A DNA stretch of 63,457 bases, filler included, from Basidiobolus ranarum (taxonomy: Eukaryota), in the NCBI GenBank assembly GCA_040143965.1. It is 2 parts of 2 records of this genome, joined end to end, with 100 filler letters (N's around TTAATTAATTAA, not from the genome) between each part and the next. Parts side by side here need not be neighbours in the genome. Positions count along the whole stretch, not along the records: positions 31,894 to 63,457 come from JASJQH010006964.1; 1 more part is not named here. One strand, 5' to 3'. The notes under the pieces are model-generated. The model saw nothing but the letters and a program-made list of their open reading frames with translations, was not told the origin of the DNA and ran no database searches. Numbering within the stretch: position 1 is the stretch's first letter; every line of letters starts with the position of its first letter. Positions 1 to 63,457 of the stretch are shown here, piece by piece. The position numbers were made by a program, and so were the translations under genes.

Positions 1-352
1 ATCCAGTATTGTCACAATATCTTAAAAGATTGATTTCTTGATTGTCACTTTGTTTAGATTAGTATTTAAGCTAAATAAAGTCCACACCATCTGGTGCTTT
101 TCATCCCCCTACTCTACCACAAAGTTTTCTATGCTAGATTTGTCTATAAAATTGAATGAGATCTTTATGATAGGAATAACCACTATATATATAAGAAATC
201 TCAGGATGAACCTTATGCAAATTTGATGACATATTAGTTAGTACTTACCAAGATGAGATTTTGCTGATATAATTTTTCTTTAATCTGCTCAATGAGATCA
301 ATCAGGATATCATCATAAGAACAAATATAATAGGTTTAAAGTTGAAGGAGGA

Positions 353-570
353 TGCTAGAATTGGCATTGCCTAAACACCTATCTAGTCACAAATAGCTTG
401 GCATTTAGTTATCTCATACTTTACTAAGATATTGCCCATTATTCTCAATTGAAATTTACTTAGAATACTTTTACCAACTTACAAGTTCTCGGATATATAG
501 ACATTTCCAACTATTACTAGAAGCCCCAAACTTTGTACACATAACTTTGCAATTTGTCCTAATTCATGAT
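353..570 (+). repeat. Partial copia LTR preceded by a polypurine tract
   Basis: GTTGAAGGAGGA (341-352) is followed by TGCTAGAATTGGCATTGCCTAAACACC..., alignable by eye to TGTTGAAATTAGCATTGCCTAAACACC at 30744. The 3' end is approximate. Confidence 0.75.
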
Positions 571-634
571 TGTACAACTTGCTCCCTGTGATGGTGCCAG
601 ATTCTGCTCTATATATTAAAGCATTTTGGGAGCC

Positions 635-926
635 TGTGGGAAGTGGTTAGGAGAAATAGAGAAATTGGTGGTTTTCACTTATTGAGTAGAAAGTTGACAT
701 TGTTAGTTCTGTCAAGATGTAGATATATTAACATGTAGAATATGTTAAGGAAGGTCAAAGGAACATGTGTGCAAAGTCCAGAGTTTCTTTGAAAAATCTT
801 TATATCTGAGAACTTCTAAGTAAGTTCCAATTGATTAGAATAGGTGATATCTTAGTTCCATATAGGATAACTAAATACTAAGCTATATACAACTATACAG
901 ATATTTAGGCAATGATAATTTCAATG
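635..926 (-). repeat. Near full-length copia LTR (reverse orientation)
   Basis: Collinear with 31404-31730, e.g. gagtagaaagttgac, tgtagaatatgttaaggaa, tatatctgagaacttctaag, ttaggcaatg.taatttcaa. Followed on the minus strand by the same GGCTCC leader. Confidence 0.8.
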
Positions 927-2054
927 TATATCACATTGGATAAAGTATTCTAAAACTTATGTAGCATAATTCAGCAATGCATCCTGTGGTATGATCAGAT
1001 TGAATCCAAATTACTCTGATATATTGAGCCAAGGTCTGATAAATCCTGGCACAATGGAACAAAACTACACATTTGAAGGATAGTCAGGATTGTTTTCTTT
1101 AGGTAAAAACTCTTAGAAATAGAGTATTACATATCATCACTTTGGTAGAGAGGTCATAGATTATTAGCAAGTCTGGCTGGAGTAGCATCTACCTGACAAC
1201 ATGCTTGTAAAAGTTCCGACCAAGCCTTTACCAGAGCCAAATTATGTAGGGTTAAGAATTTATGTTATAATTTTGGCAGTGTTTTTGGACTTCATAATAT
1301 TATCTAACTTAGAGGCAATATGTTGAATGGTATTGTGTTTGAAGATAGGGACAACAGATAAGATAAAGAACATGAACTTGAACAGAAATACTCCTTCACC
1401 AAGAATAGGCTCCCTACTCTGTCTCAAACCTGCTTTCTACTTCAAAGCATAATTGGGCTGTGCAAATTCATAAGGCCAAAATATTTGATCTAATCTCCAA
1501 ATACTCCCTTGGGCAGATGAACCAAACATTTAATTTCAGTCTTGTGTCTTATTGTTTATATGGGATTCACAACATTATTACCACTATGCTTACTACCTTT
1601 TGCACTCATTACAGCAATTCTCTAAACCAGAATTTGTTAGTAACGTATTATGCCAAAAAATAGTGACTACACTGTTTAGTACTTTTCCTCCTCCCAACAA
1701 AGTTCTTTTTTTGAATATTGGAGAAACTCACAATTGGAAGTGCAATCTTAATCCCCTAAGTTATATTCCTAGGTAACTGTAATGACAATATTACAATAAA
1801 GACTGTGTATATATGGTCTGCTTTCAATATCATGTGACTTATATCCATTCCTATATATCTGCACACCTTTGCAATATTAGATCTACTACCAATCACATAG
1901 CTAGTACAACCCCTATTAGGTGATTCTAAGCACTCCAACTATATAATAAAATATGTTCAGACTACACATTGAAGCAAGCCGAAGAGAGCTGGACGATGTT
2001 GATTAACTATTTATCTCGGTAGCTGAATGAACTATACTGCATCCATACGCACCG

Positions 2055-2117
2055 TCAGTGTTAATGTGGATAAAGCATAGTCAATCAGTGTAGATGACCT
2101 ATCCGCATTAACACTGA
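2055..2117. repeat. Inverted repeat / hairpin with 18-bp arms
   Basis: TCAGTGTTAATGTGGATA (2055-2072) against TATCCGCATTAACACTGA (2100-2117): 17/18 complementary, and the mismatch is a U-G pair on the + strand. Confidence 0.85.
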
Positions 2118-2251
2118 ATCACCCTGCCTTTGCAACATCCAAGTAACTATTGACAAATAGAATACTCAACACAAAGTGATAAGCTTCAAAACGTATTACT
2201 TCAACAGTAAAAATTATTTAATAAAATGCTACATCTATATGCACATGTATG

Positions 2252-2931
2252 TTATAAATCCTTCAAGACTGATCTTGCTAAGGTGCAAGTAATACCAGTG
2301 TTATCGGGTTCAACATAAATCTTCTTGACAACTGCATCTTCAATCAGTATAGCAAAACGCTTAGATCTTATAGATCCCAGTACACCTATAAATCATCAAA
2401 ACTGAATTAGGATTTTAACTAGATCATGGCTTATACTTGGGATTCCATCATACCAGTTGCATCGAAACTAAGGTCCAAAGCCTTCACAAATTCCCCTTTA
2501 GGATCTGCCAACATCTTAATTTTACCATTAGTACCAAGTGACTCCGCCCATGCCTTCATAACAAAAGCATCGTTCACAGAAACACAGGCCACAAGTTCAA
2601 CTCCTTTTTGCTTTAATTCGGCATGTGCATCCAAATAGGATGGGACGTGTGTCTTGGAGCAGCCTGGAGTAAATGCACCAGGAACGCCAATAAGTATGGC
2701 ACGCTTACTACGTCTGAAAACGTCGCGTGAGGATACTTCCTTGGCGGGAGAGTCCTCCTGTAGCTGGACATTGGGGAGTAAATCGCCAACGGCGACATAG
2801 TTCAAACGGCTTGCGTGAAACCCGCGAGTTTGAACAGCCTGTTTCAAAAGATAAGCCACGGCTGATGGAAATCAAATTAACACAAGTGAAATACAAACCC
2901 TGGAAATTTGAGGAATAAATACGCGAAACAT
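2252..2931 (-). CDS. PRDX5: Peroxiredoxin, PRDX5/Ahp1 (Redoxin) family, probably mitochondrial; 3 exons
   Basis: PGAFTPGCSKTH peroxidatic motif, VSVNDAFVMKAW, MLADPKGEF. Spliced last exon reads GVLGSIRSKRFAILIEDAVVKKIYVEPDNTGITCT with a PRDX5-type resolving Cys. Predicted N-terminus MFRAVQTRGFHASR resembles a mitochondrial presequence (start exon inferred). Confidence 0.92.
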
Positions 2932-4826
2932 TATGTATCAATGCTCGTCAAGTGGTTGTCGCTAGAATGTGAGAAAGCGATTTCTTTATATACGTGAAGG
3001 GCATTCACCTGAGCCACAAAATCCCGCCATCATAGCTATTGGATGTAAGATCGGAAAAGTTTAAAGCTGACTGTACACATACTGTTATTCATGGATGAAT
3101 CCAACATGAATTCTTCCAAAAGAGGACTGGAAATAAAACCAAACCCAGGATCGAACTGTAATCACATGCCACAGCCAAGGGCAAAATAGTATTTTCTCTC
3201 GCACAAATTGCGGCACAGCAATGCTCAATATAGCTTTTGTGGCTTTGATCCGTAAGCATTTTTTCGAGGGTTGAATATATGTGTGGCTGTGAAGAGAGAG
3301 ATGCTACAACAACGATTTGGGGCATGGATATAGGGCCCCTGGCTCTGAAACCAAATTATAGTCAGAAGATCCAAGCTTTGTGATTGTCAGGCCATCAAGC
3401 AGGGTACTGTGGCCTGATATGTACAGGATGTAACCTTGATGTTACGCTCATAATAATCAATCACATCTGATTTACGAGCGCGAAGGTACTGCTTCAAATA
3501 TAATCTTATCCGGATGGTGCTCAGCATCCTATGCGCAATGGTGAAGTCATATCTTTTCACTTGGCTATGACTTACGGTTGGTGGTAAGGTGGAGTCTCGT
3601 CAACCCTAGAAATGTTATGTCAATGCTGTATAGGCAAGGCTTATTTGAATTCGGAGCCTTATTATCATGGATATGAGCATCTGTCAGCGCTCACTTCGTA
3701 GAGTGCTGGATGTAGCTCCCTAGGGATTGCTTGACGGGTGTGTCTGGTGAGATTCCTCCAATTAATATGGATGTTTATCTAGGCGGCGCAGATCGATGTA
3801 TTTAGGCAAGCAGATAAGTTCTTGCATCCACCCCTAGCCAATGGTATGTGCTAGTGGAGCATGGATGAAGACTCGTCGAGGCCAGGCTATTCGCCTTGAT
3901 GGTGGCCAGAGGCTGCTAAGAGGCTATTGATATGTGAATCAGTGCAATAACTGTACTGGAAGTATCGATGCACAGGGCAACAGTCTTGCTTTGTTGAACG
4001 AGCAGTACTATAGGCAAGTGTGATATTCCATTACCTAATTACATTCGCATCATTTTGATTGCAAATTGATAAGCAGGTATCTTCCATGTCGACAACTGAG
4101 CAGTCATTGGCACAGCAATCACTGACTTGTTCGATCACTCCTGAAAGCAACAGACCACTTCAATGCTTTGATAGACTCTCCTAGTCGTATGTAAGACAAA
4201 ACTTGCATGAATGCTGTGTTTATTCCCACCAGGACGATGGTGACAATCAACGGATTCGAAGGTCAGACAAATTCAAATCCATACAATGGTATCATCCACT
4301 CAGGAGTTTCACCAGAAAATCCGCGTCACGCAACTGCAACTCCTGATACTGGATTGGTTGGATGAGCCTTAGAGATTCAGGATTGATGAAAATCTCCGCC
4401 TCTTATATAGGGATCAGATTATTGATTTCTGATTGCTTTAATACTTATTCGCTGATTCTGAATATACGGATTCCTAATAACACATCTGCCCACGTACAAG
4501 TACTACTTGAATTATATCCAACCCAGGACCAATCAACCAGTCCACGCCTTTCTCTTGGGTCTTTTTTACTTCCACTAGCTGAACCAACTTCGCCGTACTT
4601 CACCTTTTCTCTTGTACACTGCTGTTTGTCTCTACTTCGATTCCATCCTGCTGAAGTGATCTACTAGTTGCTGAACTACTCCGTTTCAATAGAGCAAGAC
4701 TAGATTATAGATAGACATATACATATACATTTACTTACACAAAAAGTAAGCCTCGTGTCTGATATTACTTGGCTTGTTCAAAATTCTAAGCTCACATCTA
4801 GGCACACTGAATTTACCTCTCAAACC

Positions 4827-5121
4827 ATGCCTACTTCTGGATTAAACGCTATGTCCGAACAAAAGCTCAAAAAGATGACCGAATATAATCAGCGACTCAA
4901 ACGGCAACTGGACCTTCCACGAGTACCTGTCTCTCAAGCAAGCCATATGTATGTTGTTTACTCATTTTCTCCGTATTTGTCCATACTCATAATTATACCT
5001 CAGGTTAATCAAGTACGTGACTACCACCCGTGATTACCTTGTCCCTTCGGTGTGGGGAACTCCTGGTGCTAATGATCCGTTTGCCAATAAAGGAGGTGGT
5101 TGCGAATGCACCATCCTCTAA
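4827..5121 (+). CDS. Heterotrimeric G-protein gamma subunit; 2 exons (intron 4949-5003)
   Basis: Spliced product MPTSGLNAMSEQKLKKMTEYNQRLKRQLDLPRVPVSQASHMLIKYVTTTRDYLVPSVWGTPGANDPFANKGGGCECTIL: GGL domain (RVPVSQAS, DYLVPSVWG, DPF) with a C-terminal CaaX box. Confidence 0.95.
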
Positions 5122-6287
5122 ACGATACCCTAAGGCTACTTCGGATGTGCTTTTAACTTTGTTGCAGTCAGGCAATATAATTAATATAATCGCGCCTTAT
5201 TTTTGTTTAATAGTTTGTTCTATCGCGTTAAGATACCCCGCTCTTCATGGATAACTTTCACCAAGACTCAACTCGATGTAGTGAATTTTCGCCTCACTGT
5301 TTTTAGTCGCTTTATTTATTGCTATAGTATATAACCTCACGTTCATAATAATTGTTTCGACTAATCTATCTCCATTTCAATATCTTTTTCCTATGTAATC
5401 CAATTCCTTTGCATTCTATCATTTCTTTACATTTAAAGATCTGCATCCGAACATTCCCGCTCCACGGACATAATAAATGATATATCCAAACAGTTCGATA
5501 TCCTCCAATTCTCGAGATCATTAGATCTCAAATTGCGTATAAACAATGAATGGACAGATTTGAGTAATAATGAACGAATAGGCGATCGCTATTCACAGTC
5601 AATATTGCTGAAAGATGCTGATTATCCATCTTGATAGCATATTGACCGCACAGGCATCAAGGCTTCGCTTAGTTCATCGTGTTGGGGCTTGCCTATGGTC
5701 AGCATCGCCATTTTCGGCTGCAGATCAAATTCGAATCTCCATAGCTAAGAGAATCCATGATCATTGCAAAACACAAGGCTCTAGGAACGAGTATTCGCCA
5801 TACCATCGTTCTAATGGTAAGGGAACAAGCACAGTCATCCGAATTGGAGAGGGTGTTTCAACTAGAAACAATCAGGGTTTGAGGTAACCATCCGAGAATA
5901 TCTCCGTGACGTTGAAATCTCCTTGTACATCAACGTCTGCTATTCAATGGGATTGTCAGGATAAGTTGTTTGGGCCACAGAGTCAACGTTTAGAAGGATT
6001 TCAGATGTTTGAGTTCTAAAAACAATAAATAAGAGTGGGCTGAGGAAGGTGATCCGGTTTTAATATCTAAACCGTAACCTCTTTACCTTTTAAAGTGCTC
6101 TATCTCCATATTGTGAAGGCTAAAGAGTGACTCTTTTATTTATTTAAAAGGTATTTTAGCAGTCCACTCCGAATGCATTTTTGAACCGATTTTGATGAGA
6201 TGCGCTCACACCTTAGAATCACCATTCCCTTCATGTAGAGAACGATTCTATTTCCTAAAGAGTAAGCGACCAACTCGAAGTAACGAG

Positions 6288-7697
6288 ATGATTTACACAG
6301 AGTTACAGCTCACCTTATTGGAGTTCATCACGAAGGTTAGCGCATTCTCCAGCATTCTTGGGTCATCAGGAAACATCTTGGTAGGAAAGAGTCTATGATA
6401 TATAGTAGATCTTTTGATGGAAGTTACTCATTGAGGAAGATGGTAAACAAATCGGCATTTACTGACCTTTACATTGAAGGCATTTATTTTTCTGAAAAGG
6501 TTTCAAACTGTCGTGGCGCGATTAGCCTTCTTCACAGCCATTGCTGATTTACTTACGGCGATTGCCAAATTTGTAGGACGGTAAGTGGATGTTGCGTCCG
6601 CGGATATCAGCGGACTGATTGCAATGAATCAACCACATTAATTTTAAAGCTGGTTCCTTCTAGCTCTGGCTTGGAGGTGGGAAGTCAGTCTGTACTATGC
6701 CAGACCCAAGGCGTGGTGATCCAATGGGGTGATCTATCTTGTAGTATATGGAGCGCCTTGATATCCACCAACTTGATATTGATTTTATTCTTTGAATGGA
6801 GTGTACAGCGTGTAATGAAACTAGAGAAGTTTTACCTTGCATTAGCATATCTACTACCGCTATTGATAGCACTGATTCCTTATTTCTTTACAAACAAGAA
6901 TCATTCTATCGGCAACAGAATGGTTTATGGAGACGCACAGTTATGGTACGCGCGACAGTATTCGAGTAAATTTTCGATGTTTTCTAACTTAATTCGTGAT
7001 CCGCTTCCTGTACACAGGTGTTGGATCACTGCACAACACGCCCACTTACAACTCTTCCTCTTTCTCATTCCATTGTGGACAATTTTTGTTTATAACTTGG
7101 GAGTCTATATACTGGTTGGCTATCACATTTGGAAGAAAGCCAAATCCGTTAGTGCGTAAGTACGATTAAGGCTCTTTAAGAAAAGAAACTATCCTCATGG
7201 TACCATGTTATGCTTTCTAGGAATACCTACAATTCACTGAATGAGTATAAATACACATATAGTAAGAATGCCTGTCTTTATGTACTAGGGTTCCTTATCG
7301 TATGGTAAGTACGCGCTTGTTTATTTGGCACAGCTCGGTCAATAATTGTGCTCTATCTTTAATAATGATTAGGACGCCCGGTACTTTGCATCGCCTGGGC
7401 AAGGTTATATTCGGAGAAGGAAGATACGAGATAATAGTATTACATAGCATATTTTCTCCTTTGCGAGGGTTCATCAACTTCCTGACTTTTTTCTACCTTT
7501 CTTGGTTCGCCCAACTCAAAGGAGATTTGAGAGATATTCCTAGTGGAAATAATACCGATTTTACCGGTGGTACGTTTATTGAAAACATGGAACTAGACAT
7601 AGATTCGTCCCTCTTAATATACCCAGATACTACATGGATATCGGAGTTAATGGACTCTGACTCTGAACTACTACCTGCACCAAATACAAAGAAATAA
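6288..7697 (+). CDS. cAMP-receptor-like (CRL/Git3-related) 7TM GPCR; about 6 exons
   Basis: Spliced exons give RLAFFTAIADLL (TM2), LCQTQGVVIQWGDLSCSIWS (TM3), YGDAQLWCWI (ECL2), YVLGFLIVWTPGTLHR (TM6), HSIFSPLRGFINF (TM7). The frame is intact across GT-AG introns. Confidence 0.88.
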
Positions 7698-8138
7698 ATT
7701 TCATTGGAATTTTGGCCTGCCTATTCCTTGTAATTACTAAACTAGTCGCACATGATCACAATTGTTGAATGCACATAAAATGTTCATTGGCTAATCATTA
7801 AACAAGTGACCATCACTAAGTTACTAATGTCTCTATGATCGGTAAATCTCCTGCCTTTGGTTTAGGATTTTGTAGACCGGAAAGATAGTGGAATGAGTGA
7901 TGCTTTTTCTCCTCATTACATCACATGGCATCATGTTGAAAGGCTCAATGGTACAGAGCGAGGCGGAGATATTTAAGGGAAATTTCAGTGGGTAGTGTTA
8001 TAGATTTGAGGTGAAGACTGGTTATATTTGTTTGTGTGAATAGCAAGCAATCATTGTATGGAAAATAAAATGTACAGATATGAAAGAACACCGCTTTTTG
8101 GGAGGTGATATGCCAGCAGTATTTGGGGGGAGAGGGAT

Positions 8139-11100
8139 TTAGTCATCCTCTTCCGAGGTTGAGGAATGCTCGGGTTCTGATTGAGCTTCATCTTCAGACG
8201 TGGGGTTAGATTCTTGAGAATTTCGATGTAAAAGTTCTTGATCCTCATTTTCACTGCCAGAGTCGTTAGCTAGAGCGTTGTTAACTTGTTGCAGCAGCTC
8301 TTCCTCTGTTTCCACTACATTGTACTTAGCCAAATCAATGACAAAGCCTGCATTCCTGCGATCCTCAGCTCGTTTTCTAGCCATCTCACGCTCCCGTCTG
8401 AAAAATTCATCATCATCTCCTTCATCAGAATCCTCAATAAACTCTATGGATTTATATACTTTAGTTGGCTCGATCTTCTTTTTCTTCTTTAGTCTTTTTC
8501 CGTTCTCATCTCGATGTTTGCGATGCTTTTTGGGCTTCTTGGATTTTTTCTTGGATTGTTTCAGAGGTTTCCCATCTGGACGTAGCGGATTCTCCATGAA
8601 TTGATCAATTATCTCCAGATCTTCAATTAGCTCTTGCTCAGTCAAATAGCTTGGAATGGTCCACTCCATCTGATCGGGCTCACCCTCCAAGCTAGGATGA
8701 ATGTCTGGATCTTCTTCGGTGAATTTGAATAATGTCAACAATTCTCTAAATTGGGAATCATCTGTCATGGCCAGTTTGTGAGCCTCTTCAGAGGTGCGTA
8801 AAACAAAGTTGGGCAATAGCGCTTGTTCATCCAAATCCATGTGTGCATTACTTTGCTTCTCTTCGACCGACTTGGCAATCATTGACTTAAGCCATTCTAA
8901 AAGCTCGCGGTGTTCATGGGCAAGAAGGTATCCAATAGCAACCCCGATCTTCTGGCTCCAACTTAGTTGTGTGGAAAGCATATTACGTATACTGTGGATT
9001 CCTGTGTCATCACCAGAGTTGTCAGACTCATTGGAGCTTGAATCTTCATCCTAAGAAGGACATTGTTTAACAAAGGATTAGTGACTTGTGACATAGGGCA
9101 CTTGGCTCCACATCATTCTATCATAAGGAATGCCACTTACTCTAGCTCTTTTTAATCTTGCAGACTGGTCATCTTCTTTATCTTCTTTGGCAGGTTCATA
9201 CTCGTCTTCTGGTAAACCATCGTCTCCGTATTGTATTCTGATACAATCCTGTCTATATTTTGGATACAATATCTCCACCGTAAGAAGCGGGTTCTTCTCC
9301 ATGGCTTTGAACATCTGCCTGAGGCAATGTCGACTGAATTTGACTAGCTCTTTGTAGGAGGTTGTGGCACCAAGTGGGTGACCACGCTGCGCTTGAATTA
9401 ACTCGTTGAACACATTCAGAACCGAAAGTTTGTAAAAGATAGGCTCTACTTTGCTTTTGATGAACATTCGATGGAACATTGATACAATATGATAAAGATC
9501 GTTCTCATTTAAGGATTGATGGGATTCCAGAAGAATGATATAATTCTCGAGAATTGATTCCCGCGCAAATCTCTAAATCAGGTAAATAGCCCATTAATAT
9601 TCCTTCTCAGTTTTTACATTAGCAATTCAATTCAACTAACCGACTCATACTCTTGAAACTTGAATAATTTCTCCGAATAGGAAGACTGGTTTGACGTCTC
9701 TTCTTCGCCTTGGCTTGCCTCACTCTCGGCTGGATTCTCATTATCCACTGGTACGGAGTTTTCTTCGGCATTATTGGGGTTTTCATCGGAATCCTTCTTG
9801 GCTTTCTTTCGTGCTTTTGTCTTCTTGGTCCTAACGAACATATAATTCTTAGATTTCGAGAAACGCTCTAGTAGCTTCAGTAGAACATGAACGAGCTCAA
9901 CCAGGCTTCGGAGGTAGCCGATGGACTGAGCTTTGTATTGTGATATCAACGTGATGAAGAGCTTTAGTATGGACTCCTCGTAGTAAATATTGTTCTGCAA
10001 TGCATTGGCCATTTCCTGATACGTTTCATCTTCAGAAGTATACATGACATTGAGAACGTGAAAGATGTTCTTGAAGCAGTCGACTGATGTGTAAAGTTCG
10101 TCCCAATTTTTCTCTTCCATGACTTTGACCATTCTACGTACAATAAACACAATCGAGGGAACTGTCATAATCCGGGAAATAGCATCGAACCCGATTCCCT
10201 GGGATCCCTCCAGCAAGCATGTTGGATGCTCCTTGATAATCTTGTATACGTTCAAAAAGTACCCATTTAGAAAAAAGAAATTGGAGTAATCCTCTTCTTT
10301 GATGGAATGAATCTCCCTCTCTAAATCGTATCTTACTGCGGTAAACAGTGGATTAAAGCAACTCTCTAAGAAAGCAATCCCAGTTTGTTTCATACAAAGA
10401 CGACCTTCTTCGGTTTTCAACTCAGCCATGAATTTGGTTTCCTTATTTCTTCTTTTGGGTGCCAATTTCTTTTTAGTTTTATCCAAGTTGGCGGCTAGTG
10501 ATGTATATCCTGCATCTTGGGAGTGTAAGACGATATCTTTCCCTTCTCCCAGATTTACCTTGTAAGCGCCACCGAATCGATGATGTCTACTAGGCATAGC
10601 AGCTAAACTTTGCTGCTTACGTAGATCTTCTTGACGTAGTAATTCCGCCAATTTATTTGCAGAAGGATTATCTTCTGGTGGCAACAGAAAAGCACTTGGA
10701 TCAAATTTTCCGAATAAATTGCAGAAGATCTCCTGGATTGTCATATTCCAAGAGAGGTAATCGGAATCATCTGCGGAGGATGCGAAATTTAGTAATAATT
10801 CCAATAAATGGGATTCCTGTAATCTCAAGATGATTCTTTCTTGAATAAAGGCTTGTTCGTATCTTTCAGATGAATCTTGAATTGAGGCCTGTCGATCTGG
10901 GATTGCGAGTAGATTTCGAATTAGATTTAATATAAGTCCGATGAATCCATTCTCACGTTCATTTCTTTCTCGAAGGGGTTTGGAAAGCATCTTGATCAGT
11001 ACACTAAATATCCCTTCTAATAGGCCCTCCCTTAAGAATGCTTGCTTGTGCGCCCTCAAATACTCCAATGACTCAAGAGGATATTCCGACTCTTTCTCCG

Positions 11101-11586
11101 TTTTCCAAGTAAGAGGCACGAACAGTTCAACTAAATTCATGAAGAGCAGAATAATCATCAATTATCAAATGAACACATATCAATGCCAAGTGATACTAGC
11201 GACATGTTAGATGAAACTCACTTACTGCAAGCTAAACAATGTTTTTCCTGAAAAGTGTTCGTCATCTCAGAGTTCAACAGGAATATGGGTATCAAATCCT
11301 TATTTAGTATGTCCCATTTTCCCAACAACCTAATGGCTTGTTTATCAGAGGTGTAATCTTCTTGTCTTAAGAACCGTTTCAGATCTCTGAGACACTCCAA
11401 ACACTCCTCTCCTAAGACATAAAGATATTTTCCTCCATCCTCTTCGTCAGTTAGAATACATTCTTTTGGTACTTCTTCTGGGATATTTTCACATTTCTCA
11501 AACCCACCTAGAGCTGAACAAACCGAGATTAAAAGGTATTTCAACTCAGGGTCGAATTGGTCATATTCGTTTTCTAACAAAACCAT
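8139..11586 (-). CDS. TOF1: Replication fork protection protein Tof1/Swi1/Timeless; multi-exon
   Basis: N-terminal TIMELESS domain (VCSALGG...YVLGEECLECLRDLKRFLR, LVELFVPLTW, LIRNLLAI, SRHHRFGG), MFHRMFIK region, and C-terminal YKSIEFIEDSD motif. Confidence 0.93.
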
Positions 11587-12409
11587 AAAGAGTCCTTGTA
11601 ACTAAAAAGGAAGGAGATATCAACGTGGTAATATTAAAAAGTTTCGAAAGTTACGAAACGTTGCGACTTGGTTGTCTTCGTACCAAGCAATGGTAAGCAA
11701 TATCAATAAGTAGTTGAACTCCTTGTTTTGTTTATTATTCACCATTGTATTGATAAATTCCATGATTCTCTTTTGTTTACTTTGAACCTGAAAATTTTAG
11801 GATCAGCCAATCAACTCGACTCCTATTCAATCAACCAACTCGTTAATGAATGGTAAACTATCACGTGCGGAGTGGTGAATTCCACTGCTATCTCCATCCA
11901 CAGCCTACGGCCGAATCTATATATGAGTGTGTTCAAGTTGCTTAGGCGAATTGCTGAGAAAACCAACTCTCTTTTATAGACTATTTATATTTGGCTACTA
12001 AATTAAAAATATACCCTTTGTTTTTTGAAATGTGATTTCTCCTGTATAGTTTATACGTGTAAGTCAAATCACCGCTTGAGGCAGTATTGATGCCTAGGTT
12101 TTCAGATATCCAAAGTGGATGTGTATTTAGTATTTATCAAATGCAAGGAAGAGCTCCTCTTGCTATATGAAAAAAGGAGGGCTTAAGGATTTCAAGAAAT
12201 AAGATTCAATGTTACAACTGCACCAATACATCCTAGTATTTCGAGATATTCATATAACTCTATTGATACGAATCATGCAGATTATTAAGACACGAAGGCA
12301 AAATATCGAAGGATCCCATTCTACTATCACATATAATCTGAACAGAAAGGTTCATCTATTATTCAGTTTAGTGCCACACTTAGGTGATATCAGCGACGTA
12401 TTATGAGAA

Positions 12410-14206
12410 TTATATAGGTGGGCGTACTAGTCGCAACGACTCCATTATGACATCTTCGGATCTTGTTATCCGTGAGGTTTTGAGCATATTCTGGTTGAGA
12501 AGCATACGATGTCCAAAAACCTTTTTGATCATCATAAAGATAATACCGGGCGTTACATGATTTTGTTCTAAAATAGCTGCAATGGCCCTACTCCACAAAA
12601 TCAGAAATCAATTTTTTAAATGAAGAAAAGGTTTATCTGTACTTAGCGGCGGTTATCAAATCAGCCGAGGCTTTCGTATTTAGACCTGATCGGAAAGCGT
12701 TATTCATTCTAATATTTAGAATGATGTCTTTGACGTATCGGTTTATCTCTGAGCTTATCTTTATATGCTTCATTTTGTGAGAAATTTCTCGAATTTCCTA
12801 TATAGAATCTTAGTTAGGCAGGAGTTCCGCAACATTAGAGTTATGAAGATTTCACATGATAGTTTAACATGATGATCCGCTTTGGGTAGACTCTTGGCTT
12901 TTGCTTCACCTCACCCTCGAAGGAGAAATTCAAGAAAAACTAATAAAAATATGTCAATGTCATCAGTGCAATGTTTTCTAGCAACGCTAATGAACTCACT
13001 ATATTTCTAGGCAGTGAAACGTTTACTTCTACTGGTAAGAGCATGATTGCTACGCAGGGATCTGGAAGATGATGGACGATGTTTGACTCTACAAACCAGC
13101 CCTGATTCAGCAGCTATCAGAATGCCAAACATTATGAATTATTCTCCAAATATATGTTCAAAAATAACTCTTGCCTCAGCTATACCGGCGTTCAGTACAG
13201 TGTTCGAATCCTGCGTACCCTCTATAAGAATCATGTTTGCAACACGTTTTAATGGTTGCGAATAGCAGTTTGTGTAGATACTAGAGGAGGCTCTCCTAGG
13301 ATTTGGTAATGGATCCATTCCTTTGAAGTCTGAAGATAGGGGCCTGTATCTTCTATTGGATGAGGTTGGCGACATATTGGTTATAGTGGAAGGTTCTCCT
13401 ATAAATCCAATGGTAGTCACTTCACTGGAGTTCCTTGTATTGTGAGTCAGTGGATATTCCTTAATTGGTTAGAATAGAATGTCAATTAAGTTCAATCAGT
13501 ACTTTACAACATGGCTTTTCAATTACTGGTTTAAATGGTTCTTTGAAAGAAACCGAAATCTGATCTTTTATCAACGTCAAATCTCCAGTGTCTTTATCGA
13601 GAGGTAAGTCAGTTTGGGGAGGAGCCAATTTTGCTTTATTTCTATATACCAGACTCTTCGTTTCCTCAAGAATTTTTTCCCCTACTGAGACACTTCTTCC
13701 TCTTCTGTCGGCTATGTCGTTTACTAAAAGACTATTCTTTCTAGTTCCATTATCTGGCCCAGTTTGTGAAGTGCCTCTTGGCATTCCACCTGAAAGTGTT
13801 TTATGTGTCGAAGCTATTGAGCGTACTAACGAGGTGGTACGAGGTCTTGTAACACTTTCTCGACTTTTGTTTAAAAGGTTAGAGGTAAAGTCGGCAAGAG
13901 TGGTAGTTGAGGTGCAGTGTATTGTCGCTTGTGATAAGCCAAGCGCCTCTTGTGCAATCTAAAGATGAATTTATATTATGTAAAGATAGAGATGTCAGGA
14001 ACTGATACGAAACTGACCTCTTCGATCATGCATTTGAGTGCTGGTATTACATCCTGAGAGGCACGAATAATGAGGTGTTTATTCCCTGATACTAAGCAGA
14101 GTATAATAGAAAAGAGGATTTCCTCTGAGTAGTAAAAGCCAGAGTTTCTAATAATGGCTTGAATCCGCTGTCGTAGCCAGCCCTTTGGTTGCTTCGAAGA
14201 AGTCAT
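12410..14206 (-). CDS. MoxR/Mg-chelatase ChlI-like AAA+ fold protein (fungal Mtc2-like) with degenerate Walker motifs; multi-exon
   Basis: N-terminal ILFSIILCLVSGNKHLIIR, central NMILIEG...LLNQGWFVESNIVHHLPDPCVAI, and a C-terminal lid (HIKISSEINRYVKDII...ASADLITAAK, AIAAILEQNHVTP...KVFGHR, LRLVRPPI) follow the MoxR/ChlI layout. Confidence 0.7.
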
Positions 14207-16332
14207 AAAGCCCAGGTCTTCTAAGTCTGAAGTAATATATGAGTATGAAAAGATCAGACGGTCATACCATAGTGGCTATATGCACAGATATAAGGGGCTA
14301 ATTCAATAGCGAAGCCACTTGCATGACTGTTGAATTTAGCTTCAAATTACAAGAAATTCGATCAATACCAAATACGCCTTTGTGTGCAATGAAGCGATAT
14401 TTAGCATTGCAATATGATTCCGAATATCAATCAAATCATGTGAACCGCGGTAGGTGGATAGTATTTTACGTACAGTTCATACCAATAGCCAGATCACAAT
14501 GAGCTCGATTGTTAATATCTGTTCAGACACAGTTTGACTCTTCCGCATATAATTTGGATATTTTATACCTTTGATCTATTTCTGTACTTATTGTACTTCT
14601 ACAACTGTACTATTCCTCTACCCCGGTGCATGCACGCATTTCAGTTTTAAGGTTAAACATCGACTGTGCCGGTGAGAGATATGGCATGTAAGTCAGGGTA
14701 TCAAAAAGATTCGATATCTCTCTCTTAATAAACTCATTATCTTACCTTTATTCTTGCACGCTCGTATAGCGCATAAAGAATACATACAATGCAAATTTCT
14801 TAGGAGGGTCGGATTTAATTCCGATATTAGGTTAATGTCCAGGTTGTTCTCTTGAAGTATCGAAAGAAGCACAGCATTGAACGAGTCCTCTCATTTTCTA
14901 AGAGCAAAGATGCCATATCCCAGCAAGATGGGTAAGTTCTGCTAGTATTGATGTAATATGTTACCATTACCAGGCGTATGGACTTTTTTATTCTGCTAAT
15001 ATGGCTTTTCATGTATCAGGGAGCAAGCAGTCCTGATCTTGATTAAAGAGACACAATCTGGCTTTTTTGATTTATCTGATTGTAAAGAGCGATGCAGTCG
15101 CTACTTTGATGCAACCAAAATGGCATACTGCTCTGCATCTACCTACTGCCTGGAAATGACAGAGGAACAGCAAGTATTTCTATTGAGGATTTTAGGGGTT
15201 GAGAAACATAGATTACTCAAAACTTGCAATTCTAACGTACCACAGTGTAAGGGATCGCTTATTGAAAATTGAAGCCTCCAGTTAGCAATTGACCCACGAA
15301 ACACTACGCCATAGGTATTTCCTGAACTGGGGCTCTTCTTTCCAAATCCTCCTCTCACTATGGTTCAAGCCCATTTGAGCTCAGCAGAATCAGATGGTTG
15401 TTGACAATTTCACGTATAAAAATAATCAGATCTCTTAGATCTGTTTGCTTATGTGACCACTATTTGAACGATTGGAAAGGGAGTCATCAGAGCAGCTCAA
15501 TTTATCTATTTACTAGCAATAATCGATATTTGATTACCGGATCATTCATCTTACTTGGGCTTTCCATCAAAGAGATAGCATGCGCCATTTAGCCAAGATA
15601 CCTTGGTTTTGTCTTACTTCAGGGTTAGAATGGCATTGTCATTCAATAGCTCTTATTCGTAACGTAGATCCTTAATGAATAGACATTCCAATGCAATTGT
15701 GTGTTGACATGAGTAATAGAATGGAACATAAACAAATACCATCGCAATGTTTTACTCTAATTTATATAGTACAAGTAAATATCAAAAGTACTTCGCTTAA
15801 AAATGGCTTACTAAAACCTGAACAAAACTAATATGCACACTGTATAACGATTACAGACATATTAATCCTGGTGAACACCTGAACTTACTTGTAACAAGCA
15901 TCACCAAAGATATCTGCTCTTTCCTCTTTTTCACCTACACTTAAACTTTCTTTTGATAGTCATTTTTTACTCGTTATTTGTTCCTCCTATTAGTTGTGCT
16001 TATTTTATTGCTCATCTGTTATCTGTAGCCGCTATCATTATTCCCTACTTACTCCGAAGATTCACGCGTTCCTAACCCTTCTGTGAATAGCGAAACCTTG
16101 AGTCTTGTCCCTCTAGTGGCTTCTTTTTTCGGTATTTCCCTCATTTAAACATCTACATTCTCTATTTCCTTTTTATTTTCAATATTTGGTCAGTCCAATA
16201 TTGTTTGTCTTTATACCCATTTTTTACTCATTGTAAGTGAGAAAAACCTGTGTTCTTATTCTTTTTACATGCTCAGCAAAGTCAAGTCTTCTCCAACATT
16301 ACAAGTATCAACTCCTGATCCTTCAACTCCTC

Positions 16333-19300
16333 ATGACTGCTCTTGTGCGAGCCTTATATGACTTCGATTCTACTGATGATTCGAGTTTGAGTTTCAGAAA
16401 AGGAGACATTATAGAAGTAATAACGCAACTGGATTCAGGTTGGTGGGATGGTCTCTGTAATGGGTTGAGGGGTTGGTTTCCTTCGGAATTCGTAATTCCT
16501 GTTGACTCAGGAAACCTCGTGGAAGAGGTGCAGGTATTATATGTATAAAATATGTTTGATTAACTCAAGCTCATTAACTATGCACTTCTCTATAGGCACA
16601 CCAAGCAGACTATTTCGATCAAAAAGATGAACCTGCTTCAAATCGCAAGATGAGTCAGCCATATCCCAGCGAGGAGGGTTATGGAAACGAAATAGCCTTG
16701 CCTGAAAACTGGGTTACTCATTCAGCGGAAGACGGCACTTTTTGGTATTACAACAGTAAAACTAAGGAGGCTCAGTGGTCATATCCTGAAACACCCAGTC
16801 AAAATGACACTTCTAAAAATCAAGGTGAGAACATCCCTAAGCTCGTGGCTACTTCCAAAGCTGTGAATGACAAAATGAACGGGATATTTGATACTCTATC
16901 TTTTCGTAGAAAATCCAGGCAAATTGATGATGAAAAGGTAGGTATCCCCATCAATACACATCCTAGTTCCTTGTTCATGTTAATGAGAATTCGTTTAGTT
17001 ACCACCCAATTGGGGGAAGAAAACCTCTCCGAATGGTCGAAACTATTACTTCAACATGGTTACTGATGTAACCACATGGAATCTTAATGAAATAGATTGG
17101 GAAACTGGCTTGCTTGTAGGCTTTATATTCAGCATGTTTATTCTGACTCTGGACGCACTTCACTAACCAACCTTTAGTTTTCACAAAACAAGACAAACAA
17201 CAAGCGAAATTCCGCAATTTCAACATCATCCAACTCATCTTTTGGGAATGACGGCTCCTTTGGTGGAATGCCACCCTCTTCATACTCGAAAAATCGCCGA
17301 CCATCAGGATTTGTAGGGCCAATGGATGTAGAAGGATCCCTGCCAAACTTCAATTGGGCTAAACTAACTGCAAATATTGTTCTTGCTATTCATCGTTTGA
17401 ATCATTCGTCTAAGAGAAATATTAAAGGGAACTTCATTGAGCAAGCTTCTGATATCGTCGAAGCAGTAAGAATAATGTTTGTTTCTTCTCGGACAGAGAG
17501 TATGGATTCCCCTGTATTGAATGCACACCCAATGCTGAAAGCACATCATCATCATGTTTTCAATTCTTTATGTCGCCTTGTCCTCTTTGCTCAATATGCC
17601 TCAATTGTCTGGTGCTCACCAGATGCAGTTAGTAAGATGCAGCAAGATGCCAATGAGGTGCTACTTGCCACTAGGCATTTCATCACCGTAGCGCAAGACA
17701 ACGGAGTCAGTATCAGAAACATTGACGGACTTGAAATAAGAACAATGGAGCATGAGGATTTAAACCGACATAATGAGACCAACAAAAGTGGATTTCTTGA
17801 TGTTATTGACGGAGAGTCCAGCTCAGACTTCTTCTTAGACAAACATGAATTTCATACTGACATACTGACAGAACTTCTAACCTGTTCAGGCTCCGTCGCT
17901 AGGTCGACTAACCAATTGATAAAATATTTGATTATGGGAGACTTCAAATCCGCCTCTTTGATTGCCTTTACAAAGCAAGCTATTGCCGAGATTGGTCAGC
18001 TTCTAGCTCTTGCTGATGATATGGATTTAGAAAATGTCAACCAAGATATCGTTACCGACTTCAAGACTTGCAAACAATTTGTCTTTAACAGCATTGCCGT
18101 GCTTGTTCCCATTACTCAAAGGGCTACTGAGAACCTGGCTCCGGAGAATATATCAGAGCAACTGCTTGAATGTGCTCGACAGGTCGAAGTATCTGTCAAA
18201 GAACTGATTGTTGCTAGCAAATTCGTGATACACGAGAAGGAGATGAGTGAGCATATATCTCTATCAGATAAATATCGCAATCACACTCATCCGAACACAC
18301 CAGAGATTACTTTTCGGCCCAGACGTGCGATGTCTCTATCATTCTTGGGTCGTCACGTTGACAGAGCCTATGGATTGGGTGCTGACGAGGAAGACGGTGG
18401 TATTCCTATCCGAAGACGATTGGACTCTCATGTAAATATTACTGAATCTATAGAAAGTCATCACGAAGAAGAATTGGAGCTTCCTGCCAATACAAAGCAA
18501 AAGGAAAAGTTAAAGAAATTCTTCGGAGATGACGCTCCAAATATCGTAGTGAAGAAGAGTATTACTGAAGAAAGAACCTGTTACCTTGAATATGATTACG
18601 CGCCTAACGATATTGTATTTAACATGGAAGGTCAAGTCAAGGGAGGCACTTTAATGGCGTTGGTTGAGCGACTTACACTACATGACTTGCTTGGTAAAAT
18701 TATGTTTAGTCTTTTTGATTTCTGAATATTTACTTACACAAACATGACAAAAATAGATTCTACCTTCATCGCTACGTTCTTATTAACCTATCGTTCGTTT
18801 ACGACCACCGAGGACTTATTTGGCCTATTGTTTGAACGATTTGATATTCAGCCTCCTCCCGGATTAACCCCGGAGGAACATGAAATATGGACCGAGAAAA
18901 AGCTGGTTCCTATTCGTCTCAGGTATTTTTTTACTCAGGAGTAGTAGAATTTACTTTATGGCTAACCCTGTTGTTCATGCGCGTAAACAGAGTATTCAAT
19001 ATTATGAAGAGCTGGCTCGAAAGCTATTATCTTGAGAGCGAAGATGATTTTGCTCTAGAGATGCTCCGAGACTTTGCTCAAACCAAGATGCAAGACATCA
19101 TGCTGTTTGCGTCAAATCAATTGATCAAGCTTATTGATAAAAGGGTAATGATTACTTAATCTTCATAAGAGTATTTATTTCGATGCTTATACCAAAATAT
19201 CCACTTAGATGTCCGCCGAGGGAAACTTCCGTAAAATGGTATTGAACATGAGCCGCGAAGCTCCTCCTCCTATCCTGCCAAGAAACATGAAGAAGCTAAA

Positions 19301-20349
19301 ACTTCTCGAAATCGACCCGATCGAGATCGCTCGTCAGTTCACCATTATGGACTCGACAATGTACAATCGGATCCGGCCCGTTGAATGCTTAAACAAAGCC
19401 TGGAGTCAAAAAGACGCCTCGATTGCCATCCATATCAAGGCAATGATTGAAGTTTCAAATCAAGTAAGACTGTCAGTGTGATATGTACATCGCAGCTCTA
19501 TTGGGAAAGGCTAACGCTATTGTTCAGGTTACGAACTGGGTTGCCGAGACGATTCTTCTAGAGAAAGAAGTACGAAAGCGTGTGGCGGTTATCAAACATT
19601 TTATCTCTATTGGAGAGGTGATGATTGGTATTTCATTGTCTCACCTAAAGCTAAGTTGCTTAATTTTGCCTAAAAATTATTCTATAGAGATGCCGTAACC
19701 AGAACAACTTCAACACGCTTACTGCCATCCTAGCTGGTCTCAATTCCGCACCGATTCATCGACTGAAACGAACCTGGGAGGTAAGAAAATCAATAGTCTT
19801 CCCATATGTATGCACAGTAACGTTAAACTATATTTATGGATCTAGCTGGTTAATGCTAAGTTGATTGGAACCCTTGATGGGTTGAAAAGGCTAATGAACT
19901 CCACCAAGAACTTTGGCAAATACCGTGAGGAATTGCACTCTGTGAATCCACCATGTGTTCCCTTCCTTGGTATGTTTTAATAGTCTGAAGTACATTATCA
20001 GGCAGCGTTAGTAATTGAAGAACCCTCTATTCTCTTAGGTTTATATCTAACCGATTTGACATTTGTCGAAGACGGTAATCCTGATCATGTTCCGAACTAT
20101 CCACACCTGATAAATATTGCAAAGAGAGCCAAATGCGCGGAAGTGATCCGAGAAATTCAGCAGTATCAGAATTCTCCATACAACCTTACCGTTGTTCCTG
20201 AATTGCAGACTTTCATACAGCAAGCACTTCGAGAGTCTAATGGTGAGCGTGACTTGTACGATATGAGCCTTCATATGGAGCCTAAAGAACGTGAAGAGCG
20301 AGAAGATGAGAAAATCGCAAGATTACTTCACGAAAGTGGCTTCTTATAA
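16333..20349 (+). CDS. CDC25: Ras guanine-nucleotide exchange factor, Cdc25 family (SH3-WW-WW-REM-RasGEF); multi-exon
   Basis: SH3 (ALYDF...LSFRKGDIIEV...GWWDG...GWFPS), two WW domains (LPENW...QWSYP; LPPNW...TTW), REM (VKGGTLMALVERLT, FLLTYRSF), and catalytic domain ([34 protein letters not shown]). Confidence 0.95.
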
Positions 20350-22325
20350 TTGGGCTTGATGTTATCACATTGTTACTGGGTATATATATATATATCATAC
20401 GTTCTGAAGAGCCCGTAACTTTGGCCCATTTCCTTTGGCACTTGATCTGATTCTTTAATCCATGATTGATTTAACTGATCATATACCACGTACATTTTAG
20501 CCAATTTACCCTGATGAAAACTCGCCCTCTCCCAAACCTTTATGTTTCCTCACCAACCCGTACATTTCTGTGATTCTCCTTCCACTCCCGTTTATAACAC
20601 GACTATTCCCACCTCCTTGAATATACAAACGTAAATTCATTAAATTTATCGATTCCGCACTTGGTCTTGACACATTGTTTACTTACTTGAGCTAACTCTT
20701 TGTAATGGTCATTTGATGGTCTTAAGTCTCAATATGAATAATAAAAAGAATAGATACAGTTTAAGTATAAAGAACTGACATTGCTGCTAGCTTGGAAACC
20801 CCTTGAACATTTAACGAAACATTATTGTATCTTGCTTTCACGTAAGCTTAGAATCGAAAATGGAGAAATTTAGTCTACAATCACTAGAAAGAACACTTTT
20901 AGGAGTCTAGTAATAATTCAAGCAAAAAGTGTTTGCCTTTACAGGTCCAAATATACCAAAGAAGGTTTATAGATTGCTCCAGTCATGCACACCTGTACAT
21001 TTGCTAAACTATGAGTAATTTACATATCGGTAAGCTAAGACTCTCTTCTTCTTGTAGTATAGTGAGAGGAAACACTTGTCTAGAACCATGTTTAGTTGGT
21101 ATAAAACTGTATCAAAGTATTTCTAGACTTATTTCTTGGTGTGGTTCAAGATAATCTATTGCGAATGAAAAATCCATGAAACATCCTTGTACATACACGA
21201 TCCATATTGCATGATCATTTACCACAGGCTATCTCAGACTACGTGAACCCATTTGATGTTGACTTAAAGCAAAACAAGTGTACGTATATGTATATATATG
21301 TATGTATGTACAATATTTAGTTTGAAATAAACAAATTAACAAATAATGAGTTCCATCCAATAGGCCTAGACTGTCTTAATGTTAATACCGAGACTTCAGT
21401 ACTAGACTCTATCAGCCTCTCAAAAGCTTTTGACACATGAGATAGCTACTATGGGAAACATAAATAATCTCAATCAAAGGATTGATAGACAAATGCCAAA
21501 GCCTTCAATAATGAAGATTTGATTCCATTTTACTACAGTTGTAGATATATATGATATAACTTTGCTCACAAGAAATGTCTTTTTGATCTAGCTATACACA
21601 TGTGAAAATACTCTGTGACAGTTGATGAGGAGCAGAGGCTTTTTGCCACTTCCAATACGACCGCCTGTTTGAATGGGATGCGTATAGTTAAGGTGGGAAG
21701 ATTATAAACAACCTGAAGCTTATATCAAAATCTATATAATTCTGGGAATTTCTATTCTAAACAGAGTTACTTTTGGTTTCATGGAAACGTATAAGCATAG
21801 AGGTGTTGGATGATACCATATACAAGCCTCACTCATATCCGCAGATTCGATAATACTTTAAGCTAAAAAAAACACTTTTGAAGTAACCAGTGCTTACTTC
21901 AACATGAATGTCAGCATAATACTCCTCAAATATCTAACGGATTTTAAATTGATTAGCATTGGGAATCACCAATTACCGCAGCCATCAAACCGAACTTTGC
22001 ATTAAACCATGATGACTTGCCTGTACACATCAGACGTTCGCTCTCGTTCCTGAGACATAGTTTAGTAGCGAAACATGCTTCTTCAATCATAATCATGATA
22101 TTCATTCATGAGACTGCCGGATGCTTCTAAATGTATGAATAATAGGACTTTATCGAGAAATTACAAAAGAACACAAATTTATTAAGAATATTATAATGAA
22201 CAATTACGGCAAAGGAACTAGTGAGAAATGTTTAACAAGAAGATCTACCAAGAAAACTTAACTAGACACCGAAGTAAATGAAAAATTAACTCGATAGTCA
22301 TTAGGGTAAAAGTGCGACCATGTGA

Positions 22326-22826
22326 TTATTCAAGTTTAAGATTAAGACGGATGCAGGTCAACGTTTCTCCTTTCTGGTTGCTTATAATAACATCTCCTTT
22401 TATAGGAAGTTTGGGAACCTCTTCGGGTATATGTGCAAAGGCTTCTAAAGTCACTTCTCCGGGCTCCATGGGGCAGCTAGCGCCAGAGAAAAACTCACTT
22501 TCGAGAACGTCACAAAGTTCGAAACTCTTTTTTAGCTTGATCATCATGAGTCTTAGATCAGCTGTCACGGAGCCAGAAGTGACTTTCTCCTTCAAAATGC
22601 CCTGGATGCGAACTCTGACATCTCCGCCTACTTTAATTTTTTCAGGTTCTATACTAACCCCATTCTCTTTGGCCTGAAGCAAATGTGTTTCAGGATCCCC
22701 ACATAATGTCCAGATGGGTTGGTTAGGGTCAACTTTGAAGGGGGATTGATAAGAAGAGAAAACACTGGGAAGGCTAGTAAGTGAAAGTAGCGCTAGTGTG
22801 ACGGAAGTAATGGAGAGAAGACGCAT
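22326..22826 (-). CDS. ML-domain (NPC2 / PG-PI transfer) secreted lipid-binding protein; intronless
   Basis: Signal peptide, WTLCGD, IEPEKIKVG...VRIQGILKEKVTSG, FELCD...CPMEPG, IPEEVP, LTCI: the ML-domain Cys pattern. Confidence 0.9.
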   Translation of the reverse strand: MRLLSITSVTLALLSLTSLPSVFSSYQSPFKVDPNQPIWTLCGDPETHLLQAKENGVSIEPEKIKVGGDVRVRIQGILKEKVTSGSVTADLRLMMIKLKKSFELCDVLESEFFSGASCPMEPGEVTLEAFAHIPEEVPKLPIKGDVIISNQKGETLTCIRLNLKLE

Positions 22827-24318
22827 AATGAATTAGGGGATATGAGATGATAAATCAAGATGATTTCCACAAGTCACAGCTTTTAAAGGGCTACCCAGAA
22901 AATTTCTAATAAGTATGGAACATCGCAGCCTTCGAAAAAGGAAATAATGACAAATTCAGTGATTTGATAAGAGCTTCCTAACTTTCTCTGAAACCAATAG
23001 ACAACAGAATGATTGGTGATTCCCAAGAATACTTAGTTCCCTACTCCATAAGAACTCTTCCAATACAAAATAAGAAATCCGTAAAACCTAGAATGACGAA
23101 ACCAATCCAATAATTGACCACGGGATCATCCGGAACATTTCGATTCAGGGCGAATTCCGCCGAGGCATGCGTCTTTAGTGTACACCGACTGTATTGTAGG
23201 AATAAACGAAACAGGTTGCCACTACGTACCTACAAATCCTCAAATCATAGCGATAAGAGTTCTGATGAATTGTTCAAGTTGCACTGGCCCAGTTCACGTT
23301 TATGCCAGCTTTGTTGTACGGTACATATTAAATGTATATATAATTCCCAGTGACTGTTCTCACGATTGGTTACCACGTCTAAGCCTAACGATGTTTTTCT
23401 CAATAAAGTCTTATTCTGCATTAAGCCCCGCCCGCAACAACCGCCACCATCCCCGAAGTTCAGCATTTACAGTTCAACGTTAGGGAATATAGTGGGTTTA
23501 TAATTTCGTCGAAGTTTTGAACTACAGGCTCGTAAGTAACTAGCCGCTATGTTAACTCGAATTCGAAAGATGTAGGGATGTGGGCCAATTCCTTGACTAG
23601 GCTCTTGAAAGCGCATGAAACGTCACGTCTGGATGATAATGCAGTCAAGTATCGGTTGGAAGCAACTTAGCGGCCCAACTTGAGTGACTGCCAACAATAC
23701 AGTAGCGTTAAAGATCTACTATGGGGTATGAGGAGTAAACAGGGGATAACACTTGCGTTAATTATCCAGATTACTATGAAACCACCATACATAAGAAATA
23801 TTATGACTAACGATACTTACCGATAAGAGCAATCCGAAGCCTACATTACCTGTGGTATTTACCGTAGCAATCTAATTGCCATCAATCTTGGCATCTATAT
23901 TCATCCAAATAAGGAATCGGGGTCAAATATGTCAGAGCCAACTCCATATGCTACTAAATGCATACTAAGTTGAAACCTTCCTATTTTTAAGCATATGATC
24001 ATTACTTACACTATTTTATGTAATCTGTTCAAGCCAAGTAACAATTCGGCTGATGATCATGATCTGTATTAATAGTTTCAGGTTTTAATTTGACTCGATT
24101 TCGTAGAAATATTTTGCCAGTCAGGAGCAAAACATCTGCTTATTCACGTACCAATCGTATCTGGTTATATGCTTTCCAACTTTGGAAATGGAGCAATATT
24201 TCGATATAAAAGCCCTGTCGGACTATACATGCCCCGTCAAATTCCAACCAGTGAATCTTCACTGATCTTTCCCCTTTGACCATTCTTTCTTTACGTCCCA
24301 TCCTTCAGTAGCCAAACC

Positions 24319-25649
24319 ATGCGGAAGGATACTACCGAGTCTACATTAAATCTACTACACAATGGAAGTAATATGGTGGATGAATCTATTGTCATCGAGT
24401 CTTCTCGAACTTATGAAGTAGAGCCAAAAGCAGAAACCCCTCCCAAAGCTATGCGCATCGCCGGTATCATTTTGTTGCTTATGTGTATTTTGGCATTTAC
24501 GGTTCAATCGGTAAGAGATATATCCATTTGGTACTTCATTATTACCTCATCTAACCGAGACTCTAGGAGGTGGCCCATCATCTTCAAACCGACCTGGGCT
24601 ATACACAGCCATATTTTATCTTGTAAGAGTCTATTTCTCGCATAATTATCATTTTACCTATTTTCCGTTGTCATATTAACCAGTATTGTATATTCAGGTG
24701 GGTCGCTCATTCGTCATTTATGTTTTTGTTTCCTATTCAGTTTTTAATTGAAAAGCTGAAGGGTAAAAGTTATAAAAAAACCTGCTTAGAAATTGTCGCT
24801 GATTCCAAAAAATTACTACAAGAATATCGCGGAGATCGTAAAGAGGAGCCTTCGATTAACTCTACCGTACTGCATCTAACCTACACCTCTATTGCTTTAG
24901 CCACATTACTGACCGCGGGATCTTACTTGTGGTATGTAGCCCTTGGGCTAACCACCATGGCTAGATTAACCGCCATTTATAATACCTCGTGCTTCTTTGC
25001 CTACGGCTTTTCCTTGTTTATACTGAACGAAAAGTTCATGTTTTCTAAGATCATCGCTTTGGCCGTCAGTATAGCCGGAGTAGTGGTTATGTCTTTTGGT
25101 GAGAGCCATGCCGAATCGAGCACCTTTGCCTCTTACAAAGCCACTATGGTCCTTGGTGATGTTGTCTCATGTGTATGCGCTCTGTTGATAGGCTTGTATG
25201 AAGTTGTCTACAAGAAATATACGGTGATACCAGAAAAACCCTCCATTCTATTTACTAATTTCTTCACGGGGCTAATCGGGGTTATGACGTTTTCCTTACA
25301 ATGGATACCAATTCTCGTCCTTCATCTGACCGGGGTTGAACCTTTCGTCGTACCAAGTAAAGAAATATTGACGTATTTGTGTTTGAACGCGTTTTTGGGA
25401 GTGGCTTACAATGGATGCTTCATGAGTGTCATCACCCTGACATCCCCCACTTTTGCCGCCTTGGGTATTATTCTAACTATTCCGGCTGTTGCGATGGCCG
25501 ATTTCCTAGTCAATGGTATCTCAGTTACCACTATAGAATTAGTGGGTGGAGCGTTTATCATTGCTGGCTTTGGAATATTCGGCTATGCAGACACCAAAGT
25601 AAGTGAATACAAGAAGGTGGATGTCGAGATGCAGGAAACGCAAAGGTAA
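24319..25649 (+). CDS. EamA/DMT-superfamily transporter, SLC35F-like; 3 exons
   Basis: About 10 hydrophobic helices; FTVQSEVAHHLQ..YTQPYFILWVAHS, YLWYVAL, TAIYNTSCFFAYGFSLFILNEKF, GLYEVVYKK, LTSPTFAALGIILTIP. Confidence 0.88.
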
Positions 25650-26442
25650 TACTTAAGCTGATGTCTCTCAAGTACATGATCATACGCATGTACATATATA
25701 TATACACGTACACTTCATCAACACCTTTCAACATCTGATTTCCCGTTGTAAATTACAATAATGCACTAGAGCTTGACAATTTTGACTTGACTTTTTTTTC
25801 ATTAATTTGTCCATAGAGGTTTTATCGCTATCACCAAATCTTGTGATTCAAGAGTATTTCTTGATAAAATCGAATGGATATTATGTAGAACATGAACCAA
25901 CGCAACAATAAATCGCTGAACCATCTGTATAGTCACTTCCTCTTCATTGCGAACCTGGAAAATCTGTCAGATTCATCTGGCTTCCAATTAATTCATTGTA
26001 GATCATCTGTACTGTATTGTGGTACCTTGTAGTAGGTTGATTTTGTAGCTCCATGCTCACCCTTAATTCTATAGAACAAGGACAAGGGCATGTGCTGCAT
26101 GAATTCACCAAATGCAGGTTTCTTGTACTACGGTGGCGATCTCCTTTGAGAAAGCTAATCAAAGATAACATGTTTGGATTAGGTACGCCGCCACCAATAG
26201 AGCACCTGGTTATCCATGATGTCACTTTAAGTTAGAGGAAAAAGAAATTGACTATTTGAGTGGGAGATGATGTAATGGTTGGATTAATTTGGATTTAAAA
26301 GCACAAAATGTGTTTAATCTGAAAGTATACATAAGTATTCACATCTATCTCGGGTTAATTTCATCCGATATCTCTATAGTGCTTAAAGCATGGCATGGCA
26401 TGGCATGACATCCATACTATTGATTAACCCTATCGTTTGACT

Positions 26443-28590
26443 CTAAATAGAAGGGTTACCAGCTTTTAGACTTTCATTCCAAAACTCTACTTCAAGTCGA
26501 GCGCAACTGCGAAAGATTTGGGTCAATTCTCGAAGCTTTGTCTCTGAAGGTGGGTAAGTTACGGAGAATTTCTCCAAGGAATCTAAAGTATTATTATTAG
26601 AAGGGTAGTTTAGTCGTTGGGGTGCTGATTACAACCAACCTTTGACTTCTTTCACACTTTCCACCATTTCCGAGTGAGAAAGCGCTTCAATCCATGCCCA
26701 GTAGGGATTTCCCTCTAACAGTAAAATGATTAATCATATAGTGTGATTGAAAAATGGGTTACCTTCATCGATAATTACCTCTCTTTGTATTGGGGTTATT
26801 TACCAAAGCCAATCCCATTTCCAAATAGCCAATCATACAAGGAATCAAAGCTACTTTGAAGCCGAATGCATCGCTGGAATGTCCTTGATCTAGAATATAA
26901 CGTGAATACGCTACTGTTGCGTTATCTTCAGTGGTTCTTTCCAGTTCATCTACACTGACACCCCATTGTAAGCATAGCTGAGTAGGGTAATAAGAAATTG
27001 GTCAATACCAGATTGATTTCAATATGTTGGAAGAAAGTAAAGTCCGAACCTTCAAATAACGCTCAATTTCTTTTCCTACTTCGATAACCGTCTTAGCTGC
27101 AGATGCGATTTCTGATATGGTCTGACTTTTGTAGCTTGCTAATGCGCACGCACGAGCATACTGATGCAAGTACAAGTAATTCTGCTTAAGAAAGTGCACA
27201 AACGCTCTCTTGGGTAGGGTGCCATTACCAAGTTGTTCAACAAACGGATGCTTCACATAACTTTCCCAAATATCCGAAGATTGCTCAATAAGATACGATA
27301 TTAAGGGGTATGGATAAGCCGATGTGGGACTTAATATTGAAATAAGTAAAGTCAGAATTGTTGAAAAATTGGATGTGCTTTGCTTCAATATGTGATAGTA
27401 GGCTGCTTAATTTACTTACGGCGAAATAGGAAGTCTAACCAAAGAGTGGTAGTGATTGAGAGATCCATGCCCTTCTCCGACTGAAAAGCCATATTTAATG
27501 GCATTAGCCACATATCTGATTCCCTTAATTATAGCTTCGTTAGCTGTTCCCATAAATATGTATTGTTTAGCGCAATATCTCAGGTCGAAGATGCTCATAG
27601 TACAAATTTCTACTTACTATCAACGCCGTTAGCCAATTCAGCAGCAATGGCTGCGCTTAAGGTGCAACCAGTTCCGTGAGTATTATTGCTTTTGATGTAT
27701 GGCTTTCTCATTTCAAAATAAGAATCGTTCAATGCATCATAGACGACATCTATAACAAACATCTCTCCTTTGAACAGGGTTGGGTCTACCTTGTTAAGTT
27801 CCTGGTCGAAAATCAAATGGCCACCTTTGAGAATAACATACTTCGGACCAAAGGAAGCGATTTCCTTGGCAGCATGTTTCATAGCATCTAAAGTTTCTAT
27901 TGTTTGAGTTATACGATTGTTTTCATTATCAGATAGTAGAACCTCTGCTTCGGGAACGTTGGGAGTGACAATATACGTAATGGGGAGAACAACATGTTTT
28001 AGGGTCTGTATGGAACTTGCTTTTAGAAGTACAGTCCCCGAAGTAGATACCATAACTGGATCTACCACGAGTTTTGGCTTGGTAGTTTTGTAATGTTCTT
28101 TCAACACCTGTACAATGACTTCCATTGTTTCCGCATCGCCAAGCATGCCTTTGAGGTAAAATTCGAAACGTTAGTTCATTTAACAAAGTTCAGCGATAAA
28201 TCTAGATAAATACCGGTTTTGATGGCATCAGCTCCAATGTCACTTAAAACTGTCGTCAACTGGTTTCTCACAAATTCTGGCTTCATTAATTCCACTCCAT
28301 TTACTCCTTTGGAATTCTGGGAGGTAACTGCAGTAAGAACTGAGGTACCATATACTTGTAAAGAAGTAAAGGTCTTAATATCAGCTTGAATTCCTGCACC
28401 TCTAGAACGAGCAGGTTATTTGGGAATTATTGTACTGGCGAGAACATTGTAATTTGTAAGTTTGTAAAAAACACTTACCCTCCGCTATCACTACCAGCGA
28501 TAGTCAAAGCCTTTGGCAGTCTCTTTTCTGTAGCTAAGTTAATCATCAATAAGGACGATATTTCGACGGTGAACCTCGAATGATGTTCAT
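26443..28590 (-). CDS. THI20: Bifunctional HMP/HMP-P kinase (ThiD) plus thiaminase II (TenA), Thi20-like; multi-exon
   Basis: [73 protein letters not shown]. C-terminal TenA: HPFVEQLGNGTL, AYSRYILD, ALIPCMIGY, NPYWAWIE, LEVEFW. Confidence 0.95.
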
Positions 28591-29022
28591 ATTGAGGCAA
28601 TTATTTGCTTTCGAAAAGTTGTGGATATAAATATAGATAGCAGATGAACACGTGTTTGATAAATAAAATCAATCCAAATCTAGTCAACGAACATTATCAA
28701 ATCTTAACGGCTTTACAGTCGCTTCATCCATGGTTATTTTTGGGGGAGGGGATGATTTGAGAGCATGTGAAATATCTTGAATTTCAATTACAAATCGATA
28801 TTTTTTATCATGGGGATCAGGTTGGTCCGATTGCCAAAATATCCATCACTTGATTGTACTACTTAATATAATCAATCTATAATCTAAATCCTCACCAAAA
28901 TCGATTAGCACCATTTGGGAATGGCGAATTCTCATTTCACTACAGTACTTTCGTGGTCACGAGTGAACTAGTTCTTATAACTGTGAAAGACCTGACTAGA
29001 ACAGTTAACCTCAGCTTACCAA

Positions 29023-30421
29023 ATGGGTATGTATGGACTTTATCTTTTACTGCGATACTTGATATAGTATTTATTAAATTGAACTTATTTTTAGCCGAAA
29101 GTGTTCACGATTTTGTTGCCGGTTTGTACCAGTTTATCATATAATCTGAGTTGTCTATCTAACCAGGTACACTTTATGTAGGATATATTAGTGGAGTTGC
29201 GGGCATCGTAGTTGGGAGTCCGCTCGATGTTTTGAAGGTATCTTATCGTCAGCAGTTGTACCTTTCATTAATGTTAGAGGTATTCATTGGCTCTTATTCT
29301 AAAAGGTGAGACTCCAAACAACATCAGAATCAGGAGCAACGTCTGGAATCTACAGACAGCTTCAACATATGGTCAAAGCTGAAGGGGTATGTGACTCATT
29401 TTCTGACCAGTCTTTATGTAAAGTGGTTTCTTACAAGCATTAAGCTAGGTGCATGGTTCAAAGGAATCGCTTCCCCCATTGTTGGTCTGGCAGGGTTGAA
29501 TTCGGTTCTATTTGTCTCCTACGGATCCACTCTACGAGCCTTGGAAAGACGAAGCTCATATAATGTTGACCAAAATACCAATCAATTAGCCCCTCTGAGT
29601 CATGTTTATACGGCAGGATTTGTTGCCGGAACTGCATGCTTCATTGTTAGGTATGAATATCTTGACGAATCACATTTTTTTGTTTGTAAGCTCAATTGAT
29701 TTCGTTTCAGTTGCCCAACGGAGCTCATAAAATGTAGAGCTCAAGTGTTAATTGCTCAGAAAACTCTGGATGTAGGAAAAGGGCAGCTTAAACCGCAACT
29801 CACTCAGAAGCCAAGTTCTTGGAATATGGCTAGAGCAATTGTCAGAGAGTCTGGATTTCAAGGTAAGTTAGGATAACATCACTCAGATAGAATGGTGTTG
29901 GAACTGACTGACTGTGACTAGGACTCTACCGTGGTGGAGTAGTTACTGCGATTCGAGATGCCCCTGGATACGGCGTTTATTTTTGGTATATTTTAGTCAC
30001 TTTGATACTAGAAAATGTTACATCCTCTAAATGATTATTCAGGGTATACGAAGTTTTCAAACGACAATTGAATGCTAACTCCGGAGATGCTACCGGTTGG
30101 AACGCCGTTAAGCTTATTTTGGCTGGTGGCTTTGCGGGTACATGTTCTTGGGTTAGCATATATCCTTTAGGTAAGTTAGAGTAATCACTCGTCATTAGTT
30201 ACATCATTTACCAATTTTCCACCCAAGATGTTATCAAATCCAGGATTCAAACCCAAGCATTGTTATCTGTTGGCCAAAGGGGGGCATTAATGTGTGCTAA
30301 ACAAATGTATCAAAAAGAAGGGTTGTCCAGTTTTACCAGAGGTCTTTGGCCCACTATAGTACGCGCCTTTCCAGTTAACGCGGTGACCTTTTTAACATAT
30401 GAAGCAATCATGGATGGTTAG
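29023..30421 (+). CDS. Mitochondrial carrier (SLC25A29/45 / Ymc1 / CACT-like); multi-exon
   Basis: Three carrier repeats after splicing: GSPLDVLKVRLQ, CPTELIKCRAQ, YPLDVIKSRIQ; also RDAPGYGVYF and RAFPVNAVTF. Confidence 0.93.
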
Positions 30422-30743
30422 AAAGTACTGACAGTTCACTGTTGACAGATCTACCAACTCAAGGTACTGAAATTGTAAAAAAGATTCTCTCCTAATTTCC
30501 ACCATTAGATATTTTTTGTTCATTCATATCCCACTTGTCATTTGCATTGGAATGGGAATTTCCATCATCTATGAAATTATTATACACCTCATATTGGTCA
30601 TAAATTATTGGGATTTTTTAACCGCAAAAACAGCCAAGAAATTTATGTGACTACATGTTAAACACAATTTGATAATATTATAATGGTATATTTTGATTCC
30701 TACTTATCCAATATTGGTTGGTAATATTTTTCAGTCACCTGTC

Positions 30744-30940
30744 TGTTGAAATTAGCATTGCCTAAACACCTATATAGTCATATATAACTTAGTATTTAGT
30801 TATCCTATATTGAACTAAGATATTGCCCATTATTCTCAGGAGGAATTTACCTAGAAGTTCTTGGATATATGGATTTCCAAGCTTGTTTTAGAAGCCCCAA
30901 ACTTTGTGCACATAATCCTGGGACCCTTAAATATTTCTAA
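30744..30940 (+). repeat. Partial copia LTR (5' about 200 bp)
   Basis: Begins TGTTGAAATTAGCATTGCC and is the reverse complement of the 3' part of 31404-31730. End approximate. Confidence 0.85.
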
Positions 30941-31139
30941 TTAGAACATAGAAGCCATAGATATGTTACTTTCCGCTCCTAATATATGTTAAAGTATCTG
31001 GGAGCCTATTGGAATTTGGGTATCTATTTCCAGTATATCATTTTCAAAGTTGATTCTAGTACTTGTTAGCTCAACATTCCTTTCCAAATTTGCTAATATT
31101 GAATATGAACTGATGAGAAATTGATTTTTAGCAAAAAGC

Positions 31140-31375
31140 AAATTTCATTGATTAGAAGATTTCAGATTTTCTTCAACCAATGCAATGTCACTGGACTTGA
31201 TGATTTGATATATGCCAGCAATTAGGGGATGATAACATTTCTACTCATATTCTAATATGATACATTTAATTGCATTTTTGTGCAATTTTCTATGTCATAG
31301 TTGATCTAAATATTTGAGATTGTTCAGATTAGGCTTCTTTCCAGTCCAAATTTTAATAGTAGTTTTAATGTCAGG
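31140..31375 (-). pseudogene. Degenerate Ty1/copia integrase C-terminal / SH3-like fragment
   Basis: Translates to KIWTGKKPNLNNLK, then RKLHKNAIKCIILEYE*KCY...IIKSSDIALVEE, matching the copia consensus ELWTGKKPNLSHLR...KLDPRAVKCIFLGY...IISRDVVFDE. Contains stops and frameshifts. Confidence 0.8.
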
Positions 31376-31403
31376 GTTGCTACTGTTTAAGTATTTCGGA
31401 GCC

Positions 31404-31730
31404 TGTTGGAAGTGGCTTGGAGAATTAGAGGAATTGGTGGTATTCACTTGTTGATTTATTGAGTAGAAAGTTGACCTTTGTAGTTTTGTCAAGATATAAG
31501 CAAACTAGTGTGTAGAATATGTTAAGGAAAGTCCCAGTAACATATGCACAAAGTTTGGGGCTTCTAGTACAAGTTTGAAAAATCCATATATCTGAGAACT
31601 TCTAAGTTGGTAAAATTTTCTAAGTAAGTTCCAATTGAGAATAATAGATAATATCTTTGTGAATTATAAGATAACTAAGTAATAAGCTATATATGACTAT
31701 ATAGGTGCTTAGGCAATGCTAATTTCAACA
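31404..31730 (-). mobile_element. Complete 327-bp Ty1/copia LTR
   Basis: TGTTG...CAACA termini. Preceded on the minus strand by PPT TGAGGGAGAG (31731-31740) and by the copia pol/RNase H end KFEKFRPLLGL (31760-31793), which is truncated by the assembly gap. Confidence 0.9.
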
Positions 31731-31793
31731 CTCTCCCTCAACTAAATAGTCATATAAACTAATCCTAATAAAGGTCTAAATTTCTCAAATTTC

Positions 31794-31893
31794 NNNNNNN
31801 NNNNNNNNNNNNNNNNNNNNNNNNNNNNNNNNNNNNNTTAATTAATTAANNNNNNNNNNNNNNNNNNNNNNNNNNNNNNNNNNNNNNNNNNNN
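31794..31893. other. Scaffold gap with artificial linker (N44-TTAATTAATTAA-N44)
   Basis: Exactly 100 nt with a symmetric, six-frame-stop 12-mer in the middle. Confidence 0.97.
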
Positions 31894-32186
31894 TGGTAAC
31901 TGTTTGCTATATAAAACCCAATTCAAAAGCAGTTTGCTTCTACTAATATTTATTACCCATAAGTACACAATAATGGGGTTCTTCAAAGAAAAGCGTAAAA
32001 ATTAAATATACACAAAAGTAGTTGGTGATGGAGAATTAATGTAAAATAGACATAGAAGATGATAAACAGAGGGAGCAATGCGGTCTTGGGTAAGCAAATA
32101 AATACAAGGGTATACTGTTGATGGTAGGATTCAACCTAAATATGAGAGCTCTAAGCAACTTATTCTCCTGGCTGTAAAGACTAGAT

Positions 32187-33245
32187 TTAGAACCCTAAAT
32201 TTAATTTACAGCTGTGAATTTTTGCGTGACGGCGTAGATTGCTCACAACTGAGAAATGGCGTCCACATCCCTCATGTGGACATTTGAATGGCTTCTCTCC
32301 GGTATGAGAGTACATGTGAGTATTTAGAGAACTTGGACGACTAAAGCCCTTCTGACAAATGGTACAGTGGTACTTTTTGGTCGATGAAGACATTGTTTTA
32401 GAGCTGAATGTAGACATCATTGCGTTCAGAGGGCTTGCCCTCTTTTTTCGAGAAGATGTCTCCTTTAGCTTTGAGTAACCAGCCCTATATGGAATATTCG
32501 AAGAATCCTTTACAGGGCTTTGGTACATCTGCTCCAACGGGTATTTGTAAGAATCAAAGCAAGCTTCATGGTTGAAATTTAGCATATTTTCACTTTTTCC
32601 AAAGTAATGCAAAGGATATTCCATCAGTTGATTCCCGCAACTAGCATCCGAAAGATTGGATTTCTCTCCGCAATAAAAGTTTGTTCCGTATAAGGAGGAA
32701 AACTCAGGTTGCATAACAGATGACAGAACGAACTCGTCTTGCGAATTCGCTTGTGGCATTGACTCTGATAGATGGGCGCACTGCACTGGAGAATCTACCA
32801 ATTGAGGGGACTTTAGGATATATTGTTGAGGCTCAGGAGAGTCTATATTGGAGAAGGGTGAGCCAAAAGAGTCGCAGCTATCTGGAAGTGACTCTTTTTT
32901 ACTATAGAACCCTTCATGATCATCTTTGATTGGCATTTGATAACAATCAGCAGAATAGTAGATCAGGTCTTGATCGAGCTGAAGGGAAGGGGACGTGAAC
33001 ATCATGAATTCTTCGTCCTCCAGCTTAACATTTAGTTCTCCGTACAAAGAGCTGCAAACGCTGTTTGGCGAAGAGGAAGCTTCGTATGGCGTAAGAGGCC
33101 AAAGAGATAGCATAGGCTCATTCACGTCCAGCGGTTCGTTCACATCGAATTCAATGGAGAGTTTTGGCTTCTCTTGGCCATAGTTTGTGGCCAGATATAG
33201 TGGTTTTGTGAAGTTGTAAGGGGATTCAAGAGTAGAGTAGGTCAT
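32187..33245 (-). CDS. C2H2 zinc-finger transcription factor (two C-terminal fingers); intronless
   Basis: CTICQKGFSRPSSLNTHMYSHTGEKPFKCPHEGCGRHFSVVSNLRRHAKIH; acidic, Ser-rich N-terminus. Confidence 0.93.
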   Translation of the reverse strand: MTYSTLESPYNFTKPLYLATNYGQEKPKLSIEFDVNEPLDVNEPMLSLWPLTPYEASSSPNSVCSSLYGELNVKLEDEEFMMFTSPSLQLDQDLIYYSADCYQMPIKDDHEGFYSKKESLPDSCDSFGSPFSNIDSPEPQQYILKSPQLVDSPVQCAHLSESMPQANSQDEFVLSSVMQPEFSSLYGTNFYCGEKSNLSDASCGNQLMEYPLHYFGKSENMLNFNHEACFDSYKYPLEQMYQSPVKDSSNIPYRAGYSKLKETSSRKKRASPLNAMMSTFSSKTMSSSTKKYHCTICQKGFSRPSSLNTHMYSHTGEKPFKCPHEGCGRHFSVVSNLRRHAKIHSCKLNLGF

Positions 33246-34250
33246 CTTTACTTCAAAGACGCGTCAAGATTTACTCGAAACGAATATTCAGGGAAAGGGA
33301 AGGATCAAGGGAAATCAAGCAAAGTATCTAAATATTGCCGCTGTTAGAATGGATTTATCCAGCCATATATATATCTTTAGGAGATCCCTCGATTTTGAAT
33401 CAATAATCAGGAAACGGTCTGAATGTAAAGCTTTGGGATTAACGCTCCAGATTCTTTGGGGAACCTTAACGAGCCATCGAATCATCAATGGTATCCTTGC
33501 GTAACGCAACGGTTTTGAAGATCCTCTTGCCAAGATGCGCTCAATTGCCATCATTTTCAAAAGTAGGGGTGGTCCTCAGCTCAGTAGGGGGTAGAGGAGA
33601 GTGGATTGAGAGGTGGAGTGAGGTGGAGCAAAGCGATAGTAAGTGGGGAGGACTACTACAAGACTCCATTCATCATACCCCACTAAAATAAGAGAACCTG
33701 GATACTACCACCCAAGTGGCCAATCAGCTTTAACACTGTATAATACATATAACAAATAGCGAGCAAGTCTAACCGGGATCAGTATCCAGATAGCTCTCAG
33801 GTGCCCAATGTGTAAATCAATCAAGTGCATTCAAAATGGACACTTCTGCCATTTGCCATTGCCATTTCCCATATCCACCATCTATACCGGTCTTTGTTCA
33901 ATGGTGACATTCGAGTTTGGAGAGTGACACGACATTATCCAATTCTCAGCCATTGAACTGGTCGCCCTGTTTGAGAAGTTTATTTATGCGATGGCAGTTG
34001 GATCATCACAACTCGCCTCGCATAAATGCACAAACATCTGCTACTCACAGCATCGCTTCATGTTTATCTGTTTATCAATTGAGAGCAAGAACTGTGAGAG
34101 TAATCAAGAGTAATGGCTGAGAGAGCGTAAGATCCAGAGCCTCGGGAACCTCTGCTACAATCACCCCGGAATCAACTTGGTCGCCCCTTTCTACGGTTGC
34201 TTATCAATCTATGCTAGTAGCATATGTTCATCAAATTTACGCCATCCAAG

Positions 34251-34323
34251 CACTGCTGTTTGTGCATCTCTGGTTGGACATCTCTTGTTGTCCATCGTTG
34301 GTTGGGCATCACTGGTTGTGCAT
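34251..34323 (+). repeat. Degenerate 14-bp tandem repeat, about 5 units
   Basis: CACTGCTGTTTGTG / CATCTCTGGTTGGA / CATCTCTTGTTGTC / CATCGTTGGTTGGG / CATCACTGGTTGTG / CAT. Confidence 0.75.
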
Positions 34324-36557
34324 AGGGAATAATCTAGATCGTATGTGAAATTCCATCAAAGGTGCATCATCACCGGTACCGGTGCCAAAACTCATGCAAC
34401 AATGATCCATTTATCGGCAGGAGATTTATGCTACTTGAGATCTATGTTATTGGGCAGAAGGATCATCCATCATTATGTGGCGAAAATACCAGTTTTTGAT
34501 TGACGCTTACTCTTCAACAATGCCATAATAATTGACAGAATTTAAAACGTGCATCTTTCTAGCGCTGTTGATCCAATCTTGTCGCAATGGATATACTCAA
34601 CCACGGCTAAAATCACTGATGCTGGGTGCACAATCGAGTAGTCAAAGGATACCAAGTCGCCATATCCACCTCTATTGGTGCACACTTAGTTTAAACATTG
34701 TTAGTACGGAATTCTTGGCATAGAATGTCGAAATGGGCTTAATCAGGTCTTGACTCTAGATCAGAGGCAGTGGTAAAGACGAGTCCAGCATAGGATTACA
34801 TCACCAATCGACCATTTGGTGACCTTATATTGAAGTTAATAAATCCTGTCAAGAACCTGACTAACAATGATAGCCGTGTACAGAGGTTCTTGATGCCCTT
34901 GCTCATGTCGACCTACTCTTTTTTACTTGCTCATCTGGTTAACGAAATCACATCATTTGTCCAAAATCCCACTCAAAAACCAGCTACCGGGTACAAAGAT
35001 CACGCTTCTTTCGGCAACATTCCACTGGTCAACTGTCCTTTATCGCAACCAGTATTCACCATACGCAGTCCTACATGTATGGCACTTATTACTACCAATA
35101 TATATTCGATTGTTACTTACTATGTATTGCGTTCCTTTATTACTCATTTCAGATCATTTCCTAACTTTGATTTAATAACAAATAAGCTTATAGTGTATAT
35201 ATATTTGGACTTGGTAACAAATAATGTGTATATAATAAGCCACCATGCATTGGTAACTGCCCATATCCGCCATATCAATTGTGTAACCTAGCATCCAGTT
35301 CAGCCAGGTGAGTTTTCTCTGGCAACAGATGAAGCACTTCGGAGATGATAGTAGAGGGGGAAGCTAAAGAAACCCTCCAAGCGACAATTTATTATTTGCT
35401 ACCCATCAATCAACATGTAACGCAGAGGAATGGACAATGAAATACAACCTCATATGGTCACAAACTAGCCGGCCTACCCCAATAGTGTGATGTATAGAAG
35501 TAATTTACACTCAATCCCGACTGATCCCTTTTGGTATTGTCTCAAATACCTGGTTCTGTCCCCACCAGAGATGCCAGGACTGCACAGGATTTAAATGACA
35601 TTGCTGTTTGACTGGAATGCCAAGTGAAAGGCATACAGTTAAAACGGTGTTTATGCCTGGCAAGTCGAAACAAACGACACATAAAGCCATTCTGAATGGT
35701 AATGGGAGGAGGGTAGTCGTTAATAAATCTACGGTGACCTTTTAAAAAAGGCGTGAGTATGATTAATGCTTATTCGAAGTAGCACTGCCAGTAGCACCAC
35801 CCACTCCTGTACATACTGGAAAATATCAAACATGGTGGTCTGACTCTGTCGATTATGAATTTCTATAAACCTGTGGTACAATCAAGCCAATTAGAGTGAG
35901 AGGGATAGCAAATAGGAACGGTAAGAGCAAATAAGAATCGTAAGGGCCGCTATGGGTGGTACAGAATTGAAGATCAAACGATCAATTACTATTACTGTCT
36001 CGAGTTAATAATTTCACTGGGATTTATTAACTTCATATTCCCACCGCGGAATCCCAATTATTGACACTGGTCTATTGACACATTACCCCTACAAGTGATT
36101 ATCTTGCCCACAAGATTATCGGTTAGGATTGAGAGTAATCAACCATGAAAATTCCGAACACGAGCCAAACGCGAGCCAAATACGAATGCGTTCAGGCTCA
36201 AAACACTCCCAAGCTACGCTGATGATGTTGATTTGGGGATGATTTGACTGTTGGTACTTGTTGAGGAATGAGAGTTTATTATAGGTCATGCAGTGCTCCT
36301 TGCACTGCATATTTATACCAAGAGCCAATAGATTTGTAATAGATAAATATGAATGTACAATGGAAAAATTAAACTCAATAAATATGACAGCCTTCGATCG
36401 ACCCATGAGACAACGGTCACTAGCGATTGGAAGTTAATATCGTGTGAGAGGGTGGGCTGAACATTAAGGAATATTTACCATAGTATAGGTTCTTAAGCCC
36501 TTCCTTGGGGTTCTTTCTAATGGCGATGTAGATTTAGAAGTAGAGTGTGGGACAGCA

Positions 36558-39125
36558 TCAACCTCGTAAACTTTCTGCTCGTTAACGGCTAACATTAGTA
36601 CTCTGAAAATCTATGAATCTTGAATAAACCTCTCTGCACCTTTGTTCCATCCACAAATTGGATGACCTTTCTCCCATGGATGTCTACAGTTTGAATGGTA
36701 CCATCGGAGAAGATGGATTTTTCCTAATTTAAGAGGGATATTAGCCGGAGAAAATAGCTGGTACTACTTTTAAAAAGAAATGCAGACCTCGTTGTTTGGA
36801 TATATATATTGTATTGTAGCATCGGGAAATCTCACTTCAATAGTGCCATCCACATGATGCTTCTCTAGTTGTCCATTAGCGAATTGAAAGATCTCGGTTT
36901 TGTCGGGCAAACTTGAGTGCACAGTCTTAGTTTCCGCGTAATAATAAACGATCTTTCCATCCTCAAAACTCTCTTTGGAATCACCGTTGACGAATCGTAG
37001 CTTTATATAGCCGTTTGGACGGTGTTCTTTCGTCGTTCCATTACGGTAGGATATCAACCGTGTACCATTGCCATAAATACGTTCACATTTTCCGTCAGCA
37101 TAATGGACCTCTTTCAATTCGTCTACTAAGCCCAACTCAGAGCTAAGTTTGTCTAGCTCTTTGTTTTCAAATTCAGCGCTATTGCTCTCCTCATTCACTT
37201 TTATCTGAGTGGGATTTGCAGTTGGCGCCGAGGTGCTACCTTCTGTGTTACCAGCAACAGTTACGGACTTGCACGATGCGCTATTACTATCAACAGTTAT
37301 TTGATCTAGTTTTTTCGTCAGCAAAAGATTTTGCTTTGTTAAAAGTTCAATTGTTCGCTCCAACTCCCGAGGTGTGGCATCAGGTTTAGGCTAGAGTATA
37401 CTGGTTAATATCAAAAAAGAATGAAATCTCGTAAAGAAAGCAATCACCTTAGTATTTTGCCCTATCAGCTTCGTGTTTAGATCGTTAATTATTTGTTGGA
37501 ATTCCTCATTTCTTCGGGACAATGTTATAATCCTGTCTTTAAGTCGAGCGGATTCAGCGTTGGATTTGATTTCTTTCTTTTTCAATTTTTCGTTTAATTC
37601 TTTTACTCTTTCGTGAAGTAGCTCAATTTCCTGACGTTCTCTAATGATATACATTAGTAAAGCTTAGTATGATATATCCTGGATAGAACTTACTTTTTAC
37701 TGGCCGTCGTCGAAGTTACTAAACGATGCTTATCCAATGTACGTTTTTCACGTTGGTTGTTCAATTCCATTTCTTGGCGTAGTTTTTCAAGCTTGGTGAG
37801 CTCTTCGACCTTGTACTTCTCAAACATGTCCTTTTTTATAAGAAGACCGATAAGCAAAGTGGCCTTACATTGAGATTATATTGAGGTAGAAATCGTTATG
37901 ATACCTTCTCAGTTTGTAAAATTTTAACATTTCGAGCGTGATCTCTTTGCAATCTTTCAAAATCCATCGTATTGTACTTCTCCTTTATATTTTCATTGGA
38001 ATGCTTCAACTAAATTGGAGTGGTTTGAGTGATTATGCAACTTTAAGAAGTTGACATTTGTCAAAAAACTTACTCTAAGTTCTAATCCTCTGTTGGAGTA
38101 TATTGGAGATGATGAAGGGGACTTGATAGGCAATCCAGATTCGTTACTAACAGGTGAGCGAACCTGCGTAGGTTGTGGTAATTTCGAGACTACTAAATCA
38201 TATATTTAAAATGAAATAATTAGTACACCAAGACAAAGCTTGAATAGCCTTGCAGTCATACCTGGCATCTTATTAAGCATAAAAGCTCTCTGTGAATTTG
38301 CTCGATTCGGATTCCAACTTGGTGAAAGACGTGTATGTTTATCCCGTAATTCTTCAATAGGCTTAGTCATTGACTCGCTACTCAGGTTAGAGAAACTAGA
38401 TTCTAGTAAAAATGTAAGAGTAATTTTTAAAAAAATGAAATTTTTTTATGTTTGGCATGTTGTATGAAGTTCGTGAAACTTACCTGAAGTTGCTGATTGA
38501 ACCTTTTCCATTCTATCATTGCAGGAAGTGGCCCTTGAAATCTTAACGGGAGTATCAAAGTCCTAAGATTAATTAATGGAGGGATTTCATTTACTTGTTT
38601 CTCAAATGAAAACTTACGGAAGTTGTCTCTGAGGCGCTGTCTATATCTGAATCAACGTAAGGACTATGAAAACGGATATTAGCTTTAATTCCACTTTAAT
38701 GGGAGTGTCACTTTAAGACATACTCAGTACGAAGTTTTGGCCATTTAGTTGGAGCCGGACTGGGTTTTGGCGGGTTGCTTGCTACTTCCTCTTCCAACGC
38801 TAAAAAGCCTTTCAAGGCTTCCTCTTCCCATCTCTTCTTAGAGGCCCATTTTTCGTGAACTTTTGAGCGTTCCTCCACGAGGAAATCTTTCTTGGTTTCC
38901 AAATGTTCTTTTTCTGTGTAATATTTTAAACTTGGAAACACTGAAATATTACTATTCGTACTTGCAAAGGAACTTTCAATGGGTGCATTATCTAGACCGT
39001 CTCTCTGGACCTTCAAAGTCTATTGTAGAGGGTGTTAATGAATATAATATAAAACCTTTAACCAAATGAAGCGTACTCAAAGGCTTGTTTTAAAAAATAG
39101 AGAAATATACCTCTTTATTGACCAT
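36558..39125 (-). CDS. SAS4: Centriole assembly protein SAS-4/CPAP (CENPJ) orthologue; multi-exon
   Basis: C-terminal Tcp10/G-box repeats (HYADGKCERIYGNG...YRNGTTKE...FVNGDSKE...VYYYAETKTVH...FQFANGQLEKHHVDGTIEVRFPD...FSDGT). CPAP-type coiled coil (KKERQEIELL...LKKKE...RLKDRI...RNEE) and an EEALKGFLALEEE motif. Terminal exons are inferred. Confidence 0.9.
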
Positions 39126-39830
39126 TACTCAGTAAAGTGAAGTAAATCGTATGAAGACAAAGATAATCAATTTATGGAATTGAAGCTAGTATGATGGATG
39201 CTGGTATTATTAAGTTATCGGCTAATAAGCTAATTGAAATATTCCTATTTTAGTTTAATCTGTGTTGTTTGTTGATTTATTAATCCGTTTTGGTTTGAGA
39301 TGTTCACAATGGTACACTCTTACTTGTTAATTTGATCATAAGGAACCACGTTTTGAAATTAGAAAAGCAACTTAAGGGGCTATGCACGTGGGTTTCTTTA
39401 AGAAAGAGAAGATTCATCAGTAACCAGTAAGTATTCTTGAGTAGCGTATTCTTGGCCCTGTTTCCAGTTGGCTATTGTTCGAATTGTTAGTAAATCTTGA
39501 AGCAGCAGAGTACATAAATGCTTGGCAGTCCATTGTTCAATTCAAGTAATCGCATATATATTCGAAGTTGTCTGGTGCGAATCTCACGACATTATTAACC
39601 CCTGGAAATTGACTGAGAAGTCACCAGAACTATCTCTCCTATAGCATATAGTGACTGACAAGAATAAATGCAAATATATGCACACCAAGATTACTCTACA
39701 AGAATCAACACAATCCAACTTCATCCACACTCTCTTGTATTAGTTGAATTCTTTCGCATTATAAACAGAGGCGATTGATCCCAAAAAAACGATACAAATA
39801 TTTATTTCTTTGTAGTTACTAACAACGACA

Positions 39831-42800
39831 TTACTCATTTACTGCCCACGAATCCATACTCTCTAACTCCTCGAGAGAAAACCCTTCAATAATCGGCACA
39901 TCATTAGTGGCTATATCTGTTGGTGTTGATTCTCCCTCGGGGGTAGCTTTATGCGAAACTTGCAAATGATTAACCAACAAAGACTCAATCAATTCATTGT
40001 TTAGGCCAAACTCCCAATGTTCAATTTGGTTCACGACTACCACGCTCAAAGGATCCTGATCTTCTTCCTCTTCAACCCCCATCTCTTCCAATGATTCGAA
40101 GAATTTCTCAAGAATGATCTTCTTCGCATATAAGCCACGTCTCAATTCTGTATGAATTCTTTTATATCTGAACACCAAGGACGCAGCCAGATTTTCCCGA
40201 CCCAGATCATGAATCTGTTTGACAGTGGAATGGATCAATCTTCTTCGTAACTTCATCACTGTCTTTTCAGTTCCCTTAGGCCCAGAGTTACCATTGAATT
40301 GGAATAGTGAATCAAGCATAGGTTGAGAGATACGTGTCTCGAGCATCTGCTCGAATAATCCCGTGACTAGCAATTCCACATGCAAAACTCTATCATTCAA
40401 CACCGTATCCGACAATAACTCGTCTTTCTCTTCTTCTTTTTGTTCAAGCAACTTTTGAATTTCCTCAACAACGGTTTGTCGTGTTTCCATAGAGTTTGAC
40501 AATAGACCGTGATGGTAATAACTGATCGTGTGTTGATTGGTAGCAAGTAGCTGTAACAATGACGCTTCATACTAAAATGTTGAACTTCCGTGAGAAATTG
40601 AATTTCACTTAATTGTTGATGAGAATACGAAAAATACCTTTATGCAAACGTCATTTGCAGCAGGCAGAGCCAAACGGATTAGCAATACCCACTCAGCGTA
40701 CTGGTTACTAATCATCCATTTGAACACATCGAACCAACACTCGAACAAGAATTCAGGTAGGGCACGATCAGACTCTTGGCTCTCGTTTGTCATGGATACC
40801 TCCACCTCAGCCACCCGACTTAAGGTCCAACCTCGAAGTAATTTCACTAGTCCTTGGTAATGACTTAAGCTGTTGGACATTCCCAACAGTTTCTTAAATA
40901 GCTCACATCTGGCTGAGTCGCTCTCCAAGTCCTCTCGAGTAAGCTATACAAACAAGAGCAGTAATTAGATTCTTGAAACCTATTTTCGAATACAAGTACA
41001 AGCCGTTAGCAAACCGTGTATTTCCAAGTGTCCTTCAATAGAAGCTCCAGTCTAAAGAATCCGATCTCTTGCCCAATTTCTACTTGTCCAGTAAATTCCT
41101 AAGAAGATATTCGTCAAATCAGGTGTAAATATAAATCTATATGCAAATACTCATCTAACCTCTAAGATTTTCTCCTTCTTCCGAATATTTATCAACTCTG
41201 AAAAGTGTCTAATACTCTCCAGCAAGCCCGATGGTAAAGTTTTGTTTGCCTCTAGTTCGTCGAATGACTTTTCCATGGATGTGGAAATTTTCATGATGTC
41301 ATCCGGTGAATATTTGTGATATGGAGGGAACTTTGTAGACTCTACTGGGTTGGATAAATATGGAAGGGAGTAAAGTATATAATAGTAACAAGCGACTAGC
41401 TCATTATGTGACGTAGACTCGAGGGAATCAAAGAATTCACGAGCTTCAGAAGGGTTTCTCAGAGTCAACAAGTAAGAAAGTGAAAGAGGAACTTGCCCTT
41501 TAAAGTTTCCTTGGGCAAGATCCAGTAACACTGGATCCAACTCTGTTGCCGTGGTAGCTGGTTGATGCTCGTCGATTTGTCTCATACAAGCTAATCGATA
41601 TATCATCCCCAGAACTGCATTCTTAGGATCATAGCAGGAGTCAGAATCTGAGGATATATCATATGGAGAGGTCTTGGTTGGTACTGGCGAAGTAACAGGC
41701 TTCCAATAAAATTCATAACGATCGTTAGAAGAATCAGTTTGTCGATTATCTTCCGGAATGAGGTGATGCAGCTCATCGATCGCTTCATTTAGGTTGAATT
41801 CTGATTCGTTAGACATACTTTGAACTTGCAACTGCTCCTTCAGTGAGGTTACATCTTGTTGAGTTTTCAGTGCTTTCCAAAGCTTAATGACAGTGTAGAT
41901 ATCCTCTTTGGGGCAGATACTGGAGGCAAAACTCAAAAGTTGAATACGACGATTTAAACCAATTGAATTTGAGATAGCACCAAGATCATAACAAACCCTC
42001 CAAGCCATCTCTCTGGCTTCCAGCATTCCGGTAGGCGAGGTTTGTCGGATCTTCTTACCCAAATGCATAAGCTTGTCACACATGGCATAAGCTGCCTTGA
42101 AATCTTTTCGTTTAACTGATGCCCGTGAAAGCAAAGCGTAAACCTTAATTTCAGCAGAAGGATCTTCCCTGTACCCGAGTTTATGAGCCAATTCCAAAAT
42201 CCTGCCAGGTGCTTTGTAAGCCTTCGGATGATCATCTAGAATTCGTGCGATCAACTCTAATCGATTTGGCGCTAACCGAATTTGAATTGGTAGCATTGGA
42301 ATATTTGGCTTATGCTGTAGATTATATTCAGCTAATACGTGAGTGGCTTCGATCAAATCCAGCTCCTCCTTTAGTGCTGGGGAAGTAGGGAGAACCTTTA
42401 AACTGTTCGAAATAATGAGAGAACTGAAATGGACAAGAAAATAAATCTTCCAACTACTGACCAATCATATGCCATCTTCATAAACCCTCCATTCATACTT
42501 CCGGATTCTGCATTGTCGAAAAACTCTCTTGCGACATTTATGACCAACTCTTCAGCAACCGAGGCTGGCAATGGAGGTGACTTGTCGTGAGGCAAAAGCA
42601 AATCTCTTGCCAAACGAAAACCTATATTGAAGGATTGTTAGTGGTTTGAGATCGCCGTTACATCAAAGTAACAGTTAGTTAAATAAAACGTACCTCCACA
42701 GCTCAGTAGCCCGGACAGGAATTCTTTGTATATTTCCTCTGTTGAAATCTCCCCTAATACGCCATTATTATGCAAGTCTATCATAGCCTCCAGTAACAAA

Positions 42801-45800
42801 GTCCATTCATCTTCGTTTTCGAATTTACTTCCCATTGTGTCAACGCCACCACTTGCATGTCGAGCTATTCTAACCAACAGCTGTTTCTGAATGGGATAGC
42901 TTCCCTCGCTGTCAAGATACCATCCTAGTGTTATCGGGATATCGTAACGTTCAAGGATATCAGAGGCGTTAAGATGAATTTCAAGCTTGTTGATAATGGA
43001 TTGAATATCCTTTTCGTTCATTTCTTTGAATAATCCGAAATACTCCTGCGATGATAACTCCGAAAACTTGGACTCACTAGGAATGGCCAACGACCTAGCT
43101 CCGTCAATGTCGATTTCAAAGTCAGGAAGACACTCGAAAATCTGATTCATAAGTTTCCACTGATTAGTGCTCTTCGACCCATATAGACAAGCCAACGCAA
43201 GTTGACACAACAATAGATCAGACGCGATAATTCTATCGGAATCGAGTAAGGTTGGCTTGGAGTCGTTAAAAGCTAAGTAACACCAATCCAGATGGGAGAC
43301 GGATAGCTCTAGGATGTAATCATATAAAATAGACATCGGGTCATGAACAGACTGGTCATCGGAATGATCGCATTGGTTTTTCAAATAAGGTATTACGAAG
43401 GCTCTAATGTCTCCCACAATCCTATGTTCATTCGTTTCTCGCAGAATCAGTTCCACAACTTCCTTTGGCGTTAGCTTTTCAAAGGATTCCAGTGTAATTG
43501 TCAGACACACCTCCGGCGAATCGGGATAGCATTCATAAACCAACTGCGATAAAGTGTGGAGATTGTCTTTTAGGTCTCTCAAGCCACCAACTCCGTTCTC
43601 ATCCCCAGCTTGGATTAACTGATAAGCGTGATGAACTTGACCGGAAACATTATCGATATCATGAGCACGTGAAATATACCAGTTACTAATGGTGACACCA
43701 GAAGCGGGATATTCGACTTTGTCGTGAGGAAAAGATATACCCTGATTGCTCGTCTCTTCACTTGAAATATCAAGTTGAGCCAACAAGGAAGGATTCTCCA
43801 CTGGATCCTTGTCACGCCATGCTTGATCGGGCCACAGATTCTCCTCATCTTTTTCAGTATTCACCTTAGGCAGGAAGTCTCGGTATGAAAGAGGATCAGC
43901 GATTTCCGGTATTTGATTCAGGATGGCGAATCGATATGGTAAGAGCTCAGATCCATGCCTTGTAAACAGAATTTTCAATGGTGAATATTTCTCAATCGCA
44001 GCGTATTGTAAGGCTTGCTCGATAATGTTCACTTCCCGGAAGTAAATGAAATCTTCTGCAAATGAGCCCTCCTCTACAAGTTGCTCCTCATTAGCTTTTG
44101 AATATTCGTTTCCGTCGGCTGAGTTCGTGCTGTTGGCTTGATTTTTTGAGGGCTTCTCGACAGTATCCATGATTTCGACCATGGTCTTCAAACGATCCAA
44201 ATACTTGAGAAATGCAACTCTGTATCTACACTGCAGCAGTTGCTCGCTAGAGAGCTGACTAAAGTCGTCTTGAAATTGACTCAAAACTTCTAAAACGTGG
44301 GCAGTCTCTTTAAGACCATACTCTAACAAAAGCTTTGCCGCCTCTGTATCATCAGGAATTCTCATCAAGCAAGTCTCAATTACCCAGTTGCGGTCTTGAA
44401 TGTTATCCAAAAACTTGGCAATACTCTTTGCGCTCACCTTAGCTGCATTCCACTGAGCTTGATATACGACATCTGAGTTTAGACTGTATATCTTAGCAAT
44501 GGAAAGAGCATCCTCGTACTCCAATGCTAATACCTTTCTCTCCAACAAATCTATAGGCATAATCTCCGCGAATTGAACCAACCTCAAACACTTTCTAGGT
44601 ATAGTTATATATTTACCCTTTGCTGACTTTGAATCGCCTTCGAAATTCCACAAGAAAGTATTTGTGATATAATACAATGAACTTCCAATAAATGAGGATA
44701 CGTGTTTGAACAAGGGTCGGGCCGTTTCTAACTCATCTTCAAAGTCAACTTCCTCATTTTGTGAAGGATGGATATATGTGAGTTTATTATCACGATGCAG
44801 ACGCGCTCTAAGCATCAGCGTTTCATGCTCCAGCAGATAAAATCGATTGTCCAAAGGCTTGGAAATCTCTAAGTTAGATTTCAAATGTTCGGGTGAATCA
44901 CCTAGCATATTCAGATAATTCGAAATTTTGAAGATCAACATGGCTCCATGCTCATACCCAAGAACAATCGAATCTGAATTTGAATCCCACCACTGAGCAG
45001 TGACAACTCTACCACTATCCAAGGTAGGATTAACTGGGTCGGCTTTGGTACGACTCTCAGGTTCCCTCTTCAATTTTTCTTGAAATTCGGAGAAAGTGAG
45101 ATTCTTGTGTGTTCCTGGCCTAGCGAAATAGGTCAACTCCTCTCGCTTCCAATGATGGATCAAGTCAACATTGGAATCCTCCAGTATTTTCCAGACTTTT
45201 AAGGTGCCTAAGAAATCTAAGGATAGGAGATGACTACCATCTGGTGAAATAGTGACACAACGAACCACCTCATCAATGAAACTTTTCTTTCTTTTGCGCA
45301 AAGTTGAGACGATATTTTGAATCTTGGTAACAAATCCTACTTCCTCGGGTTCGTCTTGCATTTTCAAATTTGAATCATTAGTAATCGACTCATCAATAAC
45401 ATCCCCATCAAAGTGGTGATAAAATGGTGGAGTAGAGGACATCTTCCACCCAGACATAGATGGAAAGCATTGGACGCTTTCTGGAGACTGATTAGAATCA
45501 TTACCAATAGGGTCTTTTGAGGCGCCTTTACCGGCTATATACAGTACTCTGGTTAGTGGGTGGATGCTTGCACTCACGACCGTTTCGTAGCGAGACTTGA
45601 ATGAATACTTATGAAAAGGTGTGAAAATCCCCGAATCTGAAACACCTTCTTTAGGATAAGAAGAGCCAAGGTTCTTGCGATAATTCAATGGGATTTGGAT
45701 TTTTTCCAGTTGGCTTTCTTCCGTGAAATAATTAAACAGATAACTTCTTAATGTACCATCGTAGGTGATGCTCACAAGTTGATAACGATATGCAGCACCT

Positions 45801-46492
45801 TCAAACTGGATGGCTTCTTGATTCCAAAAGGTCGAATCGAAGAGGAACAATTGTGCAACAGGCTCGATGAAAAATTGATTACCTTCGGCATCCTCAGAAG
45901 TGTTACTTTCACTAGTTTCAGTTGACAAAGTACCTGGTACTTGTCCAGTAGGTCGCGTGCCAGCCTGTATCGAGAGAACCAATTGTCCATTTTTATCTAC
46001 AACTTCAATAGACCCATCACTTCGGGATATAGCAAGTAAATGAGAGTCAGGGCTCCAAGTGATACATCTCCATTTTGAAAAAGGATCTTTTTTGGTGTGA
46101 TACACTGCGTGGATGGTGCTAAAATTTGCCACATTCAAATGTTGATTGTCGGTCACAAATCCTTTCAAAAATCGGATTTCTAGTTTACTTTCTTGATAAA
46201 TGGCTAGTTGTTGAGCATTTGGAGAAGTACTTAGTTGCCAATCATTTTTCAGTTTGACCAGTTCTTGAATTAGTACTGGAGGGACTGTTGTTGAAATGAC
46301 CAAGCCATCAAAAGTACGTGCCAGATGTGACGTAAGATATTGAAACCATCCTTGAGAATAGTTTGTACCATTCAGATAGTTTTGACTACTTAGTTCTCCA
46401 GCTTCCTCTTCTTCAGGATCCCACTCGGCTACCACAGTGAGATCATAGAGTAGCCTATTTTTGTTGTTGTCGAAGTCTTTAGATTTTTCCAT
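39831..46492 (-). CDS. SEC39: NBAS/Sec39 (NRZ/Dsl1 ER tethering complex subunit), long form; multi-exon
   Basis: LLYDLTVVAEW N-terminus, propeller-like WRCITWSPDSHLLAISRSDGSIEV, EYEDALSIAKIYSLNSDVVYQAQW, ELLPYRFAILNQIPE, WYISRAHDIDNVSG, AREFFDNAESG, MLPIQIRL. Start taken at MEKSK (inferred). Confidence 0.92.
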
Positions 46493-47386
46493 CGGTGCTT
46501 TTATTGATAAATTAGTAAGATATTGGCATTCCAGTGTGGCCGACAGTATGAATAAACCACTTGGAAGATGCTTTGTCGTATTTCTAATAGCAATACGATT
46601 CAATAGGAATCATTCCTCAAATACCATGAAGATCTGTGTCGTAACCTTACTCTACCACGACATCATGATTCCAAAACATTCCGATAATAATATAATATCA
46701 AGTTTATGAAATAAATATAGGTATGTTGATACTATGCTATACTTGAGTTTGCCTGGAAATTTCCTAACCCTAACCCTTCAAATGAAAGATCAACATAGCT
46801 CTACCCCTCCCCCGTATAAACAAAAAATCTTTCTAACCTGAATGATTACTCAACATCCTTTTTATTCACGACCCTAAGTGAGTTCTAAATATTCCAATAC
46901 CACTTAAAAACCGGTTTTAATTTGGTCACTATCTTTTGAGTAGTCTTTTCTCTCTACAAATCTACACATCTCAGAGAATACAAACACTTCAAATCAATTG
47001 AACAGATTCTTTCCGGTTTTTTGCCAATATTTATCTTTATTTAGCAATAGTAGTATACAGTCCATTTAGACTGAGGTAGTTTGATTTTCCTTTATTTGTT
47101 ACTTGTGAGTCGAAGAAGAAAACCACTCTAACTTATTTCTTCAACAGTTAACTTAGTACGAACTTTGCATGAAGAATCGTTAGGTTTTGGAAGAGTTTAA
47201 GCTACAAATAATCTCGCGTCTTTTCACGGTCCTTTTTTATTTTATTGTAATTTACATCAGACCATCATCTGTTGGTTTTTTTTCTTATTGGTTTTATTTT
47301 GGTCACCATCTCCCCTTTGACTATTCTTATTTACAAAACACGAAACCCTCCAAAGTACACATAAACCTCAAGGGGAATTTTTGAAA

Positions 47387-48649
47387 ATGGGAAATAGCTC
47401 ATCCAAGAAAAAAAATAATAATTCCGAGGAACGGAAGGGTCAGACAACCACTTCAGACTCACCAGAGGAAGATTACGAGGAAGAGAATCTTGACTCTATT
47501 CTGATCCGGTCGCCAGATCAGCTACAAAATCTGTTAGGTATTGAAGCCATAGCTGCCCCAACTGTTACGTCCATCGGGTCTTTAAATCTATTCTCAGGTG
47601 GAGATAGACTCAAATCACTTAATGTTGACGATATGATAGCGAGACTTTTAGAGGCTGGCTATTCTGGTAAAGTATCCAAATCCCCATGCTTAAAGAACGC
47701 CGAGATTATGGCCGTTTGTCAAGCTGCTAGAGAGGTTTTTCTTTCGCAACCTTCTTTAATAGAACTTTCGCCGCCTGTCAAGGTTGTAGGGGATGTACAT
47801 GGACAATTCACCGATTTACTACGTCTGTTTGATATGTGTGGATTTCCGCCTTCTGCCAATTATTTATTTCTTGGGGATTATGTGGATCGTGGACGTCAAA
47901 GTTTAGAAACCATTCTGCTATTGTTATGTTATAAAATCAAGTACCCTGAGAATTTCTTCTTGTTACGCGGAAATCATGAATGCGCCAATGTTACCCGAGG
48001 TAAAGTGAGTTTTGTTTGGTCATAAACAAGCATGCGGCTAAAGTGTTGTGTTATGTCATGTTTAGTGTATGGATTCTATGATGAATGTAAGCGTAGATGC
48101 AATATTAAGGTCTGGAAGACTTTTGTAAACGTCTTTGATACGCTACCTATTGCTGCTTTAGTAGCGTCCAAGATCTTCTGTGTTCATGGAGGTCTGTCAC
48201 CTTCACTTATGGCCATGGACGATATCAAACGTATTGAGCGGCCCACCGACGTTCCCGACAGTGGGTTACTTAGTGATTTGCTGTGGAGCGACCCTACGGA
48301 GACATCGGCTGAATGGGAAGACAATGAGCGAGGGGTGTCCTTTTGCTTTGGAAAGACAGTAATTGATAACTTTCTTATTACCCATGATTTGGATTTGATT
48401 TGTCGAGCTCACATGGTCGTAGAGGATGGATATGAGTTTTTCAACGGTCGTACGTTGGTAACCGTTTTCTCCGCGCCCAATTACTGCGGAGAATTTGATA
48501 ATTATGGTGCGATCATGAACGTAAATGAGGATTTATTGTGTAGCTTTGAGTTGTTGAAGCCTCTAGACACGTCGGCTTTAAGGCAGCAACTGCAATTCAA
48601 TAGTAAACGTCAGTCACCACCCAACTATAATGTACGCCAATCGGTTTAA
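47387..48649 (+). CDS. PPZ1: PP1-related Ser/Thr protein phosphatase PPZ; 2 exons
   Basis: MGNSSSK myristoylation start; [22 protein letters not shown] (PPZ-type); [45 protein letters not shown]. Confidence 0.93.
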
Positions 48650-48845
48650 TGGGACTATTTCCTCACCTCGCTGGGTTCCTCCAAATCGACTTCCCATCGA
48701 ATTCTCCATACATCTCGACCTGACATCCCAGTCTAACACCCGAATATTTCTTTTGATTGAATTTTTTTCCATTTTTTTTGGATTCAGTGGAATTTTTTAA
48801 TTTACCAGCCCAGTTAACCAGCCTTAGGGTAAGTTTCTTTACGCC

Positions 48846-48915
48846 ATCATCACCATCTCTACCACTACCACCATCACCATCACCTATATCGTTTTTGTTG
48901 TTGTTGTTGTTGTTG
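48846..48915 (+). repeat. (CAC/CAT)n and (TTG)n microsatellites downstream of the PPZ stop
   Basis: Visible ccaccatcaccatcacc and ttgttgttgttgttgttg tracts. Confidence 0.8.
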
Positions 48916-49618
48916 ACCTTCTCAATACTTTTTTTATGTAACTTTTCCCTTTATTCAATCGGTTTTGAACTTAGTTTGTATATGATATATGAGTAAAAAA
49001 GTGATTCAAGTGAGATATTTTCTTTTCTTGGAACTCCACCCACTTGTAGGTCATTGATAGAATATCAGAAATCATGAATGTCATTTTTGAGGAAGAATAA
49101 TTTATTGTTAAGAGGGAAGATAAAGAAATGAGTGGAGTGGAGTGTAGTAGGTATTGAAGAGATGAGAGGAATATAGAACAATTGATTGATTTGAAATTAG
49201 TACCAAAAAGATGGATTTTCTAAGTGATATATTTACCATTTTTATTCATTCTTGGTGTAACGAATTTGGTTAGTATTCCCTAAGAATATGTATGTTCAAA
49301 TGAATTCCATTTCTTTATAAGATTCTTTAATATAAGGAATATCTAGTGAATTTATATTAATTTTTCACCTGAACTAATTTTCTATGTATAAAGATAAACG
49401 AACGTGATATAAAAATAAGGATATTTGTAAATTCTTGAATGGTATTTACGCGTATCGGAGAAAAGAAACATTATTCATGATGAATAAAGAGAATTTTGGT
49501 TTATCAACCTCCCCCCCCCCATTGAACGAATTTTGGAAGTTTCTGTCCTGATTTTATTGCATGCTGAATTTTGTATTTCCAAATGTAAACAAGCTTCCAT
49601 CCATTGATTTTCTAATAA

Positions 49619-52600
49619 TTATTGATATTCATACAGAACATTCCAATCATCTCGATATGAATACAACCAAGCGCATTTGTGTCCGTCATTCTCATACAAT
49701 CTTTCCATTGACTGTCTAACATTGTAGATGTAGTCACGATGATGTGGGGGGGTGATATCTAACACTATGGTACAAGTGAGAGAAGGTGCGAAGAGAATTC
49801 ATTCGTTAATATATGTAAATGGAGAAATATATATGTTAATTTTACCTTTACGGAAAGATTCATCGTCCATTATGTCACAATCCAGTATCTTTCTTAGAAT
49901 CTCTTCTGTGACATCCAATGCAAGAATTGGGGTACTACCATTTGCAATCCCAGTTGCAAATTGATTTACATTGTTTAACGCTATGATGTTCGGTTAATTC
50001 TCACGGATCACGTGACGTGCACCTTTTAAATTACTTTACCTTTGTCAATGATGAGTTGCTTCTGTTTATGCTTCATCTTACTTCTAGTCTGTGGTGTTAA
50101 GACCATAACATTGAATTCAATCTTATTATGAGATTCAGTCTGGGGATGGTTAGTACTACCATGTTCATGTCTAAAATTCACCGAGGCTAAACAGATAGTA
50201 AGGTTAAGGTTAGGGTTAGAGTTCAGGTGGAACTGGAGCTAATACTTATGCCAGAATGATTATGATGTAAACTAATCAAGATGATCTTATTACCAAATTC
50301 ATTTTGTATATTGGACGAAAGGTCGTGTTTACGGTATTTGGACCCTGACACTTGATAGTCAATTCTAAGCTGATCGGCAATTTCTGCGTTTAACCAATTA
50401 CAAAGCTCATTTTTGGGCACTAGAGGTGGGCAGGGCAAGGGTAGAGTAGGGTGAGGTGAGGTGAGGTGGATAGATAGATAGTTTACCAGACTGTATGTAT
50501 TCAATGAATGATAGATTCTGTAAATGCTTACCTTCAGTTTCGATTCTTCGTAAGATATTTTTCACCTTCACTGTTCCGGAATCTCTCACACCAGATTTGG
50601 TTTCTTGACTGCGATGTCTTACTATGACGATCCAATTGATACCTTGGTATTTGCATACCTTAACCAACTGTTCTGGTGTCAAATTACTGTCATCTTCATA
50701 AAGAAAGTCTGATCGAATGTTATGTGCCCATAATTCTCGAACGATTTCGATTCTCTCTTGAAGAAGGATTTTACCAAAGGAGGCGACAAACACGTCACAC
50801 TTGGTTGTTAACGAGTTAGTATAATTCTGGGCGCATGTGATGACTAAAGGCACATTGTACCTTTTTCGGAGCCCACAGGCCAAAACTACGATCCTCCTCG
50901 TGGGTCTTGGACATGAGTGATTTGATTATCTGTGTTTGATATTGAGACATGGACAATATGATCTTTTGTAAAGCAATATTAACACCAACGGCGTAGACTT
51001 TCTTCAACGACTTTTCAGAGTTTGGATGCTGGAAATTTTCGATTAACGCATCGTACCTATAAAGTATACTATCAATGAAATCACTCAAGAGAGTATGTAT
51101 GTAGTTCTAGGGGAATCCAACCTTCCACCTCCGGCTATGACTTCTTTTTGGTTACTTTCCTGTGTAGCTTGAAAGATGAACCCATTCTTGTAATAATGAT
51201 GATTATATCTAAATTGAGATGTTTTCTTGAGTTAAGAAGAGAGTGGATGTGGTTGAGAATAGATTTCTATAGCATTACGTCAAGAAGGGGTAGAATATAA
51301 TCTTTCGTCGGAGACCAAAGTTTTTGGCCAGCTTTATCAATATTCGCAGATCATCAACACCATCTCTCATGAGTTTTCGAGTTGCTTCTGAAGTGATCAG
51401 TTCCTCTAATTTCCTGACTACTGACTCGAATTCGCCTGGTGAATTTGGGATATGATTTAGTGACAACTCACAGATAACCGAATTTGAGCTACCAAATGAA
51501 TGAACAAACCTCTGATATTAAAGAGCTCCAAGTTATCGAGAGAATCCTTCGAGAGTTGATACTGTGTGGCGAATTGTGTTCTTAAATGTGGAGGTATTGG
51601 TGATTTGCCTAATTGACCAAGTAAGTTCGATATGGATCGTCTATCTTTGACCGGAATACGACAATGATCAAACATCGCTTGGATCACATTTCCATGGTTG
51701 ATTAAAAAGCAGTGTGGCACATTACGGAATGATGGAAACTCATCCAAGATCTCATCCACTAATTTCAGAACCTCCGCATCTGGGACCATGTTTGTAGGTG
51801 TAGTGTGTACAATATCAAAGTCTACTTCATGGACTGTTTTAGGCTGACCACCAACGATATTCTCCCTAGCAGTGATGATGTATACGACTTAGACTTGGAA
51901 TAGTAACATCAATATTTGGCGATTGGATGAACAAGACCTACCTGTAAACCTTGTCAAAAGTATATCTTTTCAATTGGGTGATGTTGTTTCGTGAAATATA
52001 TCGAGCAAATGGAACTGTTAAATCAAAAGGAAGCTGTGGATTGGTGTTTAGTAAGCATGCCAACTCCAACGAATGAACCGAGTTATTCTACCTGAACTAT
52101 ACCTCCGGTCGCATCAAGTAGATGAACCGGTTTTTGTGAACTATCGTAGATATCGGACTTGGGCATTAAAAGCGGGGTGCCCAGTTCAATGGCAGCATGT
52201 AGATTGAATATACGGATAAGTCGATCGTGTACTTTAGCATAGAAAAGCGCATTGTGCTGATCAAATGTGTTGTTTTTCTGAAAGCAAGTCGTATATTATG
52301 AATATCAAGGTATAGGATAGATACAAGTTAGGATTGATCAAATTACCGAGTTGAAATCGTAGGTGAAATCTTTATGCTTATCCGGCTCTTGGCCAAACAA
52401 AGAGCCCATGAGTCGATGATAAAAAGGGGTGTTGGGGTTTCCTATATATTGCAAGGGTTTACAGGGTATTCTCAACATTTCTTGAACAGTAAAAGTGACT
52501 TACCAATAGTTCTAAGACACTCCTCAATATAGTCATCCTCCTGGTATAAAGAAAGACTGTTAGTGCTCCACAATGCCAATATGATAATAATCAAATGCAA

Positions 52601-55600
52601 ACCATCTTTGGAGGTAACCATTCACTTCGTAAAAGCTCGAGACTTGTCGGTCGATCTTTCGAGTTATGTGATAGCAACCAACGGATGATATTTGCTTGAT
52701 TTTTCATCGTATCAATTGGAAATTGGGTAGGAAAGACAATGTCCACTGAGCGTATATCTCCAAGAGCCTGATAGGGATTTGGTTAGACCAGATGAATCGA
52801 ACCAAAGTTGCTTCAAAAGAGTATCTTACTATCGCACGTTCCATTCCAGTTGAAAAAGGACAACACATCTCGAAAAAAATCACACCTTCAGGAAATATTA
52901 ATTATACTAGTAGCCAAGTAGAATAATATTAAACATCCCTACCAAGCGAATATATATCCACTGGAATAGAAAGAAGGTTAGGTAAGATGGATAGATGTAA
53001 ACCAACATGTCAAGATATTTACCTTTTTGCGTATATCTTGAGCCATATTTGCTCTTATCGGCAATTTCTGGAGCAACATAGAATGTGGTTCCAACCCCTG
53101 AAAAATATGAGATGATTGAGAAAGAGTTGTCAAGTGACGGGACTAAAAAAGATTTAGATACCAGAAGTCATAGAATCTTCATAAGCACCGTCGTAGCTAA
53201 CTTGTTTGGAAGCATTTACATCCATCAGAGCGTAGCTGGATGTGGCTAAACCAAAGTCACCAATCTATAGAGGGGTTAACCAAGTAAGGTTAGGGCTATG
53301 ATTGTTTTCAAAGAAAGCAAATAAACTATACTTTAATATCACCGTTGGAATCCAAGAAAATATTGTTAGGCTTCAGATCTCGATGAATCTGTAGGAATTG
53401 AGGAACAGCTTAGAAGTTGTTGCTGTTAAATAACTAATTTCATTGCAATTCTTACCATTTTCTACCAGAAAGAATTGTCAGCTTAAGTGAAAGTTTGGTT
53501 AGTCTGAAGTTTTCAGTAATACCTGACTATGAACGTGAACTAAATGAAGATTTTAATGTTAATTACTGCCAAAGCAATATTGGAAAGAAAATGAATATTA
53601 TACCTAAGCCTTCAACAATCTGACGGAATAGCCTTTAGAGAATGGCAAGGATATATGTGAGTGATTTGATAAGACCGCTAAGGATAATGAATGTAATGAA
53701 GTAATATACTGAAAAACCAACCTCCAAGCTTCATCCACTGCAATTCCTTCATCAATCACATCTCTAATTATCATCATATTTGGTTACGAGATGGAATGTT
53801 GCCAAGAATCAAAGCTACGTACCTTAATGTTTTCTTCTCACAAAACTCCATTTGTATGTACAAAATTCTATATGATTCGGGTGGATTAGGCGGTCTTTTG
53901 AAGTTGACATTCATGTTAGAGCTAGTATCTGGTGAAAGACCATCATCACTTTCATCTTCGGAGGTGAGAAAAGGAGAACTGCGTTTACTTCCAAAATGAA
54001 TGTTCGAGTAGCTACGACTCAAGTTATTCTTTCCATCAGTGCTTAAGAAATCGGATTGAAAATCGATGGCACTAATATCATCTTCGTCGTTACTTTTTTC
54101 CAAGTCGGAACCTTCGGAAGAATAATCACTGTTCGATTCGCTGTCCATCCAGGCACCATCGGCATCTAGTAAAGTAATCACAGTTGACAAAGGCTTCTTG
54201 GTTAATGAGATGGTTAAAAGCGGTACCTTCGAGCCATGTAGTGAAATATCGGACAACATATTGATGGTGCAGTCGCGATAATGTAGTCACCTCTCGTAAA
54301 ATCTTGCGATTGTTATCGATGTCTCTTGGATTTAATTTGATCTTCTTGATCTGCATTGTATTAAAAAGAAGTTAGGTAAAGCTACAAGTGAGTTAGCTTA
54401 AGATGGCAAAGTACCGCATAGTGTCTATCAATAAATAGAGTTAGTAAGCAATGGTTTTATCACACTTAGAATCAAAATATCAATCTACCTTCCGTCCAGT
54501 TTGTTTCGCGCTTTAACCACTTCGCCAAATCCTCCTAAAATCCAGATTAAATGTATGAAGATATGACGGAGACTCTCACCACATAAAAAAAATATACCTT
54601 TCCCCAAAAATTCTATCTCTTCGAAATCTGACTTATATCGAGAAAATCCTACACTACCAAAAGAGTTCAATGGACTCTTCAGAGGAGATAAAGGCGAGTC
54701 AAGACTTAAAGCAGGATGCAGAAATGCATTGGAAAAGTTCAAATCTCCGGCGACGTCATGGACACCCTTAGAGATGCTTACTGGAGACTTCATTTTTGCT
54801 ATTGAAAATGTTAAGATAAGCAAGACCAATGAGTAAATAAATCAACGTACTATTCAGCATGAAGGTGATGGGATGCACATTGTTATCCTCTTCAATCAAG
54901 AATGGATGCTCTAACAATTCCAAGGCCGCTGGACGGAGTTTAGGGTCTCTAGATTGAAAGAAAACATTGAATTTCTAATGTGAGATTACCAATAATCTGG
55001 ACTTGAAATGCTTACTTAGAAAGTATCTTGCTCAATATATCGCGCAATGAGTCAGGTATCTCGGTTGTTGCTTGTTAAGATATAGCTAGTTAGTTAAATG
55101 GTCGCTTTCAGCGAGTGTTTCAAAATATAGAATGCAAATTACAGGCTTCAAAAAGCTGTTCAATATCCGGGTACTTGGTCGTTATCTGACTACCCCAAAT
55201 CATTTCTACCATAGCTACCCCCAAAGACCAAATATCGGTTTTCCTAAAATTCATAAAAATGTTAGGAATGCCATCCAACATGTAGAGAATCAACCTGGTG
55301 AGTTGATAAATACCTTCCGAACAAATCAGGTCTAGAGACAATCTCGGGTGCAGGCCTACATTAATAGATGTTTTACGTCAGTTGTATGTAACGAAGGGTA
55401 AAAAATCCACAAAACGTACCAACTAGATGTGGCGTCATCAGAGAACATCGGAGACAAAGGGCATATTTGATCCAGGTCTGTTGTGAGAGAGTTAGAATAA
55501 GTATTCATGCTCAGTGCAGTTTAAGTGAAGCCGACGTAGAGCGCATCTATATTTACCTAGTAGTCGTCGAGCATAGCTAACATTACATAATTTCACAATC

Positions 55601-57359
55601 TTTGTTTTTTGAATATCTTCGGTACAGTAGATATTTGCAGTTTTTACATCTAGCAACAGAGTTGACAATTAGATATCTTAGAAACACCAAAGACAATCCA
55701 CAAACACTTCAATACTACCTCTATGAACAAAGCCATTCGCATGTATATATATCAATGAATACAAGAGCTGTTTGCTATATTTCCTCACAAGTGACAGTTG
55801 AATTGTGCCGCATTTTTCAAGTAGATCCTGCAAGGTTTCTCCAGCAACGTATTCAGACAACACATACAGCTTCCAACCAGCTTCAACCATCTCTAATTTA
55901 GCTCCAAATATGCTAACCATATGATTGTTTCGAAGACCCTTTAATTTGTCCAGTTCCTTCTTCACTTGTTGCAGCTTAGGTAAAGTGATAAGTTAAGTGA
56001 ACTTGAGTAAAAATTCGACATAAATTACCTTTCCAATTCCAGTGTTACTTTGATAATAAGGTGCTGTGATCTCTAATTCTTTCAAACAAAGTACATCATT
56101 GTCTCGATAGCCCGCTTTTGTCAAATAATCAGTAGGCTTCACTAAGTGTAAGACTCCAACTGAATCTATATTACAACAATGCATAATAAGTCAAGGGGCA
56201 CATACTTCTAACCAGTCATTACTAGCCTAACCTTGCCCAAGCTTATGATATATGATGACGGATTGAAAGGTAGCATTCTAATTTGACACCAACAACATTG
56301 GTAAGATTATTGATCCTACAATGAGTAACATGAAGGCACAACTAACCTGCGAGTTTTCGGGGTCAAGAACAATGGGCTCGTCGAATGATACTTTGAGGAA
56401 ATCCAAATCTTCTGGGGCAACTGTATCTCTCATGTTTTTTACTTTCAGTTCTTTTCGTCGTTGTCGCTCTTCTTTGATTTTCTCTTCTTTTCTTTGTATA
56501 TCCTCTTGAATTTTTTTGGTCAAGCTTAGTTGCTCGTTCATTTTTATTTCTTCCTGGATCTGCTCAAGTCGACTTTGCTCAATCTGAGCTTTCTCTTGCT
56601 CCTCCTATAAATATTTTCAATATTAACATATGTACTTGAGGTGTTCGAAATGTGTGAATTGGAATGAAAACCTTTGTAGTCAATTCTAATCTATTCAACA
56701 TTTGATCATGAAAGGATATAGTCGGTGTCATGGCGGAATTATTAGTAGTAATGAAGTCTTGTACCAAATTTGCAATCTCATATGTCATTTCCTGCCCTAT
56801 TAATGTGGCTGCAAAAGCTTTCATTTGCTTAGTCAACTCTTGTATTTGTGCTAGGGAGAGCCCTTTCCACTTTTCTAGTCTTAATTCCGGTAGCGTTGTA
56901 GGATAATTTTTTCCAAACCTTCGAGAAACCGAAGGTAGTTTTAGTAAGAGAAGCAGTGGGAATTTAAGCTGCTTGTATGGAGGGTTTATTGTTGAAAACA
57001 AGAGGATACGCAAAAGTTGGCTTAAATCTTACCTGACATATAAATCCACGGTCACTATATCTTTCAATTCATCGCCATGAGGGACCAAATGCAATCTGAA
57101 CTCGTGGGCGGTAGGTAATATCTAGTTTGAGGAATGAAGTAAGGAATAATACGACTTGTAGAAAGGAGACAGAATTTTCATTACATTCCAGGCAGAAGTG
57201 ACATTGATGGTTTCAAAATCGCTCTATATAATTTTGAATGAGATTTAGCTCGTAGACCATGAAGCAGTTCAATTTAGATTCTATATCGCGCTTGTGGTAT
57301 ACCATAAATATAGCCTTCAACGCTTCAAGCTCATTTTCTTGTATTTCTGAGTTGTCCAT
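49619..57359 (-). CDS. GCN2: eIF2-alpha kinase GCN2 (RWD, pseudokinase, kinase, HisRS-like and C-terminal domains); about 40 introns
   Basis: [12 protein letters not shown] (RWD), [108 protein letters not shown]. Confidence 0.96.
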
Positions 57360-58045
57360 TATAGAATGAACATTAGCTACGACGTAAATTTTGGTTTGTA
57401 AATTAAAGTTGGATTTTCTCCAACGATGACATATCCAATTCTTTGAATTAACTATCAATTGATTGATTTAATGCCTAGAATAACTTGGACAAAATCCAAA
57501 ATTGACAGAAACTATTGCTTGATTTGTCTCTTAGCATCGATCACGTTATCTAAAGTGAGCATAGAGACACGTTTGCCATAACACTCTCCTTTATCACGAT
57601 CTTTTATATTAATAAAAGCAAAAGAGGTCAGCGATAAACAAACCCGCTAATAACCTCAACTATCTTGAAATGTAGATTTACGGATGTTTGTACACGCTCT
57701 CCCACCCTTGCGTGGGAACGCTTGGAAGATGAAAAGGCAACCCGATCCACATTAAAGTTCAGTAATTGATCAAATGCTCAAGTTCACGTCATTGAATATC
57801 TCTATATTTATATGCGAAGAAATATACAGTTGTTTGAGACATTTATGATTGTAAGCCAGAAGAGGGCCTAGCAGTCGGTGGGAAAATTAACAATGAGGTG
57901 AGAAAATTGTACTGATCTGCCGACGTCAAAGCTATAAATTATTTAGATATCTTGTCTCAAATAATTGAATCATCTTCTGTTCAAAAATTAGGAATTTCAC
58001 TAGATTTCTTAGAATCTATTGACTGTTATACACTCCAACCTATCC

Positions 58046-59859
58046 ATGACCTTGAACATACAAGCACGTTTGGAGAGTCTGGCCAAAGAGGCCAATATTG
58101 ACCTTTTGAGCTCTGAGTTTGCTCATTATATGGATAAGCAAGATAAACTTGCCAACTTGCGCCAAGAATTTTACATCCCTACTGTACAGGATGTTTTACC
58201 TGAAAGTGAACGTATGTATATTCAATAACTAGAGTACTCGACTAACTGAGGCTTTTGTGTAGTTTAATTTACTTATATTTCTGCTCGTGTACCTTAGAAA
58301 AGCCACTTGGTCCATATAAAGCTGAAGAGGAGTGCATCTACTTGTGTGGAAATTCTTTGGGTCTATTGCCGAAGAAGTCTAAACAATATGTTGAAGAAGA
58401 ACTCGACGTTTGGGCGCATAGGTATATGATACTTAGTAGTTCTTAGTATTTCATATATTAACCGACCTATTATGTTCGTCTTAGTGGCGTTCATGCTCAT
58501 CATAAGCATAAGCATGGCAGACCTTGGGTTTCTATCGACGAGAAAGTTGTTGAATTGAGTGCTAAAGTTGTGGGTAAGTCTTCCTCCCGTTACAAAAAAA
58601 ATCTTATAACATTTAAACTTATTCATTATTTATATAGGGGCGAAACCTATTGAAGTGGCTAGTATGGCAACTCTTACCTCTAATCTCCATTTTCTACTAT
58701 CGGCCTTCTATAAACCTACCGAGAAAAGACACAAAATACTCATGGAGTACAGAGCCTTTCCCTCTGACCATGTAGGCATTCATATTATTAATTTTTGTTT
58801 GGTTCAAGATTCTAAAAGGATCATAGTACGCAATTGAATCCCAGATAAGACACCATGGATTCAACCCTGAAAGCAGTTTAGTTACCGTTGCCCCTCGTAA
58901 AGATGAATATATGATATATACCGAAGATATTTTGGAAACCATTGAAAAGGAGGGCGACTCTATTGCAATCGTTTTATTCAGTGGTATTCAATACTACACA
59001 GGCCAATTCTTCGACATGGAAAGAATCACTAAAGCAGCTCACGATAAGGTACATTCTATGTTGTACACTTTGCATTTAATGCACCATGTTAATATTTTAG
59101 AACGGCAGGGATGTCTCGCTGGCTTTGACTTGGCCCACGCTGCAGGAAATCTTCCGTTGCAACTTCATGATTGGAATGTCGACTTTGCCTGTTGGTGTAC
59201 CTATAAATATCTCAACTCGGGTCCTGGTGGTATAGGTGGCTTGTTTGTTCATGAGAAATACGCCTACGATTTTGATAGACCTCGGTAATAATGATTTTTT
59301 ATCGAGCTTTTATTCCTTTCGAGTACTGACAGTAACTGCGATTTCAGCTTTAGTGGATGGTGGGGACACAATAAGAGCACCAGATTCCAGATGAATAATG
59401 GTATGTCCAATTCGATGTTTTGTTAACACACTATCTTAACTCGACACACTTCCAGTAAGCGATCCTCTTCCTGGTGCCGCTGGTTTCCAAATGTCCAACC
59501 CCTCAGTGTTGACAACGGTTTCTCTACTCGGAAGTTTAGAGATCTTCGAGCAAGCTTCAATGCAGGAGTTGCGGGAGAAATCCTTATTACTTACTGGGTA
59601 TCTGGAATATCTTCTTGATAATCTATTTGATGCATCTTCCTTTACCGTCATGACCCCACGTAATCCCGAGCAACGTGGGTGTCAGCTCTCCTTTTTGTTC
59701 GGAGAAAACGTGAAGCAAGTATATCATCAACTTAGCTCATCAGGGGTGGTATGTGATGTACGTGAGCCAAATAGCATCCGCATTGCCCCAGTGCCACTTT
59801 ACAATTCCTTTTTGGATGTGTACAAATTCATCGATTTGCTGAAATCTATTAAGCAGTAG
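58046..59859 (+). CDS. BNA5: Kynureninase (PLP-dependent); multi-exon
   Basis: [71 protein letters not shown] (PLP lysine), [23 protein letters not shown]. Confidence 0.96.
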
Positions 59860-60401
59860 CAGTCAAGAGAAGTGGCTGGGGTGAAATAGGAGTGCAGGCA
59901 TTAAGTCAATAAACTATACCCACACATAAGTCACGGGCATTGATGATTATTATACTGAGTCTGAACCATAGGGGTCAGTGATGGTCACATTAGCCACAAA
60001 TTGTTTTTATTCTTGGGGCTCATTGGGAGTGTTGATACGATGAAGTATCGCCCTTCATCCATTAACCATTAAAGGCTTGATTAGCCTCAAGGCTCAACAG
60101 ATTCTCACCAAGGATGATCATACATCATAGACGTCAAAGCGCTTTCCATTTAATTTAATAGCAAACATTTGATTATGTTGATCTGTTCGAGACTTTAGCT
60201 GGCTCCGATCATTACCCAACTTCTAGTTCATTTCCTTTCAATATTCCTTTTTGGGTGAAGCATTTTACGCACAGAGATATATCCCTGATTTCAAATGCCT
60301 TATAAACAAGACCCACGGTCAATATTTGGACAAGTGACCGTTACAGCTTTCAACCAATTTACGCATTTTGATTTCTTGGTGGATAACAATAGCACACTCT
60401 T

Positions 60402-63303
60402 ATGAATCCTAAGGTTACTGAGCTAGTTAACTCTATACAGAGGCATATAGTGGATGGTGTTTTTCCATTAGCCATTAGTGAAGTAGAGCGGGGTCTAAGC
60501 GAGTTTCCAAGCTCAGTGGAATTACAAGTATTATCTGAACTGCACCACTATCTACCTTTTATAATTATTAACCTTAGAATAGCTTTTACGCCATAGAGTG
60601 GCCGTTCGGCAAAAAAGATTTACAGCTGCCGCCACCTATTTTAACGAAATGTTTGTAGCAATTCTTCCAAACCACTGATACTTTTCTATTCTCATTTTAA
60701 CTTTCTCAAAGTCAAAGACAGTTTCCTTCCCACGAGCTTTTTGGTAATTATCTTCAAGAGGTTGGGAATTCGGTTCTACAGGAATGTCAAAATGAACATC
60801 TTGGTGAGTTAACCTTCGTTGGTGTTGATTAAAAGTTGAAAGCTTATTCTCCTTAATTTTTTGACTCATAAAATAGTTTTCTATCGGAACGCTCCAAAGT
60901 CTACTCAGAAACAACTTTTGATTAGTGCAGCAGGTAGTAGAAAAATTTGAAGATAGATATTCCAGCCCACAGATATCTAATCTCAAGCTGCTCATTGTTT
61001 TGTTGTAGCCTCTTTTGAACGTTCTGGAGAGTATCTGTCGGCTTGTAAATTACAATCAACTTTGTTGGGCCAGTTCCCTGAATTAATACCAAGCTATGGG
61101 GTAAGTGTAACTTAATTCTCTCATTTCATATACATACTGGATTCTAATCAAATTGTTTTTACAACGATGAAGCCGCAAACTGTTAATTTAGCTCTCGAAG
61201 GAGAAAAAAGAAATGAGCCTTTACCTATAGTGAATGGATTTCGGAGTGTAGTCGGTAGGGGTTTTTATCATACATTCGAGGTTATAGTTGATTCCCTAAC
61301 TAATGTTAATCATGCTAGTGAACTCAATCATCCCGACCATATTCAAGAAGAAGGTTATAATCAGAGAATTTGGTACCAATGATAGCCAAGGCAACGAGAG
61401 TACCGAGTCTCTTTATATCTACAGAGAGCAATTTGATTCATGGCTTGAGATAGTACAGGGATATTGTCTCTCTAATATCGAATTTTCCAAGCTTCACGAG
61501 CTCTTTTTGTTAATGGTCAAACAATGCAGCCTACTTGACAATGGCAGGTTAGTGAAGTTCATTTACTCACTCCCAGAAGGAAGCTAAGATTGTATTGATC
61601 TCATCATAGCGACGATCCAAACCTCTCTACCCCAGATAGATTTCTCGGTTTCTTGAATGGCTATCCTGATGCTTTGGCATCGGAACTTCAAATTCGATTT
61701 CTCATTAGCTACTTTGCCCATTTGGCTGTGAACTATTATCAAGTTAGCTCCGATCGATCTAAAACAAATGAAGAATCAGGTACTGTTCATTCAATGTAAT
61801 GCTTATATAGCAGTCCCTTAGTCCTAAGTGTGCATATTTTTTCTAGCTTCAATAATGATTCCTTTAGTCCCAATCACTAGTTTTGGCGCGGAGAAAATTC
61901 TCAAACGTTCAAAAATAGAGGGCTCTCCGATATCGAGCACTCATGCAGGCGTAGGCAAGCTAAAGCCTGGGAATCGAACTGGTAATGTTTTTCCTGCTTA
62001 TATGATTTTTTACGTGAATCTAACCTGGTGAGCATTAGATACACAGACTTACGAGTTGCTCAAGCTCTTGATGTCCGTGTATAAGAGAGGAAAACATGAA
62101 ACGAATAGATTTGAAGAAGGTATGCTTTACTTTGCAAAATCAACATTTAGAAATATCCCGCTTACATGTTTATTTTATAGTACTGGAAAATACTTTATCT
62201 CACCTGAAAGTCCCGTTCGTGGTAGAAAACGCGGTTTTGTACGCAAGAGCAGATATTGCAATATTCGATGTACGTATAGCCTCGTCTCAATTAAAAATCA
62301 TAACTCACATTTCTTTTGTCGGGTTCTAGGGCCTAACATCCGAGGCTATTCCTCTGTATCGAGAATTAAGTTCCAGACTGAAGGAGGCTTGGCAAACACA
62401 ACAGTACATTATGAATAAAGTGAATTCTACGCAGAGTGCGGATCATGACATAATATTAGCGCTGAATAAAATTGATATGAGTATGTTAAAATCCCGGTGG
62501 TCGCCTATATTCCCATTTCGCTTGATCTTCTCCATCGGTTTGTGTAATCTTATGGAAGAAAGCTACAACGTATGTTATTCGTAAATCACGTCCCGTACAC
62601 TAGGTGACTCTAACATAGTCATATAGGAAGCAATTACCGAGTTCTTCGCTATTGTTGGAGCAATGCCATTCAAGTCATTAGATCGCCCCGTAAATCTGGA
62701 ACACAAAAGACCCGGCTTGGAATCTTTAGTTCCGGAAGCTTTGGCCACGGTGTGCTTAGAGTACATTGCCACAGGAATTGAGGTGAAATGACACAGTATG
62801 ATGTGGAATATTATTATTACTGTGATTGAAGCTAAACCTGTTAATCTAGCAAGAAATCTATCAACAGGGACCCCGAGATGCCACTATTGGCTGCTGGATG
62901 GTGATAAATCAATTCCTAACCGTCGATCGAAATCACAAAATAGACAAAGCCTTTGAGATGATTCTACAACGTGGCCACTTTGAATTTCCAGATTTTTTCC
63001 GGTATATCTTTGGTAGTCCAGACGAATCCACATAATGCATCCATTGGCGAATGAAAGACCACTAATAAGCTTTGACATATTTTAGATTCTGATACTTTAC
63101 GCATGATTTCCCAGTTGAGTTCCAAGGTGGATTTGAAGCTTGGGGGGAAGTTTGGTGAGCAAGAGTTAAGGCCCATGCTGAATGCCCACATGAATGACAT
63201 ACAAAATCTTCAAAATAACTGGAGACATATATTGGTTGAATACTCTCGGACCTACTATCGATTCTTGGTGAACGCCAGTGGCATTGCCCCAAGCTTCATC
63301 TGA
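60402..63303 (+). CDS. INTS10: Integrator complex subunit 10 orthologue; roughly 14 exons
   Basis: Manually spliced exons are collinear with remembered animal INTS10: LLGQFPELIPSYG ~ LLRRFPETVVQHG; PIVNGFRSVVVNSIIPTI ~ SPVNCFRKLFVCDVLPLI; ILQRGHFEFPDFFRYI ~ ICQQGNFQYENFFNYV; DATIGCWMVI ~ DMALGHVIVL. One splice junction near 62400-62480 is ambiguous. Confidence 0.78.
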
Positions 63304-63457
63304 GGCTGCCTTGAACGTGTTCTTAATTTATACATAATTTAAATAGGAAATCATTACTAAACTTGATATATATCAGACCTTATGCTTTATTACCCAAAAC
63401 ATTAACCAAAGATGTGAATCAACAATTGAAGAGTGGCTTAGATCCTCTCAAAATTAG

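Follow-up and report, generated by a model that had tools for sequence, protein, structure and literature searches.

A conserved CPAP/SAS-4 orthologue in the non-flagellated fungus Basidiobolus ranarum and its possible role at the nucleus-associated organelle

Basidiobolus ranarum has an orthologue of CPAP/SAS-4/CENPJ, a known protein family in an unexpected host, namely a non-flagellated fungus. The gene was inherited vertically from a flagellated fungal ancestor; as judged from the comparison of two species, purifying selection has preserved it intact in this genus without flagella. The best explanation as a whole, to which we give a probability of about 0.55, is that of a selectively maintained, vertically inherited orthologue whose product also has a centriole-type function at the nucleus-associated organelle (NAO), the little cylinder with microtubules beside the nucleus. 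Published surveys report, in the text available from them, that fungi other than chytrids lack centriole-assembly proteins; Basidiobolus is named in none of that text. The protein described here contradicts, for one genus, the statement that no centriole-assembly protein exists outside the chytrids.

Gene structure and identity

The gene consists of 12 coding exons on the minus strand, between positions 36479 and 39125 of the window (the whole 63-kb stretch of DNA that was analysed), and has a 630-residue product. All 630 residues (100%) are identical to those of NCBI protein K7432_003051 of B. ranarum, and the exon map was obtained by placing this deposited protein residue for residue on the window, from 39125 to 36479. 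Exons 1 to 12 are located at 39125-39111, 39019-38726 (plus 2 nt), 38662-38618 (with 1 nt before it), 38541-38485 (plus 1 nt), 38403-38263 (plus 1 nt), 38190-38074, 38009-37905, 37830-37693 (plus 2 nt), 37639-37448, 37390-36788, 36723-36640 and 36574-36479, all on the minus strand. The 11 introns are 50–91 nt in size and every one of them has GT...AG ends. In-frame stops are absent from all 12 exons, which bears out the initial annotation in its reading of a gene without disabling stops. Its placement of the gene end at 36558 was wrong, as the coding sequence has its 3′ end at 36479 in the NCBI model or at 36464 when read through to a TAA.

That the CPAP/SAS-4 gene is present, as first proposed, is shown by the residue-exact protein map together with matches to Tcp10_C on the exon at 36770-37390 (E 3.7e-22, 78 bits with a cut-off of 36) and on the adjoining exon at 36595-36723 (E 3.1e-9). 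The supposition of a Basidiobolus-like, non-zoosporic host likewise proved correct, given the complete identity to the B. ranarum protein. Apart from CPAP, only housekeeping genes are present in the rest of the window, and none of SAS-6, STIL/Ana2, CEP135/Bld10, POC1, delta/epsilon-tubulin and PLK4 was found within these 63 kb.

Domain architecture of the protein

Near the N-terminus, AlphaFold2 predicted a helix of residues 41-86 (38777-38914, minus strand; pLDDT 85–95 over residues 51-90), inside which lies the acidic CPAP motif W63...F77-L-A-L-E81 (residues 63-81, positions 38848-38792, minus strand). The W...FxxLE motif emerged clearly only from a multiple alignment, in which W63-E81 of Basidiobolus lines up with CPAPs from chytrids, sponge and coral; an N-terminal Basidiobolus profile searched against 171 proteins returned one borderline match, from Caulochytrium (E 0.045). 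The Basidiobolus segment fits the pattern W-x(9-16)-[FY]xxLE, which is present in 57 of the 174 homologues (13/23 in the fungal clade, 44/151 among the others) as against 2.2 expected from shuffles, and the FLxLE motif noticed in the initial reading is therefore both real and CPAP-specific. Judged from the present homologue set, W...EFxxLE appears to be a signature specific to the CPAP family; we know of no published definition of it.

A Ser/Pro-rich region (residues ~120-218, exons 4-6, 38074-38541, minus strand) follows, which is predicted to be disordered (pLDDT <50) and is missing from the B. meristosporus gene model, where it has no aligned residues. Next is an intron-interrupted coiled-coil region (residues 219-403, 37289-38091, minus strand), for which the structure prediction suggests helices at 219-300, 304-367 and 376-403. 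In HMMER alignments, CPAPs of chytrids and animals match from about residue 190-240 through the coiled coil to residue 601, and by both lines of evidence the coiled coil immediately precedes the G-box. The coiled coil noticed in the initial annotation is thus real.

The G-box/TCP domain (Tcp10_C, residues 456-601, 36566-37132, minus strand), encoded over three exons, was recognised by Pfam (106.3 bits, cut-off 36), by similarity to the zebrafish CPAP G-box of PDB entry 4bxp (E 4.3e-36) and by Foldseek. It was modeled as a single beta-sheet with 16 predicted strands (pLDDT >90), and the best 11 Foldseek matches of this model were all CPAP/Sas-4 G-box structures. Identity to the zebrafish counterpart is ~42%, with rmsd values of 1.2–2.8 Å. 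The domain was initially described as complete; its presence is confirmed, but it is incomplete: the alignment spans positions 4-148 of the 192 residues in the zebrafish construct, and the terminal ~50, equal to about four strands, are missing in both Basidiobolus species. In their place is a Ser/Thr/Pro-rich C-terminal tail (residues 602-630, 36479-36565, minus strand; pLDDT <50), of which 15 of 26 aligned residues are identical in B. meristosporus. A tblastn search of 34000-40000 with the tails of 10 homologues revealed no hidden exon for the missing end: 56 of the 86 matches fell on the known G-box exons and the other 30 had E values of at least 1.2. The terminal strands are kept in 10 of the 16 non-Basidiobolus rows of the alignment.

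Contacts of the G-box edge to STIL in the zebrafish CPAP crystal structure are described as F978, Y994, Y996, H1003, T1005, F1015, Q1019 and E1021 (Cottee et al. 2013, from the accessible part of that paper). Their Basidiobolus counterparts (36863-36994, minus strand) are, in the same order, F502, Y518, Y520, H527, S529, F539, Q543 and E545, the zebrafish residue list having been mapped by hand on the HMMER alignment and the query residues confirmed by script. By this mapping, seven of the eight residues are identical, the eighth changing from T to S. E545 corresponds to human E1235, the site of a microcephaly mutation. The edge for the proline-rich CR2 motif of STIL/Ana2 thus appears conserved as a putative binding surface.

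The tubulin-binding module PN2-3 was searched for by several means. Its Pfam family, PF25779, does match a sponge CPAP homologue, and it has no match in the CPAP of B. ranarum or B. meristosporus, nor in any of 8 further homologues scanned, from zoosporic fungi or unnamed members of the fungal clade. Of 174 homologues, 91 contain a strict SAC pattern, as against 0 of 23 fungal-clade sequences, and a PN2-3 profile derived from 87 homologues gave E 0.004 for Spizellomyces and E 0.24–0.97 for Basidiobolus, where the LID-like match is non-significant. Because the PN2-3 tests fail also for fungi with real centrioles, it is the test that is weakened and not the claim of a centriole-type protein.

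Compared with vertebrate CPAP/CENPJ (PDB 4BXP, 4BXR and 4LD1; the human MCPH6 protein), the Basidiobolus protein shares the G-box fold, the STIL-contact residues including the microcephaly glutamate, the coiled coil before the G-box and the W...EFxxLE motif. It is half as long (630 versus ~1300 residues), has no detectable PN2-3 LID and SAC and has no counterpart of the last G-box residues, and its host has neither a canonical centriole nor a cilium. Drosophila Sas-4 (4MPZ, 4BY2) also shares the G-box with its Ana2-binding edge (E 1.6e-22), but is more distant in sequence and has a proven role of its own in centriole assembly.

Conservation and descent

Between B. ranarum and B. meristosporus, identity is 82% (120/146) in the G-box, 80% (81/101) in the N-terminal motif region (residues 16-119) and 67% in the coiled coil, as opposed to just 35% (16/46) in the linker. 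This difference between domains and linker indicates that the gene is under purifying selection.

A FastTree phylogeny was calculated from 157 G-box segments taken from the best matches (alignment of ~140 residues). Both Basidiobolus sequences group within a fungal clade (21 leaves, support 0.93) together with 16 named zoosporic-fungal proteins; all 16 of these other named members are zoosporic, and the Basidiobolus pair is nested in no zoosporic order sampled. Branching within the fungal clade is weak, as the alignment is short. Outside the genus, the protein is closest to chytrid homologues (Spizellomyces, E 3.7e-56), with only 34% identity to the best chytrid match. Chytrid and blastoclad CPAPs, such as Spizellomyces punctatus SPPG_02988 and Blastocladiella emersonii H9P43_005152, are 467–944 residues long and share with the Basidiobolus protein the order of motif, coiled coil and G-box as well as the lack of a PF25779 match. 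Their hosts differ in being zoosporic, with true centrioles and flagella, and Spizellomyces differs further in its recognisable N-terminal LID motif. Among named sequences, Basidiobolus is the only non-flagellated fungal genus with CPAP. Word-index homology searches returned 5 matches, and again 5 when a 9-sequence fungal alignment was used, in which candidates were crowded out by coiled-coil words; these searches are uninformative on other zygomycetes.

Possible role at the nucleus-associated organelle

An intact gene maintained by selection makes its product a credible candidate for a component of the NAO, which contains microtubules. Work by McKerracher and Heath in 1985 is said to have found 11-12 singlet microtubules, not nine, in the NAO of Basidiobolus. 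We infer, at about even odds, that Basidiobolus CPAP still has a centriole-type job at this organelle; retention alone is no proof of a centriole. On the model of animal centrioles, where CPAP connects the wall of microtubules with the scaffold inside it, the protein would dimerise through its coiled coil, its conserved aromatic and acidic G-box edge would hold a proline-rich STIL/Ana2-like partner, and it would thereby anchor and stabilise the short NAO microtubules. A simplified mechanism is suggested by the shortened G-box, which is four strands short at its end, and by the lack of a recognisable SAC motif. If SAS-6, STIL and CEP135 were absent, this would be a centriole-type mechanism without its partners.

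Centriole-like cylinders of zygomycetes have been considered possible intermediates, and the reviews, in the portions accessible, call their molecular composition unknown. The spindle pole body of Coemansia reversa, which like Basidiobolus is a flagellum-less zygomycete with a small microtubule ring in its microtubule-organising center (MTOC), contains a centriole-like cylinder that was proposed to be a degenerate centriole, and the same source, as far as its available text goes, reports that a genome search found no SAS-6, CPAP or CEP135 orthologue there (Ito and Bettencourt-Dias 2018). In this it differs from Basidiobolus, whose CPAP is well conserved. The Coemansia result suggests that cylinders of this kind may form without CPAP. 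In another study, the Drosophila protein SAS-4 localised to the spindle pole body when produced in fission yeast (Ito et al. 2019), which indicates that CPAP-type proteins can dock on fungal MTOCs.

These two precedents also bear on the possibility that the protein is a true, conserved CPAP orthologue with a non-centriolar job, for example as a scaffold for pericentriolar-type material at an MTOC or in regulating microtubule growth more generally, the microtubules of the NAO being independent of CPAP. The yeast organelle on which fly SAS-4 docks is centriole-free, the Coemansia cylinder exists where no CPAP was found, and in Basidiobolus PN2-3 is undetected and the G-box is shortened, all of which would fit such a job. 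We nevertheless regard it as a plausible but rather less than likely account, because the near-identity of the STIL edge over more than 1 billion years argues for a centriole-type partner and because the sole non-flagellated fungal genus with CPAP among named sequences is one known for a microtubule-containing NAO. A broad set of centriole and flagellum genes, retained for an undiscovered motile stage or after a very recent loss, would make the presence of CPAP unremarkable. Basidiobolus has no stable phylogenetic position, and some analyses put it beside the zoosporic Olpidium (Chang et al. 2021; Gryganskyi et al. 2013, both as far as available), which would suit such a history; but the literature, in the text at hand, describes no flagellated Basidiobolus stage, and with nothing other than housekeeping genes accompanying CPAP in the window we judge this highly improbable.

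The shortened end of the G-box might also be taken as a sign of a decaying or silent relic without present function. The open frame over 12 exons, the canonical splice sites, the excess of domain over linker identity and the level of G-box identity to zebrafish all speak against decay, and the shortening itself, with its replacement tail, is common to two species, so we give a relic very little credence. The similarity to chytrids could be read as contamination or a recent horizontal transfer from that group, as it is from chytrids that the best matches beyond Basidiobolus come. However, the gene lies mid-way in the 63-kb stretch with ordinary fungal genes around it, a second species, B. meristosporus, has it on a 235-kb scaffold, and the distance to the best chytrid match and the branching outside all zoosporic orders sampled are at odds with a recent arrival, which leaves this origin exceedingly improbable.

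The presence of a well-conserved CPAP makes the relic-centriole question for the NAO experimentally approachable and, for the replacement of the centriole by the spindle pole body in fungi, provides a first molecular handle on the centriole-like organelle of Basidiobolus. The stronger proposal that the NAO is a genuinely reduced centriole, still built around CPAP with a microtubule number other than nine, is in our estimate unlikely. If true, the NAO would be a natural case of a microtubule cylinder that depends on CPAP but is no longer tied to the nine-fold SAS-6 cartwheel, and a present-day intermediate between the centriole and the spindle pole body; the shortening of the G-box end, specific to the genus, could then belong to this remodelling. 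For structural studies of how the G-box sheet builds centriole walls, its naturally shortened form in Basidiobolus is itself useful.

An intact CPAP gene in Basidiobolus

An intact and conserved orthologue of the centriole protein CPAP (SAS-4/CENPJ) is present in Basidiobolus ranarum, a fungus without flagella; the family is known and the host is unexpected. The gene is split and lies on the minus strand, from 39125 to 36479 of the window. The largest exon (36770–37390) matches Pfam Tcp10_C, the G-box, with an E-value of 3.7e-22, and the next exon (36595–36723) matches it with 3.1e-9. With the largest exon as query, the deposited 630-residue B. ranarum protein K7432_003051 was found at 100% identity, together with a 485-residue B. 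meristosporus orthologue. Placed on the window residue by residue, the deposited protein occupies 12 exons, none of which has an in-frame stop, separated by 11 introns of about 50–91 nt, each (11/11) with GT...AG ends. This mapping agrees with the start codon at 39125 proposed in the initial annotation and corrects its 3' end from 36558 to 36479. Exons 4–6 (38074–38541, minus strand) encode a 105-residue Ser/Pro-rich disordered region that the B. meristosporus model lacks; a true indel, alternative splicing or a discrepancy between the gene models could account for this.

NCBI and UniProt already list the gene, under the automatic label 'Centromere protein J C-terminal domain-containing protein' and, as far as we searched, the literature does not discuss it. 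Titles and passages on Basidiobolus and centrioles, outside subscription journals, yielded cytology, classifications and phylogenies and no centriole-gene survey covering the genus. A survey of 61 flagellar proteins in 43 species does not name Basidiobolus in its main text; its supplementary tables could list the genus (Galindo et al. 2021).

Other genes in the window encode TIMELESS/Tof1 (9632–11161, minus), a DUF7783 protein (17178–18725, plus), an EamA-type transporter (24627–25649, plus), a C2H2 zinc-finger protein (32187–33263, minus), NBAS/Sec39 (41151–46609, minus) and an intron-split PP1-type phosphatase (47321–48649, plus). These are ordinary housekeeping genes, none of them centriolar or ciliary.

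Conserved features of the protein

The AlphaFold2 model, predicted from an 18-sequence alignment, has a confident N-terminal helix (residues 41–86), a Ser/Pro-rich disordered stretch (about 97–221), three long helices within residues 219–403, a short helix (440–454) and 16 beta-strands (460–601) with pLDDT above 90. The best 11 Foldseek matches in the PDB were all G-box structures of CPAP or Sas-4, with an rmsd to the zebrafish G-box of 1.2–2.8 Å. By sequence, the G-box matched zebrafish CPAP (E 4.3e-36, about 42% identity) and fly Sas-4 (E 1.6e-22).

The STIL contacts of the zebrafish domain are listed, in the passages available, as F978, Y994, Y996, H1003, T1005, F1015, Q1019 and E1021 (Cottee et al. 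2013). Counted along the zebrafish G-box alignment, with query positions checked by script, the Basidiobolus counterparts are F502, Y518, Y520, H527, S529, F539, Q543 and E545, a predicted contact set with 7/8 residues identical and one T to S change. In human microcephaly the glutamate equivalent to E545 is mutated. As judged from sequence, the STIL-type binding edge is preserved.

The acidic 'FLxLE' motif that had been noticed at the outset is a real family feature and aligns with chytrid, sponge and coral CPAPs, in which the columns read W...(E/A)L.(E/G)F..LE. The pattern W-x(9-16)-[FY]xxLE was found in 57 of 174 stored homologues versus 2.2 expected from shuffled sequences. Here W...EL.EFxxLE spans residues 63–81 (38792–38848, minus strand). 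The motif is kept from vertebrate CPAPs (at about residue 450–600) to chytrids and Basidiobolus (near the N-terminus), and the LID helix of the tubulin-binding module PN2-3 is a separate element.

Departures from canonical CPAP

The G-box was initially described as complete; its last ~50 residues, about four strands, are missing in both Basidiobolus species, and the alignment covers positions 4–148 of the 192-residue zebrafish construct. Whereas 10 of the 16 other sequences in alignment A2 bear at least 51 further residues with the terminal strands, both Basidiobolus proteins have in their place a Ser/Thr/Pro-rich tail of 29–32 residues (36479–36565 in B. ranarum, minus strand). A tblastn search with ten homologue terminal pieces revealed no hidden exon beyond the known ones: 56 of 86 nearby matches fell on known exons and the others had E-values of at least 1.2. 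Since the truncation is common to both species, we regard it as characteristic of the genus and not as a mistake in the gene model. Six chytrid gene models in the same alignment end at this point, 0–5 residues beyond, and may be truncated models or recurrent shortening.

PN2-3 was not detected in Basidiobolus, and the Pfam and SAC searches were also negative for fungi with real centrioles. Pfam PF25779 matched none of eight fungal-clade homologues scanned (P0006 and P0047 included, P0092 and P0155 left out), and our own SAC pattern matched none of 23 fungal-clade sequences. The chytrid CPAPs P0006/P0155, P0092 and P0047 have a LID-like motif, PI.P...[ST]FEELL, within the first ~50 residues (E 0.004 in Spizellomyces) and no SAC motif under our pattern. 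The PF25779 model looks animal-biased, because chytrid proteins with the LID-like motif were scanned and yet gave no match.

Possible role and descent

NCBI taxonomy places B. ranarum in Basidiobolomycota, and the published descriptions, in the portions available, give the genus as non-flagellated. The host, initially left as either Basidiobolus-like or zoosporic, is thus the former. Cryptic flagellation is unlikely. The presence of CPAP here contradicts the published generalisation that centriole-assembly proteins are absent from non-chytrid fungi. We infer that the protein acts at the nucleus-associated organelle (NAO), where a coiled-coil dimer would hold a proline-rich partner through the G-box and the resulting complex would stabilise the short microtubules of the NAO cylinder; we give this role roughly even odds. 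McKerracher and Heath reportedly counted, in 1985, 11–12 singlet microtubules in this organelle. Of the initial annotation, the observation of an intact gene in a non-flagellated host stands, and the relic-centriole interpretation is supported in part. The main competing explanation is a non-centriolar role, at a microtubule-organising centre or on microtubules generally. It is favoured by the docking of fly SAS-4 on the yeast spindle pole body (Ito et al. 2019) and by Coemansia reversa, whose centriole-like cylinder is called of unknown composition and for which orthologues of SAS-6, CPAP and CEP135 were not found (Ito & Bettencourt-Dias 2018). That paper does not mention Basidiobolus, since it was absent from literature matches for the genus name.

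A dead gene is an improbable alternative to a role at the NAO. At the protein level, B. ranarum and B. meristosporus are 82% identical in the G-box (120/146), 80% in the N-terminal motif region (81/101), 67% in the coiled coil (111/166) and 35% in the linker from coiled coil to G-box (16/46); this pattern, with the ~42% identity to the fish domain, looks like purifying selection on function. Contamination is likewise unlikely. The HMMER scan of 1.84 billion representatives (library clustered at 50% identity) gave 1716 matches at E ≤0.001, of which the best 150 were used; the best was B. meristosporus (E 1.5e-206) and the next had 3.7e-56. In a tree of G-box segments from 157 stored proteins, a short alignment with 30 representatives named, the Basidiobolus pair falls within a 21-leaf clade (support 0.93). 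Among these best 150 of 1716 matches, all 16 other named leaves of the clade are zoosporic fungi: Spizellomyces (two), Rhizophlyctis, Borealophlyctis, Caulochytrium, Zopfochytrium, Chytriomyces, Obelidium, Podochytrium, Entophlyctis, Polyrhizophydium, Lobulomyces, Polychytrium, the Neocallimastix cluster, Paraphysoderma and Blastocladiella; the remaining three leaves are metagenome proteins. In this G-box tree the pair falls outside the zoosporic groups that were sampled, a placement expected under vertical descent. Another zygomycete may have a divergent copy. Outside the genus, the tree distance to Basidiobolus is shortest for the metagenome protein P0091 (641 residues), yet this protein groups with the Neocallimastix cluster; its 2007-nt source sequence is nearly all one ORF and so probably represents a transcript or gene free of introns.
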